A DNA stretch of 60,301 nucleotides. It comes from an uncultured Planctomycetota bacterium. GTDB taxonomy: Bacteria; Planctomycetota; UBA1135; GCA-002686595. Under the pieces are notes generated by a model. It worked only from the letters and a program-made list of their open reading frames with translations, did no database searches and was not told the DNA's origin. How positions within the stretch are numbered: the stretch's first letter is position 1; the number at the start of each line of letters is the position of its first letter. The position numbers and the translations under genes are program-made. The stretch lies in the NCBI GenBank assembly GCA_903892045.1, contig CAITGX010000275.1, positions 1-60,301 of the forward strand, written 5' to 3'. Below are positions 1 to 60,301 of this stretch, piece after piece.

Positions 1-1
1 C

Positions 2-289
2 CTGCCGCGTCCGCTGTCGCTCGCGGCCGCGCGCCGGCTGCGCAGCGCCTCGGTGCGCGCCGTGGCCGAGAAGCCGCCCGAGTCCAAGCGGCAGCAGCGG
101 GCGGAGGCGAGCGCCCTCGGCGAGGCGGCCCGCGCCCGGCACCTCGTCGTCGGGCACGCCCACGAGTTCCGGGACGAGGACGACGGGGCCCTGCGCTGGC
201 TCGTGCTCGATGCCTTTGGCGGCCCCCGGGATCTGGTGCGCTTTGGCCCCGACGGTGCCCCGGAGGGGGGCTCGAGCGCCCGCGCTTGA
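2..289 (+). CDS. 3' end of an unidentified protein-coding gene (partial, continues upstream of the window)
   Basis: Frame is open from the window edge to TGA at 287-289. Third codon positions are strongly G/C-biased, like the confirmed genes. No recognisable motif in the 95 translated residues. Confidence 0.4.
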   Translation: MPRPLSLAAARRLRSASVRAVAEKPPESKRQQRAEASALGEAARARHLVVGHAHEFRDEDDGALRWLVLDAFGGPRDLVRFGPDGAPEGGSSARA

Positions 290-333
290 GCTTTTGGGGC
301 CCGCCCGTAGACTCTTCCGCCCCCTTGCAAGCC

Positions 334-981
334 ATGATCGTCGCCATCGACGGACCCGCCGGGGCCGGAAAGAGCACCGTCGCGAAGTCGCTGGCGAAGC
401 GTCTCGGACTGCACTTCCTGGACACCGGCGCCATGTACCGCGCCGTGACCCTGGAGGTGCTGCGCCGCGGGCTCGATCCGGCGAGCGGGAGGGACTGCGC
501 GGCGGTGGCGGGCTCGATCGAGCTCGACTTCGACGCGCAGGGCAAGGTGCTGATCGGCGGGGTCTCAGGCGAGCCGCACATCCGCAGCCGCGAGGTCACG
601 GGCCTCGTGTCGGCGGTGAGCGCGCACGCCGAGGTCCGCGACCCGATCGTGGCGCTGCAGCGCGCGCTCGCCGCGCGCTGGGGCGGCCTCGTGGCGGAGG
701 GACGCGACATGACCACGGTCGTGTTCCCCGACGCCGCGCATCGGTTCTTTCTCAACGCAAGTTCGCACGAGCGCGCGCGACGTCGCGCGCTCGAGCTGGG
801 CACTCCCGAGGACGTCGAGCGCATCCGCGCCGAGATCGAGCGCCGCGACGCGCTCGATTCCACGCGCGCCATCGCGCCGCTCAAGGTCGGCGCCGGCGTG
901 CGCGAGATCGACACGGACGGCAAGAGCGCCGCGGACGTGCTCGAGCTGCTCGAGCGACTGATCGGAGCGCGCGCCCGATGA
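334..981 (+). CDS. cmk: Cytidylate kinase
   Basis: ORF 286..981. The ATG at 334 gives MIVAIDGPAGAGKST (P-loop at the N-terminus) followed by LDTGAMYR, typical of Cmk. Sits in the conserved cmk-rpsA neighbourhood. Confidence 0.9.
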   Translation: MIVAIDGPAGAGKSTVAKSLAKRLGLHFLDTGAMYRAVTLEVLRRGLDPASGRDCAAVAGSIELDFDAQGKVLIGGVSGEPHIRSREVTGLVSAVSAHAEVRDPIVALQRALAARWGGLVAEGRDMTTVVFPDAAHRFFLNASSHERARRRALELGTPEDVERIRAEIERRDALDSTRAIAPLKVGAGVREIDTDGKSAADVLELLERLIGARAR

Positions 982-1631
982 GCACCGCCCACACCGGACC
1001 CGCTTCGACGTCCCCGGAGACCCCGGAGATCCTGACGCACGCCACGCTGGGCTACCGCTTCGCGCACCTCTCGACGTGGGCCTTCGGCGCCGTGTGGTTC
1101 CGCGAGAGCTACTCGGGCCGCGAGCACCTGCCCAAGCAGGGCGGGGTCGTCGTGGTGTCCAACCACCAGTCCTTCTACGACATCCCCGTGCTGAGCCACG
1201 CGATCCCGCGCCACGTCTCGTTCGTGGCGCGCGACACGCTGGCCCACTTCGCGCCGCTGGCGTGGCTGATGCGCACCTGTGGTGCCGTGCTGGTGAAGCG
1301 CGGCGCGCCGGACCGCGCGGCGCTGCGCGAGATGGTGCTGCACCTCGAGCGCGGCGACTGCCTCGCGGTGTTCCCCGAGGGCACGCGCACGGTCGATGGC
1401 CGCGTGAGCGAGTTCAAGGCCGGCGCGCTGCTCGCCGCGCGCATGGCGAAGGTGCCGATCGTGCCCTGCTCGATCCGCGGCTCTTTCGAGGCCCTGCCCA
1501 AGAAGGCCCTGTTCCCGCGCCCGAAGAAGATCCGCGTGCAGTTCGGCCCGCCGATCGACTCCAGCCGGCCCGACGCGCTCGAGCGCGCCCACGCCGCGGT
1601 GTCCCTGATGACCGGAGACGGTCGCGCCTAG
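978..1631 (+). CDS. plsC: 1-acyl-sn-glycerol-3-phosphate acyltransferase
   Basis: 3' part of ORF 210..1631. The ATG at 978 overlaps the cmk stop (ATGA). Acyltransferase motifs NHQSFYD (HX4D) and FPEGTR are present. Confidence 0.85.
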   Translation: MSTAHTGPASTSPETPEILTHATLGYRFAHLSTWAFGAVWFRESYSGREHLPKQGGVVVVSNHQSFYDIPVLSHAIPRHVSFVARDTLAHFAPLAWLMRTCGAVLVKRGAPDRAALREMVLHLERGDCLAVFPEGTRTVDGRVSEFKAGALLAARMAKVPIVPCSIRGSFEALPKKALFPRPKKIRVQFGPPIDSSRPDALERAHAAVSLMTGDGRA

Positions 1632-1636
1632 GGACG

Positions 1637-1702
1637 CCGCCCCGCCCCGCCCCGCCCAAGACAAGCAAGACAAGCGCGACCAGCGCGACCAGCGCGACCA
1701 GC
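1637..1702. repeat. Compound short tandem repeats in the plsC-rpsA spacer
   Basis: (CCCCG) about 4 copies at 1637-1657. AAGACAAGC x2 at 1658-1675. GCGACCAGC x3, perfect, at 1676-1702. Confidence 0.9.
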
Positions 1703-1801
1703 AAGCGAACTTGCACCCCACGAGCATTCCCCGCCGCACGTGCGACGGGGAGCACCCCTGAAAACCCCGTTTTCATTTCCCGTCCCCAAGGACCCCTTTT
1801 C

Positions 1802-3529
1802 ATGGCTCTCGCTTCCCGCAGGATCAAGCAGTACGACATCGACCCCGCCGAGCTCGAACGGCAGCTCAACGCTGCCATGGGCACGGTCACCGACGAGCAG
1901 CTCTCCGCCCAGCTGCACTCCTCGGTCAAGGACATCGCCACCGGACAGATCGTCAAGGCCGTGGTCGACTCGGTCGACGACCGCACCGGCATGGTCGTGA
2001 TGGACATCGGCGGCAAGAGCGAAGGCTCGATCCCGCTCGCGGAGTTCGGCGAGACGCTGCCCCAGAAGGGCGAGACCTACGAGGTCTTCTACGACGGTCT
2101 CGACGAGAACGACACGGCCGTGCTCTCCAAGAAGCGCGCCGACCGCCTGCGCGCCTGGGAGCGCGTCAGCCAGAAGTACAAGGAAGGCGACGACATCCAG
2201 GGCATCTGCCAGCGCAAGATCAAGGGCGGCCTGCTCGTCGACGTCGAAGGCGTCAACGTGTTCCTGCCCGCGAGCCAGGTCAACCTGCGCCGCACGCACG
2301 ACATCTCCGACTTCCTGGGCGAGCCGGTGCGCGCGCGCATCATCAAGATCGACCAGGAGCGGATGAACATCGTCATCTCGCGCCGCAAGCTGCTCGAGGA
2401 AGAGCGCCAGAAGCAGAAGGAATTCCTGCTCTCCGACATCCACGAGGGCCAGGTCCGCAAGGGCGTGGTGAAGAACATCGCCGACTTCGGCGTGTTCGTC
2501 GACCTCGGCGGCATCGACGGCCTGCTGCACATCACCGACATGACCTGGGGTCGCATCAACCACCCCAGCGAGATGGTGGCCCTCGATCAGGAGATCGAGG
2601 TCAAGGTGCTGCGCGTCGACACCGAGCGCGAGCGCATCGCGCTGGGCCTCAAGCAGAAGCAGGCCAGCCCCTGGGAAGGCATCGAGTCGCGCTACCCCGT
2701 CGCGTCCAAGCACGTCGGCGAGGTCGTGAACATCATGTCCTACGGCGCGTTCGTGAAGCTCGAGGACGGCGTGGAAGGCCTCGTCCACATCTCCGAGATG
2801 AGCTGGACGCGGCGCATCAACCACCCCAGCGAGCTCGTCAAGACCGGCGACAAGGTCGAGGTCGTGGTGCTCGAGTACAACAAGGAGAAGCAGGAGATCT
2901 CGCTCGGCATGAAGCAGGCCGAGATGAACCCCTGGGATCTCGTCGAGCAGCACTACCCGGTCGGCACGGTCATCGAGGGCACGGTGCGCAACCTCACCTC
3001 CTACGGCGCGTTCGTGGAGATCGAGGAAGGCATCGACGGCCTGCTGCACGTCTCGGACATGTCGTGGACCAAGAAGATCACGCACCCCTCGGAGATGGTG
3101 AAGAAGGGCGACAAGCTGCGCTGCGTCGTGCTCAGCGTCGATACGCAGAAGAAGCGCATCGCGCTCGGCTACAAGCAGCTCTCCAACGACCCGTGGATGG
3201 ACCACATCCCGAACAACTACCACGTGGGCGACCTGCTCTCGGGTCACGTCACGAAGATCACCAACTTCGGTGCCTTCGTGAAGCTCGAGGACGATCTCGA
3301 GGGCCTGCTGCACATCAGCGAGCTCTCCGACCACAAGATCCAGAGCCCCGAGGACGTCGTCCGTCCGGGCATGAAGATCGAAGTGCGCGTGATCCGCGTC
3401 GACACCGAGGAGCGCAAGATCGGCCTCTCGTTCGTCCACGCGGACTTCGAGGAGAACAAGCCGATTCTCGAGCAGATCGAGAAGGACAAGCTGAACCCCA
3501 AGCCGGCCGAAGGTTCGCAACCGGCCTGA
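1802..3529 (+). CDS. rpsA: 30S ribosomal protein S1
   Basis: 3' part of ORF 1076..3529 starting at ATG 1802. Six S1 OB-fold repeats (e.g. GQIVKAVV..., GEVVNIMSYGAFVKLEDGVEGLVHISE, GTVRNLTSYGAFVEIEEGIDGLLHVSD). Lower GC and Lys/Glu-rich codon usage typical of a highly expressed gene. Confidence 0.95.
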   Translation: MALASRRIKQYDIDPAELERQLNAAMGTVTDEQLSAQLHSSVKDIATGQIVKAVVDSVDDRTGMVVMDIGGKSEGSIPLAEFGETLPQKGETYEVFYDGLDENDTAVLSKKRADRLRAWERVSQKYKEGDDIQGICQRKIKGGLLVDVEGVNVFLPASQVNLRRTHDISDFLGEPVRARIIKIDQERMNIVISRRKLLEEERQKQKEFLLSDIHEGQVRKGVVKNIADFGVFVDLGGIDGLLHITDMTWGRINHPSEMVALDQEIEVKVLRVDTERERIALGLKQKQASPWEGIESRYPVASKHVGEVVNIMSYGAFVKLEDGVEGLVHISEMSWTRRINHPSELVKTGDKVEVVVLEYNKEKQEISLGMKQAEMNPWDLVEQHYPVGTVIEGTVRNLTSYGAFVEIEEGIDGLLHVSDMSWTKKITHPSEMVKKGDKLRCVVLSVDTQKKRIALGYKQLSNDPWMDHIPNNYHVGDLLSGHVTKITNFGAFVKLEDDLEGLLHISELSDHKIQSPEDVVRPGMKIEVRVIRVDTEERKIGLSFVHADFEENKPILEQIEKDKLNPKPAEGSQPA

Positions 3530-3551
3530 TCTCCAGCGCTAGGATGGGGGC

Positions 3552-4679
3552 GTGAAGCGCGCCCCCGTCCTCGCCACGATCCTTGCCGCCCTGCTCGCCG
3601 CATGCGCGACGCAGGGCGGCGTCGTTTCCGGCGCGGCGCTCGCACAGCTCGGGCGCGCCGAGGAGCGCGAGCGCGAGGGCGACCTCGCGGGCGCGCGCAC
3701 CGAGCTCGAGATCGCCAAGGTCGAGGCCGGCGGACTCGCGCGTCTGGGGGAGCGCGGAACGCGCCTTGAGTTCGCACTCTCTGCGAGCGAGCTCGAGCCG
3801 TTCCGCGCACTGTTCGAGGAGCTCTCGGCCGCCCTCGAGCGTCGCGACCACGAGCTCGCGCAGCGCCTCGTGCTGCGGGCCGAAGCCCTGCGCCCGCGCG
3901 GCGCGGCCGAGGCAAGACTGGCGGCGTTCCGCAACATCCTGGACGGGCGTCGCACGGCCATGGCCCTCGGGCTGCGCCTCGTGGCCGAACCCGCGGGTGC
4001 CGAGGGTGAGTACCGCGTCAGCCTGCACGCGCGCCACGAGCTCGGGGAGACCGTGCGTCTGCGTTGCCCCGGGAGCGCACTCAAGTTCCTCTCGCTCGGA
4101 GTCAGCGAGGCCGGGATCGAGAGCCGCGCGCGGCGGCGCGTGCTGACCGACGCGCTGGCCGACCTCGAGCTCGAGAGCGGCCGCGAGGCCGAGATCCCGC
4201 TGGGCACGTTCTACGTCCCGTCGCGCGGCCTCGTGGCGGCACGCGGCCGTTGGACGCTGTCCACGCTCGGCGGCACGCTGCAGCTCGGCGCACGCGAGCT
4301 GCCGGCCAACAGCTTCGATGCCGAGGGCTGCGAGGTCGTGCGACTCGATCCGCGCCTGCCCACCCAGGCCGTGGAGCCCGCGGAGTTCGCCCGCTACGTC
4401 GAGCGCGGCGCGCCGTCGCTCCCCGCGCTGCTCGAGCGCGCCGGCCGACTGGCATCCGAGCGGCGCGACGAGGCGCTCGACCTCGCCACGCCCGCGCTGC
4501 TGCGCTACATCCCCGACGAGCTCGAGCGCATCGCGCCGGCCCTGCGCTGGCTCTCCGGCCTCGACGAGCCACCGGCCGATGCCCGCGGCTGGAAGAGCTG
4601 GCTCGAGGCCCGCGGCGCGCGCGCCGCCGATCCCGCGCGGCCGAGGCTCGACTTGCCGGGCGCCGGACGCCAATCTTGA
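3552..4679 (+). CDS. Hypothetical lipoprotein
   Basis: GTG start. N-terminal signal peptide with lipobox (LLAAC). Ala/Arg/Glu-rich body with no recognisable catalytic motif. Coding-like GC3. Confidence 0.6.
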   Translation: MKRAPVLATILAALLAACATQGGVVSGAALAQLGRAEEREREGDLAGARTELEIAKVEAGGLARLGERGTRLEFALSASELEPFRALFEELSAALERRDHELAQRLVLRAEALRPRGAAEARLAAFRNILDGRRTAMALGLRLVAEPAGAEGEYRVSLHARHELGETVRLRCPGSALKFLSLGVSEAGIESRARRRVLTDALADLELESGREAEIPLGTFYVPSRGLVAARGRWTLSTLGGTLQLGARELPANSFDAEGCEVVRLDPRLPTQAVEPAEFARYVERGAPSLPALLERAGRLASERRDEALDLATPALLRYIPDELERIAPALRWLSGLDEPPADARGWKSWLEARGARAADPARPRLDLPGAGRQS

Positions 4680-4696
4680 GCGCACCGGATCCGCGC

Positions 4697-5875
4697 ATGA
4701 ACGACTTCGACATCCTCACCCGCAACGCCGTCGACGTGATCGAGGCGAACGACCTGCGCAAGCGCCTCGAACACGCCGCGTCCAAGGGCCGCAAGCTGCG
4801 CATCAAGTTCGGCATGGACCCGAGCTCGCCCGACCTGCACGTCGGCCACTCGGTCCAGCTGCTGCGGCTGCGCGCGATGCAGCAGGCCGGGCACCAGATC
4901 GTGCTGATCGTCGGCGACGCCACGGCGATGGTGGGGGACCCCTCGGGACGCAACAAGCTCCGGCCGCAGCTCTCGCGCGCCGACGTCGAGCGCAACTTGG
5001 TCACGTACCAGGAGCAGGCCGCTCGCGTGCTCGACATGTCGCGCACCGAGGTGCACCGCAACTCGGAGTGGTTCGACACGATGCGCTTCGAGGACGTGCT
5101 GCGCCTCGCCGGCAAGGCCACGGTCGCGCGGATGCTCGAGCGCGACACGTTCGAGAAGCGCATGGAGGCCGGCGAGGCCATCGGCGTGCACGAGTTCCTC
5201 TACCCGCTGATGCAGGGCTGGGACAGCGTGATGATCCGCTCCGACGTCGAGATCGGCGGCACGGACCAGCTCTTCAACCTGCTCGTCGGCCGCGAGCTGC
5301 AAGAGAAGGAAGGCCAAGCGCCCCAGATCTGCCTGACGTTCCCGCTGATCAACGGCCTCGATGGCCGCAAGATGTCGAAGAGCTACGGCAACTCGATCGG
5401 GCTGACCGAGAGCGCCACCGAGATGTTCGGCAAGGTGATGAGCCTCGGCGACGACGTCATGGGCACGTGGTTCCGGCTGCTCACGGACCTGCCCGAGCCC
5501 GAGATCGCGGCGCTGCTCGCCGGGCACCCGCGCACGGCGAAGGCGCGCCTCGGAGAGGAAGTGGCCGCCTTCTACCACGGTCGCGAGGTCGGCCGCGCCG
5601 CGAGCGACGCGTTCGATCGCCAGTTCCGCGACCGCGAGCTTCCGAGCGACATCCCCGAGGTCGAGCACCCTTGGCCCGCCGAGGGCGTCCCGCTCGCGAT
5701 CCTGCTGCGCGACCTCGGGCTGGCGCCGAGCTCGAGCGAGGCCCGCCGCACGGTCGAGCAGGGTGGCGTCAAGCTCGAGGGCGAGGTCCAGAAGGACCCC
5801 AAGTTCCTCGTGCAGCGCCCGGCGAGCGCGCTGCTCATCCAGTTCGGCAAGCGCAAGTTCCTGCGCGTGCGCTGA
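4697..5875 (+). CDS. tyrS: Tyrosine--tRNA ligase
   Basis: 3' part of ORF 4064..5875 from ATG 4697. Class I motifs HVGH (HIGH) and KMSKS. C-terminal S4-like RNA-binding domain (ARRTVEQGGVKLEG). Confidence 0.92.
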   Translation: MNDFDILTRNAVDVIEANDLRKRLEHAASKGRKLRIKFGMDPSSPDLHVGHSVQLLRLRAMQQAGHQIVLIVGDATAMVGDPSGRNKLRPQLSRADVERNLVTYQEQAARVLDMSRTEVHRNSEWFDTMRFEDVLRLAGKATVARMLERDTFEKRMEAGEAIGVHEFLYPLMQGWDSVMIRSDVEIGGTDQLFNLLVGRELQEKEGQAPQICLTFPLINGLDGRKMSKSYGNSIGLTESATEMFGKVMSLGDDVMGTWFRLLTDLPEPEIAALLAGHPRTAKARLGEEVAAFYHGREVGRAASDAFDRQFRDRELPSDIPEVEHPWPAEGVPLAILLRDLGLAPSSSEARRTVEQGGVKLEGEVQKDPKFLVQRPASALLIQFGKRKFLRVR

Positions 5876-5890
5876 CCAGCGCGCGGCCGC

Positions 5891-7072
5891 CTAGCGGTGC
5901 GCGATCGGGATCTCGAAGCGCGCGTAGCTCGCGTCGTCCGTGGTGACGATCAAGCGGCCTTCGAGCTTCCCGAGCTGCACGCCTGCGCCCGGGTCGACGG
6001 TGATGCGCCAGCGCGACGAGCGACCGTCGCTCACGGGCGAGGCGGGCTCGGTCTGCACGATCAGGCCCTCCGTGCCCGGCCCCTCGATGCTCGCGCCCGT
6101 GATCGCGATCGCCTGGCCGGCGAGACGCGCGAACAGCTCGGTCTGGGCGAGCTCGCGGCCGAGCGTCGCGTCGCGCAGGAACAGCATGCGCGCGGGCGAG
6201 ACCTCGACATCCTCGGTCGCCGTCCAGCGCACCTTGATCTCGTAGGGTCGCCCCTCGCCGACACCCGACTCGTGGGAGGTCGCGAGCCGCACGATGCGCT
6301 CCTGCGGTCCGAGCGGGAGCGGCGGGCGCACGGTGACGTGCAGGCTCCACACGGACGACACGCCCATGGCGTTCGCCTCGGCGAGCGTGGCTCCGATCTC
6401 GGGGCTGGTCTCGAGCACGTCGAGCAGGCGTCGCCCCGAGTCTCCGATCGAGGCGATGTCGACGCGCCCGAGCGCGCCACCGTTGCGCGGGATGCGCTGC
6501 AGGTCGAGCTCGGCCGGCAAGCACTGGAAGGCGCTCGTCACCTTCATGCGCAGCTCGATCGAGAGGTACGGGTCGTGCTCGTCGTCGGTGGTGAGCCGCA
6601 CGACCACGAGCTTGTCCTTGTTGCGCGCGGGCGAGAGGCGGCTGTCGACGTGCAGCACCAGCTCGACCACGGCCTGCGGCGGCACCACGAGCACGCGCGA
6701 GGAGGCGCGCGCGTCGCCGACGATGCGCTCGCCCGAGGGCGTGATGGCCGCGATCGACGGCGTGGTGCAGGAGCAGCCCGCGAGCACCGTGTCGATCGTG
6801 ATCGGGTGGTCCTCGACGTTGCGCATCCGCACGGCGGTGGTGGCGGTATCGCCCAGCTCGAGGTCGCCGATGTCGGCCCAGTTGGGGTGGGCGGGGTGCT
6901 GGGGATCGAGGAACACGAAGCCGCGCTCGTCCTGCCCGTGGACCTCGGCGCCCCCGTGGCTGTCGCCCGACGCCTCGTGCTCGTGGCCGGCGTGGTCGAC
7001 GTGGGCGTCCTCGGAGCAACCCGGGAGGAGCAGCGCGAGCGGCAACAGGCAGGGGAGGAGTCGGCGGGGCAT
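5891..7072 (-). CDS. DUF1573-type secreted lipoprotein with a His-rich N-terminal segment
   Basis: 3' part of ORF 5891..8308 from ATG at 7072. Signal peptide with lipobox (LLLPGC). His-rich stretch. DUF1573-like core (MRNVEDHPITIDTVLAGCSCTTP) followed by further Ig-like sequence. Confidence 0.7.
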   Translation of the reverse strand: MPRRLLPCLLPLALLLPGCSEDAHVDHAGHEHEASGDSHGGAEVHGQDERGFVFLDPQHPAHPNWADIGDLELGDTATTAVRMRNVEDHPITIDTVLAGCSCTTPSIAAITPSGERIVGDARASSRVLVVPPQAVVELVLHVDSRLSPARNKDKLVVVRLTTDDEHDPYLSIELRMKVTSAFQCLPAELDLQRIPRNGGALGRVDIASIGDSGRRLLDVLETSPEIGATLAEANAMGVSSVWSLHVTVRPPLPLGPQERIVRLATSHESGVGEGRPYEIKVRWTATEDVEVSPARMLFLRDATLGRELAQTELFARLAGQAIAITGASIEGPGTEGLIVQTEPASPVSDGRSSRWRITVDPGAGVQLGKLEGRLIVTTDDASYARFEIPIAHR

Positions 7073-7150
7073 GGGGGCGAAGAGCGTACGCCAGGGACCG
7101 GCGGAGAGTGCAATTGAACCGCGGGCGGCAGTTGGAACAATGTCCGTGCC

Positions 7151-8428
7151 ATGCACAGCACCACCACGACCAGCTCCTTGAGCGCCTCGCCCCTCGCCGC
7201 ACCCCGCACCGACGACGCCCTGTGGGCGGCCGTGGCGCAGGAGACCCACCGCCAGGAGAGCCAGCTCGAGCTGATCGCCAGCGAGAACCACACCTCGCGC
7301 GAGGTGATGGCCGCCATGGGCACGGTGCTCACGAACAAGTACGCCGAGGGCTACCCCGGCAAGCGCTACTACGGCGGCTGCGAGTTCGTCGACGTGGTGG
7401 AGGACCTCGCGCGCGACCGCGCCAAGGCCCTGTTCGGCGCCGCGCACGCCAACGTGCAGGCCCACAGCGGCACGCAGGCCAACGTCGCGGCACTGATGGC
7501 GCTCGCCAAGCCCCACGACCGCGTGCTGGCGATGTCGCTCGACCACGGCGGCCACCTCTCGCACGGCCACCCCAAGAACTTCTCGGGCGTGTTCTACGAG
7601 TTCCAGAGCTACGGCGTCGAGAAGGGCAGCGAGCGCCTCGACATGGACCGCGTGCGCGAGAAGGCGCTCGAGTTCAAGCCGGCGGTGATCATGGCCGGAG
7701 CTTCGGCCTACTCGCGCAGAATCGACTTCGCAGCCTTCGGCGCGATCGCGCGCGAGGTCGGCGCGAAGCTGATCGTCGACCAGGCGCACATCGCGGGTCT
7801 CGTCGCGGGCGGCATGCACGCGAGCCCGGTGCCGCACGCCGACGTCGTGACGATGACGACGCACAAGACGCTGCGCGGTCCGCGCGGCGGCCTGATCGTG
7901 TGCAACGACGAGAACGTCGCCAAGGCGATCAACTCGGCCGTGTTCCCCGGCGACCAGGGCGGCCCGTTCATGCACGTGATCGCGGCCAAGGCCGTCGCGT
8001 TCCGCGAGGCACTCGCGCCGGACTTCAAGGCCTACGCGAAGCAGGTCTGCGCCAACGCCACGGTGCTCGCCGACACGCTCGCCGCGCGCGGCCTGCGCAT
8101 CGTCTCGGGCGGAACGGACAACCACCTGATGCTGGTCGACGTCACGCCCATGAAGCTCACGGGCAAGGACGCCGAGCACGTGCTGCACTCGGTGGACCTG
8201 ACCTGCAACAAGAACCTGATCCCCTACGACCAGAACCCGCCGATGAAGGCCTCCGGCGTGCGCCTCGGCACGGCCGCGATCACCACGCGCGGGCTGAAGG
8301 AAGCGCACATGCGCCAGCTCGGCAACTGGATCGCCGACGTGCTGGCCGAGCCGACCAACGCCCAGGTCGCGGCGCGCGTGAAGCAGGAAGTCGCGGAGCT
8401 CTGCCGCGCGTTCCCGATCTACGCGTGA
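7151..8428 (+). CDS. glyA: Serine hydroxymethyltransferase
   Basis: Full-length match to the SHMT pattern: [26 protein letters not shown]-lysine motif [12 protein letters not shown]. Confidence 0.95.
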
Positions 8429-8452
8429 GGCGCGTGGGGTGAAGCGGGGGGC

Positions 8453-8725
8453 TCAGGCGCTGCGGCGATAGCCCAAGCGCTTCAGGACCTCGAGCACCTC
8501 GCCCCACGTCGGGAACGGCTTGCGCTCGTTGCGCTTGTAGGTGTCGATCGCATTGGCGAACTCGAGCACCTCGCCGCGCGTCTCGTCCTCGTCGACGAGC
8601 TGTGCTTCCGGCGGCAGGACAGGCTCCGCCTGCGGGGCCTTCTTGGACTTGCGGACGCGCATCGTGGGTGCACGCTTCGTCCCCTTGGCGAGCGGGGACT
8701 TGCTCGGCTTGGTGGGTTCGCTCAT
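8453..8725 (-). CDS. Small hypothetical protein (90 aa)
   Basis: Clean ORF with coding-like GC3. Lys/Pro-rich N-terminus and a structured-looking C-terminus ([32 protein letters not shown]). No family recognised. Confidence 0.5.
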
Positions 8726-8789
8726 AGCGCACTGCTATCGACCACTGGCCCCGCCGGACCTCAAGCCGCAGGCGAAAAAACGCGCGGCT

Positions 8790-9851
8790 TCAGGCCAAGA
8801 CGCCGCCGCGTCGCAGGGCTGCCTCGACGCCGGCCACGTCTGGGCGCTCGATCAGCCCGACTTCGGTCACGATGCCCGTGACGAGCCGCGCGGGCGTCAC
8901 GTCGAAGGCCGGGTTGTAGATCTTGACGCCCTCGGGCGCCGTGCGCTTGCCGAAGCCGCAGGCAACTTCTTCCGCCCCGCGCTCCTCGATCGGGATCTCG
9001 GCGCCGGTCGCCATGCGCGCGTCGAACGTCGAGAGCGGGGCGCACACGTAGAACGGGATGCCGTGCTCGCGCGCGAGCACGGCCACGCCGTAGGTGCCGA
9101 TCTTGTTCGCGACGTCGCCGTTGCGGGCGATGCGGTCCGCACCGACGAGCACCGCATCGATGCGCCCCTCGAACATCACGCGCGCCGCCATGTTGTCGGT
9201 GATGAGCGTGACATCGATGCCCGACTGGTGCAGCTCCCACGCCGTCAGCCGCGCGCCCTGCAGCAGCGGGCGCGTCTCGTCGGCGAACACGCGGACCGTC
9301 TTGCCCTGGTCCTTGGCGACGTAGATGGGCGCGAGCGCCGTGCCATAGTCGACGGTCGCGAGGCCGCCGGCGTTGCAGTGCGTGAGCACCGTGCAGCCGT
9401 CCTTGAGCAGCGCGGCGCCCACGGCTCCGATCCGCCGGCAGATGGCCTTGTCTTCCTCGAAGATCGCGCGCGCCTCGGCGAACAGCCCGTCGACGATGGC
9501 CGCGCCGCTCGCGTGGTCGCGCGCGGCGCGCGCCACCATGCGCTCGAGCGCCCAGAACAGGTTGACCGCCGTCGGACGAGACTTGGCGAGGTACGCCGCC
9601 GTCTCCTTCACGCGACCGAGCGTGTCGTCGCGGTCGCGCTCGTCGAGCCGCTGCACGCCCAGCAGGAGACCGAACGCGGCAGCGACGCCGATCGCGGGCG
9701 CGCCGCGCACGGCGAGCCGGCGAATGCAGTCGAACATCTCCTCGACGGTGCGCACGTCGAGCACGACGTACTCGACCGGCAGTTGGGTCTGGTCGATCAG
9801 GCGCACGTGGCCAGGGCGGCCACCTTCCCAGAGGATCGTTGCGACGGGCAT
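8790..9851 (-). CDS. mtnA: Methylthioribose-1-phosphate isomerase (eIF-2B alpha/beta/delta family)
   Basis: 3' part of the artefactual 1253-aa ORF 8790..12551, from ATG at 9851. Motifs RGAPAIG, TVLTHCNAGGLAT, GADRIARNGDVANKIGTY. Confidence 0.88.
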   Translation of the reverse strand: MPVATILWEGGRPGHVRLIDQTQLPVEYVVLDVRTVEEMFDCIRRLAVRGAPAIGVAAAFGLLLGVQRLDERDRDDTLGRVKETAAYLAKSRPTAVNLFWALERMVARAARDHASGAAIVDGLFAEARAIFEEDKAICRRIGAVGAALLKDGCTVLTHCNAGGLATVDYGTALAPIYVAKDQGKTVRVFADETRPLLQGARLTAWELHQSGIDVTLITDNMAARVMFEGRIDAVLVGADRIARNGDVANKIGTYGVAVLAREHGIPFYVCAPLSTFDARMATGAEIPIEERGAEEVACGFGKRTAPEGVKIYNPAFDVTPARLVTGIVTEVGLIERPDVAGVEAALRRGGVLA

Positions 9852-9868
9852 GTGGGTGGCGTTGACTC

Positions 9869-10783
9869 TCAGGCGGCGCCCGCAGGCACGCGGCCGGTGA
9901 CCTTGCGGCAGATCTCGAGGTACTTCTCGACCGTGCGCTCGATCACCGCGGGCGACAGCGTCGGCGGCGGATACTGCTTGTTCCAGTCGAGCGTCTCGAG
10001 CCAGTCGCGCAGGTACTGCTTGTCGTAGCTCGGCGGGTTGCTGCCCGGCTTCCAAGACTCGGCCGGCCAGAAGCGCGAGGAATCCGGAGTGAGCGCCTCG
10101 TCGATCAGCAGCAGCTTGCCGTTGCGCAAGCCGAACTCGAACTTCGTGTCCGCGAGCAGGATGCCCTGTTTCGCGAGCAGCTCGCTCGCACGCGCGAACA
10201 GCGCGAGCGCGGAGCGCTCGGCAGCCTCGTAGAGCTCCGGCCCGACCTTGGCGCGCGCCTCGTCCGGCGTCAGCGGCAAGTCGTGCGCATCTTCCTTCGT
10301 GGTCGGAGTCAGGATCGGCTGCGGCAGCCTCGACGCGAGCACGAGTCCTTCCGGCAGCGGGATCCCGCACACGCTGCGCGAGCGCTGGTACTCCTTCAGT
10401 CCCGAGCCGGCGAGGTAGCCGCGCACGACCCACTCGACCGGCGTCGGCTGCGCGCGGCGCACGAGCATCACGCGGCCGCGCAGGCGCTCGCGCCACTCCT
10501 CGGTCAGCCCGTCGACGTCGTCGACCGAGGTGCTGACGAGGTGGTTGGGCACGATGTCGCGCGTCTTCTCGAACCAGTGCGCGGCGAGCATGGTCAAGAC
10601 CGCGCCCTTGAACGGCACGCCCTCGTTCATGATCACGTCGAAGGCCGACATGCGGTCGGATGTGACGAACAGGAGGTGCTCGGAGTCGACCGAGTAGATG
10701 TCGCGCACCTTGCCGCTCGCAAGCCACGTGACTCCGGGGATCGCGCGCTCGCGACCGAGGTAGATCGCTTGGGTCTTCGTCAT
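9869..10783 (-). CDS. purC: Phosphoribosylaminoimidazole-succinocarboxamide (SAICAR) synthase
   Basis: Long-form PurC pattern: GKVRDIY, SDRMSAFD, LLADTKFEFG, DSSRFWP. Confidence 0.92.
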   Translation of the reverse strand: MTKTQAIYLGRERAIPGVTWLASGKVRDIYSVDSEHLLFVTSDRMSAFDVIMNEGVPFKGAVLTMLAAHWFEKTRDIVPNHLVSTSVDDVDGLTEEWRERLRGRVMLVRRAQPTPVEWVVRGYLAGSGLKEYQRSRSVCGIPLPEGLVLASRLPQPILTPTTKEDAHDLPLTPDEARAKVGPELYEAAERSALALFARASELLAKQGILLADTKFEFGLRNGKLLLIDEALTPDSSRFWPAESWKPGSNPPSYDKQYLRDWLETLDWNKQYPPPTLSPAVIERTVEKYLEICRKVTGRVPAGAA

Positions 10784-10841
10784 GGGGCTCTGGGCGCTCC
10801 TGTCGCCGCTGCGCGCGAGTATGACCGCGGTTCGCGCGGGC

Positions 10842-10847
10842 TACAAT
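10842..10847 (+). promoter_or_regulatory. Possible -10 element (TACAAT) for aroA, implying a leaderless or near-leaderless transcript
   Basis: TACAAT at 10842-10847 lies 7 nt upstream of the aroA GTG (10855). There is only a weak -35-like ATGACC at 10821-10826 and no Shine-Dalgarno sequence. Confidence 0.3.
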
Positions 10848-10854
10848 CGCGCCG

Positions 10855-12219
10855 GTGAAGCCCGAGGACCGCAGCGTGGAGAGGCCGCACGATAGGCCGG
10901 CCCGCGTCCGCGGGCTCGCGCCCCTGGGGGCGGTGCGCGGGGAATTTCGCGCGGCGGGCTCGAAGTCGATCGCCCAGCGCGCGCTGGTGCTCGCGAGCCT
11001 CGCACAGGGCGAGACGCGCATCGCCGGCCTGCCCGCGGGGGCGGACGTGCGCTCGGCGCTCGGTGTGTTGCGCGCTGCGGGCATCGAAGTGCGCGAGCTC
11101 GCTCCGGCTGCGGTGTCCGTGCGCGGAGCGCCGCCGGGGCCGCACCGCGGCTGGCGCGCGGCGGCGCCGCTGGAGCTCGGCGAGAGCGGCACGCTCGCGC
11201 GCTTCTCGCTCGCCGTCGCGGGCCTGTGCGGGCGCAGCGAGGATCGCTTCGAGCTGCGCGCGTCGGGCACGCTCGCGCGCCGCCGCAGCGATGCACTCGT
11301 GCGCGCACTCGCGGAAGCGGGCGTGCAGTTCGAGAGCCCGCCTTGGCCCGCGCGGCTCGCGCCGATCGGACCGCCGCCGACCGTGCACCTGCGCGACGCG
11401 CGCTCGAGCCAGGAGGCGAGCGCGCTGGCGCTGGCGCTGTGCGCGTGGCCCGACGAGAGCGAGCTCCTCGTGCACGGCACGCTCCCGAGCGAGCCGTACT
11501 TCGAGATGACGCTGCGCATGCTCGCGCAGTTCGGCGCGCGCATCGAGCGCGTCGAGGGCGGCCTGCGACTGCGCGGGCCCTTGCGCGCCCCGGAGGCTCC
11601 GATCTCCGTCGAGCCGGACGCTTCGGCGGCCGCCGTCGCGCTCGCGGCGGGCTGTCTCGGCGGTGGCGAGGTGCTGGCGCGCGGACTCGCTCCCCTTGCG
11701 TTGCAAGGGGACGTGCGCATCGTCGAGCACCTGCGGGCGTTCGGCTGCCGCGCCGTGTTCGCGCGCGACGGACTGGTCGCGGCGGGCTTCCCGCAGCGCG
11801 CCGCGCGCGTGGACCTCTCGGGCGAGCCAGACCTCGCGCCGGTGCTGGCCGCCGTCGCTGCGGGAGCAGCGCTCGTCGATCCCGAAGGGACGAGCGAGCT
11901 CACCGGCCTCGGCACGCTGCCCGGCAAGGAGAGCTCGCGCATCGAGACGCTGGCGCAGGGACTGCGCGCCGCGGGCTGGCACGCCGAGGCTGGTGCGGAG
12001 CGCCTGCGCATCGCGGCGGGGGAGTATCGCGCCGGTCCGGTCGTGCCCGCGGACGTCGAGCTCGATCCGCGCGGCGACCATCGCATGGCCTTCGCCTTTG
12101 CGCTGCTCGGTCTGGTGCGACCCGGCGTGCTCGTGCGCGAGCCCGAGTGCGTCGCGAAGAGCTGGCCGTCCTTCTGGAAGGACCTCGCCGCGCTGGGCGC
12201 GCGCACGATCGAGCGATGA
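10855..12219 (+). CDS. aroA: 3-phosphoshikimate 1-carboxyvinyltransferase (EPSP synthase)
   Basis: GSKSIAQRAL near the N-terminus. LGESGTLARF. C-terminal DHRMAFAFALLG. The GTG start at 10855 is the most upstream option and the exact start is uncertain. Confidence 0.88.
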   Translation: MKPEDRSVERPHDRPARVRGLAPLGAVRGEFRAAGSKSIAQRALVLASLAQGETRIAGLPAGADVRSALGVLRAAGIEVRELAPAAVSVRGAPPGPHRGWRAAAPLELGESGTLARFSLAVAGLCGRSEDRFELRASGTLARRRSDALVRALAEAGVQFESPPWPARLAPIGPPPTVHLRDARSSQEASALALALCAWPDESELLVHGTLPSEPYFEMTLRMLAQFGARIERVEGGLRLRGPLRAPEAPISVEPDASAAAVALAAGCLGGGEVLARGLAPLALQGDVRIVEHLRAFGCRAVFARDGLVAAGFPQRAARVDLSGEPDLAPVLAAVAAGAALVDPEGTSELTGLGTLPGKESSRIETLAQGLRAAGWHAEAGAERLRIAAGEYRAGPVVPADVELDPRGDHRMAFAFALLGLVRPGVLVREPECVAKSWPSFWKDLAALGARTIER

Positions 12220-12572
12220 ACGAGCTCCCCCGACTCGCGCCCACCGAAGTAACGCGCCGCATGCGCAGCCACGATGCGCTGCTCGTGTGCGCGTACGACT
12301 CGCCGGTTTCGTTCCCGAAGTTCCCACTGCCCGGCGCGATCCCGCTCGAGCGCCTGAGGGAGCTCGAAGCGCAACTCGACTCCGACCGCGAGCTCGTCTT
12401 CTACTGTCGCTGCCCCGGCGATCGCACGGCGCTCGCGCGGGCCGCCGAGTATCGAGAGCGCGGCTTCGAGCGCTGCGCGGTGCTCGACGGCGGCTGGGAG
12501 GCGTGGGTGCTCGCGCTGGGCGACCGGGAAAAGAATGCGCGAGGCCCACACCGTCGGCCGGGGCTATCCTAG
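12216..12572 (+). CDS. Single-domain rhodanese-like protein
   Basis: 3' part of ORF 11226..12572. The ATG at 12216 overlaps the aroA stop (ATGA). Rhodanese-like layout with a candidate catalytic Cys loop FYCRCPGDR and C-terminal LDGGWEAW. Confidence 0.6.
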   Translation: MNELPRLAPTEVTRRMRSHDALLVCAYDSPVSFPKFPLPGAIPLERLRELEAQLDSDRELVFYCRCPGDRTALARAAEYRERGFERCAVLDGGWEAWVLALGDREKNARGPHRRPGLS

Positions 12573-12580
12573 GGAGCGCT

Positions 12581-13582
12581 ATGAGCTCCGCCCCGATCAC
12601 CGTCCAAGGACCCGTCCTCATCGCCGGCGGCGCCGGCTACATCGGCAGCCACACGGTGCGCCTGTTCCAGCAGCGCGGCATCCCGGTGCTCGTCGTCGAC
12701 AACCTCTCCACCGGCCACCGCGACGCAGTGACCTGCGACTTCGTGCAGGCCGACCTCGGCGACCGCGCGGCCCTCGACCGCATCTTCGCCGAGCGCAAGC
12801 CGCGCGCTGTGGTGCACTTCGCGGCCAAGGCCTACGTGGGCGAGAGCGTCGGCGACCCGGCCAAGTATTACCGCGAGAACGTGGTCGCGACCTTCACCTT
12901 GCTCGAGGCCATGCGCGCCGCGGGCTGTGGCGAGATCGTCTTCAGCTCGACCTGCGCGACGTACGGCAACCCGGTGCGCGTGCCGATCGACGAGGACCAT
13001 CCCCAGAACCCGATCTCGCCCTACGGTCGCACGAAGCTGCACATCGAGCACATGCTCGAGGACTACTCGCGCGCCTATGGCCTGCGCTTTGCGGCCCTGC
13101 GCTACTTCAACGCCGCGGGCGCCGCGCAGGACGCGAGCCTCGGCGAGCGCCACGACCCCGAGACGCACATCATCCCGCTCGTGCTCGACGCGGCCGCGGG
13201 CCTGCGCAAGGACATCGCGGTCTTCGGCGAGGACTACCCGACGCCGGACGGCACCTGCGTGCGCGACTACATCCACGTCGAGGACCTCGCCGACGCCCAC
13301 CTGCGCGCGCTGGCCAAGCTGCAGGGCGGCGCGAGCGCCATCAAGGTCAACCTCGGCACGGGGCAGGGCTTCTCGGTCCGGCAGGTGATCGAGGCGGCGC
13401 GCAAGGTCACCGGCCTGCCGATCCCCGTGCGCATGGCGCCGCGACGCGAGGGCGATCCGGCCCAGGTCATGGCCGGCGGCACCCGCGCCCGGGACGTGCT
13501 CGGCTGGGTCCCGGCCCGCCCCGGGCTCGAGGACATCGTCGGCGACGCGTGGCGTTTCCACTGCCGCCGTCGCGGGCAGTAG
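12581..13582 (+). CDS. galE: UDP-glucose 4-epimerase
   Basis: 3' part of ORF 11663..13582 from ATG 12581. Rossmann motif GGAGYIGSH. Catalytic YGRTK (YxxxK). DYIHVEDLA. Confidence 0.9.
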   Translation: MSSAPITVQGPVLIAGGAGYIGSHTVRLFQQRGIPVLVVDNLSTGHRDAVTCDFVQADLGDRAALDRIFAERKPRAVVHFAAKAYVGESVGDPAKYYRENVVATFTLLEAMRAAGCGEIVFSSTCATYGNPVRVPIDEDHPQNPISPYGRTKLHIEHMLEDYSRAYGLRFAALRYFNAAGAAQDASLGERHDPETHIIPLVLDAAAGLRKDIAVFGEDYPTPDGTCVRDYIHVEDLADAHLRALAKLQGGASAIKVNLGTGQGFSVRQVIEAARKVTGLPIPVRMAPRREGDPAQVMAGGTRARDVLGWVPARPGLEDIVGDAWRFHCRRRGQ

Positions 13583-13753
13583 GAAACGTCAGTTCAGGCT
13601 CGATTTGGCCGCCGCGGTCGCCAGAATCTCGGGCCACCGCGAGGGGACGCGGGCGAGCCTCGGGCCGCGGCGAATGGACGCCCGGCGCGCGGGCATCGTC
13701 CGTTCTGCTCCCCGCGCGGCGAGACGGCCGCGCGTCGGCCGTGAATCGCACCG

Positions 13754-15376
13754 ATGGCCGAGCGCAAGCAGTCCTCCAGCAAGTCGTCGTACCTCCGCAT
13801 CGCGCTGATCCTCGCGCTGAACGCGGCCGCCGTGTTCGCGCTGTGGCGCATCTGGCCGCGCGGCTCGAGCAACGCGTCCGCGGGAAGCGTGCAGGCCGCG
13901 AGCGCGCCGCGCGTGGTGGAGGAGATCCCGAAGGGACCGCCGCCGCTCGCGCCCGAGGCGCGCAACAGGCTCGAGCGCGACCTGCGCGCGATCGTCGCCG
14001 AGTGGGTCGAGCGCGCGCGCAAGGAGAGCAAGAACAAGGTCCACCAGGGCAACGCCGCCGTCGCGCTGCACGTGCGCGAGGTCGGCTCCGGTGCGGTGGG
14101 AGAGATTGCGCTCGGCTCCGACCGGCTGATGCGCCCGGCGTCGAACCTGAAGCTGATCACGACCGCGGCCGCGCTCGTGCTGCTCGGTCCCGATGGCGCG
14201 TTTCGCACGCGCTTCGACACCAGCGGACCGGTGGTCGAGGGCGTGCTGCGCGGCAACCTCGTGGTGCGCGCCGGCGCGGATCCGCTCTACGACAGCGTCG
14301 CGAACGGCGACGTCGAGCACCTGCTCGCGCCCGCGCTCGACCAGCTCGTCGCGCAGGGCGTGCGCGTCATCGCGGGCGACATCGTGCTCGACGAAGGCAC
14401 GTACCAGACGCCCGCCGCGGCTCCGCAGTGGCCCGATGCCGGCCAGCACTGGGCCGAGTACTGCGCGCTCGCGGGCGGCTTCACCGCCAACCGCGGCTGC
14501 CTGACGGCGGTGGTGAGCCCGGGAGCGGTCGGCGGCCCGGCCCGCGTCAGCCTGTTCCCGCGCGAGCATGGCCTCGCTGTGAACCTCGGCGTGCGCACGG
14601 AAGCCAAGGGCAAGCTCGACGTGCAGTGCGGAGCGAAGCCCAGCGGGGTGCTCGTGCGCGGCTCGATCCCCGCGAAGAGCGAGACGTTCGTGGCCTCGTT
14701 CTCGCACCCCGATCCCGTCGAGCTCTTCGGAAACGCGCTCGGCGGTGCGCTCGCGCGCCGTGGCGTCGTCGTGCAAGGCCGACTGCGCCGCGAGCGCAAC
14801 GCGCCCGCTCAAGCGACCCTGGCGCTGCTCGAGACGCCGATCGAGCGTGTGCTCGGGCCGATCAACGCGGACTCGACCAATGCTGCCGCGGACCAGCTGT
14901 TCCTCGCCACCGCGCAGGCGATCACGGGGCAGGGTACGCGCGCCGCGGGCGCGCAGGCGACACAGCTCGCGCTGCAGCGGCTCGGCATCTCGACCGACGG
15001 CCTCGCGCAGGTCGACGGCTCGGGACTCTCGCGCGCCAACCAGGTGACCGCACGGCAGGTGGTCGCGCTGGTCGAGAAAGTGCTCACGCAGGACGGGCGC
15101 AGCGCGCGCATGTTCCTCGACTCGCTCGCGGTCGCGGGCGAGCGCGGCACGCTCGACGACCGGATGACGAAGGGCCCTGCGCGCGGCCGCGTGCGCGCGA
15201 AGACGGGCTTCATCGCCGGCACGAGTGCGCTCTCGGGAGTCGCGGAGACCGTCGAGGGACGGCGCTTCGCGTTCTCGATCCTCGTCAACTACCCCGACGT
15301 CGGCGGGCTCAATCCGAGCGTCTGGAAGCCGATGCAGGACGCGCTCTGCGAGCGGCTGGTCGAAACGCGGCCGTGA
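13754..15376 (+). CDS. dacB: D-alanyl-D-alanine carboxypeptidase/endopeptidase (PBP4, peptidase S13)
   Basis: N-terminal membrane/signal segment. SxxK (PASNLK). DGSGLS. KTG (AKTGFIAGTSALSG). Confidence 0.85.
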   Translation: MAERKQSSSKSSYLRIALILALNAAAVFALWRIWPRGSSNASAGSVQAASAPRVVEEIPKGPPPLAPEARNRLERDLRAIVAEWVERARKESKNKVHQGNAAVALHVREVGSGAVGEIALGSDRLMRPASNLKLITTAAALVLLGPDGAFRTRFDTSGPVVEGVLRGNLVVRAGADPLYDSVANGDVEHLLAPALDQLVAQGVRVIAGDIVLDEGTYQTPAAAPQWPDAGQHWAEYCALAGGFTANRGCLTAVVSPGAVGGPARVSLFPREHGLAVNLGVRTEAKGKLDVQCGAKPSGVLVRGSIPAKSETFVASFSHPDPVELFGNALGGALARRGVVVQGRLRRERNAPAQATLALLETPIERVLGPINADSTNAAADQLFLATAQAITGQGTRAAGAQATQLALQRLGISTDGLAQVDGSGLSRANQVTARQVVALVEKVLTQDGRSARMFLDSLAVAGERGTLDDRMTKGPARGRVRAKTGFIAGTSALSGVAETVEGRRFAFSILVNYPDVGGLNPSVWKPMQDALCERLVETRP

Positions 15377-16179
15377 GCGAGCGCACCGACGACCTCGAGC
15401 GCTGGAAGTCCGTGGCGGTCGAGGCCGCCCACGCGGCTGGCCGCGTGCTGATGGAGCACTTCGGGCACATCGCGCGCAGCGACGTCGGCTCGAAGTCCGC
15501 GGCGCGCGACCTCGTGACGAAGGCGGACGTGGCGAGCGAGCGCGCCGTGGTCGCGGTCCTGCGGCGCGAGTGCCCCGAGCACGCGATCGAGGCCGAGGAA
15601 GAGGTGCGGGACAAGCCGCGAGCGGAGGACGAGCTGCGCTGGTTCGTTGACCCGCTCGATGGCACCACCAACTTCGTGCACCAGCTGCCGACGTTCTCGG
15701 TGTCGATCGGCCTCTATCGCGGCGCGACGCCGCTCGTCGGAGTGGTCCACGCGCCGCGACTCGGCGAGACCTACGCGGCGCGCGCAGGCGGGGGCACGAG
15801 CGTCAACGGCGTGCCCGTGCGCGTGTCCGGCTGCGAGAGCCTGCGCGACGCGATCCTCGCCACCGGCTTCCCGTACCGGCGCGAGACGCTGCGCTGCGAC
15901 AACGTCGACAACTTCCGCCGCTTCATCCTCGAGGTGCGCGACATCCGGCGCATGGGCTCGGCGGCCCTCGACCTCGCCTGGGTCGCCGCGGGCCGGATGG
16001 ACGGATTCTGGGAGCTGCACCTCGCGCCCCACGACGTGGCGGCGGGGGCGCTGCTGGTGCGGGAATCCGGAGGCGTCGTCAGCGACGCGGACGGCGGCGA
16101 GCACTGGCTGCGGGGCGGGCACATCGTGGCCTGCGTTCCGGCCCTGCACGCCGAAATGCTCGGGAAAATCGGCCACTAG
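15373..16179 (+). CDS. suhB: Inositol monophosphatase family protein
   Basis: 3' part of ORF 12535..16179. The GTG at 15373 overlaps the dacB stop (GTGA). Motifs WFVDPLDGTTNF and GSAALDLAWVAAGRMDGFWE. Confidence 0.85.
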   Translation: MSERTDDLERWKSVAVEAAHAAGRVLMEHFGHIARSDVGSKSAARDLVTKADVASERAVVAVLRRECPEHAIEAEEEVRDKPRAEDELRWFVDPLDGTTNFVHQLPTFSVSIGLYRGATPLVGVVHAPRLGETYAARAGGGTSVNGVPVRVSGCESLRDAILATGFPYRRETLRCDNVDNFRRFILEVRDIRRMGSAALDLAWVAAGRMDGFWELHLAPHDVAAGALLVRESGGVVSDADGGEHWLRGGHIVACVPALHAEMLGKIGH

Positions 16180-16385
16180 CTGCGGCGAGAGCCCGCGTTC
16201 CGGCGGGGGACGATTCCCGCTCGCGAGACGGCCCCGAGGAAGACTCGGCCGGGGAGCGGTGGCCTTTCGGCGACTTGCGCGCGGCGCTACGATGCCCGCT
16301 TGCGGAGTTTCCTGCCCTAGCTCCGCGAAGCCCGCCGGGTTCGGTGCGCTTTGCGACTGCGGGAAGCCCCGCGCGCACCCTGCCC

Positions 16386-19300
16386 ATGCAGCGCCAAGAG
16401 GATGTCCGGCCGCAGGCCGCGGCGACGAGCGCGATCCGCGTCCGCGGAGCGCGTGTGCACAACCTGCACGGCGTCGACGTCGACATCCCGCGCAACGAGC
16501 TGGTGGCGATCACGGGCGTGTCGGGCTCGGGCAAGAGCTCGCTCGCCTTCGACACGCTGTTCCGCGAGGGACAGCGGCGCTTCCTCGAGACGCTGTCGGC
16601 GTACGCGCGCCAGTTCCTCGGGCGCATGGAGAAGCCCGACGTCGACTCGATCGAGGGCCTCGCGCCGGCGATCGCCGTCGATCAGGCGGCCGCGAGCTCG
16701 AGTCCGCGCTCGACCGTCGGCACGCTGACGGAGATCTTCGACCACCTGCGCGTGCTGTACGCGCGCGCCGGCCGGCCGCACTGCCCCAAGTGCAACGTGC
16801 CGCTGCAGTCGCTGACCCCGGAGTCGATCGTGCAGCAGGCGCTCGAGCTGTACGAGGGCAAGGCGGTCAACGTGCTCGCGCCGCTCATCCGCGACCGCAA
16901 GGGCCAGCACGAGGAGGTGCTCGAGGGACTCAAGCGCCGTGGACTGATCCGCGCGCGCGTCGATGGCACGATCGTGCGCATCGAGGAGGCGCCCAAGCTC
17001 GAGCGCTACGTGCGGCACACGATCGAGGCGGTCGTCGATCGCCTGCGCCCCGAGCGCGAGCAGCCCACGCGCCTGCGCGAGGCCGTCGAGAACGCGCTCG
17101 AGCTCTCCGGCGGTGACGTGATCTTCGCTCCGAGCGAGGAGGGACTCCCGGAGCGCGCGTGGTCCACGTCGCGCAACTGCCCTGGCTGCGGCGCCGACAC
17201 GCCGCCCCTCGAGCCGCGCCTCTTCTCGTTCAACTCTCCGCATGGCGCATGCCCGCAGTGCGAGGGACTCGGCCTGCGTCGGCAGGCGAGCGAGTCGCGC
17301 ATCGTGCGCGACGCCTCGCTCTCGATCCGCGAGGGAGCGCTCGCGGTCTCGAGCAAGTCCGGAACGTCGCTCAACTACCCGCCGGTCGACTTCGACTTCC
17401 TCGAGCAGGTCGCCGCGTCGTTCGACTTCGACCTCGACACGCCGTGGAAGGACCTGCCGCGCAGCGCGCGCCGCGTGATCCTGCACGGCGCGGGCGACGA
17501 GCGCTTCGAGGATGACTTCTCCTGGAACGGCGCGAAGTACCAGGGCTCGATCAAGTGGCAGCGGCGCTTCAAGGGCGTGATTCCGGCGCTGGAGAAGGCG
17601 GCTGCGGGCGGCAAGGCGACCGCGAGCGCGTTCTTCACGACGGCGGCCTGCGAGGCCTGCGCCGGAACGCGTCTCAAGCCGGCGGCGCTGGCCGTGCTCT
17701 TCGGCGGGGCATCGCTGCGCGAGCTGCTCAACCTCTCCATCCGCGAACTCGAGCCGCGACTCGAGAAGCTCGAGCTCTCCGCGCGCGAGGCGCGCATCGC
17801 TCGCGACCTGCTCGCGGAGGTCCGGAGGCGCACCGAGTTCCTGCGGCAGGTCGGCCTCGACTACCTGACGCTCGCGCGTGGTGCCGACACGCTCTCTGGC
17901 GGCGAGGCCCAGCGCATCCGGCTCGCGGCACAGCTCGGCAGCGCGCTGCAGGGCGTGCTGTACGTCCTCGACGAACCTTCGATCGGCCTCCACGCGCGCG
18001 ACCACGCCCAGCTGCTGCACGCGCTACAGCGCTTGCGCGACGGCGGCAACACGGTCGTGGTCGTCGAGCACGTCGAGGCCACGCTGCGCGCCGCGGACCA
18101 CATCATCGACGTCGGCCCGGGTGCGGGGCGCAACGGTGGCCACATCGTGGCGCGCGGCACGCCGCAGGACGTCGCGCGCGCGGACTCGCCGACGGGGCGC
18201 TTCCTGCGCGGCGAGCTCTCGATGCCCGCGCCCGCGCAGCGGCGCACCGGCAACGGCGAGTTCCTCGAGATCGAGGGAGCGCGCGCCTTCAACCTCAAGG
18301 GTGTCGACGCGCGCTTCCCGCTCGGCACGCTGTGCGTCGTCTCCGGCGTCAGCGGCTCGGGCAAGTCGACGCTGGTGAACCGCATCCTGCAGCCGGTGCT
18401 CGCGGCGCACCTCGAGCGCGAGGGCGACGAGCCCGGCGAGCACACGCGCGTGCGCGGCCTCGAGCGCGTGGGGGACATGGTGGCGATCGATGCCAGCCCG
18501 ATCGGTCGCACGCCGCGCAGCAACCCAGCCACGTATACGGGCGTGTTCGACCCGATCCGCGACCTGTTCGCGGCGCTGCCCGAGTCGCGCGTGCGCGGCT
18601 ACACGAAGTCGCGCTTCTCGTTCAACGTCGAGGGCGGTCGCTGCGAGGCCTGCGGCGGCGCGGGCTCCAAGCTCGTCGAGCTGCAGTTCCTCGCGCCCGT
18701 GACGGTGCCCTGCGACGAGTGCGGCGGCGAGCGCTTCCAGTCCGAGACGCTCGACGTGCGCTACAAGGAGAAGTCGATCGCCGACGTGCTCGCGCTCACG
18801 GTCGAGGAGGCGCTCGAGCTGTTCAAGGACCACCCGAAGATCGCGCGGCCGCTGCAGGCCATGGCGGACGTGGGCCTCTCGTACCTGACGCTCGGCCAGC
18901 CCTCGACGACCATCTCGGGCGGCGAGGCGCAGCGCATCAAGCTGGTCACGCAGCTGCAGAAGCGCGCCCGCGAGCACACCGTCTACCTGCTCGACGAGCC
19001 GACGACCGGGTTGCACCCGCAGGACATCGCGCGCCTCGTCGGAGCGCTGCAGCGCCTCGTCGACGCGGGTCACACCGCGATCGTGATCGAGCACAACCTC
19101 GACGTGATCCGAGCGGCGGACCACGTGCTCGATCTCGGGCCCGGCGGCGGTGACGCGGGTGGCGAGCTGGTCGCCTCGGGAACGCCGGAGCAGCTGATGC
19201 GCAACAAGCGCTCTGCGACGGGCGCCGCTCTGCGCGGCGAGCACGCGGTCGCTCGCAAGCAGCAGCTCGGCCGCGGCGAGCACGTGCCGAGCGACCGCAT

Positions 19301-22190
19301 CCGCGTCGTCGATGCAACCACGCACAACCTCGACCACGTCTCTGTCGACATGCCGCGCGACGCGCTGGTCGTGATCACGGGCCCCTCGGGCTCGGGCAAG
19401 AGCTCGCTCGCGCTCGACACGATCCACACGGAAGGCCGCCGACGCTTCGTCGAGTCGCTCTCGACCTACGCACGACAGTTCCTCGGGAACCGCGACAAGC
19501 CGCCCGTCGATCGCATCGAGGGACTCGGGCCGTCGGTGGCCGTCGAGGCGAGCACGTCGCGCGGCCATCCGCGCTCGACCGTCGCCACCACGACGGAGAT
19601 CCACGACCACCTGCGCGTCCTGTGGGCGCGCGCCGGGACTCCGCGCTGCCCGACGCACGGGCTCGAGCTCGCCAAGGTCGATCCGGCTCGCATCGCGCGC
19701 GACGTGCTGAAGCGTCACGCCGGCGGCAAGGGCTGGGTCGTCGCACCGGTGCGCGGTCCCGGCCTCGGAACGGATACGTTCGACAAGGAGCAGCTCGACA
19801 AGCTCGTCGACGCTTGGAAGGCCGCGGGCTTCGTGCGTCTGCTCGTCGACGGCTCGGAAGTCCGTCTCGACGGCAAGCTGCAAAAGCTCGGGGCCGAGGC
19901 GCGCGTCGACCTCGTGATCGACCGCCTCGGCTTCGCGCCGGACGCGCGCGCGCGCATCGCCGAGGCGGCCGAGCAGGCGGCCGCGCAAGCGCACGGCCGC
20001 GTGAGCATCGTCGTCGCCGGAGGCCCGCGACTCGAGTACTCGACGCAGGGCGCCTGCCCCGAGTGCGGCCACCGGCTCGAGCACCGCCTCGACCCGCGGC
20101 ACTTCTCGTTCAACACGCACGCGGGCGCCTGCCCCGAGTGCGACGGCCTCGGCTCTTCGAGCCGCTGCGATCCCGCGAAGCTCGTCCTGCACGAGGACCG
20201 CTCGCTGCTCGAGGACGCGCTGCATCCGAAGTTCGCGCGCTACCTCGTCAAGGGCAAGGGCTACTACGAGCACCTGTTCCTCACCGTCGCGCGCACGCAC
20301 AAGATCAAGGTCGAGCTCGCCTTCGGCAACCTGAGCAAGGCGCAGCAGGACCTGCTGCTGTTCGGCAAGGGCTCGAAGCCGCGCTACGAGGTGAAGATCG
20401 AGCGCGAGAGCATGAACGCGGAGATCTCCGAGCGCTTCACGGCCGACTGGCCGGGTCTGTGCGGACACATCGACGCCTGGCATCGCAAGACGGAAGACGC
20501 GGAGTGGGCCACGCTGCTCGAGCAGGTCATGACCACGGTCACGTGCCCGACCTGCGAAGGCGAGCGCCTGATGCCCGACGCGCGCCACGCCGTCGTCGCG
20601 GGCGTGCGCATGCCCGAAATGGCGCGCTGGTCCGTATCGCGCTCGCTCGAATGGCTGCGCAAGCTCGCGCTGCCGGCCTCGACGCGCGAGGGCGTGGAGC
20701 AGGTGGTCGGCGAGCTCGTCTCGCGCCTCTCGCTGCTCGAGCGCGTCGGTCTCGGCTACCTGACCCTCGACCGGCCGACGCACACGCTCTCGGGTGGCGA
20801 GGCGCGGCGCGTGCGGCTGTCCGCAAACCTCGGCTCGCAGCTCGTTGGCGTCTGCTACGTGCTCGACGAGCCCACCGTCGGCCTGCATCCCGCGGACGTC
20901 GAGAAGCTCACCGGCGCGCTGCTCGAGCTGCGCGCGGGAGGCAACAGCGTGCTCGTGGTCGAGCACGACGAGAGTCTGATGCGTCGCGCGGACTGGATCG
21001 TCGACATGGGCCCGGGCGCCGGTCGCCTCGGCGGCAAGGTCGTCGCCAGCGGCACGCCCGCGGAGATCGAGGCGCATGCGAGCTCGCTCACGGGCGCCGC
21101 CCTGCGTGGCGAGCTCGCCCCCGCGCGCAGCGCCGAGCGCGCGAGCGGACGCGAGAAGCGCGCGAAGATCCGGCTCGTCGGCGCGACCGGCAACAACCTG
21201 AAGAGCGTCGACTACGAAGCGCGCTTCGGCTCGATCAACGGCGTGTGCGGGCCCTCGGGTTCCGGCAAGAGCACGCTGGTGCTCGACACGCTCGTGCCCG
21301 CGCTGCGCGGCGAAGGGCCCGTGGGGCGCTGGCGCAAGCTCGAGGTCGGTATCGAGTCGCCGCGCGTCGTCGTCATCGACGCCTCGCCGATCGGGCGCAC
21401 TCCCGCGAGCACGCCCGCAACCTACACGGGGCTGCTCGAGCCGATCCGCGAGCTCTTCTCGCGCACGCCCGACGCGCGCATGAAGGGCTACGGACCGAGC
21501 CACTTCTCGTTCAACTCGCCCAAGGGGCGCTGCCCGGCCTGCGAGGGCAAGGGAGCGACGCTGGTCGAGATGCAGTTCCTCGCGGACCTGTGGCTCTCGT
21601 GCGACGAGTGCGGCGGACGGCGCTTCGCTCCGGAAGTGCTCGAGGTGCGCTATCGCGGCAAGAACGTCGCGGACGTGCTCGACCTCTCCGTCGACGAAGC
21701 GCTCGAGTTCCTCGACGCGCACCCGCGCGCCGTGTCGATCCTGCGCACGCTCTCCGACGTCGGCCTGGGCTACATGTCGCTCGGCCAGAGCTCTACGACG
21801 CTCTCCGGCGGCGAGGCCCAGCGAGTCAAGCTCGCCGGCGAGCTGTTCCCCGGCGAGTCCACGGGCCCCGCGGCGATCATCCTCGACGAGCCCTCGACCG
21901 GCCTGCACGCCTCCGACGTCGCGCGCCTCGCGCGCGTGCTCGGCCGACTCGCGGACGAAGGCCACGCCGTGATCCTGATCGAGCATCACACGGGACTGCT
22001 CGCGGCCTGCGACGAGCTCGTCGAGCTCGGTCCCGCGGGCGGCGAGGCCGGCGGACGCGTCATCGCGCGCGGCACGCCGGAGGAACTGTCCCGCGATCCG
22101 CGCTCGGTCACGGGGCCCTTCCTCGCCACCGACTCCGCTTCCCGCAACTCGCCCCCCGCGCGCCCCGGGCGCGTCGAGGTCCTGCGATGA
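16386..22190 (+). CDS. uvrA: Tandemly duplicated UvrA (two complete excinuclease ABC subunit A units in one 1934-aa polypeptide)
   Basis: ORF 16275..22190, with the ATG at 16386 just before IRVRGARVHNL. Unit 1 runs to about 19250 and unit 2 from about 19290. Four Walker A motifs (GVSGSGKSS, GVSGSGKST, GPSGSGKSS, GPSGSGKST). Four ABC signatures (LSGGEAQR x2, ISGGEAQR, LSGGEARR). Four Walker B motifs (LDEPS/T.GLH). UvrA zinc modules (CPKC..CPGC, CPQCEGLG, CEAC in unit 1; CPTH..CPEC, CPECDGLG, CPTCEG, CPACEGKG in unit 2). Confidence 0.9.
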   Translation: MQRQEDVRPQAAATSAIRVRGARVHNLHGVDVDIPRNELVAITGVSGSGKSSLAFDTLFREGQRRFLETLSAYARQFLGRMEKPDVDSIEGLAPAIAVDQAAASSSPRSTVGTLTEIFDHLRVLYARAGRPHCPKCNVPLQSLTPESIVQQALELYEGKAVNVLAPLIRDRKGQHEEVLEGLKRRGLIRARVDGTIVRIEEAPKLERYVRHTIEAVVDRLRPEREQPTRLREAVENALELSGGDVIFAPSEEGLPERAWSTSRNCPGCGADTPPLEPRLFSFNSPHGACPQCEGLGLRRQASESRIVRDASLSIREGALAVSSKSGTSLNYPPVDFDFLEQVAASFDFDLDTPWKDLPRSARRVILHGAGDERFEDDFSWNGAKYQGSIKWQRRFKGVIPALEKAAAGGKATASAFFTTAACEACAGTRLKPAALAVLFGGASLRELLNLSIRELEPRLEKLELSAREARIARDLLAEVRRRTEFLRQVGLDYLTLARGADTLSGGEAQRIRLAAQLGSALQGVLYVLDEPSIGLHARDHAQLLHALQRLRDGGNTVVVVEHVEATLRAADHIIDVGPGAGRNGGHIVARGTPQDVARADSPTGRFLRGELSMPAPAQRRTGNGEFLEIEGARAFNLKGVDARFPLGTLCVVSGVSGSGKSTLVNRILQPVLAAHLEREGDEPGEHTRVRGLERVGDMVAIDASPIGRTPRSNPATYTGVFDPIRDLFAALPESRVRGYTKSRFSFNVEGGRCEACGGAGSKLVELQFLAPVTVPCDECGGERFQSETLDVRYKEKSIADVLALTVEEALELFKDHPKIARPLQAMADVGLSYLTLGQPSTTISGGEAQRIKLVTQLQKRAREHTVYLLDEPTTGLHPQDIARLVGALQRLVDAGHTAIVIEHNLDVIRAADHVLDLGPGGGDAGGELVASGTPEQLMRNKRSATGAALRGEHAVARKQQLGRGEHVPSDRIRVVDATTHNLDHVSVDMPRDALVVITGPSGSGKSSLALDTIHTEGRRRFVESLSTYARQFLGNRDKPPVDRIEGLGPSVAVEASTSRGHPRSTVATTTEIHDHLRVLWARAGTPRCPTHGLELAKVDPARIARDVLKRHAGGKGWVVAPVRGPGLGTDTFDKEQLDKLVDAWKAAGFVRLLVDGSEVRLDGKLQKLGAEARVDLVIDRLGFAPDARARIAEAAEQAAAQAHGRVSIVVAGGPRLEYSTQGACPECGHRLEHRLDPRHFSFNTHAGACPECDGLGSSSRCDPAKLVLHEDRSLLEDALHPKFARYLVKGKGYYEHLFLTVARTHKIKVELAFGNLSKAQQDLLLFGKGSKPRYEVKIERESMNAEISERFTADWPGLCGHIDAWHRKTEDAEWATLLEQVMTTVTCPTCEGERLMPDARHAVVAGVRMPEMARWSVSRSLEWLRKLALPASTREGVEQVVGELVSRLSLLERVGLGYLTLDRPTHTLSGGEARRVRLSANLGSQLVGVCYVLDEPTVGLHPADVEKLTGALLELRAGGNSVLVVEHDESLMRRADWIVDMGPGAGRLGGKVVASGTPAEIEAHASSLTGAALRGELAPARSAERASGREKRAKIRLVGATGNNLKSVDYEARFGSINGVCGPSGSGKSTLVLDTLVPALRGEGPVGRWRKLEVGIESPRVVVIDASPIGRTPASTPATYTGLLEPIRELFSRTPDARMKGYGPSHFSFNSPKGRCPACEGKGATLVEMQFLADLWLSCDECGGRRFAPEVLEVRYRGKNVADVLDLSVDEALEFLDAHPRAVSILRTLSDVGLGYMSLGQSSTTLSGGEAQRVKLAGELFPGESTGPAAIILDEPSTGLHASDVARLARVLGRLADEGHAVILIEHHTGLLAACDELVELGPAGGEAGGRVIARGTPEELSRDPRSVTGPFLATDSASRNSPPARPGRVEVLR

Positions 22191-23962
22191 TCCGACCCGA
22201 CAATCCGCTGATCGTGCAGAGCGACCGCTCGCTCATGCTCCACACCGTGCGCGCCGTGGTCGACGCCAAGGGGCACCCCGTGCGCGACGCGCAGGGCCAG
22301 CCGCTGACGGAAGAGCACCCGCGCTTCGCGGAGGCGCGCGACGCGCTCGCCGGCTTCGCGGAGCTCGAGAAGAGCCCCGACTACCTGCACACCTACCGCA
22401 TCACGCCGGTGTCGGTGTGGAACGCGGCCGCGCTCGGCCTGACGGTCGAGAAGATCCAGCAGGTGCTCGACGAATACTCGTGCGTGCCCGTGCCGCGCCG
22501 CGTGCTCGAGGACGTCAAGGGCTGGATCACTCGCTACGGCCTGCTCAAGATCGAGCGCCGCCCGGGTCCGGATGGCAAGGACGCCTTCGAGCTCGCGAGT
22601 GCCTCGCGCGAGGCACTCGATGACGTGCTCGGCCACGAGGCCGTGCGCAAGCTCGTCAAGCTCGATGCGAGCAAGCGCGTGTGGGTCGATGCGCTCGATC
22701 GCGGCACGATCAAGCAAGCACTGATCAAGATCGGCTACCCCGTCGAGGACCGCGGCGGCTACGTCGAAGGCGACCGGCTCGAGTTCACGTTGCGGCCGCA
22801 CACGCGTGGCGGGAAGTCCTTCGCCCCGCGCAGCTACCAGCGCATGGCGGCCGAGGCGTTCCACGCCGGCGGCAGCGTGGTGGGCGGCAACGGCGTGATC
22901 GTGCTGCCCTGCGGAGCCGGCAAGACCGTCGTCGCGCTCACCGTGATGAGCCTCGTGCAGGCCAAGACGCTGATCCTCACCACGAACACCGTCGCGGTGC
23001 GCCAATGGCGCGAGGAGTTGCTCGACAAGACCACGCTGCGTCCTGAGGACGTCGGCGAGTACACGGGCGACAACAAGGTCGTGGCGCCGGTGACGATCAC
23101 GACCTACCAGATGCTCACCTGGCGTCGCGCGAAGACGGAGACCTTCGAGCACTTCGAGGTCTTCGGCAAGCAGAACTGGGGCCTCGTGGTGTACGACGAG
23201 GTGCACCTGCTGCCGGCGCCGGTGTTCCGCGCCACCGCGGAGCTGCAGGCTCGTCGGCGTCTCGGCCTCACGGCCACGCTGGTGCGCGAGGACGGCAAGG
23301 AGGACGAGGTCTTCTGCCTGATCGGTCCCAAGCGCTTCGACATGCCGTGGAAGGTGCTCGAAGGCCAGGGCTTCATCGCGACGGCGACGTGCACCGAGGT
23401 GCGCGTGCCGCTCGATCCGGGCGCGAAGCAAGCCTACGTCGCGGCGGGGGCGCGCGCGAAGTTCCGCGTCGCCAGCGAGAATCCCGCGAAGCTGCGCGCC
23501 GTGCAGCGCATCCTCGAGCGGCACGCCGGCGCGCACGTGCTCATCATCGGGCAGTACATCGAGCAGCTCGAGGAACTCGCGCGCGAGCTGAAGGCCCCGC
23601 TCATCATGGGCAAGACGCCCAACTCCGAGCGCGAGCGCCTCTACGCGCAGTTCAAGTCGGGCGAGCTGCGAGTGCTGATCGTTTCCAAGGTCGGCAACTT
23701 CGCCGTGGACTTGCCGGAGGCCAACGTCGCGATCCAGGTCAGCGGCACCTTCGGCTCGCGGCAAGAGGAGGCCCAGCGCCTCGGCCGCATCCTGCGCCCG
23801 AAGAGCGACGGGTCCGCCGCGGCCTTCTACTCGATCGTCACGCTCGGCTCGCGCGACCAAGAGTTCAGCGAGAAGCGCCAGCTGTTCCTCACCGAGCAGG
23901 GCTACTCCTACGAGATCATCGAGGCCGCGGCCCTCGAGCCGCGCACGGAGGCTGCGCGATGA
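22187..23962 (+). CDS. XPB/ERCC3/Ssl2-type SF2 DNA helicase/translocase
   Basis: 3' part of ORF 19622..23962. The ATG at 22187 overlaps the UvrA-UvrA stop (ATGA). Motif I LPCGAGKT. Motif II DEVH. XPB-specific RED motif in GLTATLVREDGKE. N-terminal domain typical of XPB (damage-recognition-like domain). Confidence 0.88.
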   Translation: MIRPDNPLIVQSDRSLMLHTVRAVVDAKGHPVRDAQGQPLTEEHPRFAEARDALAGFAELEKSPDYLHTYRITPVSVWNAAALGLTVEKIQQVLDEYSCVPVPRRVLEDVKGWITRYGLLKIERRPGPDGKDAFELASASREALDDVLGHEAVRKLVKLDASKRVWVDALDRGTIKQALIKIGYPVEDRGGYVEGDRLEFTLRPHTRGGKSFAPRSYQRMAAEAFHAGGSVVGGNGVIVLPCGAGKTVVALTVMSLVQAKTLILTTNTVAVRQWREELLDKTTLRPEDVGEYTGDNKVVAPVTITTYQMLTWRRAKTETFEHFEVFGKQNWGLVVYDEVHLLPAPVFRATAELQARRRLGLTATLVREDGKEDEVFCLIGPKRFDMPWKVLEGQGFIATATCTEVRVPLDPGAKQAYVAAGARAKFRVASENPAKLRAVQRILERHAGAHVLIIGQYIEQLEELARELKAPLIMGKTPNSERERLYAQFKSGELRVLIVSKVGNFAVDLPEANVAIQVSGTFGSRQEEAQRLGRILRPKSDGSAAAFYSIVTLGSRDQEFSEKRQLFLTEQGYSYEIIEAAALEPRTEAAR

Positions 23963-26061
23963 GCGAGTCGCCGACCTCGCGGCCGGCGGACGACGGGGCG
24001 GCGCGCGCGCCGCTCGCGCGACCGAGGCTCGCGGACCTGCTCGGCACGCTCGGCGAGCGCGAGCTCGGCGACCTGTACCTGTTCTGGGGCGGACCCGACT
24101 CTCCGCCGCCACCGGCGGACCTCGCGGAGCGTCGCAAGGTGCTCGCGGCCTGGATGAGCGCGGGCGAGGTCGCAGAAGCGCGCTTGCAGGGGCTCGGACG
24201 TCGCCCGCAACAGGTGCTCTCCATGTTCCTCGACGCGCAGGGGTACATGCACAGCACCGCCGAGCTCGGCGACCACCGGCTGCTGGCGCACCTCTCGCGC
24301 TATGAACTCGACTCGTGCGTCCAGGCGCTGGCGCGCTGCGGCGCGCTGCTGGAGGTGCCCGACCGGCGCTCGAAGGCCGCGGGCGCCAAGGCTTGGGTCG
24401 TGCCGATGGAGCTCGGCGACGGTCTCCTGCGGCAGCAACGCGCGAAGCGCCGCGGGGTGTTCGACCTGCTCACGCTGCGCGGCTTCCTCGACTGCCAGTA
24501 CGACGACCCGGCTCGCGGCCGCCGCATGACGCCGACGCGCCTGCGCGAGATGTACAAGATGTACTCCAACGAGGCCGCCTCGCTCGCGCGCGTCGAGCGC
24601 CTGCCGGACGACGTGCGACCGCTGGTCGAGAAGTGCATCCTGCAGTTCGGCGGGCTGCTGCCGCGCGCGCTGTTCGAGCGCCTCGAGGATGGCTCGGGAC
24701 CGTGGAATGGCGGGCGCTGGAAGCAGGTGCTCGAGGAGAGCCTCGTCGGAACGGTCGAGAAGCTCGAGCTCTCCCGCTACGGCATCGCGCACGCCGACGA
24801 CACGCTGGTCGTGTTCAACGAGATCGCGCTGGCGTGGCTGCGCCGCGTGGCGGTACCGGGCGACCCGGACGCGCCGCACTCCGAGCACGGACTCGGCGTC
24901 GATCTCGTCAGCAACATCTCGCGCTTCATGGGCTTCCTGATCGAGCACAACGTGCGCTTCACGGTGCGCGGCGAGATCTTCAAGACGACCGAGAAGCGCA
25001 TCCTGCAGGACCTGATCCCCAACCCCGGCCGCGAGCTCTCGCGCGCCGCCGTGCTCGACTTCATCTTCGAGTTCACGCGCGGCATGGGCCTGATCGAGTC
25101 GACCGGAGAGCGCACCTTCGCGATCGCCGCCGCAGGCCGCGACTGGGAGCAGCGCCCGCTCGAGCAGAAGCTGCACACGCTCGTCGAGTACGCCACGGAG
25201 GAGCGCGACGTCGCCGGCGACTGGTACCACCAAGTGCGCCTGCGCCGCATCTTCATGCGCCTGATGAAGCGCATGGAGCCGGGCACGTGGTACGACCTGA
25301 TGTACCTGCCGTTCCTCTCGCGCAACACGTACCTCGCCGGCCTCGACCAGCTCGCGGTCGACGAGTACTTCGCGACGCGCTCGCAAGGCGCGAGCTGCGC
25401 GCCGATGGAGGACCCGCAGCGACTGGCGTGGAACCTCGCGCGCTGGGTGCGCCAGCGCCTGTACCTCTTCGGCGTCGTCGAGCTCGGCTACGACCGCGCC
25501 GGTCGTCCGGTCGCCATGAAGCTCACGCGCTCCGGCGCACGCCTGCTCGGCGTGGTCGAGCAGGGGCCGGGAGCCGCTCCGCTCCTCGGCAGCCTGATCG
25601 TGACGCCCGACTTCGAGGTCGTGCTGTTCCCGACCGGCGACGACGCGGCGCTCGTGCACGAGCTCGACCGCTTCTGCGAGCGCGAGCGGCAGGGCGAGAC
25701 GATGCACTTCCGCATCCACGAGCGCTCGGTGCAGCGCGCTCTGTCGGAAGGCATGCTGCTTTCGCGCATGCTCTCGGTGCTGCGCCTGCAGTCTCGCACG
25801 CCCGTGCCGCAGAACGTGCTGTTCTCGATCCGCGACTGGGCGGGACGCGCGGGCGTGCTGCACCTCGACGCTTCGCTCGTCCTGCGCGGCGACGACCCGG
25901 ACACGCTCAAGCGCTTCCAGAGCGACGCCGGGGTGAAGAACTTCGTGCGCGAGGTGCTCGACGAGCGTCGCCTGCAGCTGAAGAGCCGCTACGCGCCCAA
26001 GCGCTTGCACTCGCTGCTGCGGGAGTTCGGCTACAAGGTCGAGCTCGACGGCGTGCAGTGA
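23959..26061 (+). CDS. XPB-associated protein, p52/Tfb2-like (C-terminal domain paralogous to the XPB N-terminal domain)
   Basis: 3' part of ORF 23347..26061. The ATG at 23959 overlaps the XPB stop (ATGA). C-terminal about 110 aa (LIVTPDFEVVLFP...MHFRIHERSVQRALSEGMLLSRMLSVLRLQSRTPVPQNVLFSIRDWAGRAG) aligns by eye with the XPB N-terminus (LIVQSDRSLML...HTYRITPVSVWNAAALGLTVEKIQQVLDEYSCVPVPRRVLEDVKGWITRYG). It also resembles the eukaryotic Tfb2/p52 pattern (ETNF.VYAY...ITRESV..AL..GI). Confidence 0.6.
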   Translation: MSESPTSRPADDGAARAPLARPRLADLLGTLGERELGDLYLFWGGPDSPPPPADLAERRKVLAAWMSAGEVAEARLQGLGRRPQQVLSMFLDAQGYMHSTAELGDHRLLAHLSRYELDSCVQALARCGALLEVPDRRSKAAGAKAWVVPMELGDGLLRQQRAKRRGVFDLLTLRGFLDCQYDDPARGRRMTPTRLREMYKMYSNEAASLARVERLPDDVRPLVEKCILQFGGLLPRALFERLEDGSGPWNGGRWKQVLEESLVGTVEKLELSRYGIAHADDTLVVFNEIALAWLRRVAVPGDPDAPHSEHGLGVDLVSNISRFMGFLIEHNVRFTVRGEIFKTTEKRILQDLIPNPGRELSRAAVLDFIFEFTRGMGLIESTGERTFAIAAAGRDWEQRPLEQKLHTLVEYATEERDVAGDWYHQVRLRRIFMRLMKRMEPGTWYDLMYLPFLSRNTYLAGLDQLAVDEYFATRSQGASCAPMEDPQRLAWNLARWVRQRLYLFGVVELGYDRAGRPVAMKLTRSGARLLGVVEQGPGAAPLLGSLIVTPDFEVVLFPTGDDAALVHELDRFCERERQGETMHFRIHERSVQRALSEGMLLSRMLSVLRLQSRTPVPQNVLFSIRDWAGRAGVLHLDASLVLRGDDPDTLKRFQSDAGVKNFVREVLDERRLQLKSRYAPKRLHSLLREFGYKVELDGVQ

Positions 26062-26702
26062 TGCGGCTGCCGCCGCCGATCCTCGCGCTCTCGCCGGGCA
26101 CGCTCGCGTCCGCGGATGCGCAGGCGTTCGTCGCACGCGTCGCGCGCTGTCGAGAGGCCGGCCTGCGCGGCGTGATGCTGCGCGAGCCGCGCCTGTCGGA
26201 TCGCGAGTATCTCGCCCTGGCAAAGGCCCTGCGCGATGCACTGCCGCGCGAGGACCGCGGCTGGCTCGCGCTGCACGACCGGCCCCACCTCGCCGCCGCG
26301 TGCGAGGCCGATGCCGTGCACTTGGGTGGGCGCTCGCTTCGTCCGGCGCTCCTTCGCGCCTGGATCGAGCCGCACATCGCGCTCGGACTCTCCACGCACG
26401 CCGCGGACGACGCCGAGAGTTGGTCGGGCGCCGACTATCTCGTGCACGGTCCGGTGTGTGCGACGCACAAGGGTGACGCCAGCATCGAAGGCATCGGCTT
26501 CGAGGCCCTCGCTCGCGGCGTCGCGCGAGCGAGCGTTCCGGTGTGGGGGCTCGGCGGGCTCGGTCCTGAACACGCCGCAGCGCTCGTGCAGGCAGGCGCG
26601 AGCGGACTCGCCGTGCTGAGCGGGCTGCTCGCGCGGCCCGATGCGGAGTACCGCGCCGCCGAGTACGCGCAGGCATGGCTGGAAGCGGCGCCCAAGGCGT
26701 AG
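26061..26702 (+). CDS. thiE: Thiamine-phosphate synthase
   Basis: 3' part of ORF 24315..26702. The ATG at 26061 shares one nt with the upstream stop (TGATG). TIM-barrel ThiE-like pattern (VHLGG, GLSTH, DYL..GPV, VPVWGLGG). Confidence 0.8.
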   Translation: MRLPPPILALSPGTLASADAQAFVARVARCREAGLRGVMLREPRLSDREYLALAKALRDALPREDRGWLALHDRPHLAAACEADAVHLGGRSLRPALLRAWIEPHIALGLSTHAADDAESWSGADYLVHGPVCATHKGDASIEGIGFEALARGVARASVPVWGLGGLGPEHAAALVQAGASGLAVLSGLLARPDAEYRAAEYAQAWLEAAPKA

Positions 26703-26711
26703 GATCGCGCC

Positions 26712-27632
26712 ATGGCCTGGAACGAGGACTCCTTGCACCGCTGGCTGGCGCGCCGTCCGCGCTCGCGCGTGGCGGTCGACTTTGGCAACGATGCTTCGGT
26801 GCTCGCGAGCGCGCTGAGGCGACCCGTCGCGTGCGTGGATGCGGTCGTGGACGGCGTGCACTTCGAACACGGCACGCCGGCGCGGCTCGCGGGCGCGAAG
26901 GCCTGCGCACGCGCGCTGAGCGACCTCGCCGCGACCGGCGCAGAGCCACGCGCCGTGCTGCTCGCGCTGCGTGCACCGCGCTCGGAGCGCGAAGTGCGGC
27001 TGAGGGCGCTGATCGCCGCCGTGGATGAGACGGCGCGCGCTCACGGCGCCGCGCTCGTCGGCGGGGACACGACCTGCGCCGAGGGTCCGCTCGCGCTCAC
27101 GGTCACCGCACTCGGCGAGTTCGTCGCGCGCGGCAAGCCGCCCTCGCGTCGGCGTGCACGCGCCGGACAAGTCGTGGTGGCGACGGGCGCCTTCGGAGGC
27201 AGCCTGCTCGGGCGTCACCTGCGCATCGCGCCGCGCTTCGACGCGGCGCGCTGGCTGCTCGGCCTCGGCGCGACCGCGATGATGGATGTCTCCGACGGGC
27301 TCGCGCTCGACCTTTCGCGCATCGCGCGCGCCTCGTGCGTCGCGATCGACATCGGCGTCGTTCCGGTCCACCCCGACGCGCGCCGGCGCGCTCGCCAGAG
27401 CGGGCGTGCGGCCCTGCAGCACGCGCTCCACGACGGCGAGGATCACGAGCTCGTCGCGACCCTGCCCGCGAGCTCGGTCCTGCGCGCCCTGCGCGAGGCG
27501 CCCCGACGCTGCCCGGGTTTCACGATCCTCGGCAACGTGCGCCGCGGCAGCGGCCTGCGCGTCCCGCGCGACGAACGCAGCGAGGAGCTCGTGCCCTTTG
27601 CCGGCGAAGGCGGCTGGATCCACGGCACGTGA
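26712..27632 (+). CDS. thiL: Thiamine-monophosphate kinase
   Basis: AIR-synthase-related fold motifs: DAVVDGVHF, ALSDLAATGA, LVGGDTT, DVSDGLALDL. Confidence 0.85.
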   Translation: MAWNEDSLHRWLARRPRSRVAVDFGNDASVLASALRRPVACVDAVVDGVHFEHGTPARLAGAKACARALSDLAATGAEPRAVLLALRAPRSEREVRLRALIAAVDETARAHGAALVGGDTTCAEGPLALTVTALGEFVARGKPPSRRRARAGQVVVATGAFGGSLLGRHLRIAPRFDAARWLLGLGATAMMDVSDGLALDLSRIARASCVAIDIGVVPVHPDARRRARQSGRAALQHALHDGEDHELVATLPASSVLRALREAPRRCPGFTILGNVRRGSGLRVPRDERSEELVPFAGEGGWIHGT

Positions 27633-28120
27633 GCGAGACTCGGGAGTTCCAGAGCGCCTCGGCGCGCGAGACCGAAGCGCTGGGAGAGGCGCTCGGGCGG
27701 CTGCTCGGGCCCGGAGATGTCGTGGCCTTGGACGGCGAGCTCGGCGGCGGGAAGACCTGCTTCGTGCGCGGGCTCGCCCGGGGGCTGGGCGTGACGGTGC
27801 CGGTCTCGAGCCCGACCTTCCAGCTGATGCACACCTACGCGGGGCGCCTGCCGCTGTACCACCTCGACGCGTGGATGCGGGAGCGGGGCGAGGGCTTCCT
27901 CGCCGAGGGGGGCGCGGAGTGGCTGCGCGCAGAGGGCGTGGCGGCGGTCGAGTGGGCCGCCCACGTGCGGGACTGGCTCCCGACGCCGCGCTTCGAGGTC
28001 GAGCTGCGCCATGGGGGAGCGGATGGGGGAGAGGAACGTCGGACGGTGGTGATGCGCTGGACGGGCCCCACGGGCCGCTTGGCGGGCTTGGGCCCCACGG
28101 CGAGCCCGGAAAAGGCCTGA
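27629..28120 (+). CDS. tsaE: tRNA t6A37 biosynthesis ATPase TsaE
   Basis: 3' part of ORF 27335..28120. The GTG at 27629 overlaps the thiL stop (GTGA). P-loop GELGGGKT followed by SPTF and YH.D.YR-like (LYHLDAWM) motifs. Confidence 0.8.
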   Translation: MSETREFQSASARETEALGEALGRLLGPGDVVALDGELGGGKTCFVRGLARGLGVTVPVSSPTFQLMHTYAGRLPLYHLDAWMRERGEGFLAEGGAEWLRAEGVAAVEWAAHVRDWLPTPRFEVELRHGGADGGEERRTVVMRWTGPTGRLAGLGPTASPEKA

Positions 28121-28152
28121 ACCATGGCCCGGGCCCTGCGTTGGGGGAGTGC

Positions 28153-28737
28153 TTGAAAGGCTCCTGGGACGACGAGCGTGACCCGCTCGCGGCCCTCCGC
28201 GGAGGAAACCGGGGGCCGTTCGAGGAGTTCGTCCGCAGCGAAGCGGGCACGCTCCTGCGCTTCTTCCAGCGGCATGGCGCCTCGCTGGCGGAGGCGGAGG
28301 ACCTGGCCCAGGAAGTGTTCCTCAAGTTGTACCGTTCCGCCCCGACCTACAGCGCGCAGTCGCGCTTCTCGAGCTACGTGCTGCGCGTCGCGCGCAACGC
28401 GTGGATCGACCGGCGTCGGCGCCGGGCCGTGCGGCCCGAGGGGCCGTCGCTCGACGAGGCCGCAGCGGGGAGCGCGAGCCTGCTCGAAATCCTGCCCGCC
28501 ACGGGCCCGGAGGTCGGGCGCGGGGCCGAGGTGCGCGAGGAGCGCGAGCGCGTGCAAGCCGCGCTGGCGCACCTGCCGGAGTCCCATGCGGTGGTGGTCG
28601 AGCTCGCGCTGGTGCAGGGCCGTCCCTACGCGGAGATCTCCGAGCTGCTCGGCATCCCGGTGGGCACGGTGAAGTCGCGCGTATTCCACGCCCTGCGCAA
28701 GCTGCGCGAGCAGCTGGGAGAGGGGCCCCGCTCATGA
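28153..28737 (+). CDS. ECF-type RNA polymerase sigma factor
   Basis: 3' part of ORF 27286..28737. Region 2 (DLAQEVFLKLYR, YVLRVARNAWIDRRR) and region 4 HTH (YAEISELLGIPVGTVKSRVFHALRKLR). No in-frame ATG. TTG at 28153 (or 28141) is the best start candidate, so the 5' end is uncertain. Confidence 0.8.
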   Translation: MKGSWDDERDPLAALRGGNRGPFEEFVRSEAGTLLRFFQRHGASLAEAEDLAQEVFLKLYRSAPTYSAQSRFSSYVLRVARNAWIDRRRRRAVRPEGPSLDEAAAGSASLLEILPATGPEVGRGAEVREERERVQAALAHLPESHAVVVELALVQGRPYAEISELLGIPVGTVKSRVFHALRKLREQLGEGPRS

Positions 28738-29822
28738 GCGCGCAGCCTCACATGGACCATCGGAACTTCGACCATCAGCACTTCGATGAGGAGACGCTGC
28801 TGGAGGCGGCGCTGGATCCGAGCGCGACCGCGCTGCGGAGCGAGATCGAGCGCTGCGCCGCGTGCGCGGCTGCACTGCACAAGCTCGGCGGCTTCGCGAG
28901 CGATCTGCGCTCGCTGCTGCTCGAGGCGCCGGCGGCGGAGTCCAAGGCCGCGCGACGCATCGGGGAGGCCGTGCTGGCGCGCACCACGCGCGAGGACCTC
29001 GGTCGCGGTGGCGATCTCAGGCTGGTGCTGCGCTTTGCGGCCGAGCGCGTGCGTTCCTCGCGCGCGCTGCGCTTCGCGGCCGCCCTGCTCGTGGCGCACC
29101 TGCTCGCCCTGCCGGTGCTGGCGTGGATCGTGCTGCGCACTCCGCGGCGCACGGGCGAGTTCCAGACGCGCATCGAGACGCCCGTCGAGCCCTTCTTCGA
29201 AGGCGAGCGCGAGCGCGAGCCGGAGGTCGAGCCCAGCGTGGCGCTGCCCGAGGGCGAGCCCCGCGCGCTCGAGGTCGGTCCGGGCTCGGACGCAGCCGAC
29301 TGGCTCGCCGGTGCACGCCGCAGCGAGCTCGGCACCCTCGCGGCAACGGCGCCGACGCCGTGGAGCGAGTCCGCGCCCCAAGAGCCTCTGGCCCAGCTGC
29401 TGTGGCTGCGCGCCGCTCTCCTGCACGGCCGCGCGCTGCCCGAGTGGGTCCTCGCGCGCGGGCCCGAGGGCGCCCCGAGCCGCATGGCGATCTGGACCGA
29501 GGTGCTGCTCGACCAGTGGGCCAGCTCCGGTGCCCGCCCAGCCCACCTCGACGCGGCGCTCGAGCGACTCGCCGCCCTGCCGGACTTCCAGCGTTCGCGG
29601 CTGGTGACCTGCGCCCTGGCGCGAGCCACCGCGGCGGGAGCCCTCGAGGCCGCGGAGCTGGCGCGCTTCGTGCGCAGCAGCTCGGATGCACGGGAGATCG
29701 CCCGTCGAGCCGCCCGGGAGTCGCTCGCGGCGCTCCAGCGTGAAGCCCTCGGGGACCACCGCGATCCGGCGCTCGCGGAGCGCGAGGCGGCCCTCGACGC
29801 CTGGGGCGCGCCCCGGCGCTAG
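28734..29822 (+). CDS. Putative anti-sigma factor (single-pass membrane protein)
   Basis: The ATG at 28734 overlaps the sigma-factor stop (ATGA). N-terminal cytoplasmic segment with a CAAC motif. One hydrophobic helix (LRFAAALLVAHLLALPVLAWIVL). Function is assigned from position immediately after the ECF sigma gene. Confidence 0.6.
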   Translation: MSAQPHMDHRNFDHQHFDEETLLEAALDPSATALRSEIERCAACAAALHKLGGFASDLRSLLLEAPAAESKAARRIGEAVLARTTREDLGRGGDLRLVLRFAAERVRSSRALRFAAALLVAHLLALPVLAWIVLRTPRRTGEFQTRIETPVEPFFEGEREREPEVEPSVALPEGEPRALEVGPGSDAADWLAGARRSELGTLAATAPTPWSESAPQEPLAQLLWLRAALLHGRALPEWVLARGPEGAPSRMAIWTEVLLDQWASSGARPAHLDAALERLAALPDFQRSRLVTCALARATAAGALEAAELARFVRSSSDAREIARRAARESLAALQREALGDHRDPALAEREAALDAWGAPRR

Positions 29823-29936
29823 GGATCCCCGCAGGGGCTGAAACCCCGCCGGGCACCCGCTGTAGGAGGCCTTTTGGCGCGGCCCCGCGGGCCCGCCGTA
29901 GTCCCCGCGCACCGGACCCGTTACCCTCCTTCGCCC

Positions 29937-31418
29937 ATGTGGTCCGTTCTCCTCGTCTTGGCCCTTCCGCAGACCGCTCCGACCGCGCAGGCCTCCGTGG
30001 AGGAGGCGCCGGCATCCGTGCTCGACCTCACGCTGCTCGAGGCGGCGCGCATCGCCCTTGAGAACGACCTCGGGCTCAAGCTGGCCGAGAACACCGCGGA
30101 GGTCTCCCAGTACACCTACGAGGGCAGCTGGGGCAGCTTCGACCCGACCTGGCGCGCCAACGCCGGCTACTCGGACAACGAAAACCGCAACAACAACCCG
30201 TTCTTCGGCATCGACAGCATCAGCACCCAGACGCTCGAGGTGGGCACGGGGCTGAACCTGCCGCTCTTGACCGGCGGCGCCGTCGACCTGTCCTTCGAAC
30301 AGTCGAACACCGACTCGAACTTCGCGCTCTTCCAGCGCTCCGTCTCGCAGCGCGTCGCCTTCAGCTTCAACCAGCCGCTCCTGCGCGGCGGGGGCACGGC
30401 CTTCGCGACGAGCACCCAGCGCGAGAACGAGTACCGCCTGCGTCGCCAGATCGAGAGCGTGCGTCAGGCCCGTCAGGACCTCCTGCAGCGCGTGGCGCAG
30501 ACCTACTGGGACCTCGCCACCGCCATCGAGCAGGCCAAGGTCGCCGACGAGACGCTCGCGCTCGGTCGCGAGCAGTTGACCCAGAACCAGCGGCGGCTCG
30601 CCGCGGGCGTCGGTACGGAGGTCGAAGTCCTGCAGGCGGAGACCAACGTCGCGCAGCGTGTCGAGCAGAAGCTCGCCCGCGAAGTGACCGTGCGCGCGGC
30701 AGCGGACCGCCTGAAGGGCCTGATGTACCCCGGCACCGATGCGAGCCGCTGGGACCGCGAACTGCGCCCCGTGACGCTGCTTCCGGACACCGATCCGGAG
30801 AGCGTCCCCAGCTGGAACGCCGCCTTCGCCGTCGCGCTCGCCGAGCGCTCCGAGCTGCGCCAGCAGATGTTCCAGATCGACGAGAGCGAGGAGCAACTCC
30901 TGCGCGCAGGCTCGCTGCGGCGGTCGCAGCTCGATTTCTCGTTCCAGACCTCGAGTGCGGCCATCGAGCAGAACGAGGGCGACGCGCTCGACTCCTCGTT
31001 CGGCTGGGAGTACCCGACCTACGCGGCTGCACTCAACTTCAGCGCCCCGATCGGCAATCGCACCGCGCTCAACGCCGAGAAGTCCGCGCGCGCGGCCGTG
31101 CGTGCGGCGCGCCTCGCCTACGACCAGCTGGAGTCACAGATCGTCGAGGAAGTGCGCGCCGCCGTGCGCAACACGAACTACTCGATCGAGGCGGTGCGCG
31201 CCGCGGCCGCGAGCACGGAGCTCGCCCGCCGCCAGCTCGCCGCCGAGCAGGCGCGCTATCGTGAAGGACTTTCGACGAACTTCCAGGTGCTGGAATTCCA
31301 GCAGCAGCTCGCGGAGTCGCTCTACTCCCAGACGCTCGCGCGCGCGAACCTCGCCAAGGCGCTGATCGCGCTGCGCCGCTCGCAAGGCGTGCTCGATCCG
31401 GAGCGCTTCGGCCTCTAG
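29937..31418 (+). CDS. TolC-family outer membrane efflux protein
   Basis: ORF 29874..31418. The ATG at 29937 gives a signal peptide (MWSVLLVLALPQTAPTAQA). Two OEP repeats with typical LTLLEAARIALENDLGLK and ARYREGLSTNFQVLEFQQQL patterns. Confidence 0.85.
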   Translation: MWSVLLVLALPQTAPTAQASVEEAPASVLDLTLLEAARIALENDLGLKLAENTAEVSQYTYEGSWGSFDPTWRANAGYSDNENRNNNPFFGIDSISTQTLEVGTGLNLPLLTGGAVDLSFEQSNTDSNFALFQRSVSQRVAFSFNQPLLRGGGTAFATSTQRENEYRLRRQIESVRQARQDLLQRVAQTYWDLATAIEQAKVADETLALGREQLTQNQRRLAAGVGTEVEVLQAETNVAQRVEQKLAREVTVRAAADRLKGLMYPGTDASRWDRELRPVTLLPDTDPESVPSWNAAFAVALAERSELRQQMFQIDESEEQLLRAGSLRRSQLDFSFQTSSAAIEQNEGDALDSSFGWEYPTYAAALNFSAPIGNRTALNAEKSARAAVRAARLAYDQLESQIVEEVRAAVRNTNYSIEAVRAAAASTELARRQLAAEQARYREGLSTNFQVLEFQQQLAESLYSQTLARANLAKALIALRRSQGVLDPERFGL

Positions 31419-31446
31419 TCGTCGGGCGGACCTCAGCCTCGCGCCG

Positions 31447-33153
31447 ATGAGCTTCTTCTCGACTCGCCGCCCTCACCGCGCCTCGGCGCACCGGCAGTCT
31501 CCGACCCGATGGGCGCTCCCGATCGCGCTCGCGGCATCGCTGCTGTCGACGAGTTGCTCGGACGAGCGCGCGCCCGTCGAACAGATGTCCACCGCGAGTG
31601 CGCTGCCGCTCGCTCAGGACCCGCGCCTCGCGTACTTGCTCTCCCCGGGCACGCGACACGAGCACTACGACGTCGACGCGTCGAACACGCTGGGCATCCT
31701 CACGGAGACGCTGGAGCGCGGGCATCGCGATCCCCTGCGCCGTGCGCGCGAGGAGCTCGCCCGCCGCGGATCCGAGGGCATCGCCGTCGCCCGGCGCACG
31801 ATCGACGCGCACTTCGAGAGTCCCGACGGCGGTGCGCACCTGCGCAATGCGCTCGAGATCGTGCAGCGCAGCGACGAGCCGGCCGCACGCGAGCTGTGCC
31901 TGCGACTCTTGCGACACCGCGACGTCGGCCTCGCCGCACTCGCGGCCGCCGCGCTCGAGAAGCACGGCGAGCCGCAGGACTACGAGATCCTGATGGCGTG
32001 CTTCGACGCGGCCGATCCGGAGTTCAAGCTGCGCTTCCTGATGGCGGCAGCGAAGCTCGATCCCGTGCGCGCGCAGCGCCAGATCCTCGACTGGATCGAC
32101 CGCGGCGAGCTCGACGGCATCTGGGACGAGTGCGGCTCGTTGCTCGCGCTCGCGACCGCACCCGACGTCGTCGGTCGACTGAGCCCGCACTGGCCGGCGA
32201 TGCCGCCGCGCTTCAAGGGCCTGCTGGCCGCTCCCTGCGCGCGCGCCGGAGACGCGGAGGCGCTGGCGTTCCTGCGTGACGATGCGCAGAGCGCGGAGCA
32301 GTGGCGCGCGGAATCCGCGGTCACCGCCCTGCAGCTCGCGGAGCTGTACGGCGAGCTCGACGAAGTCGCGCGACGCGGCAAGGTGCCGAGCGCGCGCCTG
32401 CGAGCGCTGAACGCGCTCGCCGCGCCCGGCGTCGCCGCGCGCTTCTCCGAGGCCTTCCGCTCGAACCTCAACGCGACGGACGACGGGCTCGCGAACGCTG
32501 CGCTCGCGGTGCTCGTGCGCCTGCGCGACCCGAGCGCGATCTCGCGCGCTCTCGCGCTGGTCTCCGGTCAGGACAACGAGGGCCTGCGCACCGCGATGTC
32601 GGCGCTGCGCGAGCCGATGCGCGAGGATCCGGAGCTGGCGCGGCGCGTCCTCGCGGCGCTCGAGGAGCGGCGCGCCCCGGAAAGCGGCATGGGCATCGCG
32701 GAGCAGATGCGCACGCTGCAGGCGATCGGCCAAGTTCCGCTCGAGGAAGCCGCTCGCAAGCTCGTCGAACGCGCCCGCACGGCGACGGGCGAGGTCTCGG
32801 GCATGTCGGCCCGACGCTGGCTCTTCCAGCAGGCCTCGAACGCGGGCCCGGCCGGACAGCTCGTGCTGGCCGCGGAGCTCGAGCGAGCCGACGACGGGCT
32901 CGAGCGCCTCGACTTGATCGAGGCCATCTCGGCGTGGGGCGGTCCCGTGGGTCTCGACGTGCTCGCGCGCTTCGTCGAGAGCGAGCGCGCTCGACCGTAC
33001 GAGATCCTGCTCGCTGCGGAGCGACTGGTGCGCCTCGGAACGGTGGAGCAGGTGGCGCCGCTGCTCAAGCGCGTCACGCTGCGTGTCACGCAGCCGGACG
33101 TGCGCGTCGCGCTGCAGGCGCTCCTGTGGCTGAACTATCCGGGTCCGCGCTGA
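31447..33153 (+). CDS. Secreted or lipoprotein-type alpha-helical (HEAT/ARM-like) repeat protein
   Basis: Signal peptide with a possible lipobox (LLSTSC). Leu/Ala/Arg-rich helical repeats throughout. No catalytic motif. Confidence 0.55.
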   Translation: MSFFSTRRPHRASAHRQSPTRWALPIALAASLLSTSCSDERAPVEQMSTASALPLAQDPRLAYLLSPGTRHEHYDVDASNTLGILTETLERGHRDPLRRAREELARRGSEGIAVARRTIDAHFESPDGGAHLRNALEIVQRSDEPAARELCLRLLRHRDVGLAALAAAALEKHGEPQDYEILMACFDAADPEFKLRFLMAAAKLDPVRAQRQILDWIDRGELDGIWDECGSLLALATAPDVVGRLSPHWPAMPPRFKGLLAAPCARAGDAEALAFLRDDAQSAEQWRAESAVTALQLAELYGELDEVARRGKVPSARLRALNALAAPGVAARFSEAFRSNLNATDDGLANAALAVLVRLRDPSAISRALALVSGQDNEGLRTAMSALREPMREDPELARRVLAALEERRAPESGMGIAEQMRTLQAIGQVPLEEAARKLVERARTATGEVSGMSARRWLFQQASNAGPAGQLVLAAELERADDGLERLDLIEAISAWGGPVGLDVLARFVESERARPYEILLAAERLVRLGTVEQVAPLLKRVTLRVTQPDVRVALQALLWLNYPGPR

Positions 33154-33175
33154 CGCGCGCGGTCGGAGGTCACGC

Positions 33176-33694
33176 TCAGCGCTCGACCAGATCCCGCCAC
33201 TGCGGGTCGCCGTTGAGCTGCGGAGGAGCGTCCGGTCCGCTCCAGCGGCCTTCGGCGTTGGGGTGAGCGACGAGGTCCTGCGCGGGCGTCCACGCGTAGG
33301 CCGAGGTGCCGGTCTTGCGCCACTCCCACGGCCACGCGCGCACGTAGGTCCCGTCGGCTGCGTTGCCGACCTCGAAGAGGTAGCCGTGCCGACGCAGCCG
33401 CATGCCGCCGTCGAGGAACTCCACGTCGTCGAGCTGGCGCTTCGCCGTCGGGTCGGACGCGAGCAGGGACTCGATGCTCGGCTTCTCCGCGGCCTGCACC
33501 TCGCGCGTCGCGAGGCCGGCGAGACGCTTCACGAGCGCACGCGCATCCTCCTCGTTCTCGCGCAGCGCGAACTCGCGCAGCCGCGGGAGCGAGACGAGCA
33601 GGACCACGATGCCGATCGCGACGAGCATGGCCGCGCTGGAGAGCCGCAGGCCGCCGCGGCGAGGAGAGGACACGGTGAGGTTCGAGGTGCGCAC
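33176..33694 (-). CDS. Hypothetical membrane-anchored protein
   Basis: Single N-terminal hydrophobic helix (AAMLVAIGIVVLLVSL). Trp-rich C-terminal domain. Coding-like GC3. No family recognised. Confidence 0.5.
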   Translation of the reverse strand: MRTSNLTVSSPRRGGLRLSSAAMLVAIGIVVLLVSLPRLREFALRENEEDARALVKRLAGLATREVQAAEKPSIESLLASDPTAKRQLDDVEFLDGGMRLRRHGYLFEVGNAADGTYVRAWPWEWRKTGTSAYAWTPAQDLVAHPNAEGRWSGPDAPPQLNGDPQWRDLVER

Positions 33695-33732
33695 GGGAGG
33701 ATCGTGCCGAAGCGAATGCTAGGCTTCAAGTC

Positions 33733-35004
33733 ATGCGCGCCCCTTCGCTGGAGCGGATGCCCGAGCCTCTGCGGCAGGCCATGCTCGCCGTCGCGCGCTC
33801 CCTGTGCGAGCACGGGGCGCAGGCTTGGCTCGTCGGCGGCGCCGTGCGCGACCTCGCCCTCGGTCGCGAGCCCAAGGACGTCGACCTCGCGACGGACGCG
33901 CTGCCCGAGCGGGTCGAGCAAGTCTTCCCGCACGCCAAGGGGGTCGGGCGCGCCTTCGGGACCATGCTCGTGGTGCACGACGGCGTCCCGGTGCAAGTCA
34001 CGACCTTCCGTTCCGAGCGCGGCTACAGCGATTCCCGGCGGCCCGACCACGTCCAGTTCGGTGCCAGCGCCGCCGAGGACGCCGCGCGGCGCGACTTCAC
34101 CTGCAACGCCCTGTTCCTCGACCCGCTGTCGGGCGAGCTCTTCGACCCCACGGGCGGCCTCGCGGACCTCGAGCATGGAGTCCTGAGGTGCGTGGGGGAC
34201 CCGGTCGAGCGCTTCCGGGAGGACGGCCTGCGACTCCTGCGCCTCGCGCGCTTCTCCGCCGGGCTCGAGCTCACGCCGGCCCCCGAGACCCTGTCCGGCG
34301 CCCGCCAGAGCGTGGCCTCGATCGTGGGCGTGAGCGGCGAGCGGATCCTCGCCGAGCTCGCGACCATCTTCGCGCGCCCGCGGGCCGCCCACGCTCTGGC
34401 CCTGCTGCACGACCTCGGAGTGATCGAGCGCGCCCTGCCCGGCCTCGCCGCGAGCGAGATGGAGCGGCGCATCGCCATCGCCGCCCGCATCGAAGATCCG
34501 CTCGGGGAGCTCGAGGGACTGTGCGTGCTGTTCTCGCACGAGCTGCTCGACCCGAGGCGAGCGGGGAGTCGCGACGAGCTCGAGCGTCGCCTCGGCTTGC
34601 TGCGGCCGTCGCGCGAGCTGCGCCATGGCGTGCAGGAGGCCTGCGAGCTGCTGCTCGAGTTCGAGCGCTGGGCGCAGGCGCCGCCGCGCCGCTCCGAGCT
34701 CGTGCGTGCCGCGCGTCGCGCGAGCTGGCCCGCCGCTCTGCGCCTCGGCCTCGCCGCCTGTGCGCAAGCTGGGCGATCGACCGCGGCACTCACGACGGCG
34801 CGCTCCCAGCTGACGTCCATCGCCCCGTCCGAGCTGCGGCCGACGCCGCTCCTCGCGGGTCCCGACCTCGCCGCCGCGGGCATCCCGCGCGGCCCGCGCT
34901 GGGGCGAACTGCTGTTCGCCGCCGAGACCGCCCAGCTCGACGGCGAGCTCGGCACGCGCGAGGACGCGCTGCACTGGTTGCGCCGGCGCTCCGAGAACAG
35001 CTAG
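33733..35004 (+). CDS. cca: CCA-adding enzyme / poly(A) polymerase family tRNA nucleotidyltransferase
   Basis: Head-domain motifs LVGGAVRD and DVDLAT. RRDFTCNAL. ERFREDGLRLLR. The start could also be the internal Met at 33757. Confidence 0.85.
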   Translation: MRAPSLERMPEPLRQAMLAVARSLCEHGAQAWLVGGAVRDLALGREPKDVDLATDALPERVEQVFPHAKGVGRAFGTMLVVHDGVPVQVTTFRSERGYSDSRRPDHVQFGASAAEDAARRDFTCNALFLDPLSGELFDPTGGLADLEHGVLRCVGDPVERFREDGLRLLRLARFSAGLELTPAPETLSGARQSVASIVGVSGERILAELATIFARPRAAHALALLHDLGVIERALPGLAASEMERRIAIAARIEDPLGELEGLCVLFSHELLDPRRAGSRDELERRLGLLRPSRELRHGVQEACELLLEFERWAQAPPRRSELVRAARRASWPAALRLGLAACAQAGRSTAALTTARSQLTSIAPSELRPTPLLAGPDLAAAGIPRGPRWGELLFAAETAQLDGELGTREDALHWLRRRSENS

Positions 35005-35175
35005 CAGACCGTTGAAGGAGTCGCCTGCGCATGGCGCGGCGATCCTCTTCGAGGCGGAACGCGACGCTGGAACGGCGGACACGGCCTGCGCATCTGCGGA
35101 GCACGGCCCGAAGAGCGTGAAGGAGCCACGGCGCAGAGCGCGCAGCAGCCGAGTGCTGGTTCGACGGGCTGCCCG

Positions 35176-36150
35176 CTAGGTCGGCGGGAACAGCTTCCTC
35201 AACGCGACCGCGAGCGGAAAGCCGCACAGGCTCACGGCCGCCACCGTGAAACCCACTCGGCCGGTCACGAGCAGCTGCACGCCGTCGACGTCGACCGGGC
35301 GCTGCGGAATCGAGCCCAAGGCCGCGAGTGCGCTGAAGACGAGCAGGCGCCGCAGGCCAAGTCCAGTGGCGCGCCCCGCGTCAGCGCGTGTCAGCGCTCC
35401 CCTTCGCAGCGCCTCGCGCACGAGCGCGAGGACAGCGAGCGAGGCGAGTCCTAGAGGCAGCACTTGGGGCGCGACGACTCCCTCGGTGGCGTGCAGGCAG
35501 GGCAGGGCGAGCAGCACCGCGCTCGCCGACAGGAGGCCGATGCGCGGCGTCGAACCCACCGCAGCATCGCTCTCCGCGTCCTCGAGTCGTGCGACGGCCG
35601 ACACGCTCGCCACGTACGCGAAGTACAGACCCGCGAAGAGGGGAGCGAAGTCGGGTCGCAGCTCCGCGTATCCGAGTCCGAGCTCGCGCGCGACGAATAC
35701 GCCGAAGCCCAGGTTGGCGGCGCGACAGGCGCCGAGCAGGAACGGGCCGCGCAGGGGGCCGCGACCGACGAAGTCGTAGGCCACGACCAGCGCCGCGAGC
35801 CCCGCCATCCACAGCGCGGCGCGCGGCGTGACCAGCGCGGCCAGCGCCACGGCCGCGCAGATCAGGAGCAGCCCGACGACGAGCGCGGTGCGAGCCGAGA
35901 TCGAGCCCGACGGGATGGGCCGGTCCGGCCGCGCGACGCGATCCTCGTCGCGATCGGCCCAGTCGTTGAGCACCATTCCGCCGTGGTACACGCAGGCCGA
36001 GGCCGCGAGCGCGAGCGACGCCTCGCGCGCCTGCGGAAACGCGCCCGCACCGCCGAGCACGAGTCCCGCGGCGACATCCGCGAGTGCGGACGGCGCGAGA
36101 GAGAGCCGCGCGAGCCGTCCCCAGGCGAGGAAGCGCGCTCCCGCGCTCAC
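35176..36150 (-). CDS. UbiA-family aromatic/polyprenyl prenyltransferase (integral membrane)
   Basis: 3' part of ORF 35176..36360. The GTG at 36150 overlaps the rseP stop (GTGA). Asp-rich motif NDWADRDEDR and multiple transmembrane helices. Confidence 0.7.
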   Translation of the reverse strand: MSAGARFLAWGRLARLSLAPSALADVAAGLVLGGAGAFPQAREASLALAASACVYHGGMVLNDWADRDEDRVARPDRPIPSGSISARTALVVGLLLICAAVALAALVTPRAALWMAGLAALVVAYDFVGRGPLRGPFLLGACRAANLGFGVFVARELGLGYAELRPDFAPLFAGLYFAYVASVSAVARLEDAESDAAVGSTPRIGLLSASAVLLALPCLHATEGVVAPQVLPLGLASLAVLALVREALRRGALTRADAGRATGLGLRRLLVFSALAALGSIPQRPVDVDGVQLLVTGRVGFTVAAVSLCGFPLAVALRKLFPPT

Positions 36151-37979
36151 AGGCTCGCGACGCGCATCACGTCGTTGTAGGTGACGTACACGAGCAGGGT
36201 CAGGATCAGCACCATGCCGACCACCTGGCTGTAGCCGTGAACGCGCTCGGAGACCGGCGAGCCCTTGAGCTTCTCGATCACGAGGAACAGGAGATGCCCG
36301 CCGTCGAGCAGCGGCACTGGCAGCACGTTGATGAACGCGAGGTTCACGCTCAGCATGCACAGGAAGAAGAACAGCTTGGCGAGGCCGAGCTCGGCCCAGC
36401 TGTAGGCGTACACCCCGATCGAGATGATGCCGCCCATGTGCTTGCTCGAGACCTGACCGAGCACCATGCGCTTGAGCATCAGCCAGCTGTCGGTCGCGAA
36501 CTTGAACGTGGCTTGCACGCCGACGACGATCGCTTCGGAGAGCGAGTCCGCGCGGTAGGTGTAGAGCGCCTCGCGCTGTCCGAAGCCGTAGTCCGGCGCG
36601 GACTGCGGGCCCGGCGTCACCTGCAGTTCCAGCGTCTCACGCGCGCCATCCGCGCCCTCGCGCAGGACCTTGAGCGTCACGCTGCGCTGCTCCGCGGCCA
36701 CGCCCTGCACGAGCGGGAGGAAGTCCGACTCCCAGTCCGAGAGCTCCACGCCATTGGCGGAGAGCAGCCGATCGCCGTCCTGCAGCGTGCCGGCGGCAGC
36801 CGAGCGCGGCGCGACGACGACTTCGCACTGCGTCACGTTGGGCGCCAGCGCGACGTCGCGCGCGAACGCCAGCGCGGCGGCGGAGTCGAGCGCATCACCA
36901 TGCAGCGTCACGCGCTCGCCATTCCGGTCGACCTCGATCACCAGCGGGGCGCCGGGCAGCGTCGCGAGCGCGAGATCGTTGCGCTGCAGGATGCGCCGAC
37001 CGTTGGCGCGCACGATGCGATCCCCGGCGAGCAGGCCGAGCTTCGCCGCCGTGCTGCCCGCGCGCACTTCGCGCACGATCGAGAGCGCCGGCAGGAGCCC
37101 GAGCACGCGCTTGGACTCGTTGGTGCTCCACTCCGGCTCGATCGAGACCTCGCGCTCGACGCCGTCGGCGCCGGACACGCGCAGGCGCAGCGGAGTTCCC
37201 GCGCGCGTCGCGATCTCGAGGGACTCCTCGAGCGAGAAGCCCGAGGGGACGCCGACGACCGCCACGATGCGATCCGCATCCGAGAGCCCAGCGCGCGCGG
37301 CGGCGGACTCCGCCGGCACGAGGATCGCGCCCGCCCGGTCGGCCCCGGGCGCTACGCCGATGGTCGCGAGCCCAAGGCGCTCGTCGTAGGCGGGCTCGAT
37401 CGCGACGCGCCGCGGCGCGGCCTCGCCGGGGCCCTGCACCAGCAGCGACGAGTCGCCCGGCGGCGCCAGCGCGATCTCCTGCGCGATGTACTCGAAGCTC
37501 GCGATCTTCGCTCCGTTGACCTCGAGAATGCGCGTGCCCGGCTCGAGCCCGGCGCGCCAAGCGGGGCTGCCCGGGGCGATGGAGCCGACGACCGGCTCGT
37601 TGAACTTCACGCCGTGGAACATCACGAGCGGCAGCACGATGGCCGCGAACACCATGTTCATCAGCACGCCGCCCGAATAGATGAAGAAGCGCGCGCCGAC
37701 CGACTTGGTGTGCAGCTCGTCGCCGAGCGGCTTCGAGCCCGGTTCGACGGAGTCCTCGCCCGCCATGCGCACGTAGCCGCCGAGCGGCAGCATCGCGACC
37801 TGGTAGAGCGTGTCTCCGCGCCGCACGCCGAACAGCTTGGGCCCGAAGCCGAGGCTGAAGGTCTCCACGCGCACCTTGCACAGGCGCGCGGCGATGAAGT
37901 GGCCAAGCTCGTGCACGAAGATCACCAGCCCGATGCCGATGGCCATCTGCAGCAGGCGCGAGAGCGATTCGAATTCCAT
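36147..37979 (-). CDS. rseP: RIP site-2 metalloprotease RseP with an expanded PDZ region
   Basis: HELGH zinc motif at the N-terminus. C-terminal NVLPVPLLDGGH motif. Four PDZ-like segments in between. 610 aa. Confidence 0.9.
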   Translation of the reverse strand: MEFESLSRLLQMAIGIGLVIFVHELGHFIAARLCKVRVETFSLGFGPKLFGVRRGDTLYQVAMLPLGGYVRMAGEDSVEPGSKPLGDELHTKSVGARFFIYSGGVLMNMVFAAIVLPLVMFHGVKFNEPVVGSIAPGSPAWRAGLEPGTRILEVNGAKIASFEYIAQEIALAPPGDSSLLVQGPGEAAPRRVAIEPAYDERLGLATIGVAPGADRAGAILVPAESAAARAGLSDADRIVAVVGVPSGFSLEESLEIATRAGTPLRLRVSGADGVEREVSIEPEWSTNESKRVLGLLPALSIVREVRAGSTAAKLGLLAGDRIVRANGRRILQRNDLALATLPGAPLVIEVDRNGERVTLHGDALDSAAALAFARDVALAPNVTQCEVVVAPRSAAAGTLQDGDRLLSANGVELSDWESDFLPLVQGVAAEQRSVTLKVLREGADGARETLELQVTPGPQSAPDYGFGQREALYTYRADSLSEAIVVGVQATFKFATDSWLMLKRMVLGQVSSKHMGGIISIGVYAYSWAELGLAKLFFFLCMLSVNLAFINVLPVPLLDGGHLLFLVIEKLKGSPVSERVHGYSQVVGMVLILTLLVYVTYNDVMRVASL

Positions 37980-37985
37980 GGGATC

Positions 37986-39152
37986 TCAGCGGGCCGCGGG
38001 CGGGGACAGGCGCTCGATCTCGGCGCGGGCAAGGGCGCGCGCATCGGCGTCGGAGGCCAGCATGGCCCCGATCCCGCCCGTCCGCGCCGGGCGGCGCTCG
38101 AGGGCGAGGCGATTGATGCGCTCGATGTCGGTGAAGCGGATGCGACGCTCGAGGAAGGCCTCCACGGCGACTTCATCGGCCGCGTTCAGGACCGCTCCGG
38201 AGTCGCCGCCTTGCTCGATGGCGCGGAAGCCGAGCGCGAGCGAGGGGAACAGGGCCGGGTCGACCGGCTCGAACGTGAGCTTCGAAAAAAGGCCGAAATC
38301 GAAGCCGCGCAGCGGCGCGTCGACGCGCTCGGGGTGATGCATGCAGTAGTGCAGCGGCCCCTTCATGTCGGGCGGACCGAGCTGCGCGAGCACGCTGCCG
38401 TCGACGAACTCGACCATCGAGTGCACCACCGACTGGCGATGGATCACGACCTCGATGCGCGCGCGCTCGAGACCGAAGAGGTGGTGCACCTCGAGCACTT
38501 CGAGCGCCTTGTTCATCAGCGTCGCCGAGCCGATGGTGATGCGCCGGCCCATGGTCCACGTCGGGTGGCGCAGTGCCGCCTCGGGTCCCACCGCGGCGAG
38601 ATCCTCCGGGCGCGCGTCGCGGAACGGACCACCGCTGGCGGTGAGCAGCACGCGCCGCACGCGCGAGACATCGTCGCCCCCGAGGCACTGGAAGATCGCG
38701 CACAGCTCGCTGTCGACCGGCAGGATGCGCCCGCCGCGCGAGCGCGCGAGCGCCATCAGCTCCTGACCGGCGACCACCAGCGATTCCTTGTTGGCGAGCG
38801 CGAGTCGCTTGCCGCGCTCGAGCACCGCGCGCGACGGCTCGAGCCCGCGCGCGCCGACGATTCCGTGCACCGCGAGCTCGTAGTCCGCGCGCTCGCACAG
38901 CTCGACCGCCGCACGCTCGCCCGACAGGACCTCGACGCTGCGCGGCAGGGCCGCGCGAGCCCGCTCCGCGGCCTCGGGGTCGGACAGGGCCAGCCAGTGC
39001 ACGCCCAACTCGCGCGCTTGGGCGACGGCGCGCTCCCAGTTGGCCCCGGCGGCCAGTCCGGCCACGGAGAAGGCCCCCGGGCTCGCGCGCACGACGTCGA
39101 GCGTCTGGGTGCCGATCGAGCCGGTGCTGCCGAGGACGACGAGGGAGCGCAT
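37986..39152 (-). CDS. dxr: 1-deoxy-D-xylulose 5-phosphate reductoisomerase
   Basis: VLGSTGSIG NADPH motif. LANKESLV. PVDSE. LTASGGPFR. HPTWTMG. MNKALEVLE. Confidence 0.92.
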   Translation of the reverse strand: MRSLVVLGSTGSIGTQTLDVVRASPGAFSVAGLAAGANWERAVAQARELGVHWLALSDPEAAERARAALPRSVEVLSGERAAVELCERADYELAVHGIVGARGLEPSRAVLERGKRLALANKESLVVAGQELMALARSRGGRILPVDSELCAIFQCLGGDDVSRVRRVLLTASGGPFRDARPEDLAAVGPEAALRHPTWTMGRRITIGSATLMNKALEVLEVHHLFGLERARIEVVIHRQSVVHSMVEFVDGSVLAQLGPPDMKGPLHYCMHHPERVDAPLRGFDFGLFSKLTFEPVDPALFPSLALGFRAIEQGGDSGAVLNAADEVAVEAFLERRIRFTDIERINRLALERRPARTGGIGAMLASDADARALARAEIERLSPPAAR

Positions 39153-39283
39153 CTGGGGCGGGTTGGGGCGGCGCCCCTTCTGGCCCTCGCGCTCGCCCGA
39201 AAGGCGCGTCGATTGCCTGCGATTGCGGCGCGCCGGTAGTCTAGGACGCCGATCGGGGTGGTGGAACAGCGCCCCGCACCCCG

Positions 39284-40867
39284 ATGAGCGCCCGCATCGC
39301 CCGCCATTGCCCGCAGTGCGGCTCGCCCCTCGCGCGGGCCGTGGTGGAGGGCCGCGAGCGCAGCCGCTGCCCCGACTGCAGCTTCGTCCTGTACGAGAAC
39401 CCCGCCTGCGCCGTGGCGGCGCTGGTGGTCGACGCGGCCGGCCGGGTGCTGCTCGTGCGCCGCGCCCTGGACCCCTGCAAGGGCGACTGGGCGCTCCCGG
39501 CGGGCTTTCAGGAGATCGACGAGCAACCGGCGCAGACCGCCGTGCGCGAGGTCTTGGAAGAGGCGGGGATCGAGATCCGGCCCCAGTCCGTGTTCGACCT
39601 GTTCCTCGTGGCCCAGCCGGGCCGCCGGGCGGTGACCTTGGCGGTCTACCTGTGCGCGCACGCGAGCGGGGAGCCCGTGCCGGGCGACGACGCCCTCGAG
39701 GCCCGCTTCTTCGACCTCGACGCGCTGCCCCCGAACATCGCCTTCGACAACCGCGAGCGGATCCTCTCGCATCTGCGCGCCGATCCTCGTTACCTTGCCT
39801 GCACCACCATGAGCACCCAATCGACCGGCGGCACGCGCTCGATCTCCTACAAGGACTCGGGCGTCGACATCGAGAAGAAGTACGGCGCCGTCGAGCGCGC
39901 CACGGACGCGATCCGCAAGACCTTCACCAAGGGCGTGGTGGGGGACATCGGCAACTTCGGCGGCCTGTTCGACCTCGGCCGCGCCGGCGTCGGACAGGGC
40001 ATGCTCGTGGCGAGCGCCGACGGCGTCGGCACCAAGCTCGAAGTCGCCAAGCGCGCCAAGGTCTACCACACCGTCGGGCGCGACCTCGTCAACCACTGCA
40101 TCAACGACATCCTCGTGCAGGGTGCCCGTCCCCTGTTCTTCATGGACTACGTGGCGGTGGGCAAGATGGAGCCCGAGGTCGTGGCCGAGCTGATCCGCGG
40201 CTGCGCGGAGGGTTGCAGCGAGAATGCCGTCGCGCTGCTCGGCGGCGAGACCGCGGAGATGCCGGGCCTGTACGCAGTGGGCGACTTCGACCTCGCCGGC
40301 TTCATCGTCGGCATCGTCGATCCCACGAAGCTGCTCGATGGCAGCCGCGTGCGCCCCGGACAGGTCGTGCTCGGCCTCGCTTCGGCGGGCCTGCACACCA
40401 ACGGCTACTCGCTCGCGCGCAAGATCCTGTTCGACCACAAGGGGCACGCCGTCGATGCCCGTCCCGCCGAGCTCGGCGGCCAGTCGGTGGGGGAAGCGCT
40501 GCTCGCCGAGCACCGCTCGTACCTGAAGCTCCTGTGGCCGCTGCTCGAGCAGGGCAAGATCGCCGCCATGGCCCACATCACGGGCGGCGGACTCGTCGAC
40601 AACCTGCCGCGCGTGCTCGGCTCGAGCGACGCGGTCCTCGACCGCACCTCGTGGCCGGTCCCGGCGCTGTTCCGCTACCTGTGCGAGGCCGGCAACGTCG
40701 ACGCGGAAGAGCGCTACCAGGTGCTCAACATGGGCATCGGCATGGCGCTGATCGTCGACGCCGCCGACGTGGCCGCCGTGGGGAACCACTTCCGCGCGGT
40801 CGGCGAGCCGTTCTTCACGATCGGCCGCATCGAGGCGGGCAGCGGCATCGTGCGCTGGTCGCGCTGA
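39284..40867 (+). CDS. purM: Nudix hydrolase (zinc-ribbon N-terminus) fused in frame to phosphoribosylformylglycinamidine cyclo-ligase (AIR synthase)
   Basis: Residues 1-175: CPQC..CPDC zinc ribbon and a perfect Nudix box GFQEIDEQPAQTAVREVLEEAGI. Residues 176-527: PurM (YKDSGVDI, GGLFDL, ASADGVGTK, DYVA, LLGGETAEMP, TNGYSL, HITGGG). No stop codon between them. An internal ATG at 39809 could give a separate PurM. Confidence 0.85.
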   Translation: MSARIARHCPQCGSPLARAVVEGRERSRCPDCSFVLYENPACAVAALVVDAAGRVLLVRRALDPCKGDWALPAGFQEIDEQPAQTAVREVLEEAGIEIRPQSVFDLFLVAQPGRRAVTLAVYLCAHASGEPVPGDDALEARFFDLDALPPNIAFDNRERILSHLRADPRYLACTTMSTQSTGGTRSISYKDSGVDIEKKYGAVERATDAIRKTFTKGVVGDIGNFGGLFDLGRAGVGQGMLVASADGVGTKLEVAKRAKVYHTVGRDLVNHCINDILVQGARPLFFMDYVAVGKMEPEVVAELIRGCAEGCSENAVALLGGETAEMPGLYAVGDFDLAGFIVGIVDPTKLLDGSRVRPGQVVLGLASAGLHTNGYSLARKILFDHKGHAVDARPAELGGQSVGEALLAEHRSYLKLLWPLLEQGKIAAMAHITGGGLVDNLPRVLGSSDAVLDRTSWPVPALFRYLCEAGNVDAEERYQVLNMGIGMALIVDAADVAAVGNHFRAVGEPFFTIGRIEAGSGIVRWSR

Positions 40868-41032
40868 GCGCCCGCTTCGCAAACCCAATCCTTGCAGGAT
40901 CCGCTGTTCTCCCGCCGGAAGGGCCCGAGGACGACGATCTGGCCGCTGGAACATCGGCCTTCTCGAAGCCAAGCTAGGGCTCGCGGCCGGTCCGGCTGCA
41001 ACCTCGCCCCCCGTGCGGGCTACCTTCCGAAC

Positions 41033-42310
41033 ATGACCCACTCGCTCCTCCGCAGCGGCGCCCTGCTCCTCTCGCTCCTCGTCCTCGCTCCCGCCCCGGC
41101 GTTGCGCGCCCAGACGGGCGAGCTGCCGGAAAAGGAGCAGCAGGCGCTGGGCAAGATCCTCGGCAAGTTCCTCGGTGCCAAGGCCGGCGACAAGGACAAG
41201 GAGAAGGCGCGCGTCGACTTCGGCAAGAAGCTCGAGGAGCTCGGCAAGAAGAAGGGCTTGAAGGAGACCAGCGAGGCCCACGTCGCCGCGCTCGGGCTCA
41301 CCGCGGACCTCGGTCGCGCGCTCTACTTCGCCAGCGAGTACAAGCTCAACCTGCGCGGCGGCAAGCCGATCAGCGAGGAGCTCGCGCAGGTCCCCAAGAC
41401 CAACTACGCACTCTCGCTCCCGTCGACCTATCGCCCGGGCGGTGCTCCGCTGCCCCTGATCCTCGCCATCCCCGAGTTCAAGGACGGCAAGCCGGTGACG
41501 CCTTCGGAGTTCCTCACGGCGCACCTGACCGAGCAGGAGATTCGCGAGGGCGCGGCGATCGCCGTCGTGCCCATGCCCGCGAACAAGGACGACTGGAACC
41601 TGCTCAAGGAAGACCGCAGCGGCGGCATCGCCATGGTGATGTTCACCTGGGGCGACGTGATCGGGAAGGTCGGCATCGACGCCAACCGCATCTACCTCTA
41701 CGGTCGCGGCACCGAGGCCGTGACGGCGGCCATGCACGTCGCGACGCGCTATCCGCACCGCTTCGCGGGCCTGATCGGCATGAGCGGCGACGCCGCCGCC
41801 GACATCGCGCCGACGAACTTCGGCAACCTGCCGACGTTCTTCGCCGCCGCGGGCAGCAACGCGAGCACCTTCGAGGCCAAGGCCAAGGAGCTCGGCTACG
41901 GCAATTGCACGCTGAAGGCGGACGGGACCGCCGTCGACGCCTGGGCGTGGATCGGCAAGACCGCGCGCGTGCCCAACCCGCTCAAGGTCACCTTCCAGCC
42001 CGGCGACCCGTTCCCCGACCGCGCCTACTGGGTGCGCATCCCGGCCACGGCGGGCCTCGCTTCGCCGGTGGTGGCGGAGGCCGATCGCGCCACGAACACG
42101 GTCAAGGTCAAGGTGCCCGACGTGCGGCAGGTCACGCTGCTCTTCAACGCCGAGCTGATCGACTTCGGCAAGCCGGTCAACATCGAGATCAACGGCAAGC
42201 TGCGCACGGAGAAGATCGTGCCGTCGGTCGACGACATGCTCGGGCTCCTGCCCCAGAGCGACAACGGCCGCGTGTACGTGACGCAGCGCACCTACGAGGT
42301 CACGCAGTAG
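41033..42310 (+). CDS. Secreted alpha/beta-hydrolase-fold (esterase-like) protein with a degenerate nucleophile motif
   Basis: ORF 40892..42310. The ATG at 41033 gives a signal peptide (LLLSLLVLAPAPALRAQ). The layout PLPLILAIPE ... RIYLYGRGTEAV ... RYPHRFAGLIGMSG resembles the phospholipase/carboxylesterase family, but G-x-S-x-G is replaced by G-R-G-T-E. Confidence 0.5.
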   Translation: MTHSLLRSGALLLSLLVLAPAPALRAQTGELPEKEQQALGKILGKFLGAKAGDKDKEKARVDFGKKLEELGKKKGLKETSEAHVAALGLTADLGRALYFASEYKLNLRGGKPISEELAQVPKTNYALSLPSTYRPGGAPLPLILAIPEFKDGKPVTPSEFLTAHLTEQEIREGAAIAVVPMPANKDDWNLLKEDRSGGIAMVMFTWGDVIGKVGIDANRIYLYGRGTEAVTAAMHVATRYPHRFAGLIGMSGDAAADIAPTNFGNLPTFFAAAGSNASTFEAKAKELGYGNCTLKADGTAVDAWAWIGKTARVPNPLKVTFQPGDPFPDRAYWVRIPATAGLASPVVAEADRATNTVKVKVPDVRQVTLLFNAELIDFGKPVNIEINGKLRTEKIVPSVDDMLGLLPQSDNGRVYVTQRTYEVTQ

Positions 42311-42350
42311 CTCCTCGGCGCCCACGGAGCGGCGCGGGAAGGCAAGGCCT

Positions 42351-43937
42351 GTGCAGCGTCCGAGCGCGAGCCCGATCCTGTTCGTAGCGGGCGCCGCCGG
42401 CGCCTGCACGATGGCCGTCGAGTTGGCGGCCGTGCGGCTGCTCGCGCCGTGGTTCGGCACCAGCTCGCGCGTGTGGACCAACGTCATCGGGGTGATCCTG
42501 CTGGCGCTGTCCGTGGGCTACCTGCTCGGGGCGCGCCTCGCATCGTCCCAGCGGCCTCGGCGCGCGCTCGGCTGGACGCTGCTCGCCGCGGCGCTGTGGA
42601 CCGCGTGGCTGCCATTCCTCGCCGGTCCGGTGTGCCGGCTGTTCCTGCCCGACGGACTCGGCCTCGACCGCGCCATCGAGCTGTGGACGTGGGGGAGCTT
42701 GGCCTCGACCTTGGTGCTGTTCCTGCCGGCGGCCCTGTGCCTCGGCTGCGTCGGCCCGCTCGCGCTCGAGGCCGTGCAGCGCGCGGACGGCTCGAGCGCG
42801 GGCTCCGCGGGCGGGCGCGTGCTCGGCTGGTCGACGCTCGGCAGCCTGATCGGCACGTTCGTCACGACGCACGTGCTGGTGCCGTGGCTCGGCCTCTCGT
42901 GGACCTTCCTCGGTGTCGCCGCGCTCCTGTTCCTGCTCGGAGCCGCGCTCGCCCTGAGCGAGCGCAGCCGCGCGTCGGCGGCTCTCGGTCTCCTCGCCCT
43001 CGGAGCCGCAGGAGGACTCTCGCGGCTGGAGCGCGGCGCTCCTCCCACCGGGGTGACCGTGCTCGAAGAGCGCGAGAGCGCGTACCAGAGCGTGCGCGCA
43101 ATCGAGGACCGGCGCTGGGGCGAGCCGGTGCGCCTGCTGCAGGTCAACGAAGGACTCGACTCGTTCCAGTCCGTGTGGAAGGCGCAGCCGGGGCTCCTCG
43201 GTCCGGGCTACTACTACGACCTGTTCGCCCTGCCCGCGTGGTGGGGCGGTGCGCGCGGGCGCTGGAAGGTCGCGGTGCTCGGCCTCGGAGCCGGAACCAC
43301 GTGCCGGGTGCTGCGTGGGGCGAGCCCCGAAGGCGTGGAGCTCGAGATCGTCGGTGTCGAGCTCGATCCGGTCGTGGTCGAGCTCGGGGAGCGCCACTTC
43401 GGCCTCGATGCGAGCCGCGAGCGCGTGATCTCCGGCGTCGACGCGCGCGCGGCCCTGCGCACGCTCGAGCGCGACTTCGACCTGATCGTGCTCGATGCCT
43501 ACGCGCGGCAAGTGGAGATCCCGTTCCACCTCTCGAGCGAGGAGGCGCTCGCGGAGATGCGCACGCACCTCGCGCCCGGTGGATGGATCGCGCTCAACGT
43601 CGGCGGCTTCGGCTTCGACGACCCGGTGGTCGCAGCGCTCTCCGGAACGCTTGCGCGCGCCTTCGGCGCCGGAGTCGGCTACCGCGTCAGCGCCTCGCGC
43701 AACTTCGTGCTCTTCGCGCGCCACGGCGGCAACGTGCCGGTGCCGGAGGACGCGGGATTCTGGTTCGAAGGCCCGGTGGGGGAGGCGCTCCTGCCATCGC
43801 TCTCCGTGCGCGGCTCGTGGTCGCGGCTCCAGCCCTGCAGCGACGCGCTCACCCTGCGTGATGACCGCAACCCGATCGACGAGCTGCAGATGCAGTCTCT
43901 GGAGCAGGCCCGTGCGCGCCTCGCCGCTGGTCGCTAG
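42351..43937 (+). CDS. Membrane-anchored spermidine synthase-like (polyamine aminopropyltransferase family) protein
   Basis: GTG start. About 7 N-terminal transmembrane helices. C-terminal class I methyltransferase-like fold with VAVLGLGAGTT and DLIVLDAY motifs, typical of fused membrane SpeE-like proteins. Confidence 0.7.
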   Translation: MQRPSASPILFVAGAAGACTMAVELAAVRLLAPWFGTSSRVWTNVIGVILLALSVGYLLGARLASSQRPRRALGWTLLAAALWTAWLPFLAGPVCRLFLPDGLGLDRAIELWTWGSLASTLVLFLPAALCLGCVGPLALEAVQRADGSSAGSAGGRVLGWSTLGSLIGTFVTTHVLVPWLGLSWTFLGVAALLFLLGAALALSERSRASAALGLLALGAAGGLSRLERGAPPTGVTVLEERESAYQSVRAIEDRRWGEPVRLLQVNEGLDSFQSVWKAQPGLLGPGYYYDLFALPAWWGGARGRWKVAVLGLGAGTTCRVLRGASPEGVELEIVGVELDPVVVELGERHFGLDASRERVISGVDARAALRTLERDFDLIVLDAYARQVEIPFHLSSEEALAEMRTHLAPGGWIALNVGGFGFDDPVVAALSGTLARAFGAGVGYRVSASRNFVLFARHGGNVPVPEDAGFWFEGPVGEALLPSLSVRGSWSRLQPCSDALTLRDDRNPIDELQMQSLEQARARLAAGR

Positions 43938-44460
43938 CGCGCTCGCGCTCGCGCTGTGCGCGCCGACCGCGCGCGCGCAGGCCGAAGGCGTCGCCGAAGC
44001 CTTCGCCGAGGGTCGCTACGACCTCGCGCTGGAGGCTGCCGAGGGGCTCTCGGATCCCGTGCTCGCCGCGGAGTGGCGCTTTCAGGTCCTGCATGCCGCT
44101 GGGGACCTGTCCGGTGCGCTCGCAGCCGCGCGCGCCGGGCTCGTTCTCGCGCCCCAGCATCCGCGCCTCACCCAGAACGCCGCCAACGTCGCGCTGACGC
44201 TCGGCGAGGGCGAACTCGCCCTGCAGTTCTGCGATGGATGGCAGCGCGCGCTCGAAGCGACCGGCGACGAAGCGCAGAGAGCCGCGGGCCTCGAGCGTCT
44301 CGCGCGCTATCGAGCGAACGCCAACGAACTTCTCGCGCTCGACGCAGCCGCGCGCTCGGCGACCACGCGAGCACGCGTGACCGCGCTCGCGCTGCTCGCG
44401 GCCGCGCTCGTCGCTCTGTGGCGTCTCGCGCGCCCCGTGGCCGTGCCGAACGCACGCTGA
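43912..44460 (+). CDS. Small secreted helical (TPR-like) protein with a C-terminal hydrophobic anchor
   Basis: 3' part of ORF 43495..44460. The GTG at 43912 gives a signal peptide (LVASALALALCAPTARAQA) and overlaps the upstream gene by 26 nt. C-terminal TM-like VTALALLAAALVALW. Confidence 0.45.
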   Translation: MRASPLVASALALALCAPTARAQAEGVAEAFAEGRYDLALEAAEGLSDPVLAAEWRFQVLHAAGDLSGALAAARAGLVLAPQHPRLTQNAANVALTLGEGELALQFCDGWQRALEATGDEAQRAAGLERLARYRANANELLALDAAARSATTRARVTALALLAAALVALWRLARPVAVPNAR

Positions 44461-44490
44461 GAGACGAGCCAGCGGTTCGCGGCACGAAAG

Positions 44491-44530
44491 CGCCCGGGCC
44501 GACGCACCTTGCGATGCGTCGGCCCGGGCG
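44491..44530. terminator. Strong hairpin between convergent genes (possible bidirectional terminator)
   Basis: Perfect 16-bp inverted repeat: CGCCCGGGCCGACGCA (44491-44506), loop CCTTGCGA, TGCGTCGGCCCGGGCG (44515-44530). No U-tract. Confidence 0.55.
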
Positions 44531-44549
44531 TGAAGGCGAGCGACTCGAA

Positions 44550-46727
44550 CTAGAGGATGTCGAGGATGCCCGTACCGGCAGACGGCGACGTCAGGGTCGG
44601 CGTGTTCGCGCGGTAGTTGATGTTGACCGAGATCTTCGTGTTCCAGGGCAGCATTTCCTTGTCGGCGACGATGCCCAGCGCCGCGGCGGCGAAGCCACGG
44701 GCGTTGTCGGTCTTCTGCTTGTCCTGCATCAGCGTGATGAGCGAGTCGATCGAGCGCGCATCGCCGATGAAGCCGAGCGCCGAGCTGATCGCGGCCTGCG
44801 AAGCGAGGCCCTGGGCCTCGCCGAGCATCTTGACCAGCGACTGCACGGTCGTCTTGTCGCCCATCAGGCCGAGGCCGATGGCAGCGGACTTGAGCAGGTC
44901 GGGACGGTACTTCGACTTGGCGAGGATGGCCTGGATCTGGTCGATCGCGGCGCGATCGTTGACCAAGCCGAGCGCCACGGCCGTATAGCCGCGGGCCTCG
45001 TCGTCGGAGACGCTGTCGAGCTTCTCGCGCAGCAGTTCCTTGGCGTCCTGATCCTGCATGATGCCCAGCGAGACCGCGAAGGCGCCGACTTCCATCGGCT
45101 GCTTCGCGTCCTTGAAGGCGCTGCGCACCGCGAGCTTCATGTCGCTCGAGGTCGGTTGCTTGGCGTCGGCGAGCGCGCGCTCGAGGACACCGATCGAGAG
45201 ACCAGCCCAAGCGCGATACACGCTCTTGCCCTTATCGAGCTGCTCGGCGAGGAAGAGGCGGATGTTCTCGTCCTTCTTCTTGCCTTCGAGGCCGAAGGTG
45301 GGAGCCGTGCCGGTGCCCGGACGACCACCGATCTGCGCGATCGCGATGGCGGCGAAGTTGCGCGCCATCTGGTCGGCGAGCTCCTCCTTGACCTCCATCA
45401 GCTGGCGGCGGATCTCGACGTCGATCTTCTCGTCGTCGCAGTCACCGATCTGGCCGAGCGCGAGGATGCAGCTCTGCTTGATCTCGTTCTCCGCCTTGGA
45501 CAGCTTGTCCATGTCGGTCACGAAACGCGTCGCCACGGCCTCGCGGACCGGGTTCTTGCCATCGGCGTTGGCCGGCACGCCCTGCATCAGGTTGCCGACA
45601 GCGCGCGGAGCGTGAGCGCGGACGAGGAAGGTGTTCTTCTCGTCCTGGTAGTACGACATCAGCCACGCGATCTGGTCGAAGCGATTCTTGAGCTCCGCCG
45701 GGCGGGCAAAGCCGTTCTTCGCATCGATCGGGGTCGCGAGCGCCGCTTCGTCGATCTGCATGGGCACGAGGCCCATGGCGACGATGCAGGCCACCGAGAC
45801 GTCGTAGTTGCCGACCTGCTTCGCCGGACCGTCCGCCATCTTGGCGAGCGCGTTGGCGATGTTCTTCTTGTTGCCTTCGTCGGCCGCGCGAGCGCCGATC
45901 AGGCCGAGGCCGTACGCCGCGAACGCGCGGTTGCGGAAGTTGACCTTGCCCGAGAGCTTCGGCAGCGAGGCGTCGATCTTGGCGATCGCCTCGTTGGCCT
46001 TGGCGACATCATCGTTGAGGATGCCGATCAAGAGCTCGATGTTCGCCGGCGACTCCGAGCCGAGGATGCCGAGGCCGAGCGCCGCGGTCTCCGCGACTTC
46101 CTGCGTCGAGTCGCCGAGGAAGCGGATCAGCTCGACCGCCATCTCGGACTGGCCACCCTCGGCCTTGGGGTCGTCGCCGATCTTGGCGAGGGCCACCATC
46201 GCACCGGAGAGGATGTTGTTGTTGCGCTCTTCCTTGAGGATGCGCTTGAGAGCGGGCACCACCTTGCCGCGGATCACTTCCTGCGACGGGCGCATGGTGT
46301 CCTTGGCCGTGCCCTGCTCGCCGGCGCCGACGAAGAAGTCGTCCGAGCCCGTGACGATGCCGCCGGCCTGCACGGCCGCGCGCAGGTTCAGGTACGGCTC
46401 CTTGTTGAAGCCCCACCAGAACTGCCACACCGAGAGGTCGGGACCCGAGTCGCCGCCGCCGCCCTGCGTGCGCGGGCCGGTCGGGGCCGCAGGCGCGCCA
46501 CCGGGAGCTCCCGGAGTGCCCGGTCCAGGCGTCGTCGGACCGCCCGGTCCGGGAGTCGTGGGGCCGCCGGTGCCGGGCGTGGCGGGACCGCCGCCCGTGC
46601 CGCCACCGCCGCCAGCGGGAACGGTGTCGCCCGGGCCGCGGTAGGTGCCGCCGTGACCGTAGGAGGTGCCGGTCAGGGAGACGGCGCTGCCCGTGATCAG
46701 GGCAGCTGCGATCAGGATGTTCTTCAT
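44550..46727 (-). CDS. Secreted HEAT-repeat protein with a Gly/Pro/Thr-rich N-terminal linker
   Basis: 3' part of ORF 44550..46853 from ATG at 46727 (MKNILIAAALITGSAVS signal peptide). About 75-aa G/P/T low-complexity tract. Many HEAT-like repeats (ALGLIG, ALGQIGD, AIGLGLMGD, ALGFIGD). Confidence 0.8.
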   Translation of the reverse strand: MKNILIAAALITGSAVSLTGTSYGHGGTYRGPGDTVPAGGGGGTGGGPATPGTGGPTTPGPGGPTTPGPGTPGAPGGAPAAPTGPRTQGGGGDSGPDLSVWQFWWGFNKEPYLNLRAAVQAGGIVTGSDDFFVGAGEQGTAKDTMRPSQEVIRGKVVPALKRILKEERNNNILSGAMVALAKIGDDPKAEGGQSEMAVELIRFLGDSTQEVAETAALGLGILGSESPANIELLIGILNDDVAKANEAIAKIDASLPKLSGKVNFRNRAFAAYGLGLIGARAADEGNKKNIANALAKMADGPAKQVGNYDVSVACIVAMGLVPMQIDEAALATPIDAKNGFARPAELKNRFDQIAWLMSYYQDEKNTFLVRAHAPRAVGNLMQGVPANADGKNPVREAVATRFVTDMDKLSKAENEIKQSCILALGQIGDCDDEKIDVEIRRQLMEVKEELADQMARNFAAIAIAQIGGRPGTGTAPTFGLEGKKKDENIRLFLAEQLDKGKSVYRAWAGLSIGVLERALADAKQPTSSDMKLAVRSAFKDAKQPMEVGAFAVSLGIMQDQDAKELLREKLDSVSDDEARGYTAVALGLVNDRAAIDQIQAILAKSKYRPDLLKSAAIGLGLMGDKTTVQSLVKMLGEAQGLASQAAISSALGFIGDARSIDSLITLMQDKQKTDNARGFAAAALGIVADKEMLPWNTKISVNINYRANTPTLTSPSAGTGILDIL

Positions 46728-46783
46728 GTGGACCTGTCGGACAGAGAGGTGAGGGAGTCCGTGGATGGATGCCCAATGTGACG

Positions 46784-46813
46784 GGCACACCGTGATAGGG
46801 CAAGGGGTGTGCC
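46784..46813. promoter_or_regulatory. Perfect 8-bp inverted repeat upstream of the HEAT-repeat gene (operator or 5'-UTR hairpin candidate)
   Basis: GGCACACC (46784-46791), 14-nt spacer, GGTGTGCC (46806-46813). Lies 57-86 nt upstream of the ATG at 46727 on the minus strand. Confidence 0.3.
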
Positions 46814-46983
46814 GGGCTACCGCCCGAGCCCACCGATTTCCCCGACCGGCCACGCGGGACGGCTTGGGAACCGCTGGAAGGAGGGTGGGGGAGAGAGCCG
46901 CTCGCCGCCACGAGCGCAGCCCAGCGGGCTCGCGTTCCGGCGGCGTAACAGGGTGTTGCGTTCCGAGGGACTCTTTGGCGAGC

Positions 46984-47002
46984 GCAGGTCACGCGGACCT
47001 GC
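46984..47002 (-). terminator. Hairpin downstream of sdhB (possible terminator)
   Basis: GCAGGTC (46984-46990), loop ACGCG, GACCTGC (46996-47002), about 38 nt after the sdhB stop. No clear U-tract. Confidence 0.35.
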
Positions 47003-47039
47003 TCGCGAAAGCACCCCCTCGGGCGTTCTGGGAGTGCTC

Positions 47040-47839
47040 CTAGAAGCCCCCGGCGGATTCCTTCTCCGGGCGCGCCGTGAGGGAAGCTCCGAGGTACTCC
47101 TTGTTCAGGCGGGCGATGTTCTCGACGGAGATGCCCTTGGGGCAGGCCGCCTCGCACTCGTAGATGTTCCCGCAGTTGCCGAAGCCCTCCTTGTCCATCT
47201 GCTCGACCATGGCCAGCACACGCCGGCGGCGCTCGGGCTGGCCCTGGGGCAGGAGCGAGAGGTGGGAGATCTTGGCGCCGACGAAGAGCATCGCCGCCGC
47301 GTTGGGGCAGGCGGCCACACACGCGCCACAGCCGATGCACGCCGCGGCGTCCATGGCGAGGTCGGCGTTCTCCTTCGGGATCGGGATCGCGTTGGCGTCC
47401 TGCGGCGAACCGGTGTTCACCGACACGAAGCCACCGCGGGCGATGATGCGGTCGAAGGCCGAGCGATCGCAGACGAGGTCGCGCACGATCGGGAACGCCT
47501 TCGCGCGGAAGGGCTCGATGTAGATCGTCTCGCCGTCGTGGAAGCGCCGCATGTGCAGCTGGCAGGTCGCGGTCTCGCGGTCGGGCCCGTGGGCCTGACC
47601 GTTGATCACGAGGCTGCAGCTGCCGCAGATGCCCTCGCGGCAGTCGTGGTCGAAGGCCACCGGCTCGCGGCCCTCGCGCAGGAGCTGCTCGTTGAGCTGG
47701 TCGAGCATCTCGAGGAACGAGCAGTGCTCGGAGATGCCGTGCAGCGAGTAGGTCTCGAAGTGGCCTTCGGCCTCGCGGTTCTTCTGGCGCCAGACGTGCA
47801 GCGTCAGGTTGAGGCCGCCGTGGTTGTCGTGTCCGCCGC

Positions 47840-47843
<4 letters not shown>
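47040..47843 (-). CDS. sdhB: Succinate dehydrogenase/fumarate reductase iron-sulfur subunit
   Basis: 3' part of ORF 47040..48539. The GTG at 47843 overlaps the sdhA stop (GTGA). Cluster motifs [37 protein letters not shown]. Confidence 0.9.
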
Positions 47844-49777
<1,934 letters not shown>

Positions 49778-49792
49778 GGTGAGTCGCTCCGC

Positions 49793-50461
49793 TCAGTTCC
49801 AAGGCCACTGCCCGCCGGTGGCGAGCAGCAGGACGGGGAAGGACGCGAACAGGACCGCGATCGCGACGGCGAGCACGCGGCCGATCACGAGGATCGCCGG
49901 CGCGTAGCTCGGGTGCCGGAAGCCCAGCGTCTGGATCGCGCTCTGGAAGGCGTGCCACAGGTGCACGCCGAGGAAGGCCATGCTCACGAAGTAGATCGCG
50001 CCGCCGACGGGGCTCGAGAGGCGCTCGACGACCAGCGCGGCGAGGCCCTGCTCGCTGAAGTCCGCCATGCGGAAGTCGATGATGTGGATCACGAGGAACA
50101 CGAGCACCACGAGGCCCGTGATCGACATGGTCATCGAAGCGAAGGTGCGGTTGCCCTTGGGCGCGAGATCCTTGTAGCGCGAGGGACGCGCCTCGCGGTT
50201 CTCGAGGATGGCGCGCATCCCGAGGGCGATGTGGACCCCGAACAGCAGCACGAGTCCGAGCTCCGCGAGCAGCTTCACCGGCCCGAGAGCCTCGAGCTGG
50301 GCCGCGTAGGCGTTGAACTTGGCGCCGTCCGAGTCGGCGTACAGGGTCAGGTTGCCCACGACGTGGGCGATCAGGAAGAGGATCAGGAGAAGGCCAGTGA
50401 CGGCCATCAACGACTTCTTGCCGATCGACGAGCGCAGGAAGGCTCCGAAGCGGCTGAACAT
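49793..50461 (-). CDS. sdhC: Succinate dehydrogenase cytochrome b558 subunit
   Basis: Five predicted transmembrane helices with conserved His residues (IAHVVGN, FGVHIALG, VIHIIDF, LGVHLWHAF). Position upstream of sdhA-sdhB. Confidence 0.85.
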   Translation of the reverse strand: MFSRFGAFLRSSIGKKSLMAVTGLLLILFLIAHVVGNLTLYADSDGAKFNAYAAQLEALGPVKLLAELGLVLLFGVHIALGMRAILENREARPSRYKDLAPKGNRTFASMTMSITGLVVLVFLVIHIIDFRMADFSEQGLAALVVERLSSPVGGAIYFVSMAFLGVHLWHAFQSAIQTLGFRHPSYAPAILVIGRVLAVAIAVLFASFPVLLLATGGQWPWN

Positions 50462-50643
50462 CCGTGCGGTCTCCAGACGGTTGGCGGTCGGGCGCGCCCT
50501 GCAGCCACGAGCTGCAGGCCCACGCCGACGGGCCTTGGACCGTAGCCAACGGCGCTGTCGCGCTCAACGGGCAGCGCGCAAAAACGCTCGCCCAAGCCCC
50601 GAAGGCATGGCAGGAAGATTGCGCTCGCGTAGAGTGCCCAGTC

Positions 50644-51123
50644 GTGTACGCACTCGCTCGCATCTGGCTCGTCTGCGCAGACGACTTGCCGCTCTCGGCC
50701 GACGCGGTCGAGCTGCTCGCGCGCCTGCGCCCGCGGGCGTGGCTTCGCGAGCCGGCTCTCGCTGCACATGTCGCGACACAGGCGGCGCGCATGCTCGGAA
50801 CAGCGACGGACGAGTGGGGCGAATGTGCGCTCGAGGATCGGAGCCTGCGCAGCATCGCGGACCGACATCCGGCCGAGTCGGTCGCGATCCTCGTTCCGCG
50901 CCAGCGCGCGCTCGACCTTCTGGGCCGAGCCCTCGAACTCTCCGAACTCAGCCAGCTCGAGCGCGTGCGCTTCGAGTTGTGCGCGCTCGACTGGCCGCAG
51001 AGCGCCGATCGCGAGGGCCGGCCGGCCCTGATCGGCATCGACCTCGACTGGCTGCCACCGCCGCCGCCGCGGACGCGCGCCAAGTTCCCCGGCGGGCCCG
51101 GATCCGCGCCGGCGAACCGCTAG
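50644..51123 (+). CDS. Hypothetical protein (start uncertain)
   Basis: ORF 50464..51123 has G/C-rich third positions from about 50640 onward, unlike its antisense ORF 50407..51189. GTG at 50644 is a plausible start. No family recognised. Confidence 0.4.
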   Translation: MYALARIWLVCADDLPLSADAVELLARLRPRAWLREPALAAHVATQAARMLGTATDEWGECALEDRSLRSIADRHPAESVAILVPRQRALDLLGRALELSELSQLERVRFELCALDWPQSADREGRPALIGIDLDWLPPPPPRTRAKFPGGPGSAPANR

Positions 51124-51263
51124 CGTGCCGCGGGCCTGGCCCGGCGCGACGGCTGGCTCCCCCGCCCGGAACGGCCTAGGAAGTCGCATTTAGGCCTCGC
51201 CCGACGGCGACGCACCTCGGCGGTCAGCGGGCCCGACGCGCGCCGCGAGCTCCGCGCGCGCAA

Positions 51264-51743
51264 CTAGGCGCCGTTCGACTCGCCCGCACGGCGGCGGTGC
51301 ATGAGCAGCCGCCAACTGCTCTCGAAGCAGTCCTCGCCACGTTGATTGCGGACCACCACGGACCACTCGACCCAGCCGCGGCGCGGCGCAGGCTCGGGAT
51401 CCAGCGCGTGGACCACGATGCGGGCCTCGATCGTGTCGCCGGGACGGACCGGACTGACGAACCTGCCGCTGACGCCTTGGACGGCGACGACCGTGCCCTC
51501 GAAGAGCCCGCTCTGCCACATCATCCCGGCGGCGAGGGACTGGACGAACATCCCGTGGGCGATGCAGCCCCGGAAGGGGGTCCGGCGGGCGAACTCCGGA
51601 TCGATGTGCACCGGGTTGTGGTCGCCGGTGAGCGCCGCGAACTGGGCGATCTCGTCCTGGGTCACGAGCCGCGCGGGCGAGGAGTAGCTCGCGCCGAGGT
51701 GGCAGTCCTCGAAGGCGAGCGGCGAGGCTTTGGAAACGCTCAT
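51264..51743 (-). CDS. MaoC-like (R)-specific enoyl-CoA hydratase / hotdog-fold dehydratase
   Basis: ORF 51264..51761, with the ATG at 51743 preferred. Hydratase 2 motif region SGDHNPVHIDPEFA-like (LTGDHNPVHIDPEFARRTPF..CIAHG). Confidence 0.85.
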   Translation of the reverse strand: MSVSKASPLAFEDCHLGASYSSPARLVTQDEIAQFAALTGDHNPVHIDPEFARRTPFRGCIAHGMFVQSLAAGMMWQSGLFEGTVVAVQGVSGRFVSPVRPGDTIEARIVVHALDPEPAPRRGWVEWSVVVRNQRGEDCFESSWRLLMHRRRAGESNGA

Positions 51744-52483
51744 GCCGGCGTTGTGCCGCACCCGAGTGCGTCCGTCAATCCGGCGAAGGACGGTCCGGGC
51801 CCAGCCCGCCCCCCGCCTCTTTCCGTGGCCTTCAATGCAACATAACGAGTATTATCAGAAGTAACGACCGGCCGAGGCGGGGGCCAGGGAGACGGCCTTG
51901 CGTGCGCCATCGCAAGCTCCGCAGGCAACCGTCGAGCCCGCTCCGAAGTCCTCCCGCGTGCGCTCCCGCAGCTCGACCGCGGGTCACCTCCCAGCCCCAC
52001 TCGCCGCCATGCGTTGGCGCCCTCGCCGACATCGCCCACATTCGAAAGGTCGAATCCCCGGCGCGAGGCCCCTGGATCGTTGGCGCCCCCCTCCGCGCCC
52101 CCCCCGTTCCGGAGCGGCGCTGAAGACGCCCCGCCGCGAAGGTAGGTCCTTCATGGGCCGCGGGCTCGCCGACCCCACGAGGCTCCCACTGGAAGGAACC
52201 AAGAGAGCCTGCGGGCGGGTCACCGCGCCGGAGCCCGCTCCCGACGCCGACCTTTCCCGGATGGTCGCGCACCCCGTCGAAGGGCACCGTCCGAAGGCCT
52301 GATCTCCGAACGAGCCCGCGGCCGGCACCGGACGGGTGCCCTGAGAGGGCGAGCGGCGCCGCCGTCGGAGCCGCACTTCGGTCGCGTTCGACCCTCGTGG
52401 CACGCATCGGCGCGCTGCGATGGCTCACACCTCGGGGTCCGAGCCCTCCCATGTTTATTTGCAACTTCCTAGGGACGCCGGGC

Positions 52484-52495
52484 GGGGGGGGGGGG
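52484..52495. repeat. G12 homopolymer tract
   Basis: Twelve consecutive G at 52484-52495, 126 nt upstream of the ATG at 52622. An AT-rich island (ATGTTTATTTGCAACTT, 52451-52467) lies just upstream. Confidence 0.95.
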
Positions 52496-52621
52496 CCGCG
52501 CCGCCGCCGGAGGTGCGCCGCCGCGGAGGCAGCAACACCGCCATTCCCGACTTGTGCGACGCCCACAGCCCCCGCCCGCGAGCACCTCAAGGAGATCCCG
52601 GCCCCCGACGAAACCTGTCCC

Positions 52622-53227
52622 ATGCTCCAGCGTTTCCTCCCGCTCCTCGTGCTCGCCGCCTGCAGCGCCTCGTCGAACACCACGGGCACCCCCGGCGCGC
52701 CGAACCAGGCCCCGAACACGTTCGTCGCTGACCTCCCCATCGCGCGCGCGCCGTTTCGCGACGTGCAGGTCGACTGGAAGCAGCGCCTCGACCAGCCCTA
52801 CGTGTTCGTCGAGGCTCGCGGCAGCTACACCAACGTCGGTCGCTCGCTCGAGCGTGTCTTCGCGCTCGCCGCGGCCGCCGGCATCGAGCCCACCGGCGCG
52901 CCCTTCGCGCTCTACTACGACGATCCGGGCAAGGTCGCGGTCGACGCGCTGCGCCTGCGCGCGTGCCTGCCGGTCGCGGGCGCCCTCGAGACCAAGGGCG
53001 AGCTCGGCTACGGCGTGCTCGAGAGCACCACGGTCGCCTATGCCTTCGTCGCGGGTCCCTACCCCGAGGTTCCGCGCTCCTACCCGGCGCTGTTCGCCTA
53101 CCTCGCGCGCATGGACTGGGTCGAGAACGGCCCGATCCGCGAGATCTACCTCGTCAATCCCGGCGAGGTGAAGGACTTCTCCGAGCTCGTGACCGAGGTG
53201 CAGGTGCCGGCGACGGCCGCGCGCTGA
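52622..53227 (+). CDS. GyrI-like (AraC effector-binding / SOUL-type) small-molecule-binding lipoprotein
   Basis: 3' part of ORF 52397..53227 from ATG 52622. Lipobox LLVLAAC. Duplicated GyrI-like halves (YVFVEARGSYTNVG...FALYYDDP and VAYAFVAGPYPEV...PIREIYLVNP). Confidence 0.7.
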   Translation: MLQRFLPLLVLAACSASSNTTGTPGAPNQAPNTFVADLPIARAPFRDVQVDWKQRLDQPYVFVEARGSYTNVGRSLERVFALAAAAGIEPTGAPFALYYDDPGKVAVDALRLRACLPVAGALETKGELGYGVLESTTVAYAFVAGPYPEVPRSYPALFAYLARMDWVENGPIREIYLVNPGEVKDFSELVTEVQVPATAAR

Positions 53228-53240
53228 GGCCTCGCGTTCC

Positions 53241-54875
53241 CTAGCGCGCGATCGAGGCGCTCTGGGACGGATAGCAGCAGAACACGTCGAGCCGGCCACC
53301 GTCGACGCGCCGCGCGCGCAGTCGATCGCCGACTTCAAGGGCCGCGGCGAGCCGCGGCTCGATGTCCGCCTCGAAGCGATCGCCGCGCGCGTCGCTGAAG
53401 GTCGGGCGCGGCCCGTCGAGCGACGCGATCTCGTACAGCGTGGAAGGCTGGCCACCGTCGTTGCGACACCAGCGCTGCGCCTCGACGAGTCGCGCCAGCG
53501 CGCGCTCCATCGGCGGGATCGTCTTCTCGTAGGCGTCGAGCAGCGCGACGTCCTGATTCTCCTGCGACCAAGCGCAGAACTCGCGCAGGGCGCGCAGCAT
53601 GCGCCGCACGTCTTCCGCGCTCTTCAGCATGCGCCGCTCCGGCAGCCAGACCGAGGCGAACAGCAGGAGCTCGCGGCCGGTGAGGTTCTCGAACACGCCG
53701 TAGTCCGCGCCGAACTCGCCGAAGGCCCGCACCACGGAAGCTTCCACCGACTCGGCCTCGCCGCGCGTGCGACCGAGTTCCCACAGGAACTCCTCGATCA
53801 TCGCGCCCACGACGCCGGGGAAGTCGGGCGCCGGCGCGCCGTCGATGGCGTCGGGATCGTAGGTCTCGCTCTCGAGCTCGAGATCGCGCTCGAGCTCGCG
53901 GAACAAGGTCTCGAGGTCCTTGCCGGCGCGTCGCCCCGCGTCGAAGGCCTCGATCGCGGCGCGTGCGTCCTGAACACGGTCGTTGCGCTCTTCGCTCTCG
54001 GTCGCGTCGCTCTCCGTCGGGGCCGAGAGCTCGACCCACGCGTCGAGCAGCACGCGCCGCGCGACGTCGAGGTCCATGCGCGTATCGAACGCGAGCGACT
54101 CGAGCACGCTCGCGAGCACGTCGTCGACGCCGTGCACGACGAGCGACGCGTCGAACGGCGAGCGCCGCAAGTCCGCGAAGATCTGCTCGATGCGCACCGA
54201 GTCGACACCGCCCGCGAGCAGCGCCGCTCGCGCAGCGCCGACCGCGTCGCTGCGCAAGGGATCGATGCGACGCCAGAACATCCCCTCGAGCTCCGCCTGC
54301 GTGAGACGCAGCACGCCGCGCCGCGCCTGGCGCAGGCTCTCGAAGTCCGCGAGCAGCGCGCGCAGGAGCTTGCTCGAGCGGAACACGCCGGCCGCGGGCG
54401 AGACGCGATACAGCGACTCGCCGATCGCGAAGAGGCGGCCGACGAGCACGTCGTCCGCGCTCAACGCACGCGAGCCCTCGGGCTCGCTGAGCGGATACTC
54501 GCCCATGGCCGCGAGGTCGCGCACCCACACGCCTTCGCCCTCGGCCACGCCCGTGACCTGGAACACCGAGCAACGCGAGGCGAGCAGCGCCCGCAGCGCA
54601 TCCTCGGAGAGTTCCTCCACATCGATGTCCTCGAGGCGGTGCAGCACCCACTCGACCGGCGCGCCTCCGAGCACGTTGCTCGGGCGCTCGAGCAGGAACC
54701 ACTCGCGGTGGCGCCGCAGCGCGCGCGGCGTCTCCTCGTCCTTCGGCGGCGGCTCTCCCTGCAGGAAGTACTCGCGTCGGCTCGCCTCGAACTCGGCGGC
54801 GAGACCGGGCTGCGCGAGCACGGCCCGCTCGAGGAGAGCGAGGGCCTTTTCGATTTCGTCAGGTTCGAGACGCAT
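53241..54875 (-). CDS. Hypothetical cytoplasmic protein (544 aa)
   Basis: 3' part of ORF 53241..55070 from ATG at 54875. Acidic, helical-looking, coding-like GC3. No family recognised. Confidence 0.6.
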   Translation of the reverse strand: MRLEPDEIEKALALLERAVLAQPGLAAEFEASRREYFLQGEPPPKDEETPRALRRHREWFLLERPSNVLGGAPVEWVLHRLEDIDVEELSEDALRALLASRCSVFQVTGVAEGEGVWVRDLAAMGEYPLSEPEGSRALSADDVLVGRLFAIGESLYRVSPAAGVFRSSKLLRALLADFESLRQARRGVLRLTQAELEGMFWRRIDPLRSDAVGAARAALLAGGVDSVRIEQIFADLRRSPFDASLVVHGVDDVLASVLESLAFDTRMDLDVARRVLLDAWVELSAPTESDATESEERNDRVQDARAAIEAFDAGRRAGKDLETLFRELERDLELESETYDPDAIDGAPAPDFPGVVGAMIEEFLWELGRTRGEAESVEASVVRAFGEFGADYGVFENLTGRELLLFASVWLPERRMLKSAEDVRRMLRALREFCAWSQENQDVALLDAYEKTIPPMERALARLVEAQRWCRNDGGQPSTLYEIASLDGPRPTFSDARGDRFEADIEPRLAAALEVGDRLRARRVDGGRLDVFCCYPSQSASIAR

Positions 54876-54917
54876 GGTGCGCGGATTGTAGGCGCGCGCG
54901 CGCGCGGACGCGCGGGA

Positions 54918-54946
54918 TTGACGGCTTCCGAGCGTGCGTTTAGCCT
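54918..54946 (+). promoter_or_regulatory. Sigma-70-like promoter candidate for the riboswitch transcript
   Basis: TTGACG (54918-54923), 17-nt spacer, TAGCCT (54941-54946). Placed about 20-30 nt upstream of the riboswitch P1 stem. Confidence 0.4.
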
Positions 54947-54964
54947 CACACGCTGAAAATTCGT

Positions 54965-55195
54965 TCTCGCGAGCGTGGAGCAGGGGAAGCTGGTGTGATT
55001 CCAGCACGGTCCCGCCACTGTGAGCCGCATGCCATCGAGCCCGTGTGCCGGTGCGCGAGCGCTTCCCCACCGGGAGTCGCTCGCGTCCGACAGGCCACTG
55101 GGACCCGCGTGACTTCCTTCAGGGAGCTCGCGCCGCGTCCCGGGAAGGTCCGCTCGAGGGCGCCAACGGCGAGTCAGGAGACCCACCACGCATCG
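54965..55195 (+). promoter_or_regulatory. Cobalamin (B12) riboswitch
   Basis: All three conserved blocks are present in order. GGGGAAGCTGGTGTGATTCCAGCACGGTCCCGCCACTGTGA (54983-55024). GCCACTGG...CCCGGGAAGGTC (55094-55150). B12 box AGTCAGGAGACCCACC (55172-55187). A P1 candidate pairs GCGTGG (54973-54978) with CCACGC (55186-55191). Confidence 0.85.
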
Positions 55196-55323
55196 CCGCA
55201 CCTCTCGGACCTCGAGGCTGGGTCCGGTGCCTGTTGCGGAGCGCCTTCGTGCGCGCTCCCGCCGGCCCCGGTCTCGCGTTCCGACCGCAGCCGCACCACC
55301 CCATTCGACGTGCGACGGCGGTG

Positions 55324-56658
55324 ATGTCGACGGTCGATCGACGGGTCGCTCCCATGTCCCTACGCCTCCTCGTTTCTGCCCTGCTCCTCTCCACCGCTCC
55401 GATGCTCTCGGCGCGCGGAGACACCACCCTGCCCGGCTTCACGCTGGCGAGCAGCGTGAATCCAGCTCCCTCCAGCGTTGCGTGCTCGCTGCCCGATGGT
55501 GGCTACGTCACGTTCGACGGCCAGCTCGTCCAGCGCTGGAACGGCGACGGCACGCTCGACACGACGCTCGCCTCGTTCGCGAGCTTCGTGTTCCCGAGCT
55601 TCATCCGCCTCACGCCCGACGAGGACGCCGTGGTGATCGGCGACAGCGGCGGCTTCTCGCCCAACCCTGCCGGCGACCTGCGCATCGTGTGGCTCGACGG
55701 CTCCGGCTCGGGCCTCGTCGCTGCGCTGGCCTACAACTTCGACGGCGAGTTCCTGCCCGATGGCTCGCTGCTCGTCTCCGCCGCGCCCAACGGCTTTGGG
55801 GTCGGCACGGACCTCTACCGCGTGAACATCTCCTCGGGAGCGCTGCAGTTCCTCGGGCACCTCGACGGTCCCTCCGGCCCGGTCGCGGTCGCGCGCAACG
55901 GCGACATCTTCTACGGCACCCAGCAGGACTCCTCGCTGCCCACCACGCCCCAGAGCATCCTGCGCTGGAGCGCCGGACTCGTCGCCTCGGGCACGCAGCT
56001 CTCGGCGAGCAACGCGGTCGTCTACGCGACCGGATTCGCGGGCACGAGCGCACTCGAGTTCGAGCCCGGACGCGAGCGCCTGTTCCTTTCGGAGAACAAC
56101 TTCACCACGGGCAGCTACCGCATTCTGCGCATCCGCGCGGGCGGCGGTTCGAGCCAGCAGCTGCTCGTGGCGGACAACTGGATCAGCACGCTGCGCTTCG
56201 AGCGCCAGGGAGATGGCACGTTCGACGCGTACCAGCCCGATGACGGCCTGAGCATCGCCTATACGACCACGGACTTCTTCTCCTTCGATGACCTCGTGCG
56301 CTTCTCGCCGGCGCGACCGGAGCTCGCGCTGTCGGGCACGGGACTCGTCGGCCCGGGTCCGGTCGTGTTCTCGCTCAGCGGCGGCGTGCCCAACGGCAGC
56401 GCGTTGCTGACCTATTGCCCACAGTCGGCGATGCTGCCTCAGGAGGCGAGCTACGCGCTGCCCGTGTTCCTGCTGCGCACGCCGTTCGCACTGCCGGCCA
56501 CCGTGCGCATGCCGTTCCTCGTTCCGACCGACGCCACGGGCGCCGCAAGCCTCACGCTGTGGAACCCGGGCGACCTGCAGGGCGAGTTCGGCTGGCAGTT
56601 CCTCGTCGGGCGGCCCAACGGCGCGCTCATCGGCGCGAGCGACGCCGAGCAGTTCTAG
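55324..56658 (+). CDS. Secreted protein of unknown function (beta-propeller-like repeats plus C-terminal Ig-like region), riboswitch-controlled
   Basis: 3' part of ORF 55045..56658. The upstream part of that ORF is the riboswitch. ATG at 55324 (or 55354) precedes the signal peptide MSLRLLVSALLLSTAPMLSARG. Gly/Asp/Ser-rich beta-type sequence with recurring DG/NGD turns. Confidence 0.65.
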   Translation: MSTVDRRVAPMSLRLLVSALLLSTAPMLSARGDTTLPGFTLASSVNPAPSSVACSLPDGGYVTFDGQLVQRWNGDGTLDTTLASFASFVFPSFIRLTPDEDAVVIGDSGGFSPNPAGDLRIVWLDGSGSGLVAALAYNFDGEFLPDGSLLVSAAPNGFGVGTDLYRVNISSGALQFLGHLDGPSGPVAVARNGDIFYGTQQDSSLPTTPQSILRWSAGLVASGTQLSASNAVVYATGFAGTSALEFEPGRERLFLSENNFTTGSYRILRIRAGGGSSQQLLVADNWISTLRFERQGDGTFDAYQPDDGLSIAYTTTDFFSFDDLVRFSPARPELALSGTGLVGPGPVVFSLSGGVPNGSALLTYCPQSAMLPQEASYALPVFLLRTPFALPATVRMPFLVPTDATGAASLTLWNPGDLQGEFGWQFLVGRPNGALIGASDAEQF

Positions 56659-56678
56659 GACTCTCCTAAGTCCAGCCT

Positions 56679-56712
56679 GCGGGCCGTGCGACCGATGCGT
56701 CGCGCGGCCCGC
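56679..56712. terminator. GC-rich hairpin between convergent genes (possible bidirectional terminator)
   Basis: GCGGGCCG (56679-56686) pairs with CGGCCCGC (56705-56712). There is an inner GCGAC/GTCGC stem. No U-tract. Confidence 0.4.
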
Positions 56713-56718
56713 GCTCGT

Positions 56719-57009
56719 TCACTCGACCGAGCGCAGGGCGTGCATCCAGGGCAGCGCCGCACGCAAGCGCGGCTCGAGCCCCTGCGACAGCGTGCTCGCC
56801 TGCTGCGAGCAGCTCGCGCACGCGCCCCGCATGCGAACGTGCACGGTGCCGTCGTCGTCGACGCGCAAGAGCTCGATCCGCCCGCCATCGAGCTCGACCA
56901 GCGGCGCGAGCTCGGCGAGCACCGCCTGCACGGCAGAGACGCGCGTGGGATCGCCTTCGACGGAGTGCTCCGTCCCGAGCGCGCGCGCCAACCACTCGCG
57001 CACTCCCAT
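56719..57009 (-). CDS. NifU-like (Nfu C-terminal domain) Fe-S cluster protein
   Basis: 3' part of ORF 56719..57246 from ATG at 57009. LVELDGGRIELLRVDDDGTVHVRMRGACASC with the CxxC motif typical of the NifU C-terminal domain. Confidence 0.75.
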   Translation of the reverse strand: MGVREWLARALGTEHSVEGDPTRVSAVQAVLAELAPLVELDGGRIELLRVDDDGTVHVRMRGACASCSQQASTLSQGLEPRLRAALPWMHALRSVE

Positions 57010-57623
57010 CAACGTCGCTCCGCCAGCCACTCGAGCGGCAGCTCGAGTCGCCATCCGGCGCCGTCGCCGAAGAGCTCCGCGCCGCGCGTCGCGCACTCGC
57101 ACGCCAAGAACTCCGCTTGCGCGCGCGTGAGGTCGGCGCGCGAGAGCCGGACGGACCAGCGCTCGCCCTCGCGCGCGAGCGAGAGCGAGAAGGCCCCGTC
57201 GAGCGTCTCGCAGGACTCCCAGACGAGCGCCGCCAGATCGAGGCACAGCGCCGCGGTGCGCGGGCCGCCCTCGGCCAGCGTCATCGTCGGGACGCTCTCG
57301 GGCAGGGCGAGCTGCTTGCGCTGGCGCCGCAGGGCCTCCGCGAGCAGCTTCAGGGTCGCAGCGAGTCCGTCGCGCTCCTCGCGGGCGAGCAGCAAGTCCG
57401 TGCCCAACGAGCGCGCGAGCAATCCGAGGAGCCAGCCCTGCTCCTCCGCGTCCCGCGATGCATGCGCGAGGCTCGACCCAGCCGTCGCCAGCAGACCGTC
57501 ATCAGGCTCGGCGAGCACCGAGCGCAGCACCACGAGCAGCTGCGTCGTGTTGTTGATGCGATGCACCAGCGCCGGGATCAGCGCCTCCGCGAGCCGCGGG
57601 TTGCGCGAGCGGGGCGGGGTCAC
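57009..57623 (-). CDS. Hypothetical protein with a histidine-kinase H-box-like segment
   Basis: 3' part of ORF 57009..58361 from GTG at 57623. Its stop shares one nt with the NifU-like start (TGATG). LIPALVHRINNTTQLLVVL resembles the DHp H-box (AHDFNNLL type). No N/G1/G2 ATP-binding boxes seen. Confidence 0.5.
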   Translation of the reverse strand: MTPPRSRNPRLAEALIPALVHRINNTTQLLVVLRSVLAEPDDGLLATAGSSLAHASRDAEEQGWLLGLLARSLGTDLLLAREERDGLAATLKLLAEALRRQRKQLALPESVPTMTLAEGGPRTAALCLDLAALVWESCETLDGAFSLSLAREGERWSVRLSRADLTRAQAEFLACECATRGAELFGDGAGWRLELPLEWLAERR

Positions 57624-57652
57624 GCGCGCCTCGCGCCCGAGGGGAAGGGGGG

Positions 57653-57736
57653 TGCCGAGAAAGGGAATCGAACCCTTACTCCCGTGAGGGAAACGGATTT
57701 TGAATCCGTCGCGTCTGCCAGTTCCGCCATCCCGGC
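57653..57736 (-). tRNA. tRNA-Leu (anticodon CAA)
   Basis: The reverse complement folds as a cloverleaf. Acceptor GCCGGGA/TCTCGGC (with one G-U pair). D-arm GCG..CGC. Anticodon stem ACGGA/TCCGT with loop TTCAAAA. Long variable arm (CCC-TCAC-GGG). T-arm AAGGG-TTCGATT-CCCTT. Discriminator A. CCA is not fully encoded. Confidence 0.92.
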
Positions 57737-57789
57737 CCGAGCTCCTTCGAGCCACCAAGGATGACGCCCAAGTTGCGGTTCGTCCACAG

Positions 57790-58554
57790 TCAGCTCCCGC
57801 GAGCGCGCGGCGTGCGAGCGAGCGCCGGGTCGAGTCCACGCGCGATGCCGTGCGCCTTCGCGGCGTAGCGCAGGGCCGCCAGCATCCCCGGACCGAACGC
57901 CTCGGGCCCGTGCATGTCGTGGGAAACGCGCAGCACCTCGCCGCGCGCACCGAACAGCACGTCCTGGTGGGCGTAGATGCCGGGTAGGCGGATCGAGTGC
58001 ACGGGGATGCCGTGCCGGACCTCGCCACGCGCAGGAAACTGCGGCGTGGCCGGGGCGAACGACTCGAGCCCGCCCTGCGCGCGCTCTTCCGCCATGCGAC
58101 GTGCCGTCTCGTCGGCCGTGCCCGAGGGAGCGTCGGCCTTGCGCTCGTGGTGCGACTCGACGATCTCCGCGCCTTCGAACCACAGCGCGGCCTCTGCGGC
58201 GAAGCGCTGCAGCAGCCACGAGCCGAGACTGAAGTTCGGCACGACGAGTCCACCCAGGCCCAGCTCGCGCGCGCGCCGATCGAGGGCCTCGGTGTCGGCG
58301 ACTCCCACGCCCGAAGTCGCGACCACCACTCGCAGCCCGCTCTCGAGCAGCACTCGCGCATGCTGGGCGCCCTGACCAGCCCGCGTGGCTTCGAGCGCCA
58401 CCACGGCGCCGCAGTCGCGGGCGAGCGAACGCCAGTCGCTGTCGCGATCCCACGCGGCCACGAGCTCGAAGCCTTCCGTCCGTCGCAGCAGATCGCACGC
58501 GAAGGAACCGAGCCGCCCGCGGGCCCCGAGGACCGCGACGCGCAGCGCCGTCAC
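57790..58554 (-). CDS. dapB: 4-hydroxy-tetrahydrodipicolinate reductase
   Basis: 3' part of ORF 57790..58959. The GTG at 58554 overlaps the ddl stop (GTGA). N-terminal VAVLGARGRLG and the DapB signature ESHHERKADAPSGTA. Confidence 0.9.
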   Translation of the reverse strand: MTALRVAVLGARGRLGSFACDLLRRTEGFELVAAWDRDSDWRSLARDCGAVVALEATRAGQGAQHARVLLESGLRVVVATSGVGVADTEALDRRARELGLGGLVVPNFSLGSWLLQRFAAEAALWFEGAEIVESHHERKADAPSGTADETARRMAEERAQGGLESFAPATPQFPARGEVRHGIPVHSIRLPGIYAHQDVLFGARGEVLRVSHDMHGPEAFGPGMLAALRYAAKAHGIARGLDPALARTPRARGS

Positions 58555-59618
58555 GCTCCCACCGCCGCGCGGCGCAACGCCGACTCGAGGATGCGCACGC
58601 ACAGCGCGGTGTAGTCGATCCCCTCGTAGGCCGCCTCCTGCGGCAACAGCGAGCGCTCGGTGAAGCCCGGTAGTGTGTTGACCTCGAGCATCACGGGTTC
58701 CTGTTCCTCGGTGCCTTCGCGCGGCACGATGAAGTCGATGCGCGCGTAGCCTTCGCAGCCTGCCCGCGCGAACACGCGTGCTGCAGACGAGCGAATGCGC
58801 GCGATGCTGTGCTCCCCCACCGACTGCGGCGGGCACAGCTCGTGAGCGCCGTCCGCCGAGTACTTCTCGGCATAGTCGAACCACTCGCCCTTCGCGGGGC
58901 GAATCTCGATCGGCATGAGCGCGTGCGGCAGCGCACCACGGTCGCCGAGCACGCCGCACGACGTCTCGACGCCGGGCACGCGCGCCTCGACGAGCACGTC
59001 ATCTCCCGTGGCGAGCACGGCTTCGACTCCGGCCTCGAGCGCAGCGCGCTCGCGCGTGACGGTCGTCGCGACCGACGAGCCGCCGAAGCGCGGCTTGATC
59101 ACCCAGCCGTCCTTCCCGAGCGCTTCCATGCGCGCGAGTGTGCCGCCGCGATCCGCACGCCACTCGGCGGAACCGAAGCACAGGCCCAGAGCGACGCGCA
59201 CCCCGACCGACTCGGCGACGCCGCGCGTCGCGAGCTTGTCCATGCACAGCGCCGAGGCGCGCACGCCGGAACCCGTGTGCACGCGGCCGCAGGACGCAAG
59301 CAGGCCCTGCACCGTGCCATCCTCGCCCTCGCCTCCGTGGAGCCCGAGAAAGAACACGTCCACGCGCGAGAGGCGCGCGAGCGCGACCTCCGCCGTCAGC
59401 GCCTCGCCGTCCACACGCCAGCGGCCACTCGAGTCGATCTCGACCTCGAGCACCTCGCGCGGAAGCGCGCGTCCGCTCACGAGCTCGCCGCGCAGCGCGC
59501 GCGCGATGCCCTTGCCGCTGCGCAAGGAAACCTCGCGCTCGCTCGAGCGTCCGCCGGACAGCACGGCGACGCACAGGGACTCGACTCGTTGTTGCTTCGC
59601 GGCTGCGAGTGCGCTCAT
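58551..59618 (-). CDS. ddl: D-alanine--D-alanine ligase
   Basis: ATP-grasp Ddl pattern: VLSGGRSSEREVSLRSG, LHGGEGEDGTVQGLL, CMDK, GYARIDF, LEVNTLPGFT. Confidence 0.9.
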   Translation of the reverse strand: MSALAAAKQQRVESLCVAVLSGGRSSEREVSLRSGKGIARALRGELVSGRALPREVLEVEIDSSGRWRVDGEALTAEVALARLSRVDVFFLGLHGGEGEDGTVQGLLASCGRVHTGSGVRASALCMDKLATRGVAESVGVRVALGLCFGSAEWRADRGGTLARMEALGKDGWVIKPRFGGSSVATTVTRERAALEAGVEAVLATGDDVLVEARVPGVETSCGVLGDRGALPHALMPIEIRPAKGEWFDYAEKYSADGAHELCPPQSVGEHSIARIRSSAARVFARAGCEGYARIDFIVPREGTEEQEPVMLEVNTLPGFTERSLLPQEAAYEGIDYTALCVRILESALRRAAVGA

Positions 59619-60301
59619 CGGTAGAGATGTCCGCGCCCGCGAACTTCCGGCCGATGGCGGCCACGGGCGACGAACGTCTCCAGATCTTCCGCGAGCAGCG
59701 GGTCGACTTCCACAGGATGCAGCCCGCTCTCGTCAGGTTCCGGCAGCGGCAGGCCGGCCGAGCGCACCCACTCGGCGTGCAGGCGGCACAGGTCCGCCCG
59801 CGTCGTCGCCGGGCTGTCTTCCCCGGCGTTGTTCTTCACTGGGCTGAACTCCCGCTGGCGGGCGACTTCGAGGGTCACGCTGCGCTCGCAGCGCTCGAGC
59901 GCGTCGAACACGAACGTCTCGAACTTGACGCCCTGCTTCTTGACGACCTGCCCCGCCTCCCAGACCTCCATGGACTTCTTCGCGAGGTGCCAGGGGAGCT
60001 GGAGGCCCCCGCGGTTGAGCTCCGCGATGAACTCGACGTCGAGCACGTGCAGGGCGATGTTGCCGGCGCCGAAGCGCAGCTTGCCCTGCTCGTCGCGGGC
60101 CTCGCGCAGGTCGGCCGGCAGGTCCGTGTACTCGATGCAGGAGAGCTTGCCGTCGACGCGGCCGATCACGCCGACCTTCTCGGCGGCATCGCGCTTCTCG
60201 ACCACCTTGCTCGACATCGAGGCGCCTTCGAGCGCGTGCAGGCCGAGGAACAGCGGATCCGCCGGGGGCGCAAGCGGATTGTCGACCTGGAAGTACGACA
60301 G
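59615..60301 (-). CDS. UDP-N-acetylglucosamine / UDP-sugar pyrophosphorylase (UAP1-like), 3' portion; gene continues beyond the window end
   Basis: The track ORF 59615..60217 starts at an internal Met. The frame stays open to position 60301 and reads LSYFQVDNPLAPPADPLFLG upstream (the VDN motif of eukaryotic-type UDP-sugar pyrophosphorylases). Its stop overlaps the ddl start (ATGA). Confidence 0.7.
   Translation of the reverse strand: MSYFQVDNPLAPPADPLFLGLHALEGASMSSKVVEKRDAAEKVGVIGRVDGKLSCIEYTDLPADLREARDEQGKLRFGAGNIALHVLDVEFIAELNRGGLQLPWHLAKKSMEVWEAGQVVKKQGVKFETFVFDALERCERSVTLEVARQREFSPVKNNAGEDSPATTRADLCRLHAEWVRSAGLPLPEPDESGLHPVEVDPLLAEDLETFVARGRHRPEVRGRGHLYR

Follow-up and report, generated by a model that had tools for sequence, protein, structure and literature searches.

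The window analysed here, a 60,301-nucleotide stretch of DNA from an uncultured Planctomycetota bacterium, carries three consecutive forward-strand genes encoding a tandem-duplicated UvrA (ORF1), an XPB-type helicase (ORF2) and a p52/Tfb2-like partner of XPB (ORF3), together with numerous housekeeping genes (rpsA, glyA, purC, aroA, PBP4, suhB, thiE, thiL, tsaE, dxr, sdhA, and ddl). The identities of the three proteins had been proposed in an initial annotation made from the sequence, and all of them hold. The coordinates of the UvrA-XPB-ORF3 genes, their reading frames and their overlaps were confirmed, the three translations are free of internal stops, and the same products of 1934, 591, and 700 aa were predicted by an independent gene caller on the identical public contig. 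Both of the 4-nt ATGA overlaps that had been claimed between these genes are real in the sequence. The features of the locus are as follows.

16386..22190, + strand: ORF1, tandem-duplicated class-I UvrA, 1934 aa (NCBIfam/Pfam and structure-sequence matches)
16815..17129, + strand: UvrB-binding domain (PF17760) of UvrA unit 1, aa 144-248 (Pfam)
19680..20012, + strand: UvrB-binding domain of UvrA unit 2, approximately aa 1099-1209 (mapped by aligning the halves)
22187..22190, + strand: ATGA, overlap of UvrA stop and XPB start (sequence; position conserved as described below)
22187..23962, + strand: ORF2, XPB/ERCC3-type SF2 helicase, 591 aa (NF045503, PF16203, PF04851, PF00271, motifs)
22313..22654, + strand: XPB N-terminal domain, PF13625, aa 43-156 (Pfam)
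23959..23962, + strand: ATGA, overlap of XPB stop and ORF3 start (sequence)
23959..26061, + strand: ORF3, p52/Tfb2-like XPB partner, 700 aa (AlphaFold2 model, Foldseek, family profile)
24016..25563, + strand: putative winged-helix array of the ORF3 N-terminal part, approximately aa 20-535 (secondary-structure pattern)
25594..26058, + strand: C-terminal “clutch”-like domain of ORF3, aa 546-700 (PF13625, hhalign, profile matches)
26059..26702, + strand: TGATG overlap of ORF3 stop and thiE start (26059-26063), plus the thiE gene (sequence, gene calls)

The overlap between the ORF3 stop and the thiE start was absent from the initial annotation. Beyond it, thiE is followed in the same direction by closely packed thiL, tsaE, and an ECF sigma factor gene. 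Overlaps of 4 nt are common in this genome and also join unrelated neighbours, including PBP4/suhB, thiL/tsaE, and the sigma factor gene and the gene that follows it. GC content is even across the window, no integrase or mobile-element genes were found near the locus among the window gene calls, and the upstream sequence showed neither an SOS-like operator nor a promoter signal. The UvrA-XPB-ORF3 cluster itself contains no nuclease gene and no homologues of p34, p44, p62, or XPD.

ORF1 had been described as two complete UvrA units in one chain, and this is borne out by the UvrA equivalog NF001503, which is matched full-length twice (2214.8 bits, 2 stretches), by the presence of two UvrA_inter and two UvrA_DNA-bind domains, and by four sets of Walker A, signature, and Walker B motifs that are all legible in the translation. 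A linker of about 20 poorly conserved residues connects unit 1 (approximately aa 1-960) to unit 2 (approximately aa 961-1934), and both halves align with Geobacillus UvrA 2r6f over their full length, with 1014 bits for unit 1, a very canonical UvrA, and 775 bits for unit 2. The two units are 44% identical overall; identity is 47–66% between the ATPase parts but falls to 30% for the UvrB-binding domains and to 17% for the insertion domains. PF17760 is found in two stretches of ORF1, both listed without a weak mark in a second annotation, and the mean identity of the UvrB-binding domain to the window protein over 120 orthologues is 0.59 for unit 1 and 0.49 for unit 2. Every one of the best 120 ORF1 homologues is between 1914 and 2043 aa in length.

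Each ORF1 unit, as a complete class-I UvrA, resembles the UvrA of the canonical UvrA2-UvrB2 sensor. ORF1 also aligns through the unit junction with the long tandem UvrA of the chlamydial type, NF001885/PRK00635 (an NCBIfam equivalog of 1809 aa); however, its score of 1232 bits lies far under the cut-off of 3054, so that ORF1 is not that equivalog, and it differs from both NF001885 and canonical UvrA in its translational coupling to XPB. Judging from NF001885, tandem UvrA architecture is already known.

The assignment of ORF2 to XPB is secured by NF045503 (“DNA repair helicase XPB”), whose cut-off of 610 is exceeded with 805.6 bits, and by the presence of the reported GAGKT and DEVH motifs and of RED within TATLVREDGKE. 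In TFIIH, the N-terminal domain of XPB is clasped by p52, as set out in the clutch model (PMC6422496). A paralogous relationship between this domain and the C-terminus of ORF3 had been noted from the translations and is upheld: PF13625, the domain of XPB aa 43-156, is found in ORF3 at aa 546-662 (E 3.5e-17), and the two regions align with 30% identity over 99 aa in BLASTP (E 1e-9) and with a probability of 96% in hhalign (E 3.4e-9). The fold of ORF3 as a whole is p52-like in an AlphaFold2 model (pLDDT 79.8), for which the top 17 PDB matches in Foldseek are all p52/Tfb2 chains (E 4.9e-11 to 3e-6), with alignments of 365–540 columns and the best of them (E 5e-11) extending over approximately 530; the next matches are XPB chains, over approximately 165 columns.

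Sequence-level support for a p52-like ORF3 is weak but specific. A profile of the diverse ORF3 family (A3) matches the N-terminal domain of human XPB (E 1.3e-5), the clutch region of p52 (E 0.003), and Tfb2 (E 0.006–0.014). The Pfam Tfb2 model is matched weakly by 12 of the 63 family members (best E 1.8e-5), a Tfb2 match (E 7e-4) is also given by an Anaerolineae paralogue, and the window’s own ORF3 gave no match in the Pfam Tfb2 search. A model of the N-terminal array by itself still has p52 as its first two PDB matches (E 7.6e-4 and 9.1e-4), with Pol III C82 close behind (E 2.5e-3), and the p52 likeness of this part is marginal; the array gave no match in a Pfam search, and only 173 clusters at 50% identity were matched by it in 1.84 billion representatives.

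The proposed co-localisation of the three genes holds inside the Planctomycetota. Of the 80 species genomes surveyed, 34, almost all of them labelled Planctomycetota, have a double UvrA immediately upstream of XPB, and at 32 of these 34 trio loci a start codon is available in the 4-nt overlap position of the UvrA/XPB junction; the XPB/ORF3 overlap position is available in most pair-bearing loci. The partner was found in all 33 assessable loci with a UvrA-adjacent XPB, and a reverse survey from three double UvrAs recovered XPB and then the partner after each. The trio persists to identities of 54–60% for XPB, approximately 50% for UvrA, and 28–33% for the partner. Synteny of thiE-thiL-tsaE-sigma is retained over much of the trio lineage, and trios are also kept where upstream synteny is lost (L090, one of the three reverse-survey starts) or where no thiE lies beside the partner (L042, L065, L066, and L054). 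Among distant variants, the UvrA of L045 has a single insertion domain, that of L051 has a single UvrB-binding domain and lacks insertion domains, and both are still overlapped with XPB. The XPB-partner pair also occurs without UvrA, at loci labelled Caldithrix, Sumerlaeia, Latescibacterota, Anaerolineae, delta proteobacterium, and Gemmataceae, and in the relatives L041 and L047 XPB and then the partner directly follow suhB, UvrA being absent from that position.

The tight coupling had been read as suggesting that the trio forms one machine, in which a pre-dimerised UvrA would hand lesion DNA to XPB and the p52-like protein, either replacing UvrB or as a second branch. The conservation of gene order and overlap across the trio loci, maintained over deep divergence, is in keeping with this, as are the constant presence of the partner wherever UvrA adjoins XPB, the concentration of inter-unit divergence in the partner- and DNA-contacting domains of UvrA, and the loss of such domains in L045 and L051 with the overlap to XPB intact. 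The coupling argument is nevertheless blunted by the overlaps that join ORF3 to thiE and other unrelated genes, since overlap and synteny would recommend thiE equally, and XPB and its partner are an autonomous pair, present without an adjacent UvrA in many other phyla, which weakens the reading further. The cluster encodes no nuclease, and the recognisable UvrB-binding domains kept by both UvrA units of the window argue against replacement of UvrB in particular. A single machine has partial support and seems unlikely. Conversely, the genes may be adjacent without shared function, the tandem UvrA being the housekeeping uvrA of the lineage and the XPB pair serving, for example, to remodel stalled transcription or replication complexes. 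The operon runs into the unrelated thiE, thiL, and tsaE, likewise overlapped and syntenic across much of the lineage, so that conserved adjacency may reflect synteny passed down within a core region that rearranges slowly; the housekeeping character of the window, the very canonical unit 1, the lack of UvrA at the same position in L041 and L047, and the XPB loci of other phyla without a UvrA neighbour all fit. Yet the trio outlasts its flanking synteny both upstream and on the thiE side, the start/stop position between UvrA and XPB is kept in nearly all trio loci, and both modules are DNA-damage-related by family, which leaves mere adjacency a rather doubtful explanation. A role in anti-phage or mobile-element defence, with an ABC ATPase and an SF2 helicase as the basis of the system, is highly improbable: in PADLOC the XPB C-terminus weakly matches PbeA and the UvrA halves match the mad3 and mad8 ABC-ATPase models, but these matches amount to a generic likeness of ATPase and helicase cores, no PADLOC model is matched by ORF3, and the locus lies in conserved core synteny of uniform GC content, away from mobile-element genes.

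The explanation tentatively preferred here, with a confidence that stops a little short of even, is that two modules, the tandem UvrA and the XPB-p52-like pair, were welded by one Planctomycetota lineage into a co-translated unit in which the pair would open DNA alongside UvrB. The first module would be in effect a covalent UvrA dimer, with four intact ATPase sites and a UvrB-binding and an insertion domain per unit, most likely still a sensor of helix-distorting lesions and still able to load UvrB. The second would be a bacterial counterpart of the XPB-p52 sub-module of TFIIH, consisting of the XPB translocase and its partner. By analogy with TFIIH, we infer a complex in which the XPB N-terminal and ORF3 C-terminal domains would pair as a pseudo-symmetric heterodimer, anchoring XPB and stimulating its ATPase, while the winged-helix array of ORF3 may bind DNA or another factor. 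A role of the pair in DNA damage processing is suggested by the conserved UvrA2-XPB-partner order and the conserved start/stop overlaps; the pair would serve as an additional or alternative opener of DNA where UvrA has marked it, acting with UvrB and not in its stead, and XPB may receive the DNA by a hand-off from UvrA.

Among the closest known systems is XPB-p52(-p8) of TFIIH (human GTF2H4/p52 and yeast Tfb2; e.g. PDB 6NMI, 8EBS, and 6TRS), with which the locus shares a PF13625-bearing XPB and a winged-helix/clutch partner. TFIIH, however, has p8/Tfb5 and a p8-binding C-terminal domain, whereas neither is present here and ORF3 ends in the clutch-like region; p52 is approximately 460 aa in length against 700 aa for ORF3; and, unlike the TFIIH genes, those of XPB and ORF3 are operonic and, in the trio lineage, expression-fused to UvrA. 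In bacteria, XPB of Mycobacterium tuberculosis (Rv0861c) is a 3'-5' helicase and DNA-dependent ATPase of unknown cellular role that resembles ORF2 in family and in its eukaryote-like N-terminal domain, and the 2012 study of this protein (PMC3353954) stated that no TFIIH-like XPB-p52 pair had been identified in bacteria. The present locus suggests that such a pair does exist in bacteria, and here the p52-like partner is encoded beside XPB. Rv0862c, the neighbour of Rv0861c, may belong to the same partner family. Among archaea, XPB of A. fulgidus appears to be without the N-terminal domain of the eukaryotic and bacterial type (PMC3353954), and, in the archaeal XPB-Bax1 pair, XPB is encoded beside a dedicated partner with which it works (PMC7672443). 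The likeness to XPB-Bax1 lies in an XPB gene adjoining that of a dedicated partner; ORF3 differs from Bax1 in that neither a nuclease domain nor a Bax1-like match was found in it by Pfam and Foldseek. Bax1 is a nuclease and occupies another surface of XPB than a p52-type partner.

Three co-directional open reading frames lie at the centre of this analysis, and both their boundaries and the two ATGA overlaps that join them were recovered as initially annotated, with the same products obtained by an independent gene caller from a public metagenome scaffold (256,842 bp) of identical sequence. The features are as follows:

16386-22190, + strand: ORF1, tandem UvrA, 1934 aa
22187-22190: ATGA overlap between ORF1 and ORF2
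22187-23962, + strand: ORF2, XPB, 591 aa
23959-23962: ATGA overlap between ORF2 and ORF3
23959-26061, + strand: ORF3, p52-like partner of XPB, 700 aa
26059-26063: TGATG, ORF3 stop and thiE start, 1-nt overlap

The tight co-directional gene run extends past ORF3 into thiE, and further 4-nt overlaps are found at PBP4/suhB, at thiL/tsaE, and between the ECF sigma factor gene and the gene that follows it (13959-36061 of the identical scaffold). Such start/stop overlaps occur often in this genome, and unrelated genes are among those they join. Because ORF3 and thiE, as well as other unrelated neighbours, also overlap, the overlap alone is weak evidence of a shared machine here, and the earlier argument from tight coupling of the three genes to a single machine was not sustained. 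Within positions 15300-30000, no sigma-70-like promoter was found and terminator-like sites were fewer than the shuffled expectation, while the search for a conserved SOS-box-like palindromic operator upstream of the tandem uvrA gene in 23 loci returned GC-rich noise only.

The window is core chromosome, with a G+C content of approximately 72% throughout and no mobile-element genes. The three genes (hereafter the trio) are preceded by rpsA, glyA, purC, aroA, PBP4, and suhB and followed by thiE, thiL, tsaE, an ECF sigma factor gene, and genes for an outer-membrane efflux protein, CCA-adding enzyme, and UbiA; RseP, Dxr, sdhA/C, and ddl are also encoded in the window. Homologues carry the names of Planctomycetes proteins or proteins of Planctomycetota metagenome-assembled genomes (MAGs).

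ORF1 comprises two complete UvrA units in one chain, in agreement with the initial annotation, since the ATPase modules and domains that define a class I UvrA are each present twice over. The UvrA equivalog NF001503 matches it in two full-length stretches (2214.8 bits against a cut-off of 1147), and the translation contains four complete sets of Walker A, signature, and Walker B motifs (two ABC ATPase modules per unit), two UvrB-binding domains (UvrA_inter, PF17760), and two insertion domains (UvrA_DNA-bind, PF17755). Geobacillus UvrA (2r6f) aligns end to end with each half, scoring 1014 bits with unit 1 and 775 bits with unit 2. The two units share 44% identity overall and are least alike in the UvrB-binding (30%) and insertion (17%) domains, with 47-66% identity in the ATPase parts, and both are conserved to a similar degree across 120 orthologues. 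The best 120 homologues of ORF1 are all 1914-2043 aa in length. Asymmetric divergence of this kind is in keeping with sub-functionalisation of the two ‘protomers’ and points to no particular new function. In unit 2, the first Zn-module motif is CPTHG in place of CxxC. A tandem UvrA architecture as such has precedent in NF001885 (PRK00635), a 1809-aa UvrA equivalog in NCBIfam, to which ORF1 aligns across the unit junction; the architecture is alike, but the score of 1232.3 bits is far under the curated cut-off of 3054 and membership of that equivalog is unsupported. The protein can be regarded as a natural single-chain UvrA dimer whose halves have diverged asymmetrically, and would be useful for dissecting the division of labour between protomers. 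Neither uvrB, uvrC, mfd, nor a second uvrA is present within the 60-kb window.

The identification of ORF2 as XPB was borne out by the XPB equivalog NF045503 (805.6 bits, cut-off 610), by the GAGKT and DEVH motifs of superfamily 2 and the RED motif, and by a PF13625 N-terminal domain at aa 43-156. Since 1997, bacterial XPB has stood as an orphan enzyme that is active in vitro and has no known partner or pathway.

The sole Pfam match of ORF3 is to this same PF13625 domain (aa 546-662, E 3.5e-17), and the C-terminal domain of ORF3 aligns with the XPB N-terminal domain at 30% identity over 99 aa in BLASTP (E 1e-9) and with a probability of 96% in hhalign (E 3.4e-9), confirming that ORF3 ends in a paralogue of the XPB N-terminal domain. 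An AlphaFold2 model built with 77 homologues (pLDDT 79.8) predicts several winged-helix-like domains in a row, with the PF13625 domain after them. When this model was compared with the PDB using Foldseek, the top 17 matches were TFIIH p52/Tfb2 chains, including 8ebs_D (E 4.9e-11), 6nmi_D (2.2e-8), and 6trs, ‘p52 in complex with p8’ (9e-7), in alignments of 365-540 columns (520-540 with full-length p52 chains) at a probability of 1.00 and approximately 14% identity; XPB chains came next, over the approximately 165 columns of their N-terminal domain. TM-scores were low, between 0.13 and 0.31, which is to be expected when chains are flexible and have several domains. In a control, aa 1-540 of ORF3 were folded alone, with the clutch-like domain (the counterpart of the p52 domain that pairs with XPB in TFIIH) removed (pLDDT 71.9), and the best two matches were again p52 (7.6e-4 and 9.1e-4). 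Since the winged-helix array of Pol III C82 scored close behind (2.5e-3), p52 is the best available match for the N-terminal array and not a decisive one. The structural comparison with p52 put forward initially is thus upheld for the whole chain and reaches only about 8e-4 for the N-terminal array taken alone.

Detection of p52 by sequence depended on the diversity of the alignment used. Pfam Tfb2 (PF03849, gathering score 34.5 bits) does not match the ORF3 of the window at E values up to 10, and A2, a profile of close relatives, reaches only the XPB N-terminal domain (E 0.03) and no p52; p52 is therefore detectable only with the diverse alignment A3. A search of 1.84 billion representatives with ORF3 aa 1-540 yielded only 173 clusters, 63 of which make up A3 (mean column identity 27%), and PF13625 is found in 62 of these 63 members and Pfam Tfb2 in 12 (best E 1.8e-5). 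The A3 profile retrieves the human XPB N-terminal domain (1.3e-5), human p52 (0.003), and fungal Tfb2 (0.006-0.014), none of them outscored by an unrelated protein, and its match on p52 falls in the clutch region at approximately residues 346-373. Judged by these profiles and by the predicted fold, ORF3 is a p52/Tfb2-like protein; homology of its clutch domain is solid, and collinearity of the modelled winged-helix array with p52 is plausible. Database entries call the partner ‘helicase-associated domain-containing protein’ or ‘hypothetical’ and nothing more specific.

The clutch of p52 and the N-terminal domain of XPB have the same fold in TFIIH, where they pair via their β-sheets and thereby recruit XPB, and the clutch together with the dimer of the p52 C-terminal domain and p8 cradles the XPB RecA2 domain (PMC6422496). 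The XPB ATPase is stimulated by p52 (Coin et al., 2007, as cited in PMC3353954). ORF3 shares with p52/Tfb2 the clutch domain of XPB N-terminal fold but lacks the p8/Tfb5-binding C-terminal domain, as its end at aa 700 still falls within the stretch that is homologous to XPB aa 48-192, and it has no Pfam Tfb2_C match. A 2012 study of M. tuberculosis XPB reported no p52 or p44 homologue in bacteria (PMC3353954), and no description of a bacterial p52-like XPB partner or of a Planctomycetota UvrA–XPB operon was found in a literature search covering mostly journals available without subscription. The XPB–p52 principle is familiar from eukaryotes; its operonic form in bacteria, and the way it is joined in expression to a tandem UvrA, appear to be without earlier description. 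An archaeal arrangement with a Bax1-like partner was also considered and rejected: ORF3 has no Pfam match to the Bax1 nuclease, and no Bax1 chain is among the 50 best Foldseek matches listed.

When species-representative genomes were scanned with an XPB alignment, at least 584 matches were confirmed; the best 80 loci were then sorted using tblastn and an ORF3 HMM built locally, which may overlook partners that evolve fast. UvrA lies directly upstream of XPB in 34 of these 80, with the partner present in all 33 that could be assessed; 12 carry the partner without UvrA, under labels that include Caldithrix, Sumerlaeia, Latescibacterota, Anaerolineae, Chloroflexia, a delta proteobacterium, Gemmataceae, other Planctomycetota, and a Bacillota MAG; and 19, including Poribacteria, Leptospira, and several Chloroflexota labels, have neither gene within 10 kb. 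In Leptospira and Leptonema loci, the genes directly downstream of XPB that were checked for another conserved partner proved unrelated (an aminotransferase and a DUF4015 protein). Wherever the upstream gene is complete on its contig, it is a tandem UvrA, mostly of about 1930-2030 aa; the assembly behind one of these (L029) contains evident frameshifts. A start codon that would allow a 4-nt overlap is present where UvrA meets XPB in 32 of the 34 loci, and in most loci where XPB meets the partner. Approached from the UvrA side, three long-contig loci picked among the best 120 ORF1 homologues all show XPB and then the partner after UvrA, with a differing upstream context in one (L090).

All UvrA-bearing loci are labelled Planctomycetota apart from one ‘uncultured bacterium’ and two ‘Candidatus Paceibacteria’ contigs, and the cultured member of the lineage is Engelhardtia mirabilis Pla133 (L027, NZ_CP036287.1). 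The two Paceibacteria contigs (L021 and L028, from MAG JBLIMI01) carry a Planctomycetota-type tandem UvrA, XPB, and, in part, partner at approximately 70% identity, and their label is likely due to binning contamination of that MAG. The most distant UvrA-bearing loci, several labelled Phycisphaerales, retain 54-60% identity in XPB, approximately 50% in UvrA, and 28-33% in the partner. Only one UvrA-adjacent locus has a displaced partner (by approximately 4 kb); in this Planctomycetota MAG (L030, 2755-6658), two FG-GAP-repeat genes lie between XPB and the partner. Variation in the partner was also observed in an Anaerolineae locus (L053) that encodes two paralogues in tandem (2923-5049 and 5060-7366), the second of which matches Tfb2 (E 7e-4, 19 bits, under the 34.5-bit gathering score), and in a locus labelled delta proteobacterium (L064, 11691-13508), where a WYL domain is C-terminal to the clutch-like domain.

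The survey therefore bears out the order of the trio as a recurrent arrangement, and also shows the partner beside XPB at loci that have no UvrA. Two of these (L041 and L047) have suhB, XPB, and the partner in succession, with no UvrA between, which speaks against a strict link to UvrA, as does the persistence of thiE, thiL, tsaE, and the sigma factor gene downstream in many trio loci. The tandem UvrA is moreover eroded in two distant loci, although still overlapped with XPB: the 1797-aa variant of L045 (4614-10007) has two UvrB-binding domains and one insertion domain, and the 1544-aa variant of L051 (5349-9983) has a single UvrB-binding domain and lacks insertion domains altogether, its partner being N-terminally shortened to 550 aa. 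The initially proposed machine, in which the tandem UvrA would hand DNA directly to XPB and its p52-like partner, we consider unlikely. Mere adjacency of the three genes without any shared function seems to us a rather doubtful account, if somewhat less so. That the trio serves in anti-phage defence is highly improbable, as PADLOC gives only generic ATPase or helicase-core matches for ORF1 and ORF2 and none for ORF3.

The reading we favour, tentatively, is that bacterial XPB and ORF3 form a heterodimer analogous to XPB–p52 of TFIIH, in which the winged-helix array of ORF3 would provide DNA or partner contacts, and that the pair most plausibly opens DNA at sites marked by UvrA, in an accessory or alternative role. 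Co-translation with a lesion sensor is conserved, which suggests that the pair acts on damaged DNA. Alongside it, the UvrB route would persist, given that both UvrB-binding domains of ORF1 are retained. A bolder version, which we regard as speculative and on balance improbable, is that a minimal TFIIH-like opener exists in bacteria, with XPB held in the clasp of a genuine p52 homologue, and that a covalently dimerised UvrA recruits it in a Planctomycetota lineage; excision repair would then have a hybrid branch, with a lesion sensor of bacterial type feeding a translocase of eukaryote type. If this were true, the pairing of the XPB N-terminal domain with the p52 clutch would be older than eukaryotes, a two-gene module of ancient prokaryotic descent and no invention of eukaryotes, with a bearing on the origin of TFIIH; it may also be bacterial rather than archaeal in origin, because A. 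fulgidus XPB appears to be without the N-terminal domain (PMC3353954). For the orphan bacterial XPB, a conserved adjacent p52-like partner offers a concrete complex to purify, and the conserved coupling to uvrA, in a lineage that includes the cultured E. mirabilis Pla133, offers a testable pathway hypothesis.

Elsewhere in the window, long ORFs with high third-position GC and no Pfam match at E values up to 1e-5 are located at 40868-42310, 42282-43937, 53241-55118 (- strand), and 55024-56658. Immediately before the first of these, a single ORF at 39245-40867 (+ strand) combines Zn_ribbon_Nudix, NUDIX, AIRS, and AIRS_C domains, and encodes a Nudix hydrolase fused to an AIR-synthase-related (ThiL/SelD/HypE-like) module.

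Follow-up and report, generated by a model that had tools for sequence, protein, structure and literature searches.

ORF3 (23959..26061, + strand), an open reading frame in a 60,301-nt window of DNA from an uncultured Planctomycetota bacterium, encodes a 700-aa p52/Tfb2-like protein, as judged from its translation and from homologue searches. It probably belongs, as a bacterial representative, to the p52/Tfb2 lineage and serves as a dedicated partner to the XPB helicase, whose gene immediately precedes its own. Since a distant relative of p52/Tfb2 directly follows XPB, a small XPB–p52 module appears to exist in bacteria; papers on bacterial XPB state that none had been found. No published description of the ORF3 family was found in the literature.

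Gene context of ORF3

The operon starts with a tandem-duplicated uvrA gene (16275..22190, + strand) coding for two complete UvrA units in at most 1971 aa, the start codon being uncertain (NF001503, 2214 bits in two stretches). It continues with the gene for a 591-aa XPB helicase (22187..23962, + strand), which was assigned by NF045503 repair_heli_XPB (805.6 bits) and by Pfam ERCC3_RAD25_C, ResIII, and Helicase_C. The XPB stop codon and the ORF3 ATG share an ATGA overlap (23959..23962, + strand), which suggests translational coupling and would thereby favor equal amounts of both proteins. The uvrA stop and the xpb ATG likewise overlap in ATGA (22187–22190). A thiE-like gene (26061..26702, + strand; PF02581, E 6.6e-31) overlaps the ORF3 stop with a TGATG junction at 26059–26063. 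This gene is a clade-specific operon passenger and is absent beside the XPB–ORF3 pair in other clades.

Searches at E ≤ 1e-3 returned 415 ORF3 homologues, with those from Planctomycetota MAGs being the closest, and the family amounted to 2974 representatives (50% clustering, same E-value threshold). At NCBI, ORF3-type proteins, including the relatives, are named 'helicase-associated domain-containing protein'.

C-terminal PF13625 domain

Pfam PF13625 (Helicase_C_3) matched ORF3 at aa 546–662 (25594..25944, + strand) with an E-value of 3.5e-17 and 63 bits, given a gathering score of 34.2 bits, and the upstream XPB at aa 43–156 (E 1e-22). All 70 of a set of diverse ORF3 relatives matched PF13625 as well. 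BLASTP aligned the ORF3 segment with that of the same organism's XPB at 30% identity over 99 aa (E 9e-10). Furthermore, positions 2–156 of the NCBIfam XPB model matched ORF3 aa 546–694 (E 1.2e-9), and an HMM of the ORF3 family searched against PDB sequences matched human XPB 112–215. The claim of the original prediction that the C-terminus of ORF3 repeats the XPB N-terminal domain was thus confirmed. By sequence, the ORF3 domain is a paralogue of the one that begins XPB and corresponds to the p52 'clutch'.

The repeat had been placed at 25591–25900. Its location was right, while the limits needed correction: the segment 'LIVTPDFEVV...GVLHL' corresponds to aa 546–636, that is nt 25594–25866, so that the start was one codon off and the end approximately 34 nt too long. 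The two copies had also been described as aligning position by position. They are homologous but not strictly collinear, as ~35 aa are inserted behind the second strand of the XPB copy, a stretch that had been skipped by means of an ellipsis. In XPB, the domain spans aa 8–156 (22208..22654, + strand; PF13625, BLASTP) and is the predicted docking site for the clutch-like domain of ORF3.

An assignment of ORF3 as an XPB/ERCC3 helicase was rejected. No helicase family (ResIII/DEAD, ERCC3_RAD25_C) matched, and the NCBIfam XPB model did so only through its positions 2–156.

Sequence relationship to p52/Tfb2

The C-terminal 161 aa of ORF3 aligned by hhalign with p52 300–462 at a probability of 95.7% (E 9e-9). 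A family profile built on 70 diverse members (A2) matched human p52 with a probability of 86.7% (E 4.3e-6). When compared with a p52 profile (A3), the values were 93.6% and E 2.2e-7 over 373 collinear columns, which pair ORF3 170–635 with p52 16–402. The hhalign alignment pairs ORF3 RIHERSVQRALSEGM...TPVPQNVLFSIRDW with p52 VTRESVQQAIASGI...TPVLPPTITDQIRLW. The motifs common to the ORF3 family and p52 are LIVNPDFEV/IVVETNYRLY, TRESV, and PVPQNV..SIR.W/VLPPTI.DQIRLW, so that the Tfb2 motifs named in the original prediction proved to be real. The XPB disease site T119 is conserved in p52 (Greber 2019, PMC6422496), and 59 of the 70 family members have T or S at the equivalent residue.

Pfam Tfb2 gave sub-threshold matches in 19 of the 70 family members (best E 1.1e-5), confined to profile positions ~187–356. 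The gathering score of PF03849 was reached by none of them (25 bits at best vs. 34.5), and ORF3 itself matched neither Tfb2 (PF03849) nor Tfb2_C (PF18307), even at E ≤ 10. Among the precomputed Pfam matches on vertebrate p52 is PF13625.

Tested alone against p52 with hhalign, the N-terminal 540 aa of ORF3 did not reach significance (E 0.23), nor did they match any Pfam family, and the ORF3 clutch is closer by sequence to bacterial XPB than to p52. These results would fit a protein unrelated to p52, for instance a transcription regulator with several DNA-binding winged helices, which captured the XPB N-terminal domain independently and resembles p52 by convergent architecture. We regard such an origin as unlikely, because the significant hhalign region reaches upstream of the clutch and pairs the preceding winged helix (ORF3 483–540) with p52 248–300, and because one family member matches positions 187–356 of the Pfam Tfb2 profile. 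Moreover, the domains come in the same order in p52, with the clutch behind several winged helices (PMC6422496).

Descent from the p52/Tfb2 lineage thus remains our preferred reading, and sequence homology to p52 is firm only across the final winged helix and the clutch (approximately aa 483–635). The original prediction had called ORF3 a p52/Tfb2 analogue. The likeness to p52 was borne out; the word 'analogue' is too weak since at least these two domains are homologous to p52.

Structure comparison and winged-helix modules

A Foldseek search with the full-length ORF3 model against 350,542 PDB chains returned p52/Tfb2 as the best seven matches, and XPB/Ssl2 chains ranked next. The top seven were 8ebs_D (E 2.3e-7, 541 columns), 8ebt_D, 7zs9_2, 9a88_C, 7o4i_2, 7egc_4, and 6trs_A. 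Four of these (8ebt_D, 7o4i_2, 7zs9_2, and 6trs_A) were confirmed as p52/Tfb2 by sequence, and for 6trs_A also by its title, whereas 8ebs_D, 9a88_C, and 7egc_4 were taken as p52 from their length and the naming of related entries. The TM-scores between the ORF3 model and p52 were low (0.15–0.3), reflecting a relative arrangement of the domains that is different or uncertain. PF13625, hhalign, and Foldseek all gave positive results in the comparison of the C-terminus with the XPB N-terminal and Tfb2 families, by profile or structure, that the original prediction had proposed.

The N-terminal region was modeled by AF2 with a pLDDT of 86 and a pTM of 0.75. The confident model contains four wHTH-like modules, so that the serial winged-helix modules expected in the N-terminal 540 aa were indeed found. 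The first part, aa 23–147 (24025..24399; this and all further parts on the + strand), combines a helical bundle with the first winged-helix module (pLDDT ~90) and has no p52 counterpart in the collinear hhalign alignment, which begins at aa 170. According to the secondary structure of the model, a helical linker region follows at aa 150–213 (24406..24597). The second module (aa 220–298; 24616..24852) carries conserved GG..LP and LEESLVGT motifs. Invariant alignment columns mark the third (aa 308–398; 24880..25152), which also harbors VRFTVRGEIFKTTEKR, the best-conserved segment within the close ORF3 family. It is a candidate surface for binding DNA or a partner. In the fourth module (aa 401–530; 25159..25548), the last part (aa 483–530) aligned by hhalign with the winged helix lying just before the clutch in p52.

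The N-terminal model without the clutch bears on convergence in both directions. The Foldseek E-values were marginal (3.5e-3 to 0.1), and Pol III C82 and generic wHTH regulators were listed as well; nevertheless, the two best matches in the whole PDB were yeast Tfb2 (E 3.5e-3 and 1.5e-2), with ~370 collinear columns.

Downstream of the clutch, the model shows a C-terminal tail of strand-strand-helix-strand topology (aa 663–700; 25945..26058; pLDDT ~87). A free-standing 115-aa protein of Deinococcus matches ORF3 aa 638–692 (E 2.4e-11). The tail may serve as the counterpart of the p52 C-terminal domain or p8, for which the free-standing copy is suggestive only. By hhalign, the tail matched neither of the two significantly, and the control comparison of the p52 C-terminal domain with p8 failed likewise.

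Pairing with XPB across bacteria

The ORF3 gene almost always adjoins XPB, often with an overlap. The related Planctomycetota loci keep the pair throughout (80 of 80), XPB lying directly upstream of the ORF3 homologue wherever there is upstream sequence. Where the flanking sequence is long enough, uvrA in turn precedes XPB, and the gene order is stable over 80 species-level genomes. Even among relatives with 20–31% identity to ORF3, eight out of nine have kept the pairing with XPB, with other neighbors differing. The pair was also found in Paenibacillus, Deinococcus, Actinomyces, Tsukamurella, and one cyanobacterium, and thus beyond the Planctomycetota in Bacillota, Deinococcota, Actinomycetota, and Cyanobacteriota. 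In other clades it sits after gyrB-gyrA or beside unrelated genes; only the clade of the window links it to uvrA. This strict gene pairing over very divergent lineages supports the proposed partnership of ORF3 with the upstream XPB.

Defence islands often contain helicases paired with a partner, the XPB partly matches the PADLOC PbeA helicase models, and a Singulisphaera plasmid carries a truncated copy of the family beside an IS66 element. A role of the pair in anti-phage or mobile-element defence instead of repair is nevertheless highly improbable: the PbeA matches are limited to the generic C-terminal helicase lobe and ORF3 matches no PADLOC model, while the window is core chromosome (glyA, purC, aroA, uvrA, thiE, thiL, rseP, and sdhA), with the stable order described above and, where the order differs, housekeeping neighbors such as gyrBA and ribosomal proteins.

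Proposed function

The paired domains and the strict synteny are the grounds for predicting that ORF3 binds the XPB N-terminal domain and stimulates the XPB ATPase. By analogy to TFIIH, in which p52 recruits XPB as well as stimulating its ATPase (PMC6422496), docking and activation of XPB would most likely proceed through a pseudo-symmetric dimer of PF13625 domains. The clutch-like domain and the XPB N-terminal domain would pack beta-sheet to beta-sheet, as in TFIIH, and the clutch together with the short C-terminal tail would rest on the second RecA lobe of XPB. This contact would activate XPB, an intrinsically weak ATPase/translocase. The array of winged helices in the N-terminal part would bind DNA or recruit the pair to another machine. 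In the window organism, the shared operon with uvrA points to nucleotide excision repair, in which the XPB–ORF3 pair would work beside UvrA as a motor that opens DNA or translocates.

The same domain and synteny evidence would also suit a protein that restrains or merely anchors XPB, with the clutch-like domain occupying the XPB N-terminal domain and keeping the helicase inactive or tethered until it is released by a signal such as DNA damage or UvrA, given that none of it provides the sign of the effect on XPB. We consider this reading improbable, as p52 stimulates XPB in the sole characterized system with such a domain pair (PMC6422496). In addition, XPB purified from M. tuberculosis needs a large molar excess to unwind DNA and is an inefficient ATPase (PMC3353954); a bacterial XPB that is already a poor enzyme alone argues for a missing activator rather than a missing brake.

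Genes resembling p34 (vWA), p62, p44, or p8 were not seen nearby, in the operon or among the scanned window ORFs; hence, the scaffold role of p52, which is built into the TFIIH core via p34 and p62, probably does not carry over.

Comparison with known systems

The C-terminal domain of ORF3 is a bona fide member of the family formed by the XPB/Ssl2 N-terminal domain (PF13625). In XPB/Ssl2 this domain is N-terminal, whereas in ORF3 it is C-terminal and follows the winged-helix modules; ORF3 has neither helicase (RecA) lobes nor a damage-recognition-like domain. The window XPB resembles eukaryotic XPB (265–295 bits) far more than archaeal XPB (129–139 bits).

In archaea, XPB has a dedicated and physically associated partner, Bax1, whose gene adjoins that of XPB and which modulates XPB (PMC7672443, cited in PMC3353954). 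Both systems place the XPB gene next to that of a dedicated partner, the partnership of ORF3 being predicted. However, Bax1 is a nuclease and binds XPB in a different mode, whereas ORF3 has no nuclease family match. An identity of ORF3 with Bax1 was rejected, as a nuclease domain is absent (no match besides XPB in Pfam, NCBIfam, and PDB sequences). Bax1 chains were not among the 50 Foldseek matches listed for the full-length model, and the haloarchaeal plasmid XPBs examined had no ORF3-like neighbor.

Actinobacterial partners are longer than ORF3 (725–847 aa) and not always co-directional with XPB. The ORF3-like gene adjoins XPB in Actinomyces oris and lies ~3.5 kb upstream of it in Tsukamurella (Mycobacteriales). 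Rv0862c, the neighbor of the mycobacterial XPB Rv0861c, is presumably the M. tuberculosis member of the ORF3 family; the papers mentioning Rv0862c merely list it, and no function is reported.

Compared to p52/Tfb2 (GTF2H4; PF03849, PF18307), ORF3 is ~240 aa longer and has an extra N-terminal helical and winged-helix region, stays below the Pfam Tfb2 gathering score without a Tfb2_C match, and shares its operon with XPB and, in the window organism, also with uvrA. Both proteins have serial winged helices followed by a clutch with the fold of the XPB N-terminal domain, share the motifs IV.(E/P)(T/D)(N/F).., TRESV, and (V/L)P(P/Q)..(D/S)(Q/I)R.W with an invariant Trp, and are each paired with an XPB that bears the matching N-terminal domain.

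Similarity of ORF3 to XPB and p52

ORF3 (23959-26061, + strand, 700 aa) follows the gene for an XPB helicase (22187-23962, +, 591 aa; NCBIfam repair_heli_XPB, 805.6 bits). From the sequence, its C-terminus had been predicted to duplicate the N-terminal domain of this XPB, and database comparisons bore this out. PF13625 (Helicase_C_3) was detected at aa 546-662 of ORF3 (E 3.5e-17; 63 bits, cut-off 34.2 bits) and at aa 43-156 of the XPB in the window (E 1e-22), and the two domain segments shared 30% identity over 99 aa in BLASTP (E 9e-10). Positions 2-156 of the NCBI XPB model matched ORF3 aa 546-694. The predicted segment coordinates held, with the start lying within one codon; the strict position-by-position alignment did not, because XPB has an insertion of approximately 35 residues after the first strands.

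The predicted likeness to p52/Tfb2 was likewise supported, by profile-profile comparison and by structural matches. With ORF3 alone, a phmmer search of PDB sequences found nothing, and the profile of its close relatives (alignment A1) reached human XPB residues 112-215 only (E 0.018) and p52 never. In hhalign, A1 against a single p52 sequence located the correct region with a Prob of only 3%; a diverse alignment was needed. In a whole-library search, the family HMM matched 2974 cluster representatives with E<=1e-3, of which 147 had E<=1e-30; 70 diverse sequences with 20-54% identity to ORF3 were drawn from these matches (alignment A2). Compared to human p52 alone, A2 aligned ORF3 483-633 with p52 248-400, that is, the last winged helix and the clutch (Prob 86.7%, E 4.3e-6). 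Against a p52 alignment of 12 vertebrate sequences, including human, and yeast Tfb2 (A3), 373 collinear columns joined ORF3 170-635 to p52 16-402 (Prob 93.6%, E 2.2e-7), and the C-terminal 161 aa of ORF3 alone matched p52 with a Prob of 95.7% (E 9e-9). Pfam Tfb2 matches, all sub-threshold, were present in 19 of the 70 family members (best E 1.1e-5, 25 bits) and mapped to the C-terminal third of the Tfb2 model. Vertebrate p52 has PF13625, Tfb2, and Tfb2_C among its precomputed Pfam matches.

Three motifs are shared. The family consensus LIVNPDFEVxLFP corresponds to FIVVETNYRLYAY in human p52 and LIVETNFKIYSY in yeast Tfb2, HYRLTRESVxRA to AQVTRESVQQA in human p52, and SRxPVPQNVxYSIRxW to TPVLPPTITDQIRLW in human p52; within them, a Trp and one Pro are nearly invariant in both families. 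At the column that corresponds to T119, a disease residue of XPB that is conserved in the p52 clutch (Greber et al., PMC6422496), 59/70 family members have T or S, and the ORF3 of the window has His587 (25717-25719). On these alignments, sequence homology of ORF3 to p52 is secure for approximately aa 483-635.

Separately, a hydrothermal vent metagenome contig (L081:3-2938) carries two tandem p52-like genes with a 4-nt overlap. PF13625 occurs in two stretches in the product of the downstream gene (P0259, 784 aa), which also has the strongest Pfam Tfb2 match of the family (E 1.1e-5).

Structural models

The AlphaFold2 model of full-length ORF3 (pLDDT 71, pTM 0.41) was compared with 350,542 PDB chains using Foldseek. 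The seven best matches were 8ebs_D (E 2.3e-7, 541 aligned columns), 8ebt_D, 7zs9_2, 9a88_C, 7o4i_2, 7egc_4, and 6trs_A, the last entitled 'TFIIH subunit p52 in complex with p8'. These were followed by XPB/Ssl2 chains and then by generic winged-helix regulators. A human p52 query, 100% identical to PDB p52 chains, identified 8ebt_D, 7o4i_2, 7zs9_2, and 6trs_A as p52/Tfb2 by sequence; 8ebs_D, 9a88_C, and 7egc_4 are taken to be p52, judging from chain length and the naming of related entries.

The N-terminal 545 aa matched no Pfam family even at E<=10. Serial winged-helix modules had been predicted here, and four of them, together with a helical bundle, appeared in a confident model of aa 1-540 built from a diverse alignment (pLDDT 86.2, pTM 0.75). 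The two best PDB matches of this model alone were yeast Tfb2 (E 3.5e-3 and 1.5e-2, approximately 370 columns), with 6trs_A in seventh place; no match reached 1e-3, and Pol III C82 and other winged-helix arrays were also present. In hhalign the N-terminus alone gave no significant match to p52 (E 0.23), and therefore no sequence homology to p52 is claimed for it. Its probable likeness to p52 is architectural and structural. The alternative to be weighed at this point is that the resemblance between ORF3 and p52 reflects convergent architecture; we consider this rather unlikely.

In hhalign, the last 38 residues of ORF3 showed no resemblance to p8 or to the domain by which p52 binds p8. Both comparisons are uninformative because the control, the p52 C-terminal domain against p8, also scored nothing. 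A match to the tail was found in Deinococcus aquaticus: a 115-aa 'hypothetical protein' encoded on pDATS01 between XPB and the p52-like gene (L092:6743-7090) aligns through residues 53-106 with ORF3 aa 638-692 (E 2.4e-11).

Genomic context of ORF3

The window has a G+C content of approximately 71%, and its closest relatives are uncultured Planctomycetota. Four + strand genes (uvrA, xpb, orf3, and a thiE-like gene) are linked by stop/start codon overlaps. A tandem-duplicated UvrA (16275-22190, +) of up to 1971 aa, with two complete UvrA units, overlaps xpb through ATGA at 22187-22190; its start codon is uncertain because conservation starts only at approximately aa 37-54. The xpb/orf3 junction is again ATGA (23959-23962), and orf3 runs into the thiE-like gene (26061-26702, +), which is followed by thiL, through TGATG at 26059-26063. 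Given three consecutive overlaps, the repair genes appear to be translationally coupled to the thiamine-synthesis genes thiE and thiL in one operon. A promoter scan found no promoter-like sites within the operon, and a terminator scan gave two terminator-like matches, both within uvrA and below chance expectation.

The UvrA is a head-to-tail fusion that keeps the UvrB-interaction and DNA-binding domains in both halves; such a fusion lies upstream of XPB in related Planctomycetota loci where the flank is long enough, and likewise in locus L087. Elsewhere the window carries ordinary core-chromosome genes (glyA, purC, aroA, one for a DacB-like peptidase, rseP, sdhA). An unusual fusion was observed in the single ORF at 39245-40864 (+), whose product has a NUDIX domain at its N-terminus, joined to a zinc ribbon and to a module related to AIR synthase (AIRS/AIRS_C).

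A role of the XPB–ORF3 pair in phage defence was considered as well. ORF3 had no match in PADLOC, and the defence reading was rejected on this account; the gene context is, in addition, a housekeeping one, and we hold this explanation to be extremely improbable.

Conservation of the XPB–partner pair

The order double-UvrA, XPB, ORF3, thiE was kept in 80/80 related loci as far as the flanks reach. These loci come from reference genomes, one per Planctomycetota species, with identities of 53-92%; the search patterns used were specific to this clade, and the scan accordingly covered Planctomycetota alone. Of nine more divergent relatives (20-31% identity), eight directly follow an XPB gene of the same orientation, with which they often overlap. 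Nothing else around these eight is constant: two have gyrB-gyrA as neighbours, one has double-UvrA, and the others have unrelated genes. For the ninth, the contig is cut and a second family member lies upstream. In the two gyrase cases, from divergent lineages (L082:1-9052 and L083:1-8986), the pair follows gyrB-gyrA directly and in the same orientation, an adjacency suggesting that the XPB translocase may be linked to the control of DNA supercoiling.

Neighbourhoods in other phyla were obtained with XPB as the query against annotated records. In Paenibacillus, XPB is followed by an overlapping gene for a 657-aa 'helicase-associated domain-containing protein', and in Deinococcus the order is XPB, the 115-aa ORF, and an 805-aa partner. 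The two genes are divergently oriented in Actinomyces, and in the cyanobacterium Gloeocapsopsis a 624-aa 'hypothetical' protein is encoded directly upstream of XPB. The family HMM matched all four of these partners (E 1e-13 to 1e-28), and the matches extended to regions upstream of the clutch. In Tsukamurella the partner, identified by its NCBI name only, lies approximately 3.5 kb upstream of XPB. The family is highly divergent, with members in at least five phyla. Members also occur in M. avium subsp. paratuberculosis, and Rv0862c is presumably the M. tuberculosis member. Its representatives in Actinomycetota, among them M. avium subsp. paratuberculosis and Tsukamurella (of the Mycobacteriales), make the family relevant to pathogens.

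Two haloarchaeal plasmid XPBs (L095, L096) had no p52-like neighbour beside them. Some haloarchaeal XPB-like helicases align with the bacterial XPB of the window from its aa 43-51 onwards, so that a portion of the N-terminal domain seems to be retained in them. A tblastn search of plasmids with ORF3 found only a truncated copy from Singulisphaera acidiphila (343 aa; pSINAC01, L090:6713-7741), which adjoins an IS66 transposase and was apparently left as a remnant when the element inserted.

Proposed role of ORF3

Domain homology, architecture, and gene linkage tie ORF3 to XPB, and the pairing kept across divergent lineages supports, computationally, the original prediction that it is the partner of the upstream helicase. 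The p52 clutch of TFIIH (residues 306-399) has the same fold as the N-terminal domain of XPB, and the two form a pseudo-symmetric beta-sheet dimer that recruits XPB; jointly with p8 and the C-terminal domain of p52, which cradle RecA2, this dimer stimulates the XPB ATPase (PMC6422496). Bacterial XPB carries the p52-docking N-terminal domain, as eukaryotic XPB does. Purified M. tuberculosis XPB is weak alone, with an inefficient ATPase and a large molar excess required for DNA unwinding (PMC3353954). The best-supported reading is that the PF13625 domains of ORF3 and XPB would pair, that ORF3 docked in this way would activate or position the motor, and that its winged-helix array may provide contacts to DNA or partners. 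That ORF3 binds XPB physically, and in which direction it affects the helicase, is our inference, as is the pathway, for which the uvrA-xpb-orf3 operon of the window organism points to excision repair. This mechanism is plausible and open to direct test; an inhibitory or anchoring role of ORF3 towards XPB seems to us quite improbable.

ORF3 and XPB as an XPB–p52-type module in bacteria, outside TFIIH, are supported at the computational level. The family is already tagged generically by NCBI and Pfam via PF13625; our literature search, with most subscription journals outside its scope, found no paper giving it a function or a link to p52. Bacterial XPBs have been on record since the 1990s. Their role was called 'elusive' in a 2026 review (PMC13024598), and in vitro the enzyme performs poorly. 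A conserved, co-translated p52-like partner offers a testable reason for this poor activity, bacterial XPB having probably been studied so far without its activator. The pair would furthermore provide a two-protein bacterial model for the control of XPB by the clutch/N-terminal-domain dimer, whose interface carries human XP/TTD mutations. The link to uvrA in the window organism suggests a hybrid of bacterial and eukaryote-like excision repair.

Whether TFIIH has partial bacterial ancestry can now be asked. We tentatively propose, as a possibility with somewhat unfavourable prospects, that the XPB–p52 'bottom lobe' of TFIIH, possibly with a p8-like module, has its origin in an ancient operon of bacteria with the two genes for XPB and its partner, rather than in archaeal XPB–Bax1, and that in bacteria the pair is a DNA-opening motor. 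If true, it would be a bacterial mini-TFIIH, coupled to UvrA-dependent excision repair in some lineages and to gyrase in others. Against PDB sequences, the XPB of the window scored 265-295 bits with eukaryotic XPB/Ssl2 chains and 129-139 bits with archaeal XPBs, an approximately twofold difference. This similarity, and a partner family of such breadth and depth, keep bacterial roots of this part of TFIIH open; the common p52-docking domain and the free-standing Deinococcus tail module may be counted as further support so far. The N-terminal domain is common to bacterial and eukaryotic XPB, whereas archaeal XPBs of the Bax1 type are without it, and the 115-aa Deinococcus protein, a free-standing copy of the C-terminal module of the partner, recalls p8/Tfb5, which mirrors the C-terminal domain of p52.

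Follow-up and report, generated by a model that had tools for sequence, protein, structure and literature searches.

A cobalamin riboswitch dedicated to an exported six-bladed propeller protein of Planctomycetota, a candidate factor in B12 acquisition

Towards the far end of the window, by which we mean the whole 60,301-nucleotide stretch of DNA analysed here, lies a short unit on the forward strand that comprises a promoter, a structured leader and one gene. The ORF ending at 56658 (GC3 0.87) is a real gene and the only one in the unit, as the initial annotation had described it; the start codon given there, ATG 55324, probably has to be moved to ATG 55354 (MSLRLL...). This is suggested by the homologues, which measure 425-447 aa and start at the Met equivalent to ATG 55354. 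ATG 55324 is missing in several orthologues, and what is conserved in the 30 nt between the two ATGs is an RNA hairpin and not a coding sequence. With the conserved start, and in line with the homologue lengths, the CDS extends over 55354-56658 (+, stop codon included) and encodes an orphan exported protein of 434 aa.

Both neighbouring genes are found on the opposite strand, namely a divergent 544-aa orphan gene upstream (53241-54875) and a convergent NifU-like gene downstream (56719-57246). Between the convergent genes, a GC-rich and terminator-like hairpin with a weak U tract (56679-56712) forms a perfect 14-bp stem of -37.6 kcal/mol (z = -4.5), which was matched by 0/200 shuffles; the unit keeps the boundaries that were first proposed for it. 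The 544-aa neighbour was rejected as a part of the unit despite its conserved synteny, because it is not adjacent in two homologous loci (L025, L026) and is absent in three others (L024, L027, L028). Across the 60-kb window, Pfam scans of the main ORFs returned no btuB, TonB-dependent receptor, ABC transporter, cob, metE or nrd gene, in agreement with the earlier remark that no gene for B12 transport, synthesis or B12-independent isozymes stands alongside.

The promoter (54918-54946, forward strand) consists of the -35 element TTGACG (54918-54923), a 17-nt spacer and the -10 element TAGCCT (54941-54946). Its TTGAC and TAnnnT positions are unchanged in 8/8 aligned orthologous leaders, and RNA contigs from natural communities start at 54970-55000, just past it, both of which speak for the promoter as originally placed. 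A generic sigma-70 scan makes no call at 54918-54946, because the -10 hexamer agrees with TATAAT at just three of six positions. The cobalamin riboswitch aptamer follows at 54959-55204 (+), where the Rfam covariance model RF00174 matches over its full length (model positions 1-189) with 48.0 bits (E 6e-9; gathering score 31.5); the riboswitch had been called complete from its conserved blocks, and the covariance-model search bears this out. The aptamer has a long P6 extension, the L5 loop UCCCG and the B12 box AGTCAGGAGACCCACC at 55172-55187 (+), and its core columns are invariant in the alignment of eight orthologous leaders. The promoter looks constitutive, and the leader driven by it carries a class-I-like cobalamin riboswitch. 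Characterised cobalamin riboswitches are nearly all OFF switches, and their targets serve B12 uptake, the supply of B12 or cobalt, or B12-independent isozymes.

Two hairpins of the leader deserve attention with regard to the expression platform. Hairpin A (55199-55229, +; CACC...GGACCU-CGAGGCU-GGGUCC...GGUG) occupies the P13 position, shows covarying pairs in the consensus fold, lies 1-7 nt past the aptamer in most loci and precedes the start codon by about 125 nt. Its conserved GGG could kiss the CCC of L5, but the complementarity between L5 and the hairpin loop is weak and inconsistent among loci (2-5 nt), and no claim of kissing between the loops is made on this basis. Hairpin B (55326-55342, +; GUCGA-CGGUCGA-UCGAC) closes a 7-nt CG...GA loop with a stem of 5 bp and sits 11 nt before the start codon. 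All five of its pairs covary, 97% of the cells are paired, and 0/500 shuffles reached its score. The motif is found a single time in the window, and 30 of 43 loci have one copy each, always at this position; hairpin B with its CG-NNN-GA loop is specific to the leaders of this propeller-gene family. An intrinsic terminator was not found in the leader; the sole terminator-like call falls within the ORF and is no better than chance. An anti-P1 helix formed over a long range (55190-55198 with 55318-55326) is favourable in the closest clade only (z -1.8 to -2.8) and absent elsewhere, and was rejected as a general mechanism on account of this confinement.

The arrangement resembles that of the E. 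coli btuB leader, in which a cobalamin riboswitch acts on translation initiation with secondary transcript loss. Both leaders display an aptamer followed by a P13-type hairpin, have no canonical intrinsic terminator and are structured near the ribosome-binding region. In metatranscriptomes, the RNA of the present leader also turns up more regularly than that of its ORF. In contrast to btuB, the P13-like hairpin of the present leader is far from the start (about 125 nt), and a second, family-specific hairpin is found at the start codon.

Transcription of the unit can be followed in freshwater and riverine metatranscriptomes, in which the leader RNA is present and, in some, also the ORF. The RNA contigs are continuous from the aptamer into the ORF, and some of them end 5-45 nt into it; the flanking genes were not assembled in the metatranscriptomes that yield leader and ORF. 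The source organism is a widespread freshwater planktonic planctomycete.

The association between riboswitch and gene is not limited to the window. Homologous loci were clustered (29 clusters at 95% identity, 9 at 50% identity), and in all 29 non-redundant loci with upstream DNA the homologue is directly preceded by the same riboswitch in the same orientation, down to identities of about 30%. The survey sets gave 8/8, 11/11, 5/5 and 12/12, the set of five being distant family members that were surveyed by protein search and contig look-ups. A survey of homologues for recurrent riboswitch association had been suggested with the initial annotation, and it came out positive at each of these loci. 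All 29 loci come from Planctomycetota MAGs and represent several unrelated gene neighbourhoods, with four of them (L004, L024, L027, L028) having entirely different neighbours yet the same pairing. As the pairing persists amid unrelated neighbours, riboswitch and gene travel as a unit. In 11 of the 13 gene-called contexts, the gene that comes next is either convergent or far away, and the propeller gene is, with strong support, a dedicated and nearly always monocistronic target of the cobalamin riboswitch. Its membership in a B12 regulon is solid, since the riboswitch is genuine and kept at every homologous locus, and leader RNA is found in freshwater metatranscriptomes. None of these 13 contexts places a btuB, a TonB-dependent receptor or an ABC system beside the gene, or a cob or cbi gene in its vicinity. 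One locus (L024) adds a further gene to the unit: a CorA equivalog (275 bits) begins 13 nt past the propeller gene, in the same orientation, and shares its riboswitch. A profile search extends the family to about 670 representatives at the 50% identity level, all restricted to the phylum, and our literature search found no earlier description of this propeller family or of a Planctomycetota B12 regulon.

The protein itself had been described as a secreted, beta-propeller-like protein with an Ig-like tail, and both its sequence and its structure model agree with this description. A Sec-type signal peptide (MSLRLLVSALLLSTAPMLSARG, 55354-55419, +) is recognised from sequence and family alignment, with cleavage predicted before DTTLPGF, which would leave residues 23-434 as the mature protein; in the structure model, this segment is an N-terminal helix of low confidence. 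The signal peptide is present across the family of about 670 representatives and ends in ...LSARG|DTT in the window protein, and a lipobox Cys is found at its end neither in the window protein nor in the family. No transmembrane segment and no recognised sorting signal were seen in the window protein either, so that none of these surface anchors is at hand. The AlphaFold model of the whole protein (pLDDT 86, pTM 0.80) contains 24 strands, which make up the six four-stranded blades of a predicted beta-propeller (55426-56313, +; residues 35-330 in the 444-aa numbering). A separate model of the C-terminal domain (56314-56655, +; pLDDT 91.8) displays an Ig-like beta-sandwich of nine strands that ends in an invariant Phe.

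Neither Pfam, even at E <= 10, nor NCBIfam yields a match for the protein, and there is no meaningful match to PDB sequences by phmmer or by a family profile search. The mature window protein is very acidic (pI 4.2, about 43 kDa), as is the family in general (pI 4.1-4.6, net charge -15 to -26), whose alignment contains many conserved Asp and Glu. The window protein has one His, compared with a family median of 3-5 His, and two Cys that may form a disulfide. Throughout the family, the invariant positions are taken by Gly, Pro, Ser, Glu, Gln and Arg, among which no catalytic or metal-binding set is obvious. The acidity and the absence of lysine may be a simple effect of a 71% GC genome and of export. 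Family variants of about 600 aa also exist, in which the inserted domain has only sub-threshold and uninformative similarity to GH115_C or Golvesin_C.

Among proteins of known structure, the propeller is closest to six-bladed propellers of the lactonase and strictosidine-synthase type. The SMP-30/gluconolactonase/strictosidine-synthase-like propellers (RPA3624, PDB 8DJF and 7RIS; 6S5U; 2P4O) are the best Foldseek matches, with six blades, target-normalised TM-scores of 0.65-0.69 and an rmsd of 4-6 A. They differ from the window protein in that the identity is 10-15%, in that the enzymes have no riboswitch link and no Ig-like tail, and in that the window protein matches none of these families in Pfam, NCBIfam or PDB sequences and has no recognisable catalytic metal ligands. 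Foldseek matches of the C-terminal domain are generic Ig-like only (best E 1.5e-3, TM below 0.5).

To our knowledge, extracellular capture of B12 is understood only in gut Bacteroidota, where BtuG, BtuH, BtuJ and BtuK take part in it. The surface lipoprotein BtuG (e.g. BtuG2, PDB 8BMZ) had served as the model for the initial suggestion of a corrinoid-capture protein, and the two share an exported propeller, a strongly negative surface and control by a B12 riboswitch. BtuG is made when B12 is scarce because it is encoded behind a cobalamin riboswitch, and it holds its ligand on a face of the propeller that is negatively charged. However, BtuG has seven blades as opposed to six, is a lipoprotein where the window protein is without a lipobox, and always stands beside btuB, whose barrel it caps, whereas no btuB neighbours the present gene. 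The extra C-terminal Ig-like domain and the host phylum (Planctomycetota, not Bacteroidota) set the two further apart. Homology was not detected at E <= 10 when the family profile was searched against PDB sequences, and neither BtuG nor BtuK, BtuH or BtuJ is found among the top 50 Foldseek matches. A BtuG-like fold was rejected, as the full-length comparison gave generic propellers only and the blade count is six. The window protein is not a BtuG relative, and what survives of the comparison is a loose analogy between propellers that are exported, acidic and B12-repressed.

A second Bacteroides protein, BtuK1 (PDB 9S6C), joins a PKD domain to a seven-bladed propeller and thereby resembles the window protein as an exported, riboswitch-controlled combination of Ig-fold domain and propeller. 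Here too the differences weigh heavily: the domains come in the opposite order, the Ig-like one being C-terminal in the window protein, the blades of BtuK1 number seven and not six, BtuK1 is a lipoprotein within a btu locus, and homology between the two was not detected. The C-terminal domain was also considered as a BtuH- or BtuJ-like B12 module and rejected, since the matches of its separate model are weak and generically Ig-like; Pfam gives no match to BtuJ/DUF4465 (PF14717) in the window protein at E <= 10. All characterised extracellular B12 binders come with an adjacent transporter, unlike the propeller gene described here.

Taken together, we consider the protein a strong candidate for a B12 (or cobalt) acquisition factor. 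That the unit may be a self-contained B12-starvation module, with the exported propeller as a candidate corrinoid binder, is in our view an evenly balanced proposition, and it draws on membership in the B12 regulon, export and an acidic scaffold that is not enzyme-like. Under this proposal, ample intracellular cobalamin would let the aptamer fold and turn gene expression off, possibly via kissing of the invariant L5 with the adjacent P13-like hairpin and/or via the leader-specific hairpin near the start codon, and transcripts would then stop or decay soon past the start codon. Under B12 scarcity, the protein would be made and exported, would bind corrinoids outside the cytoplasm, probably on a propeller face, and would pass them on to an uptake system whose genes lie elsewhere in the genome. 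Its role would match that of BtuG or BtuK in Bacteroidota, or that of a B12 scavenger in the periplasm or outside the cell, but the protein belongs to an unrelated family restricted to Planctomycetota.

In favour of corrinoid capture, we count the genuine and universal riboswitch, the monocistronic unit, export, the lack of an enzyme-family match and transcription in situ, as well as a propeller and Ig-like fold as in the B12 binders BtuG and BtuK and an acidity like that of the BtuG binding face. Against it, we count that the argument is one of guilt by association, that no transporter is adjacent, that fold matches are generic, and that the adjacency of corA in L024 points to cobalt rather than to a corrinoid. 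A more far-reaching version, which we put forward tentatively and regard as rather doubtful, would see in the family a new class of soluble corrinoid binders with high affinity and a distinct structure, a 'corrinophore', either secreted or periplasmic, that does without a dedicated adjacent TonB-dependent transporter and is governed by a leader with a previously undescribed expression-platform hairpin (CG-NNN-GA loop).

B12 riboswitches often control cobalt importers, and CbiMNQO, CbtA and NikK-type transporters are known to be repressed in this manner. The acidic propeller could accordingly bind Co2+ outside the cytoplasm and feed an inner-membrane channel such as CorA, in order to acquire cobalt or another metal cation for B12 synthesis, with the riboswitch repressing the gene when B12 is sufficient. 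The co-directional CorA equivalog of L024, 13 nt downstream and under the shared riboswitch, fits such a role, as do the family's net charge of -15 to -26 and its many conserved Asp and Glu. A 2009 survey reported three Planctomycetes genomes without any known Ni/Co transporter and proposed novel systems, including CorA (PMC2667541), a gap that a cobalt-binding propeller would suit. The CorA linkage is nevertheless seen in just one of the 29 non-redundant loci, with two domains and 43 kDa the protein would be a large metal chaperone, the window protein has no His- or Cys-rich motif, and neither cob nor cbi genes are found around the loci; we hold metal acquisition, the foremost of the rival readings, to be unlikely.

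The similarity to six-bladed enzymes (the lactonase RPA3624, strictosidine synthase and an SMP-30-like protein) might instead point to an extracytoplasmic enzyme of a hydrolase- or lactonase-like kind that is needed when B12 is scarce, either for remodelling corrinoids or releasing them from precursors or carriers, or as a substitute for a B12-dependent process. Such a substitute would have parallels in metE and nrd, B12-independent isozymes that are known to be governed by riboswitches. Such a function is quite improbable, given that no enzyme family is matched even at E <= 10, that an identity of 10-15% is what any two propellers share, and that the invariant positions form no recognisable metal or catalytic set; moreover, we know of no extracytoplasmic B12-dependent housekeeping reaction that needs a backup. 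The protein could also respond to B12 starvation and never touch B12, as an adhesin or interaction factor for B12-producing neighbours or as a factor in envelope remodelling. Adhesins and surface proteins often join a propeller to Ig domains, the gene stands by itself with no transporter, and the widespread planktonic freshwater life of the host would be compatible with such a task. We nonetheless give little credence to this explanation, which has no precedent as a riboswitch target, would have to do with a protein without an anchor and is harder to square with a riboswitch linkage that stays strictly one-to-one while the sequences diverge by about 70%.

In aquatic and soil communities, B12 is a keystone micronutrient that most bacteria have to scavenge. 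The family described here is large (about 670 members at 50% identity), unannotated and confined to one phylum, and its only consistent genomic partner is the cobalamin riboswitch. If the proposed corrinoid binding is true, it would constitute an independent evolutionary solution to B12 capture, offer a handle on B12 uptake in Planctomycetota and provide a new marker of B12 limitation for metatranscriptomes. A 'corrinophore', if real, would show how Planctomycetota acquire B12 with their unusual envelope and uptake biology, and cobalt binding, if true, would fill the long-noted gap in their cobalt uptake systems. One of the homologous loci (L027) holds a second cobalamin riboswitch that drives an adjacent exported orphan protein, which suggests a lineage-specific set of B12-controlled extracytoplasmic proteins.

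Cobalamin riboswitches act, rare exceptions aside, as OFF switches, and their targets serve B12 uptake, the supply of B12 or cobalt, or B12-independent isozymes. The Rfam cobalamin model RF00174 matches the window at 54959-55204 on the plus strand over its full length (48.0 bits, E 6e-9; gathering threshold 31.5 bits), which confirms the cobalamin riboswitch proposed in the initial annotation, and this is the sole riboswitch that Rfam detects in the 60-kb window. Its B12 box, AGTCAGGAGACCCACC, lies at 55172-55187 (+). The promoter proposed at the same time, TTGACG (54918-54923) and TAGCCT (54941-54946) on the plus strand with a 17-nt spacer, is found in the sequence and in the leader alignment, where TTGAC and TA...T are invariant in eight orthologous leaders; the -10 hexamer is too weak for a generic sigma-70 scan to pick up the promoter. 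Metatranscriptome RNA contigs start at 54970-55000, downstream of this promoter at 54918-54946.

The single gene that follows is real: the open reading frame ending at 56658 has a GC3 of 0.87 in a genome of 71% GC. Its start had been placed at 55324. Homologues begin at a methionine equivalent to the ATG at 55354 (MSLRLL...), the ATG at 55324 is absent from several orthologues, and the 30 nt separating the two are conserved as an RNA hairpin and not as codons, which together favor the downstream start and thus a product of 434 aa. Both neighbors lie on the minus strand, as had been noted, namely a divergent orphan gene of 544 aa (53241-54875) and a convergent NifU-like gene with a tRNA-Leu (CAA) gene beyond it (57651-57736, minus strand; synteny kept in most loci), and the unit is closed by a hairpin with a perfect 14-bp stem at 56679-56712 (-37.6 kcal/mol, z = -4.5). 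Pfam scans of the window's main ORFs found no genes for B12 transport, B12 biosynthesis or B12-independent isozymes, in agreement with what the initial annotation noted for the unit. The 544-aa neighbor carries no signal peptide and has no match in Pfam or NCBIfam. It keeps its synteny in most loci, is separated from the unit in the homologous loci L025 and L026 and is absent from L024, L027 and L028, and therefore represents an independent orphan family.

Homologues of the propeller protein form a large family. A word-indexed search returned 21 clusters, none of them annotated and each derived from Planctomycetes/Planctomycetota MAGs, and a full profile search returned 670 representatives (one per 50%-identity cluster), 261 of them with E <= 1e-30 and nearly all about 430 aa long with signal peptides. 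Distant members whose source is named also come from Planctomycetota MAGs, and none of the 15 matched species-representative genomes belongs to a cultured organism. A sub-family of about 600 aa (P0113, P0133, P0139, P0148, P0156, P0164, P0165 and P0167) has about 160 extra residues inserted midway through the propeller, which are only weakly similar to GH115_C or Golvesin_C beta-sandwich domains. Two divergent members, P0093 and P0125, each lie on a 16,733-bp Logan contig and may be paralogues on one and the same contig.

In order to establish the linkage, homologue DNA was obtained via four independent routes and each set was scanned with Rfam. RF00174 lies directly upstream on the same strand in 8/8 loci of close and medium relatives obtained by contig look-ups, and likewise in 11/11 GTDB species representatives, in 12/12 JGI metagenome contigs and in all five distant members at about 30-35% identity, which were picked for their long contigs. 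The linked loci number 29 at 95% protein identity, 26 at 90%, 17 at 70% and 9 at 50%; not one of the 29 non-redundant loci lacks the riboswitch, so the survey of homologues for B12 riboswitch association, proposed as a check at the outset, came out positive throughout. Many loci share the synteny of the window (GyrI-like gene, 544-aa orphan, unit, NifU, tRNA-Leu, DapB). In L004, L024, L027 and L028 the neighbors are unrelated and the pairing is still kept, and riboswitch and gene therefore behave as one inherited module. Comparative genomics thus argues for membership of the B12 regulon as firmly as this approach allows.

The next gene is convergent or far off in 11 of 13 gene-called contexts, and the unit is therefore monocistronic. 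One exception, L026, has a sulfatase 174 nt downstream of the propeller gene. In the other, L024, a CorA equivalog begins 13 nt downstream; propeller gene, CorA Mg/Co transporter (TIGR00383, 275 bits) and SixA-like histidine phosphatase follow the riboswitch on the same strand (L024:6001-9050, +) and probably form an operon that ties the family to cobalt. At L027:7394-8795 (-), a second cobalamin riboswitch (RF00174, 77 bits, at 8587-8795) drives a gene convergent with the propeller gene. Its product, an exported orphan of 329 aa, matches nothing in Pfam or the PDB and scores below threshold against the LIC_13355 lipoprotein family (56 bits versus a cutoff of 120). B12 may control several uncharacterized exported proteins in this lineage.

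The sequence was recovered from lakes, fresh waters and rivers, in no fewer than 20 metagenomes belonging to 14 studies, and the unit is transcribed in situ with read-through into the ORF. Eight river or freshwater metatranscriptomes contain contigs of at least 99% identity covering the leader from about 54970-55000 on, several of which run unbroken through the aptamer into the ORF (e.g., 54993-55391 and 54979-55399), and pieces of the ORF reaching up to 56474 occur in four metatranscriptome runs. The surrounding 5 kb were almost never assembled, the leader (54970-55400, +) being the most consistently assembled RNA of this region. Six leader contigs end within 55357-55399, just inside the ORF, as they might if blocked translation made transcripts stop or decay just past the start codon; since such ends are weak evidence, we take this as a hint only, and a stable leader fragment, early termination or decay could each explain them. 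Position 55086, within the variable P6 extension of the aptamer, is T in the window and C in seven of eight RNA runs from different studies, and looks like a common population variant and not an error.

Neither the single sequence nor the family profile of the propeller protein matches Pfam, NCBIfam or PDB sequences. The protein begins with a Sec-type signal peptide (MSLRLLVSALLLSTAPMLSARG|DTTLPGF) that has no lipobox cysteine, and the mature N-terminal motif D-T-x-x-P-G-F/Y is conserved family-wide. A confident AlphaFold2 model from a 21-sequence alignment (pLDDT 86, pTM 0.80) arranges 24 strands in six four-stranded blades (residues ~35-330) followed by a beta-sandwich; the C-terminal 119 residues modeled alone (pLDDT 91.8) give a nine-strand Ig-like sandwich, so that the exported propeller-like protein with an Ig-like tail read from the sequence stands. 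Foldseek against the PDB returned generic propellers only, the best of them, with target-normalized TM-scores of 0.65-0.69 and identities of 10-15%, being the six-bladed lactonase RPA3624, strictosidine synthase and an SMP-30-like protein. The window protein shares this fold and lacks the sequence signatures of those proteins. The Ig-like domain has no significant structural neighbor (best E 1.5e-3, TM < 0.5). The mature protein lacks lysine altogether, with a pI of 4.2 and a net charge near -20, and the family is acidic throughout (median pI 4.1-4.6).

These data show a real cobalamin riboswitch whose exclusive, conserved partner is a single propeller-Ig protein that is exported, acidic and non-lipidated. 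BtuG and BtuK of Bacteroidota offer the closest analogy, since both are likewise propellers that are exported, have negative surfaces and are repressed via a B12 riboswitch, and one of them adds an Ig-fold domain; a similar role might be played here. Regulon membership and architecture, as the initial annotation read them, hold, whereas homology to BtuG does not, and the protein belongs to neither family: the propeller has six blades and not seven, there is neither a lipoprotein signal nor an adjacent btuB, no sequence similarity was found, and the top 50 PDB matches of Foldseek contain neither BtuG nor BtuK. BtuJ (DUF4465) and the BtuH domain were likewise excluded, with no Pfam match and no resemblance of the C-terminal fold to either B12-binding type. 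No earlier description of the family or of a Planctomycetota B12 regulon was found in the literature.

We would give roughly even chances to a protein that is made when B12 is scarce and helps to acquire corrinoids outside the cytoplasm, in the simplest case as a binder that hands them to a transporter whose gene lies elsewhere. Capture of cobalt, the main rival, would draw on the CorA operon in L024, the acidity of the protein and the reported absence of known Ni/Co transporters from early Planctomycetes genomes (PMC2667541), and seems unlikely to us. The fold neighbors are enzymes, and an extracytoplasmic enzyme would suit them; without a family match or a catalytic motif, this is less probable still, and we rate lowest a starvation-response protein that makes no contact with B12. 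By analogy, the corrinoid reading would make this a candidate new protein family of B12-riboswitch-controlled extracytoplasmic acquisition factors, for which corrinoid binding is predicted.

The leader contains no intrinsic terminator 3' of the aptamer. It has two conserved hairpins of one design, in which a 5-bp stem carries a 7-nt loop starting with CG and usually ending with GA. Hairpin A (55199-55229, +) lies 1-7 nt past the aptamer at the P13 position and shows covariation; a GGG in its 3' arm is kept while the pairing partner varies, and could kiss the invariant L5 loop (UCCCG), a contact that we only infer because the loops themselves are weakly complementary. Hairpin B, GUCGA-CGGUCGA-UCGAC (55326-55342, +), lies 3-28 nt before the start codon across loci. 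Each of its five base pairs shows covariation, pairing is kept in 97% of cells, and none of 500 shuffles matches the observed score; complete stem swaps (GGUCU/AGACC, GCUCU/AGAGC) leave the loop unchanged, with the caveat that the three stem-swapped examples came from a search that demanded pairing. The window has the exact motif TCGACGNNNGATCGA a single time, and 30 of the 43 fetched loci have it once each, invariably at the hairpin B site; the fetched DNA, about 400 kb, contains no further copy. The hairpin is thus confined to this leader family and is not covered by Rfam. In one clade the hairpin B loop bears a Shine-Dalgarno-like AAGGA 8 nt before the AUG, suggesting that translation initiation is the step controlled. 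Only in the closest relatives of the window is there a favorable long-range helix joining the 3' strand of P1 to the stretch that precedes hairpin B, and we make no claim for it.

Elsewhere in the window, a 2179-aa ORF (15651-22190, +) contains duplicated UvrA modules, with UvrA interaction and DNA-binding domains twice each and several ABC ATPase P-loops, which suggests a UvrA-like protein that arose by fusion or duplication. Another fusion (39245-40867, +) joins an N-terminal Zn-ribbon and NUDIX hydrolase to AIR-synthase-related AIRS and AIRS_C domains.
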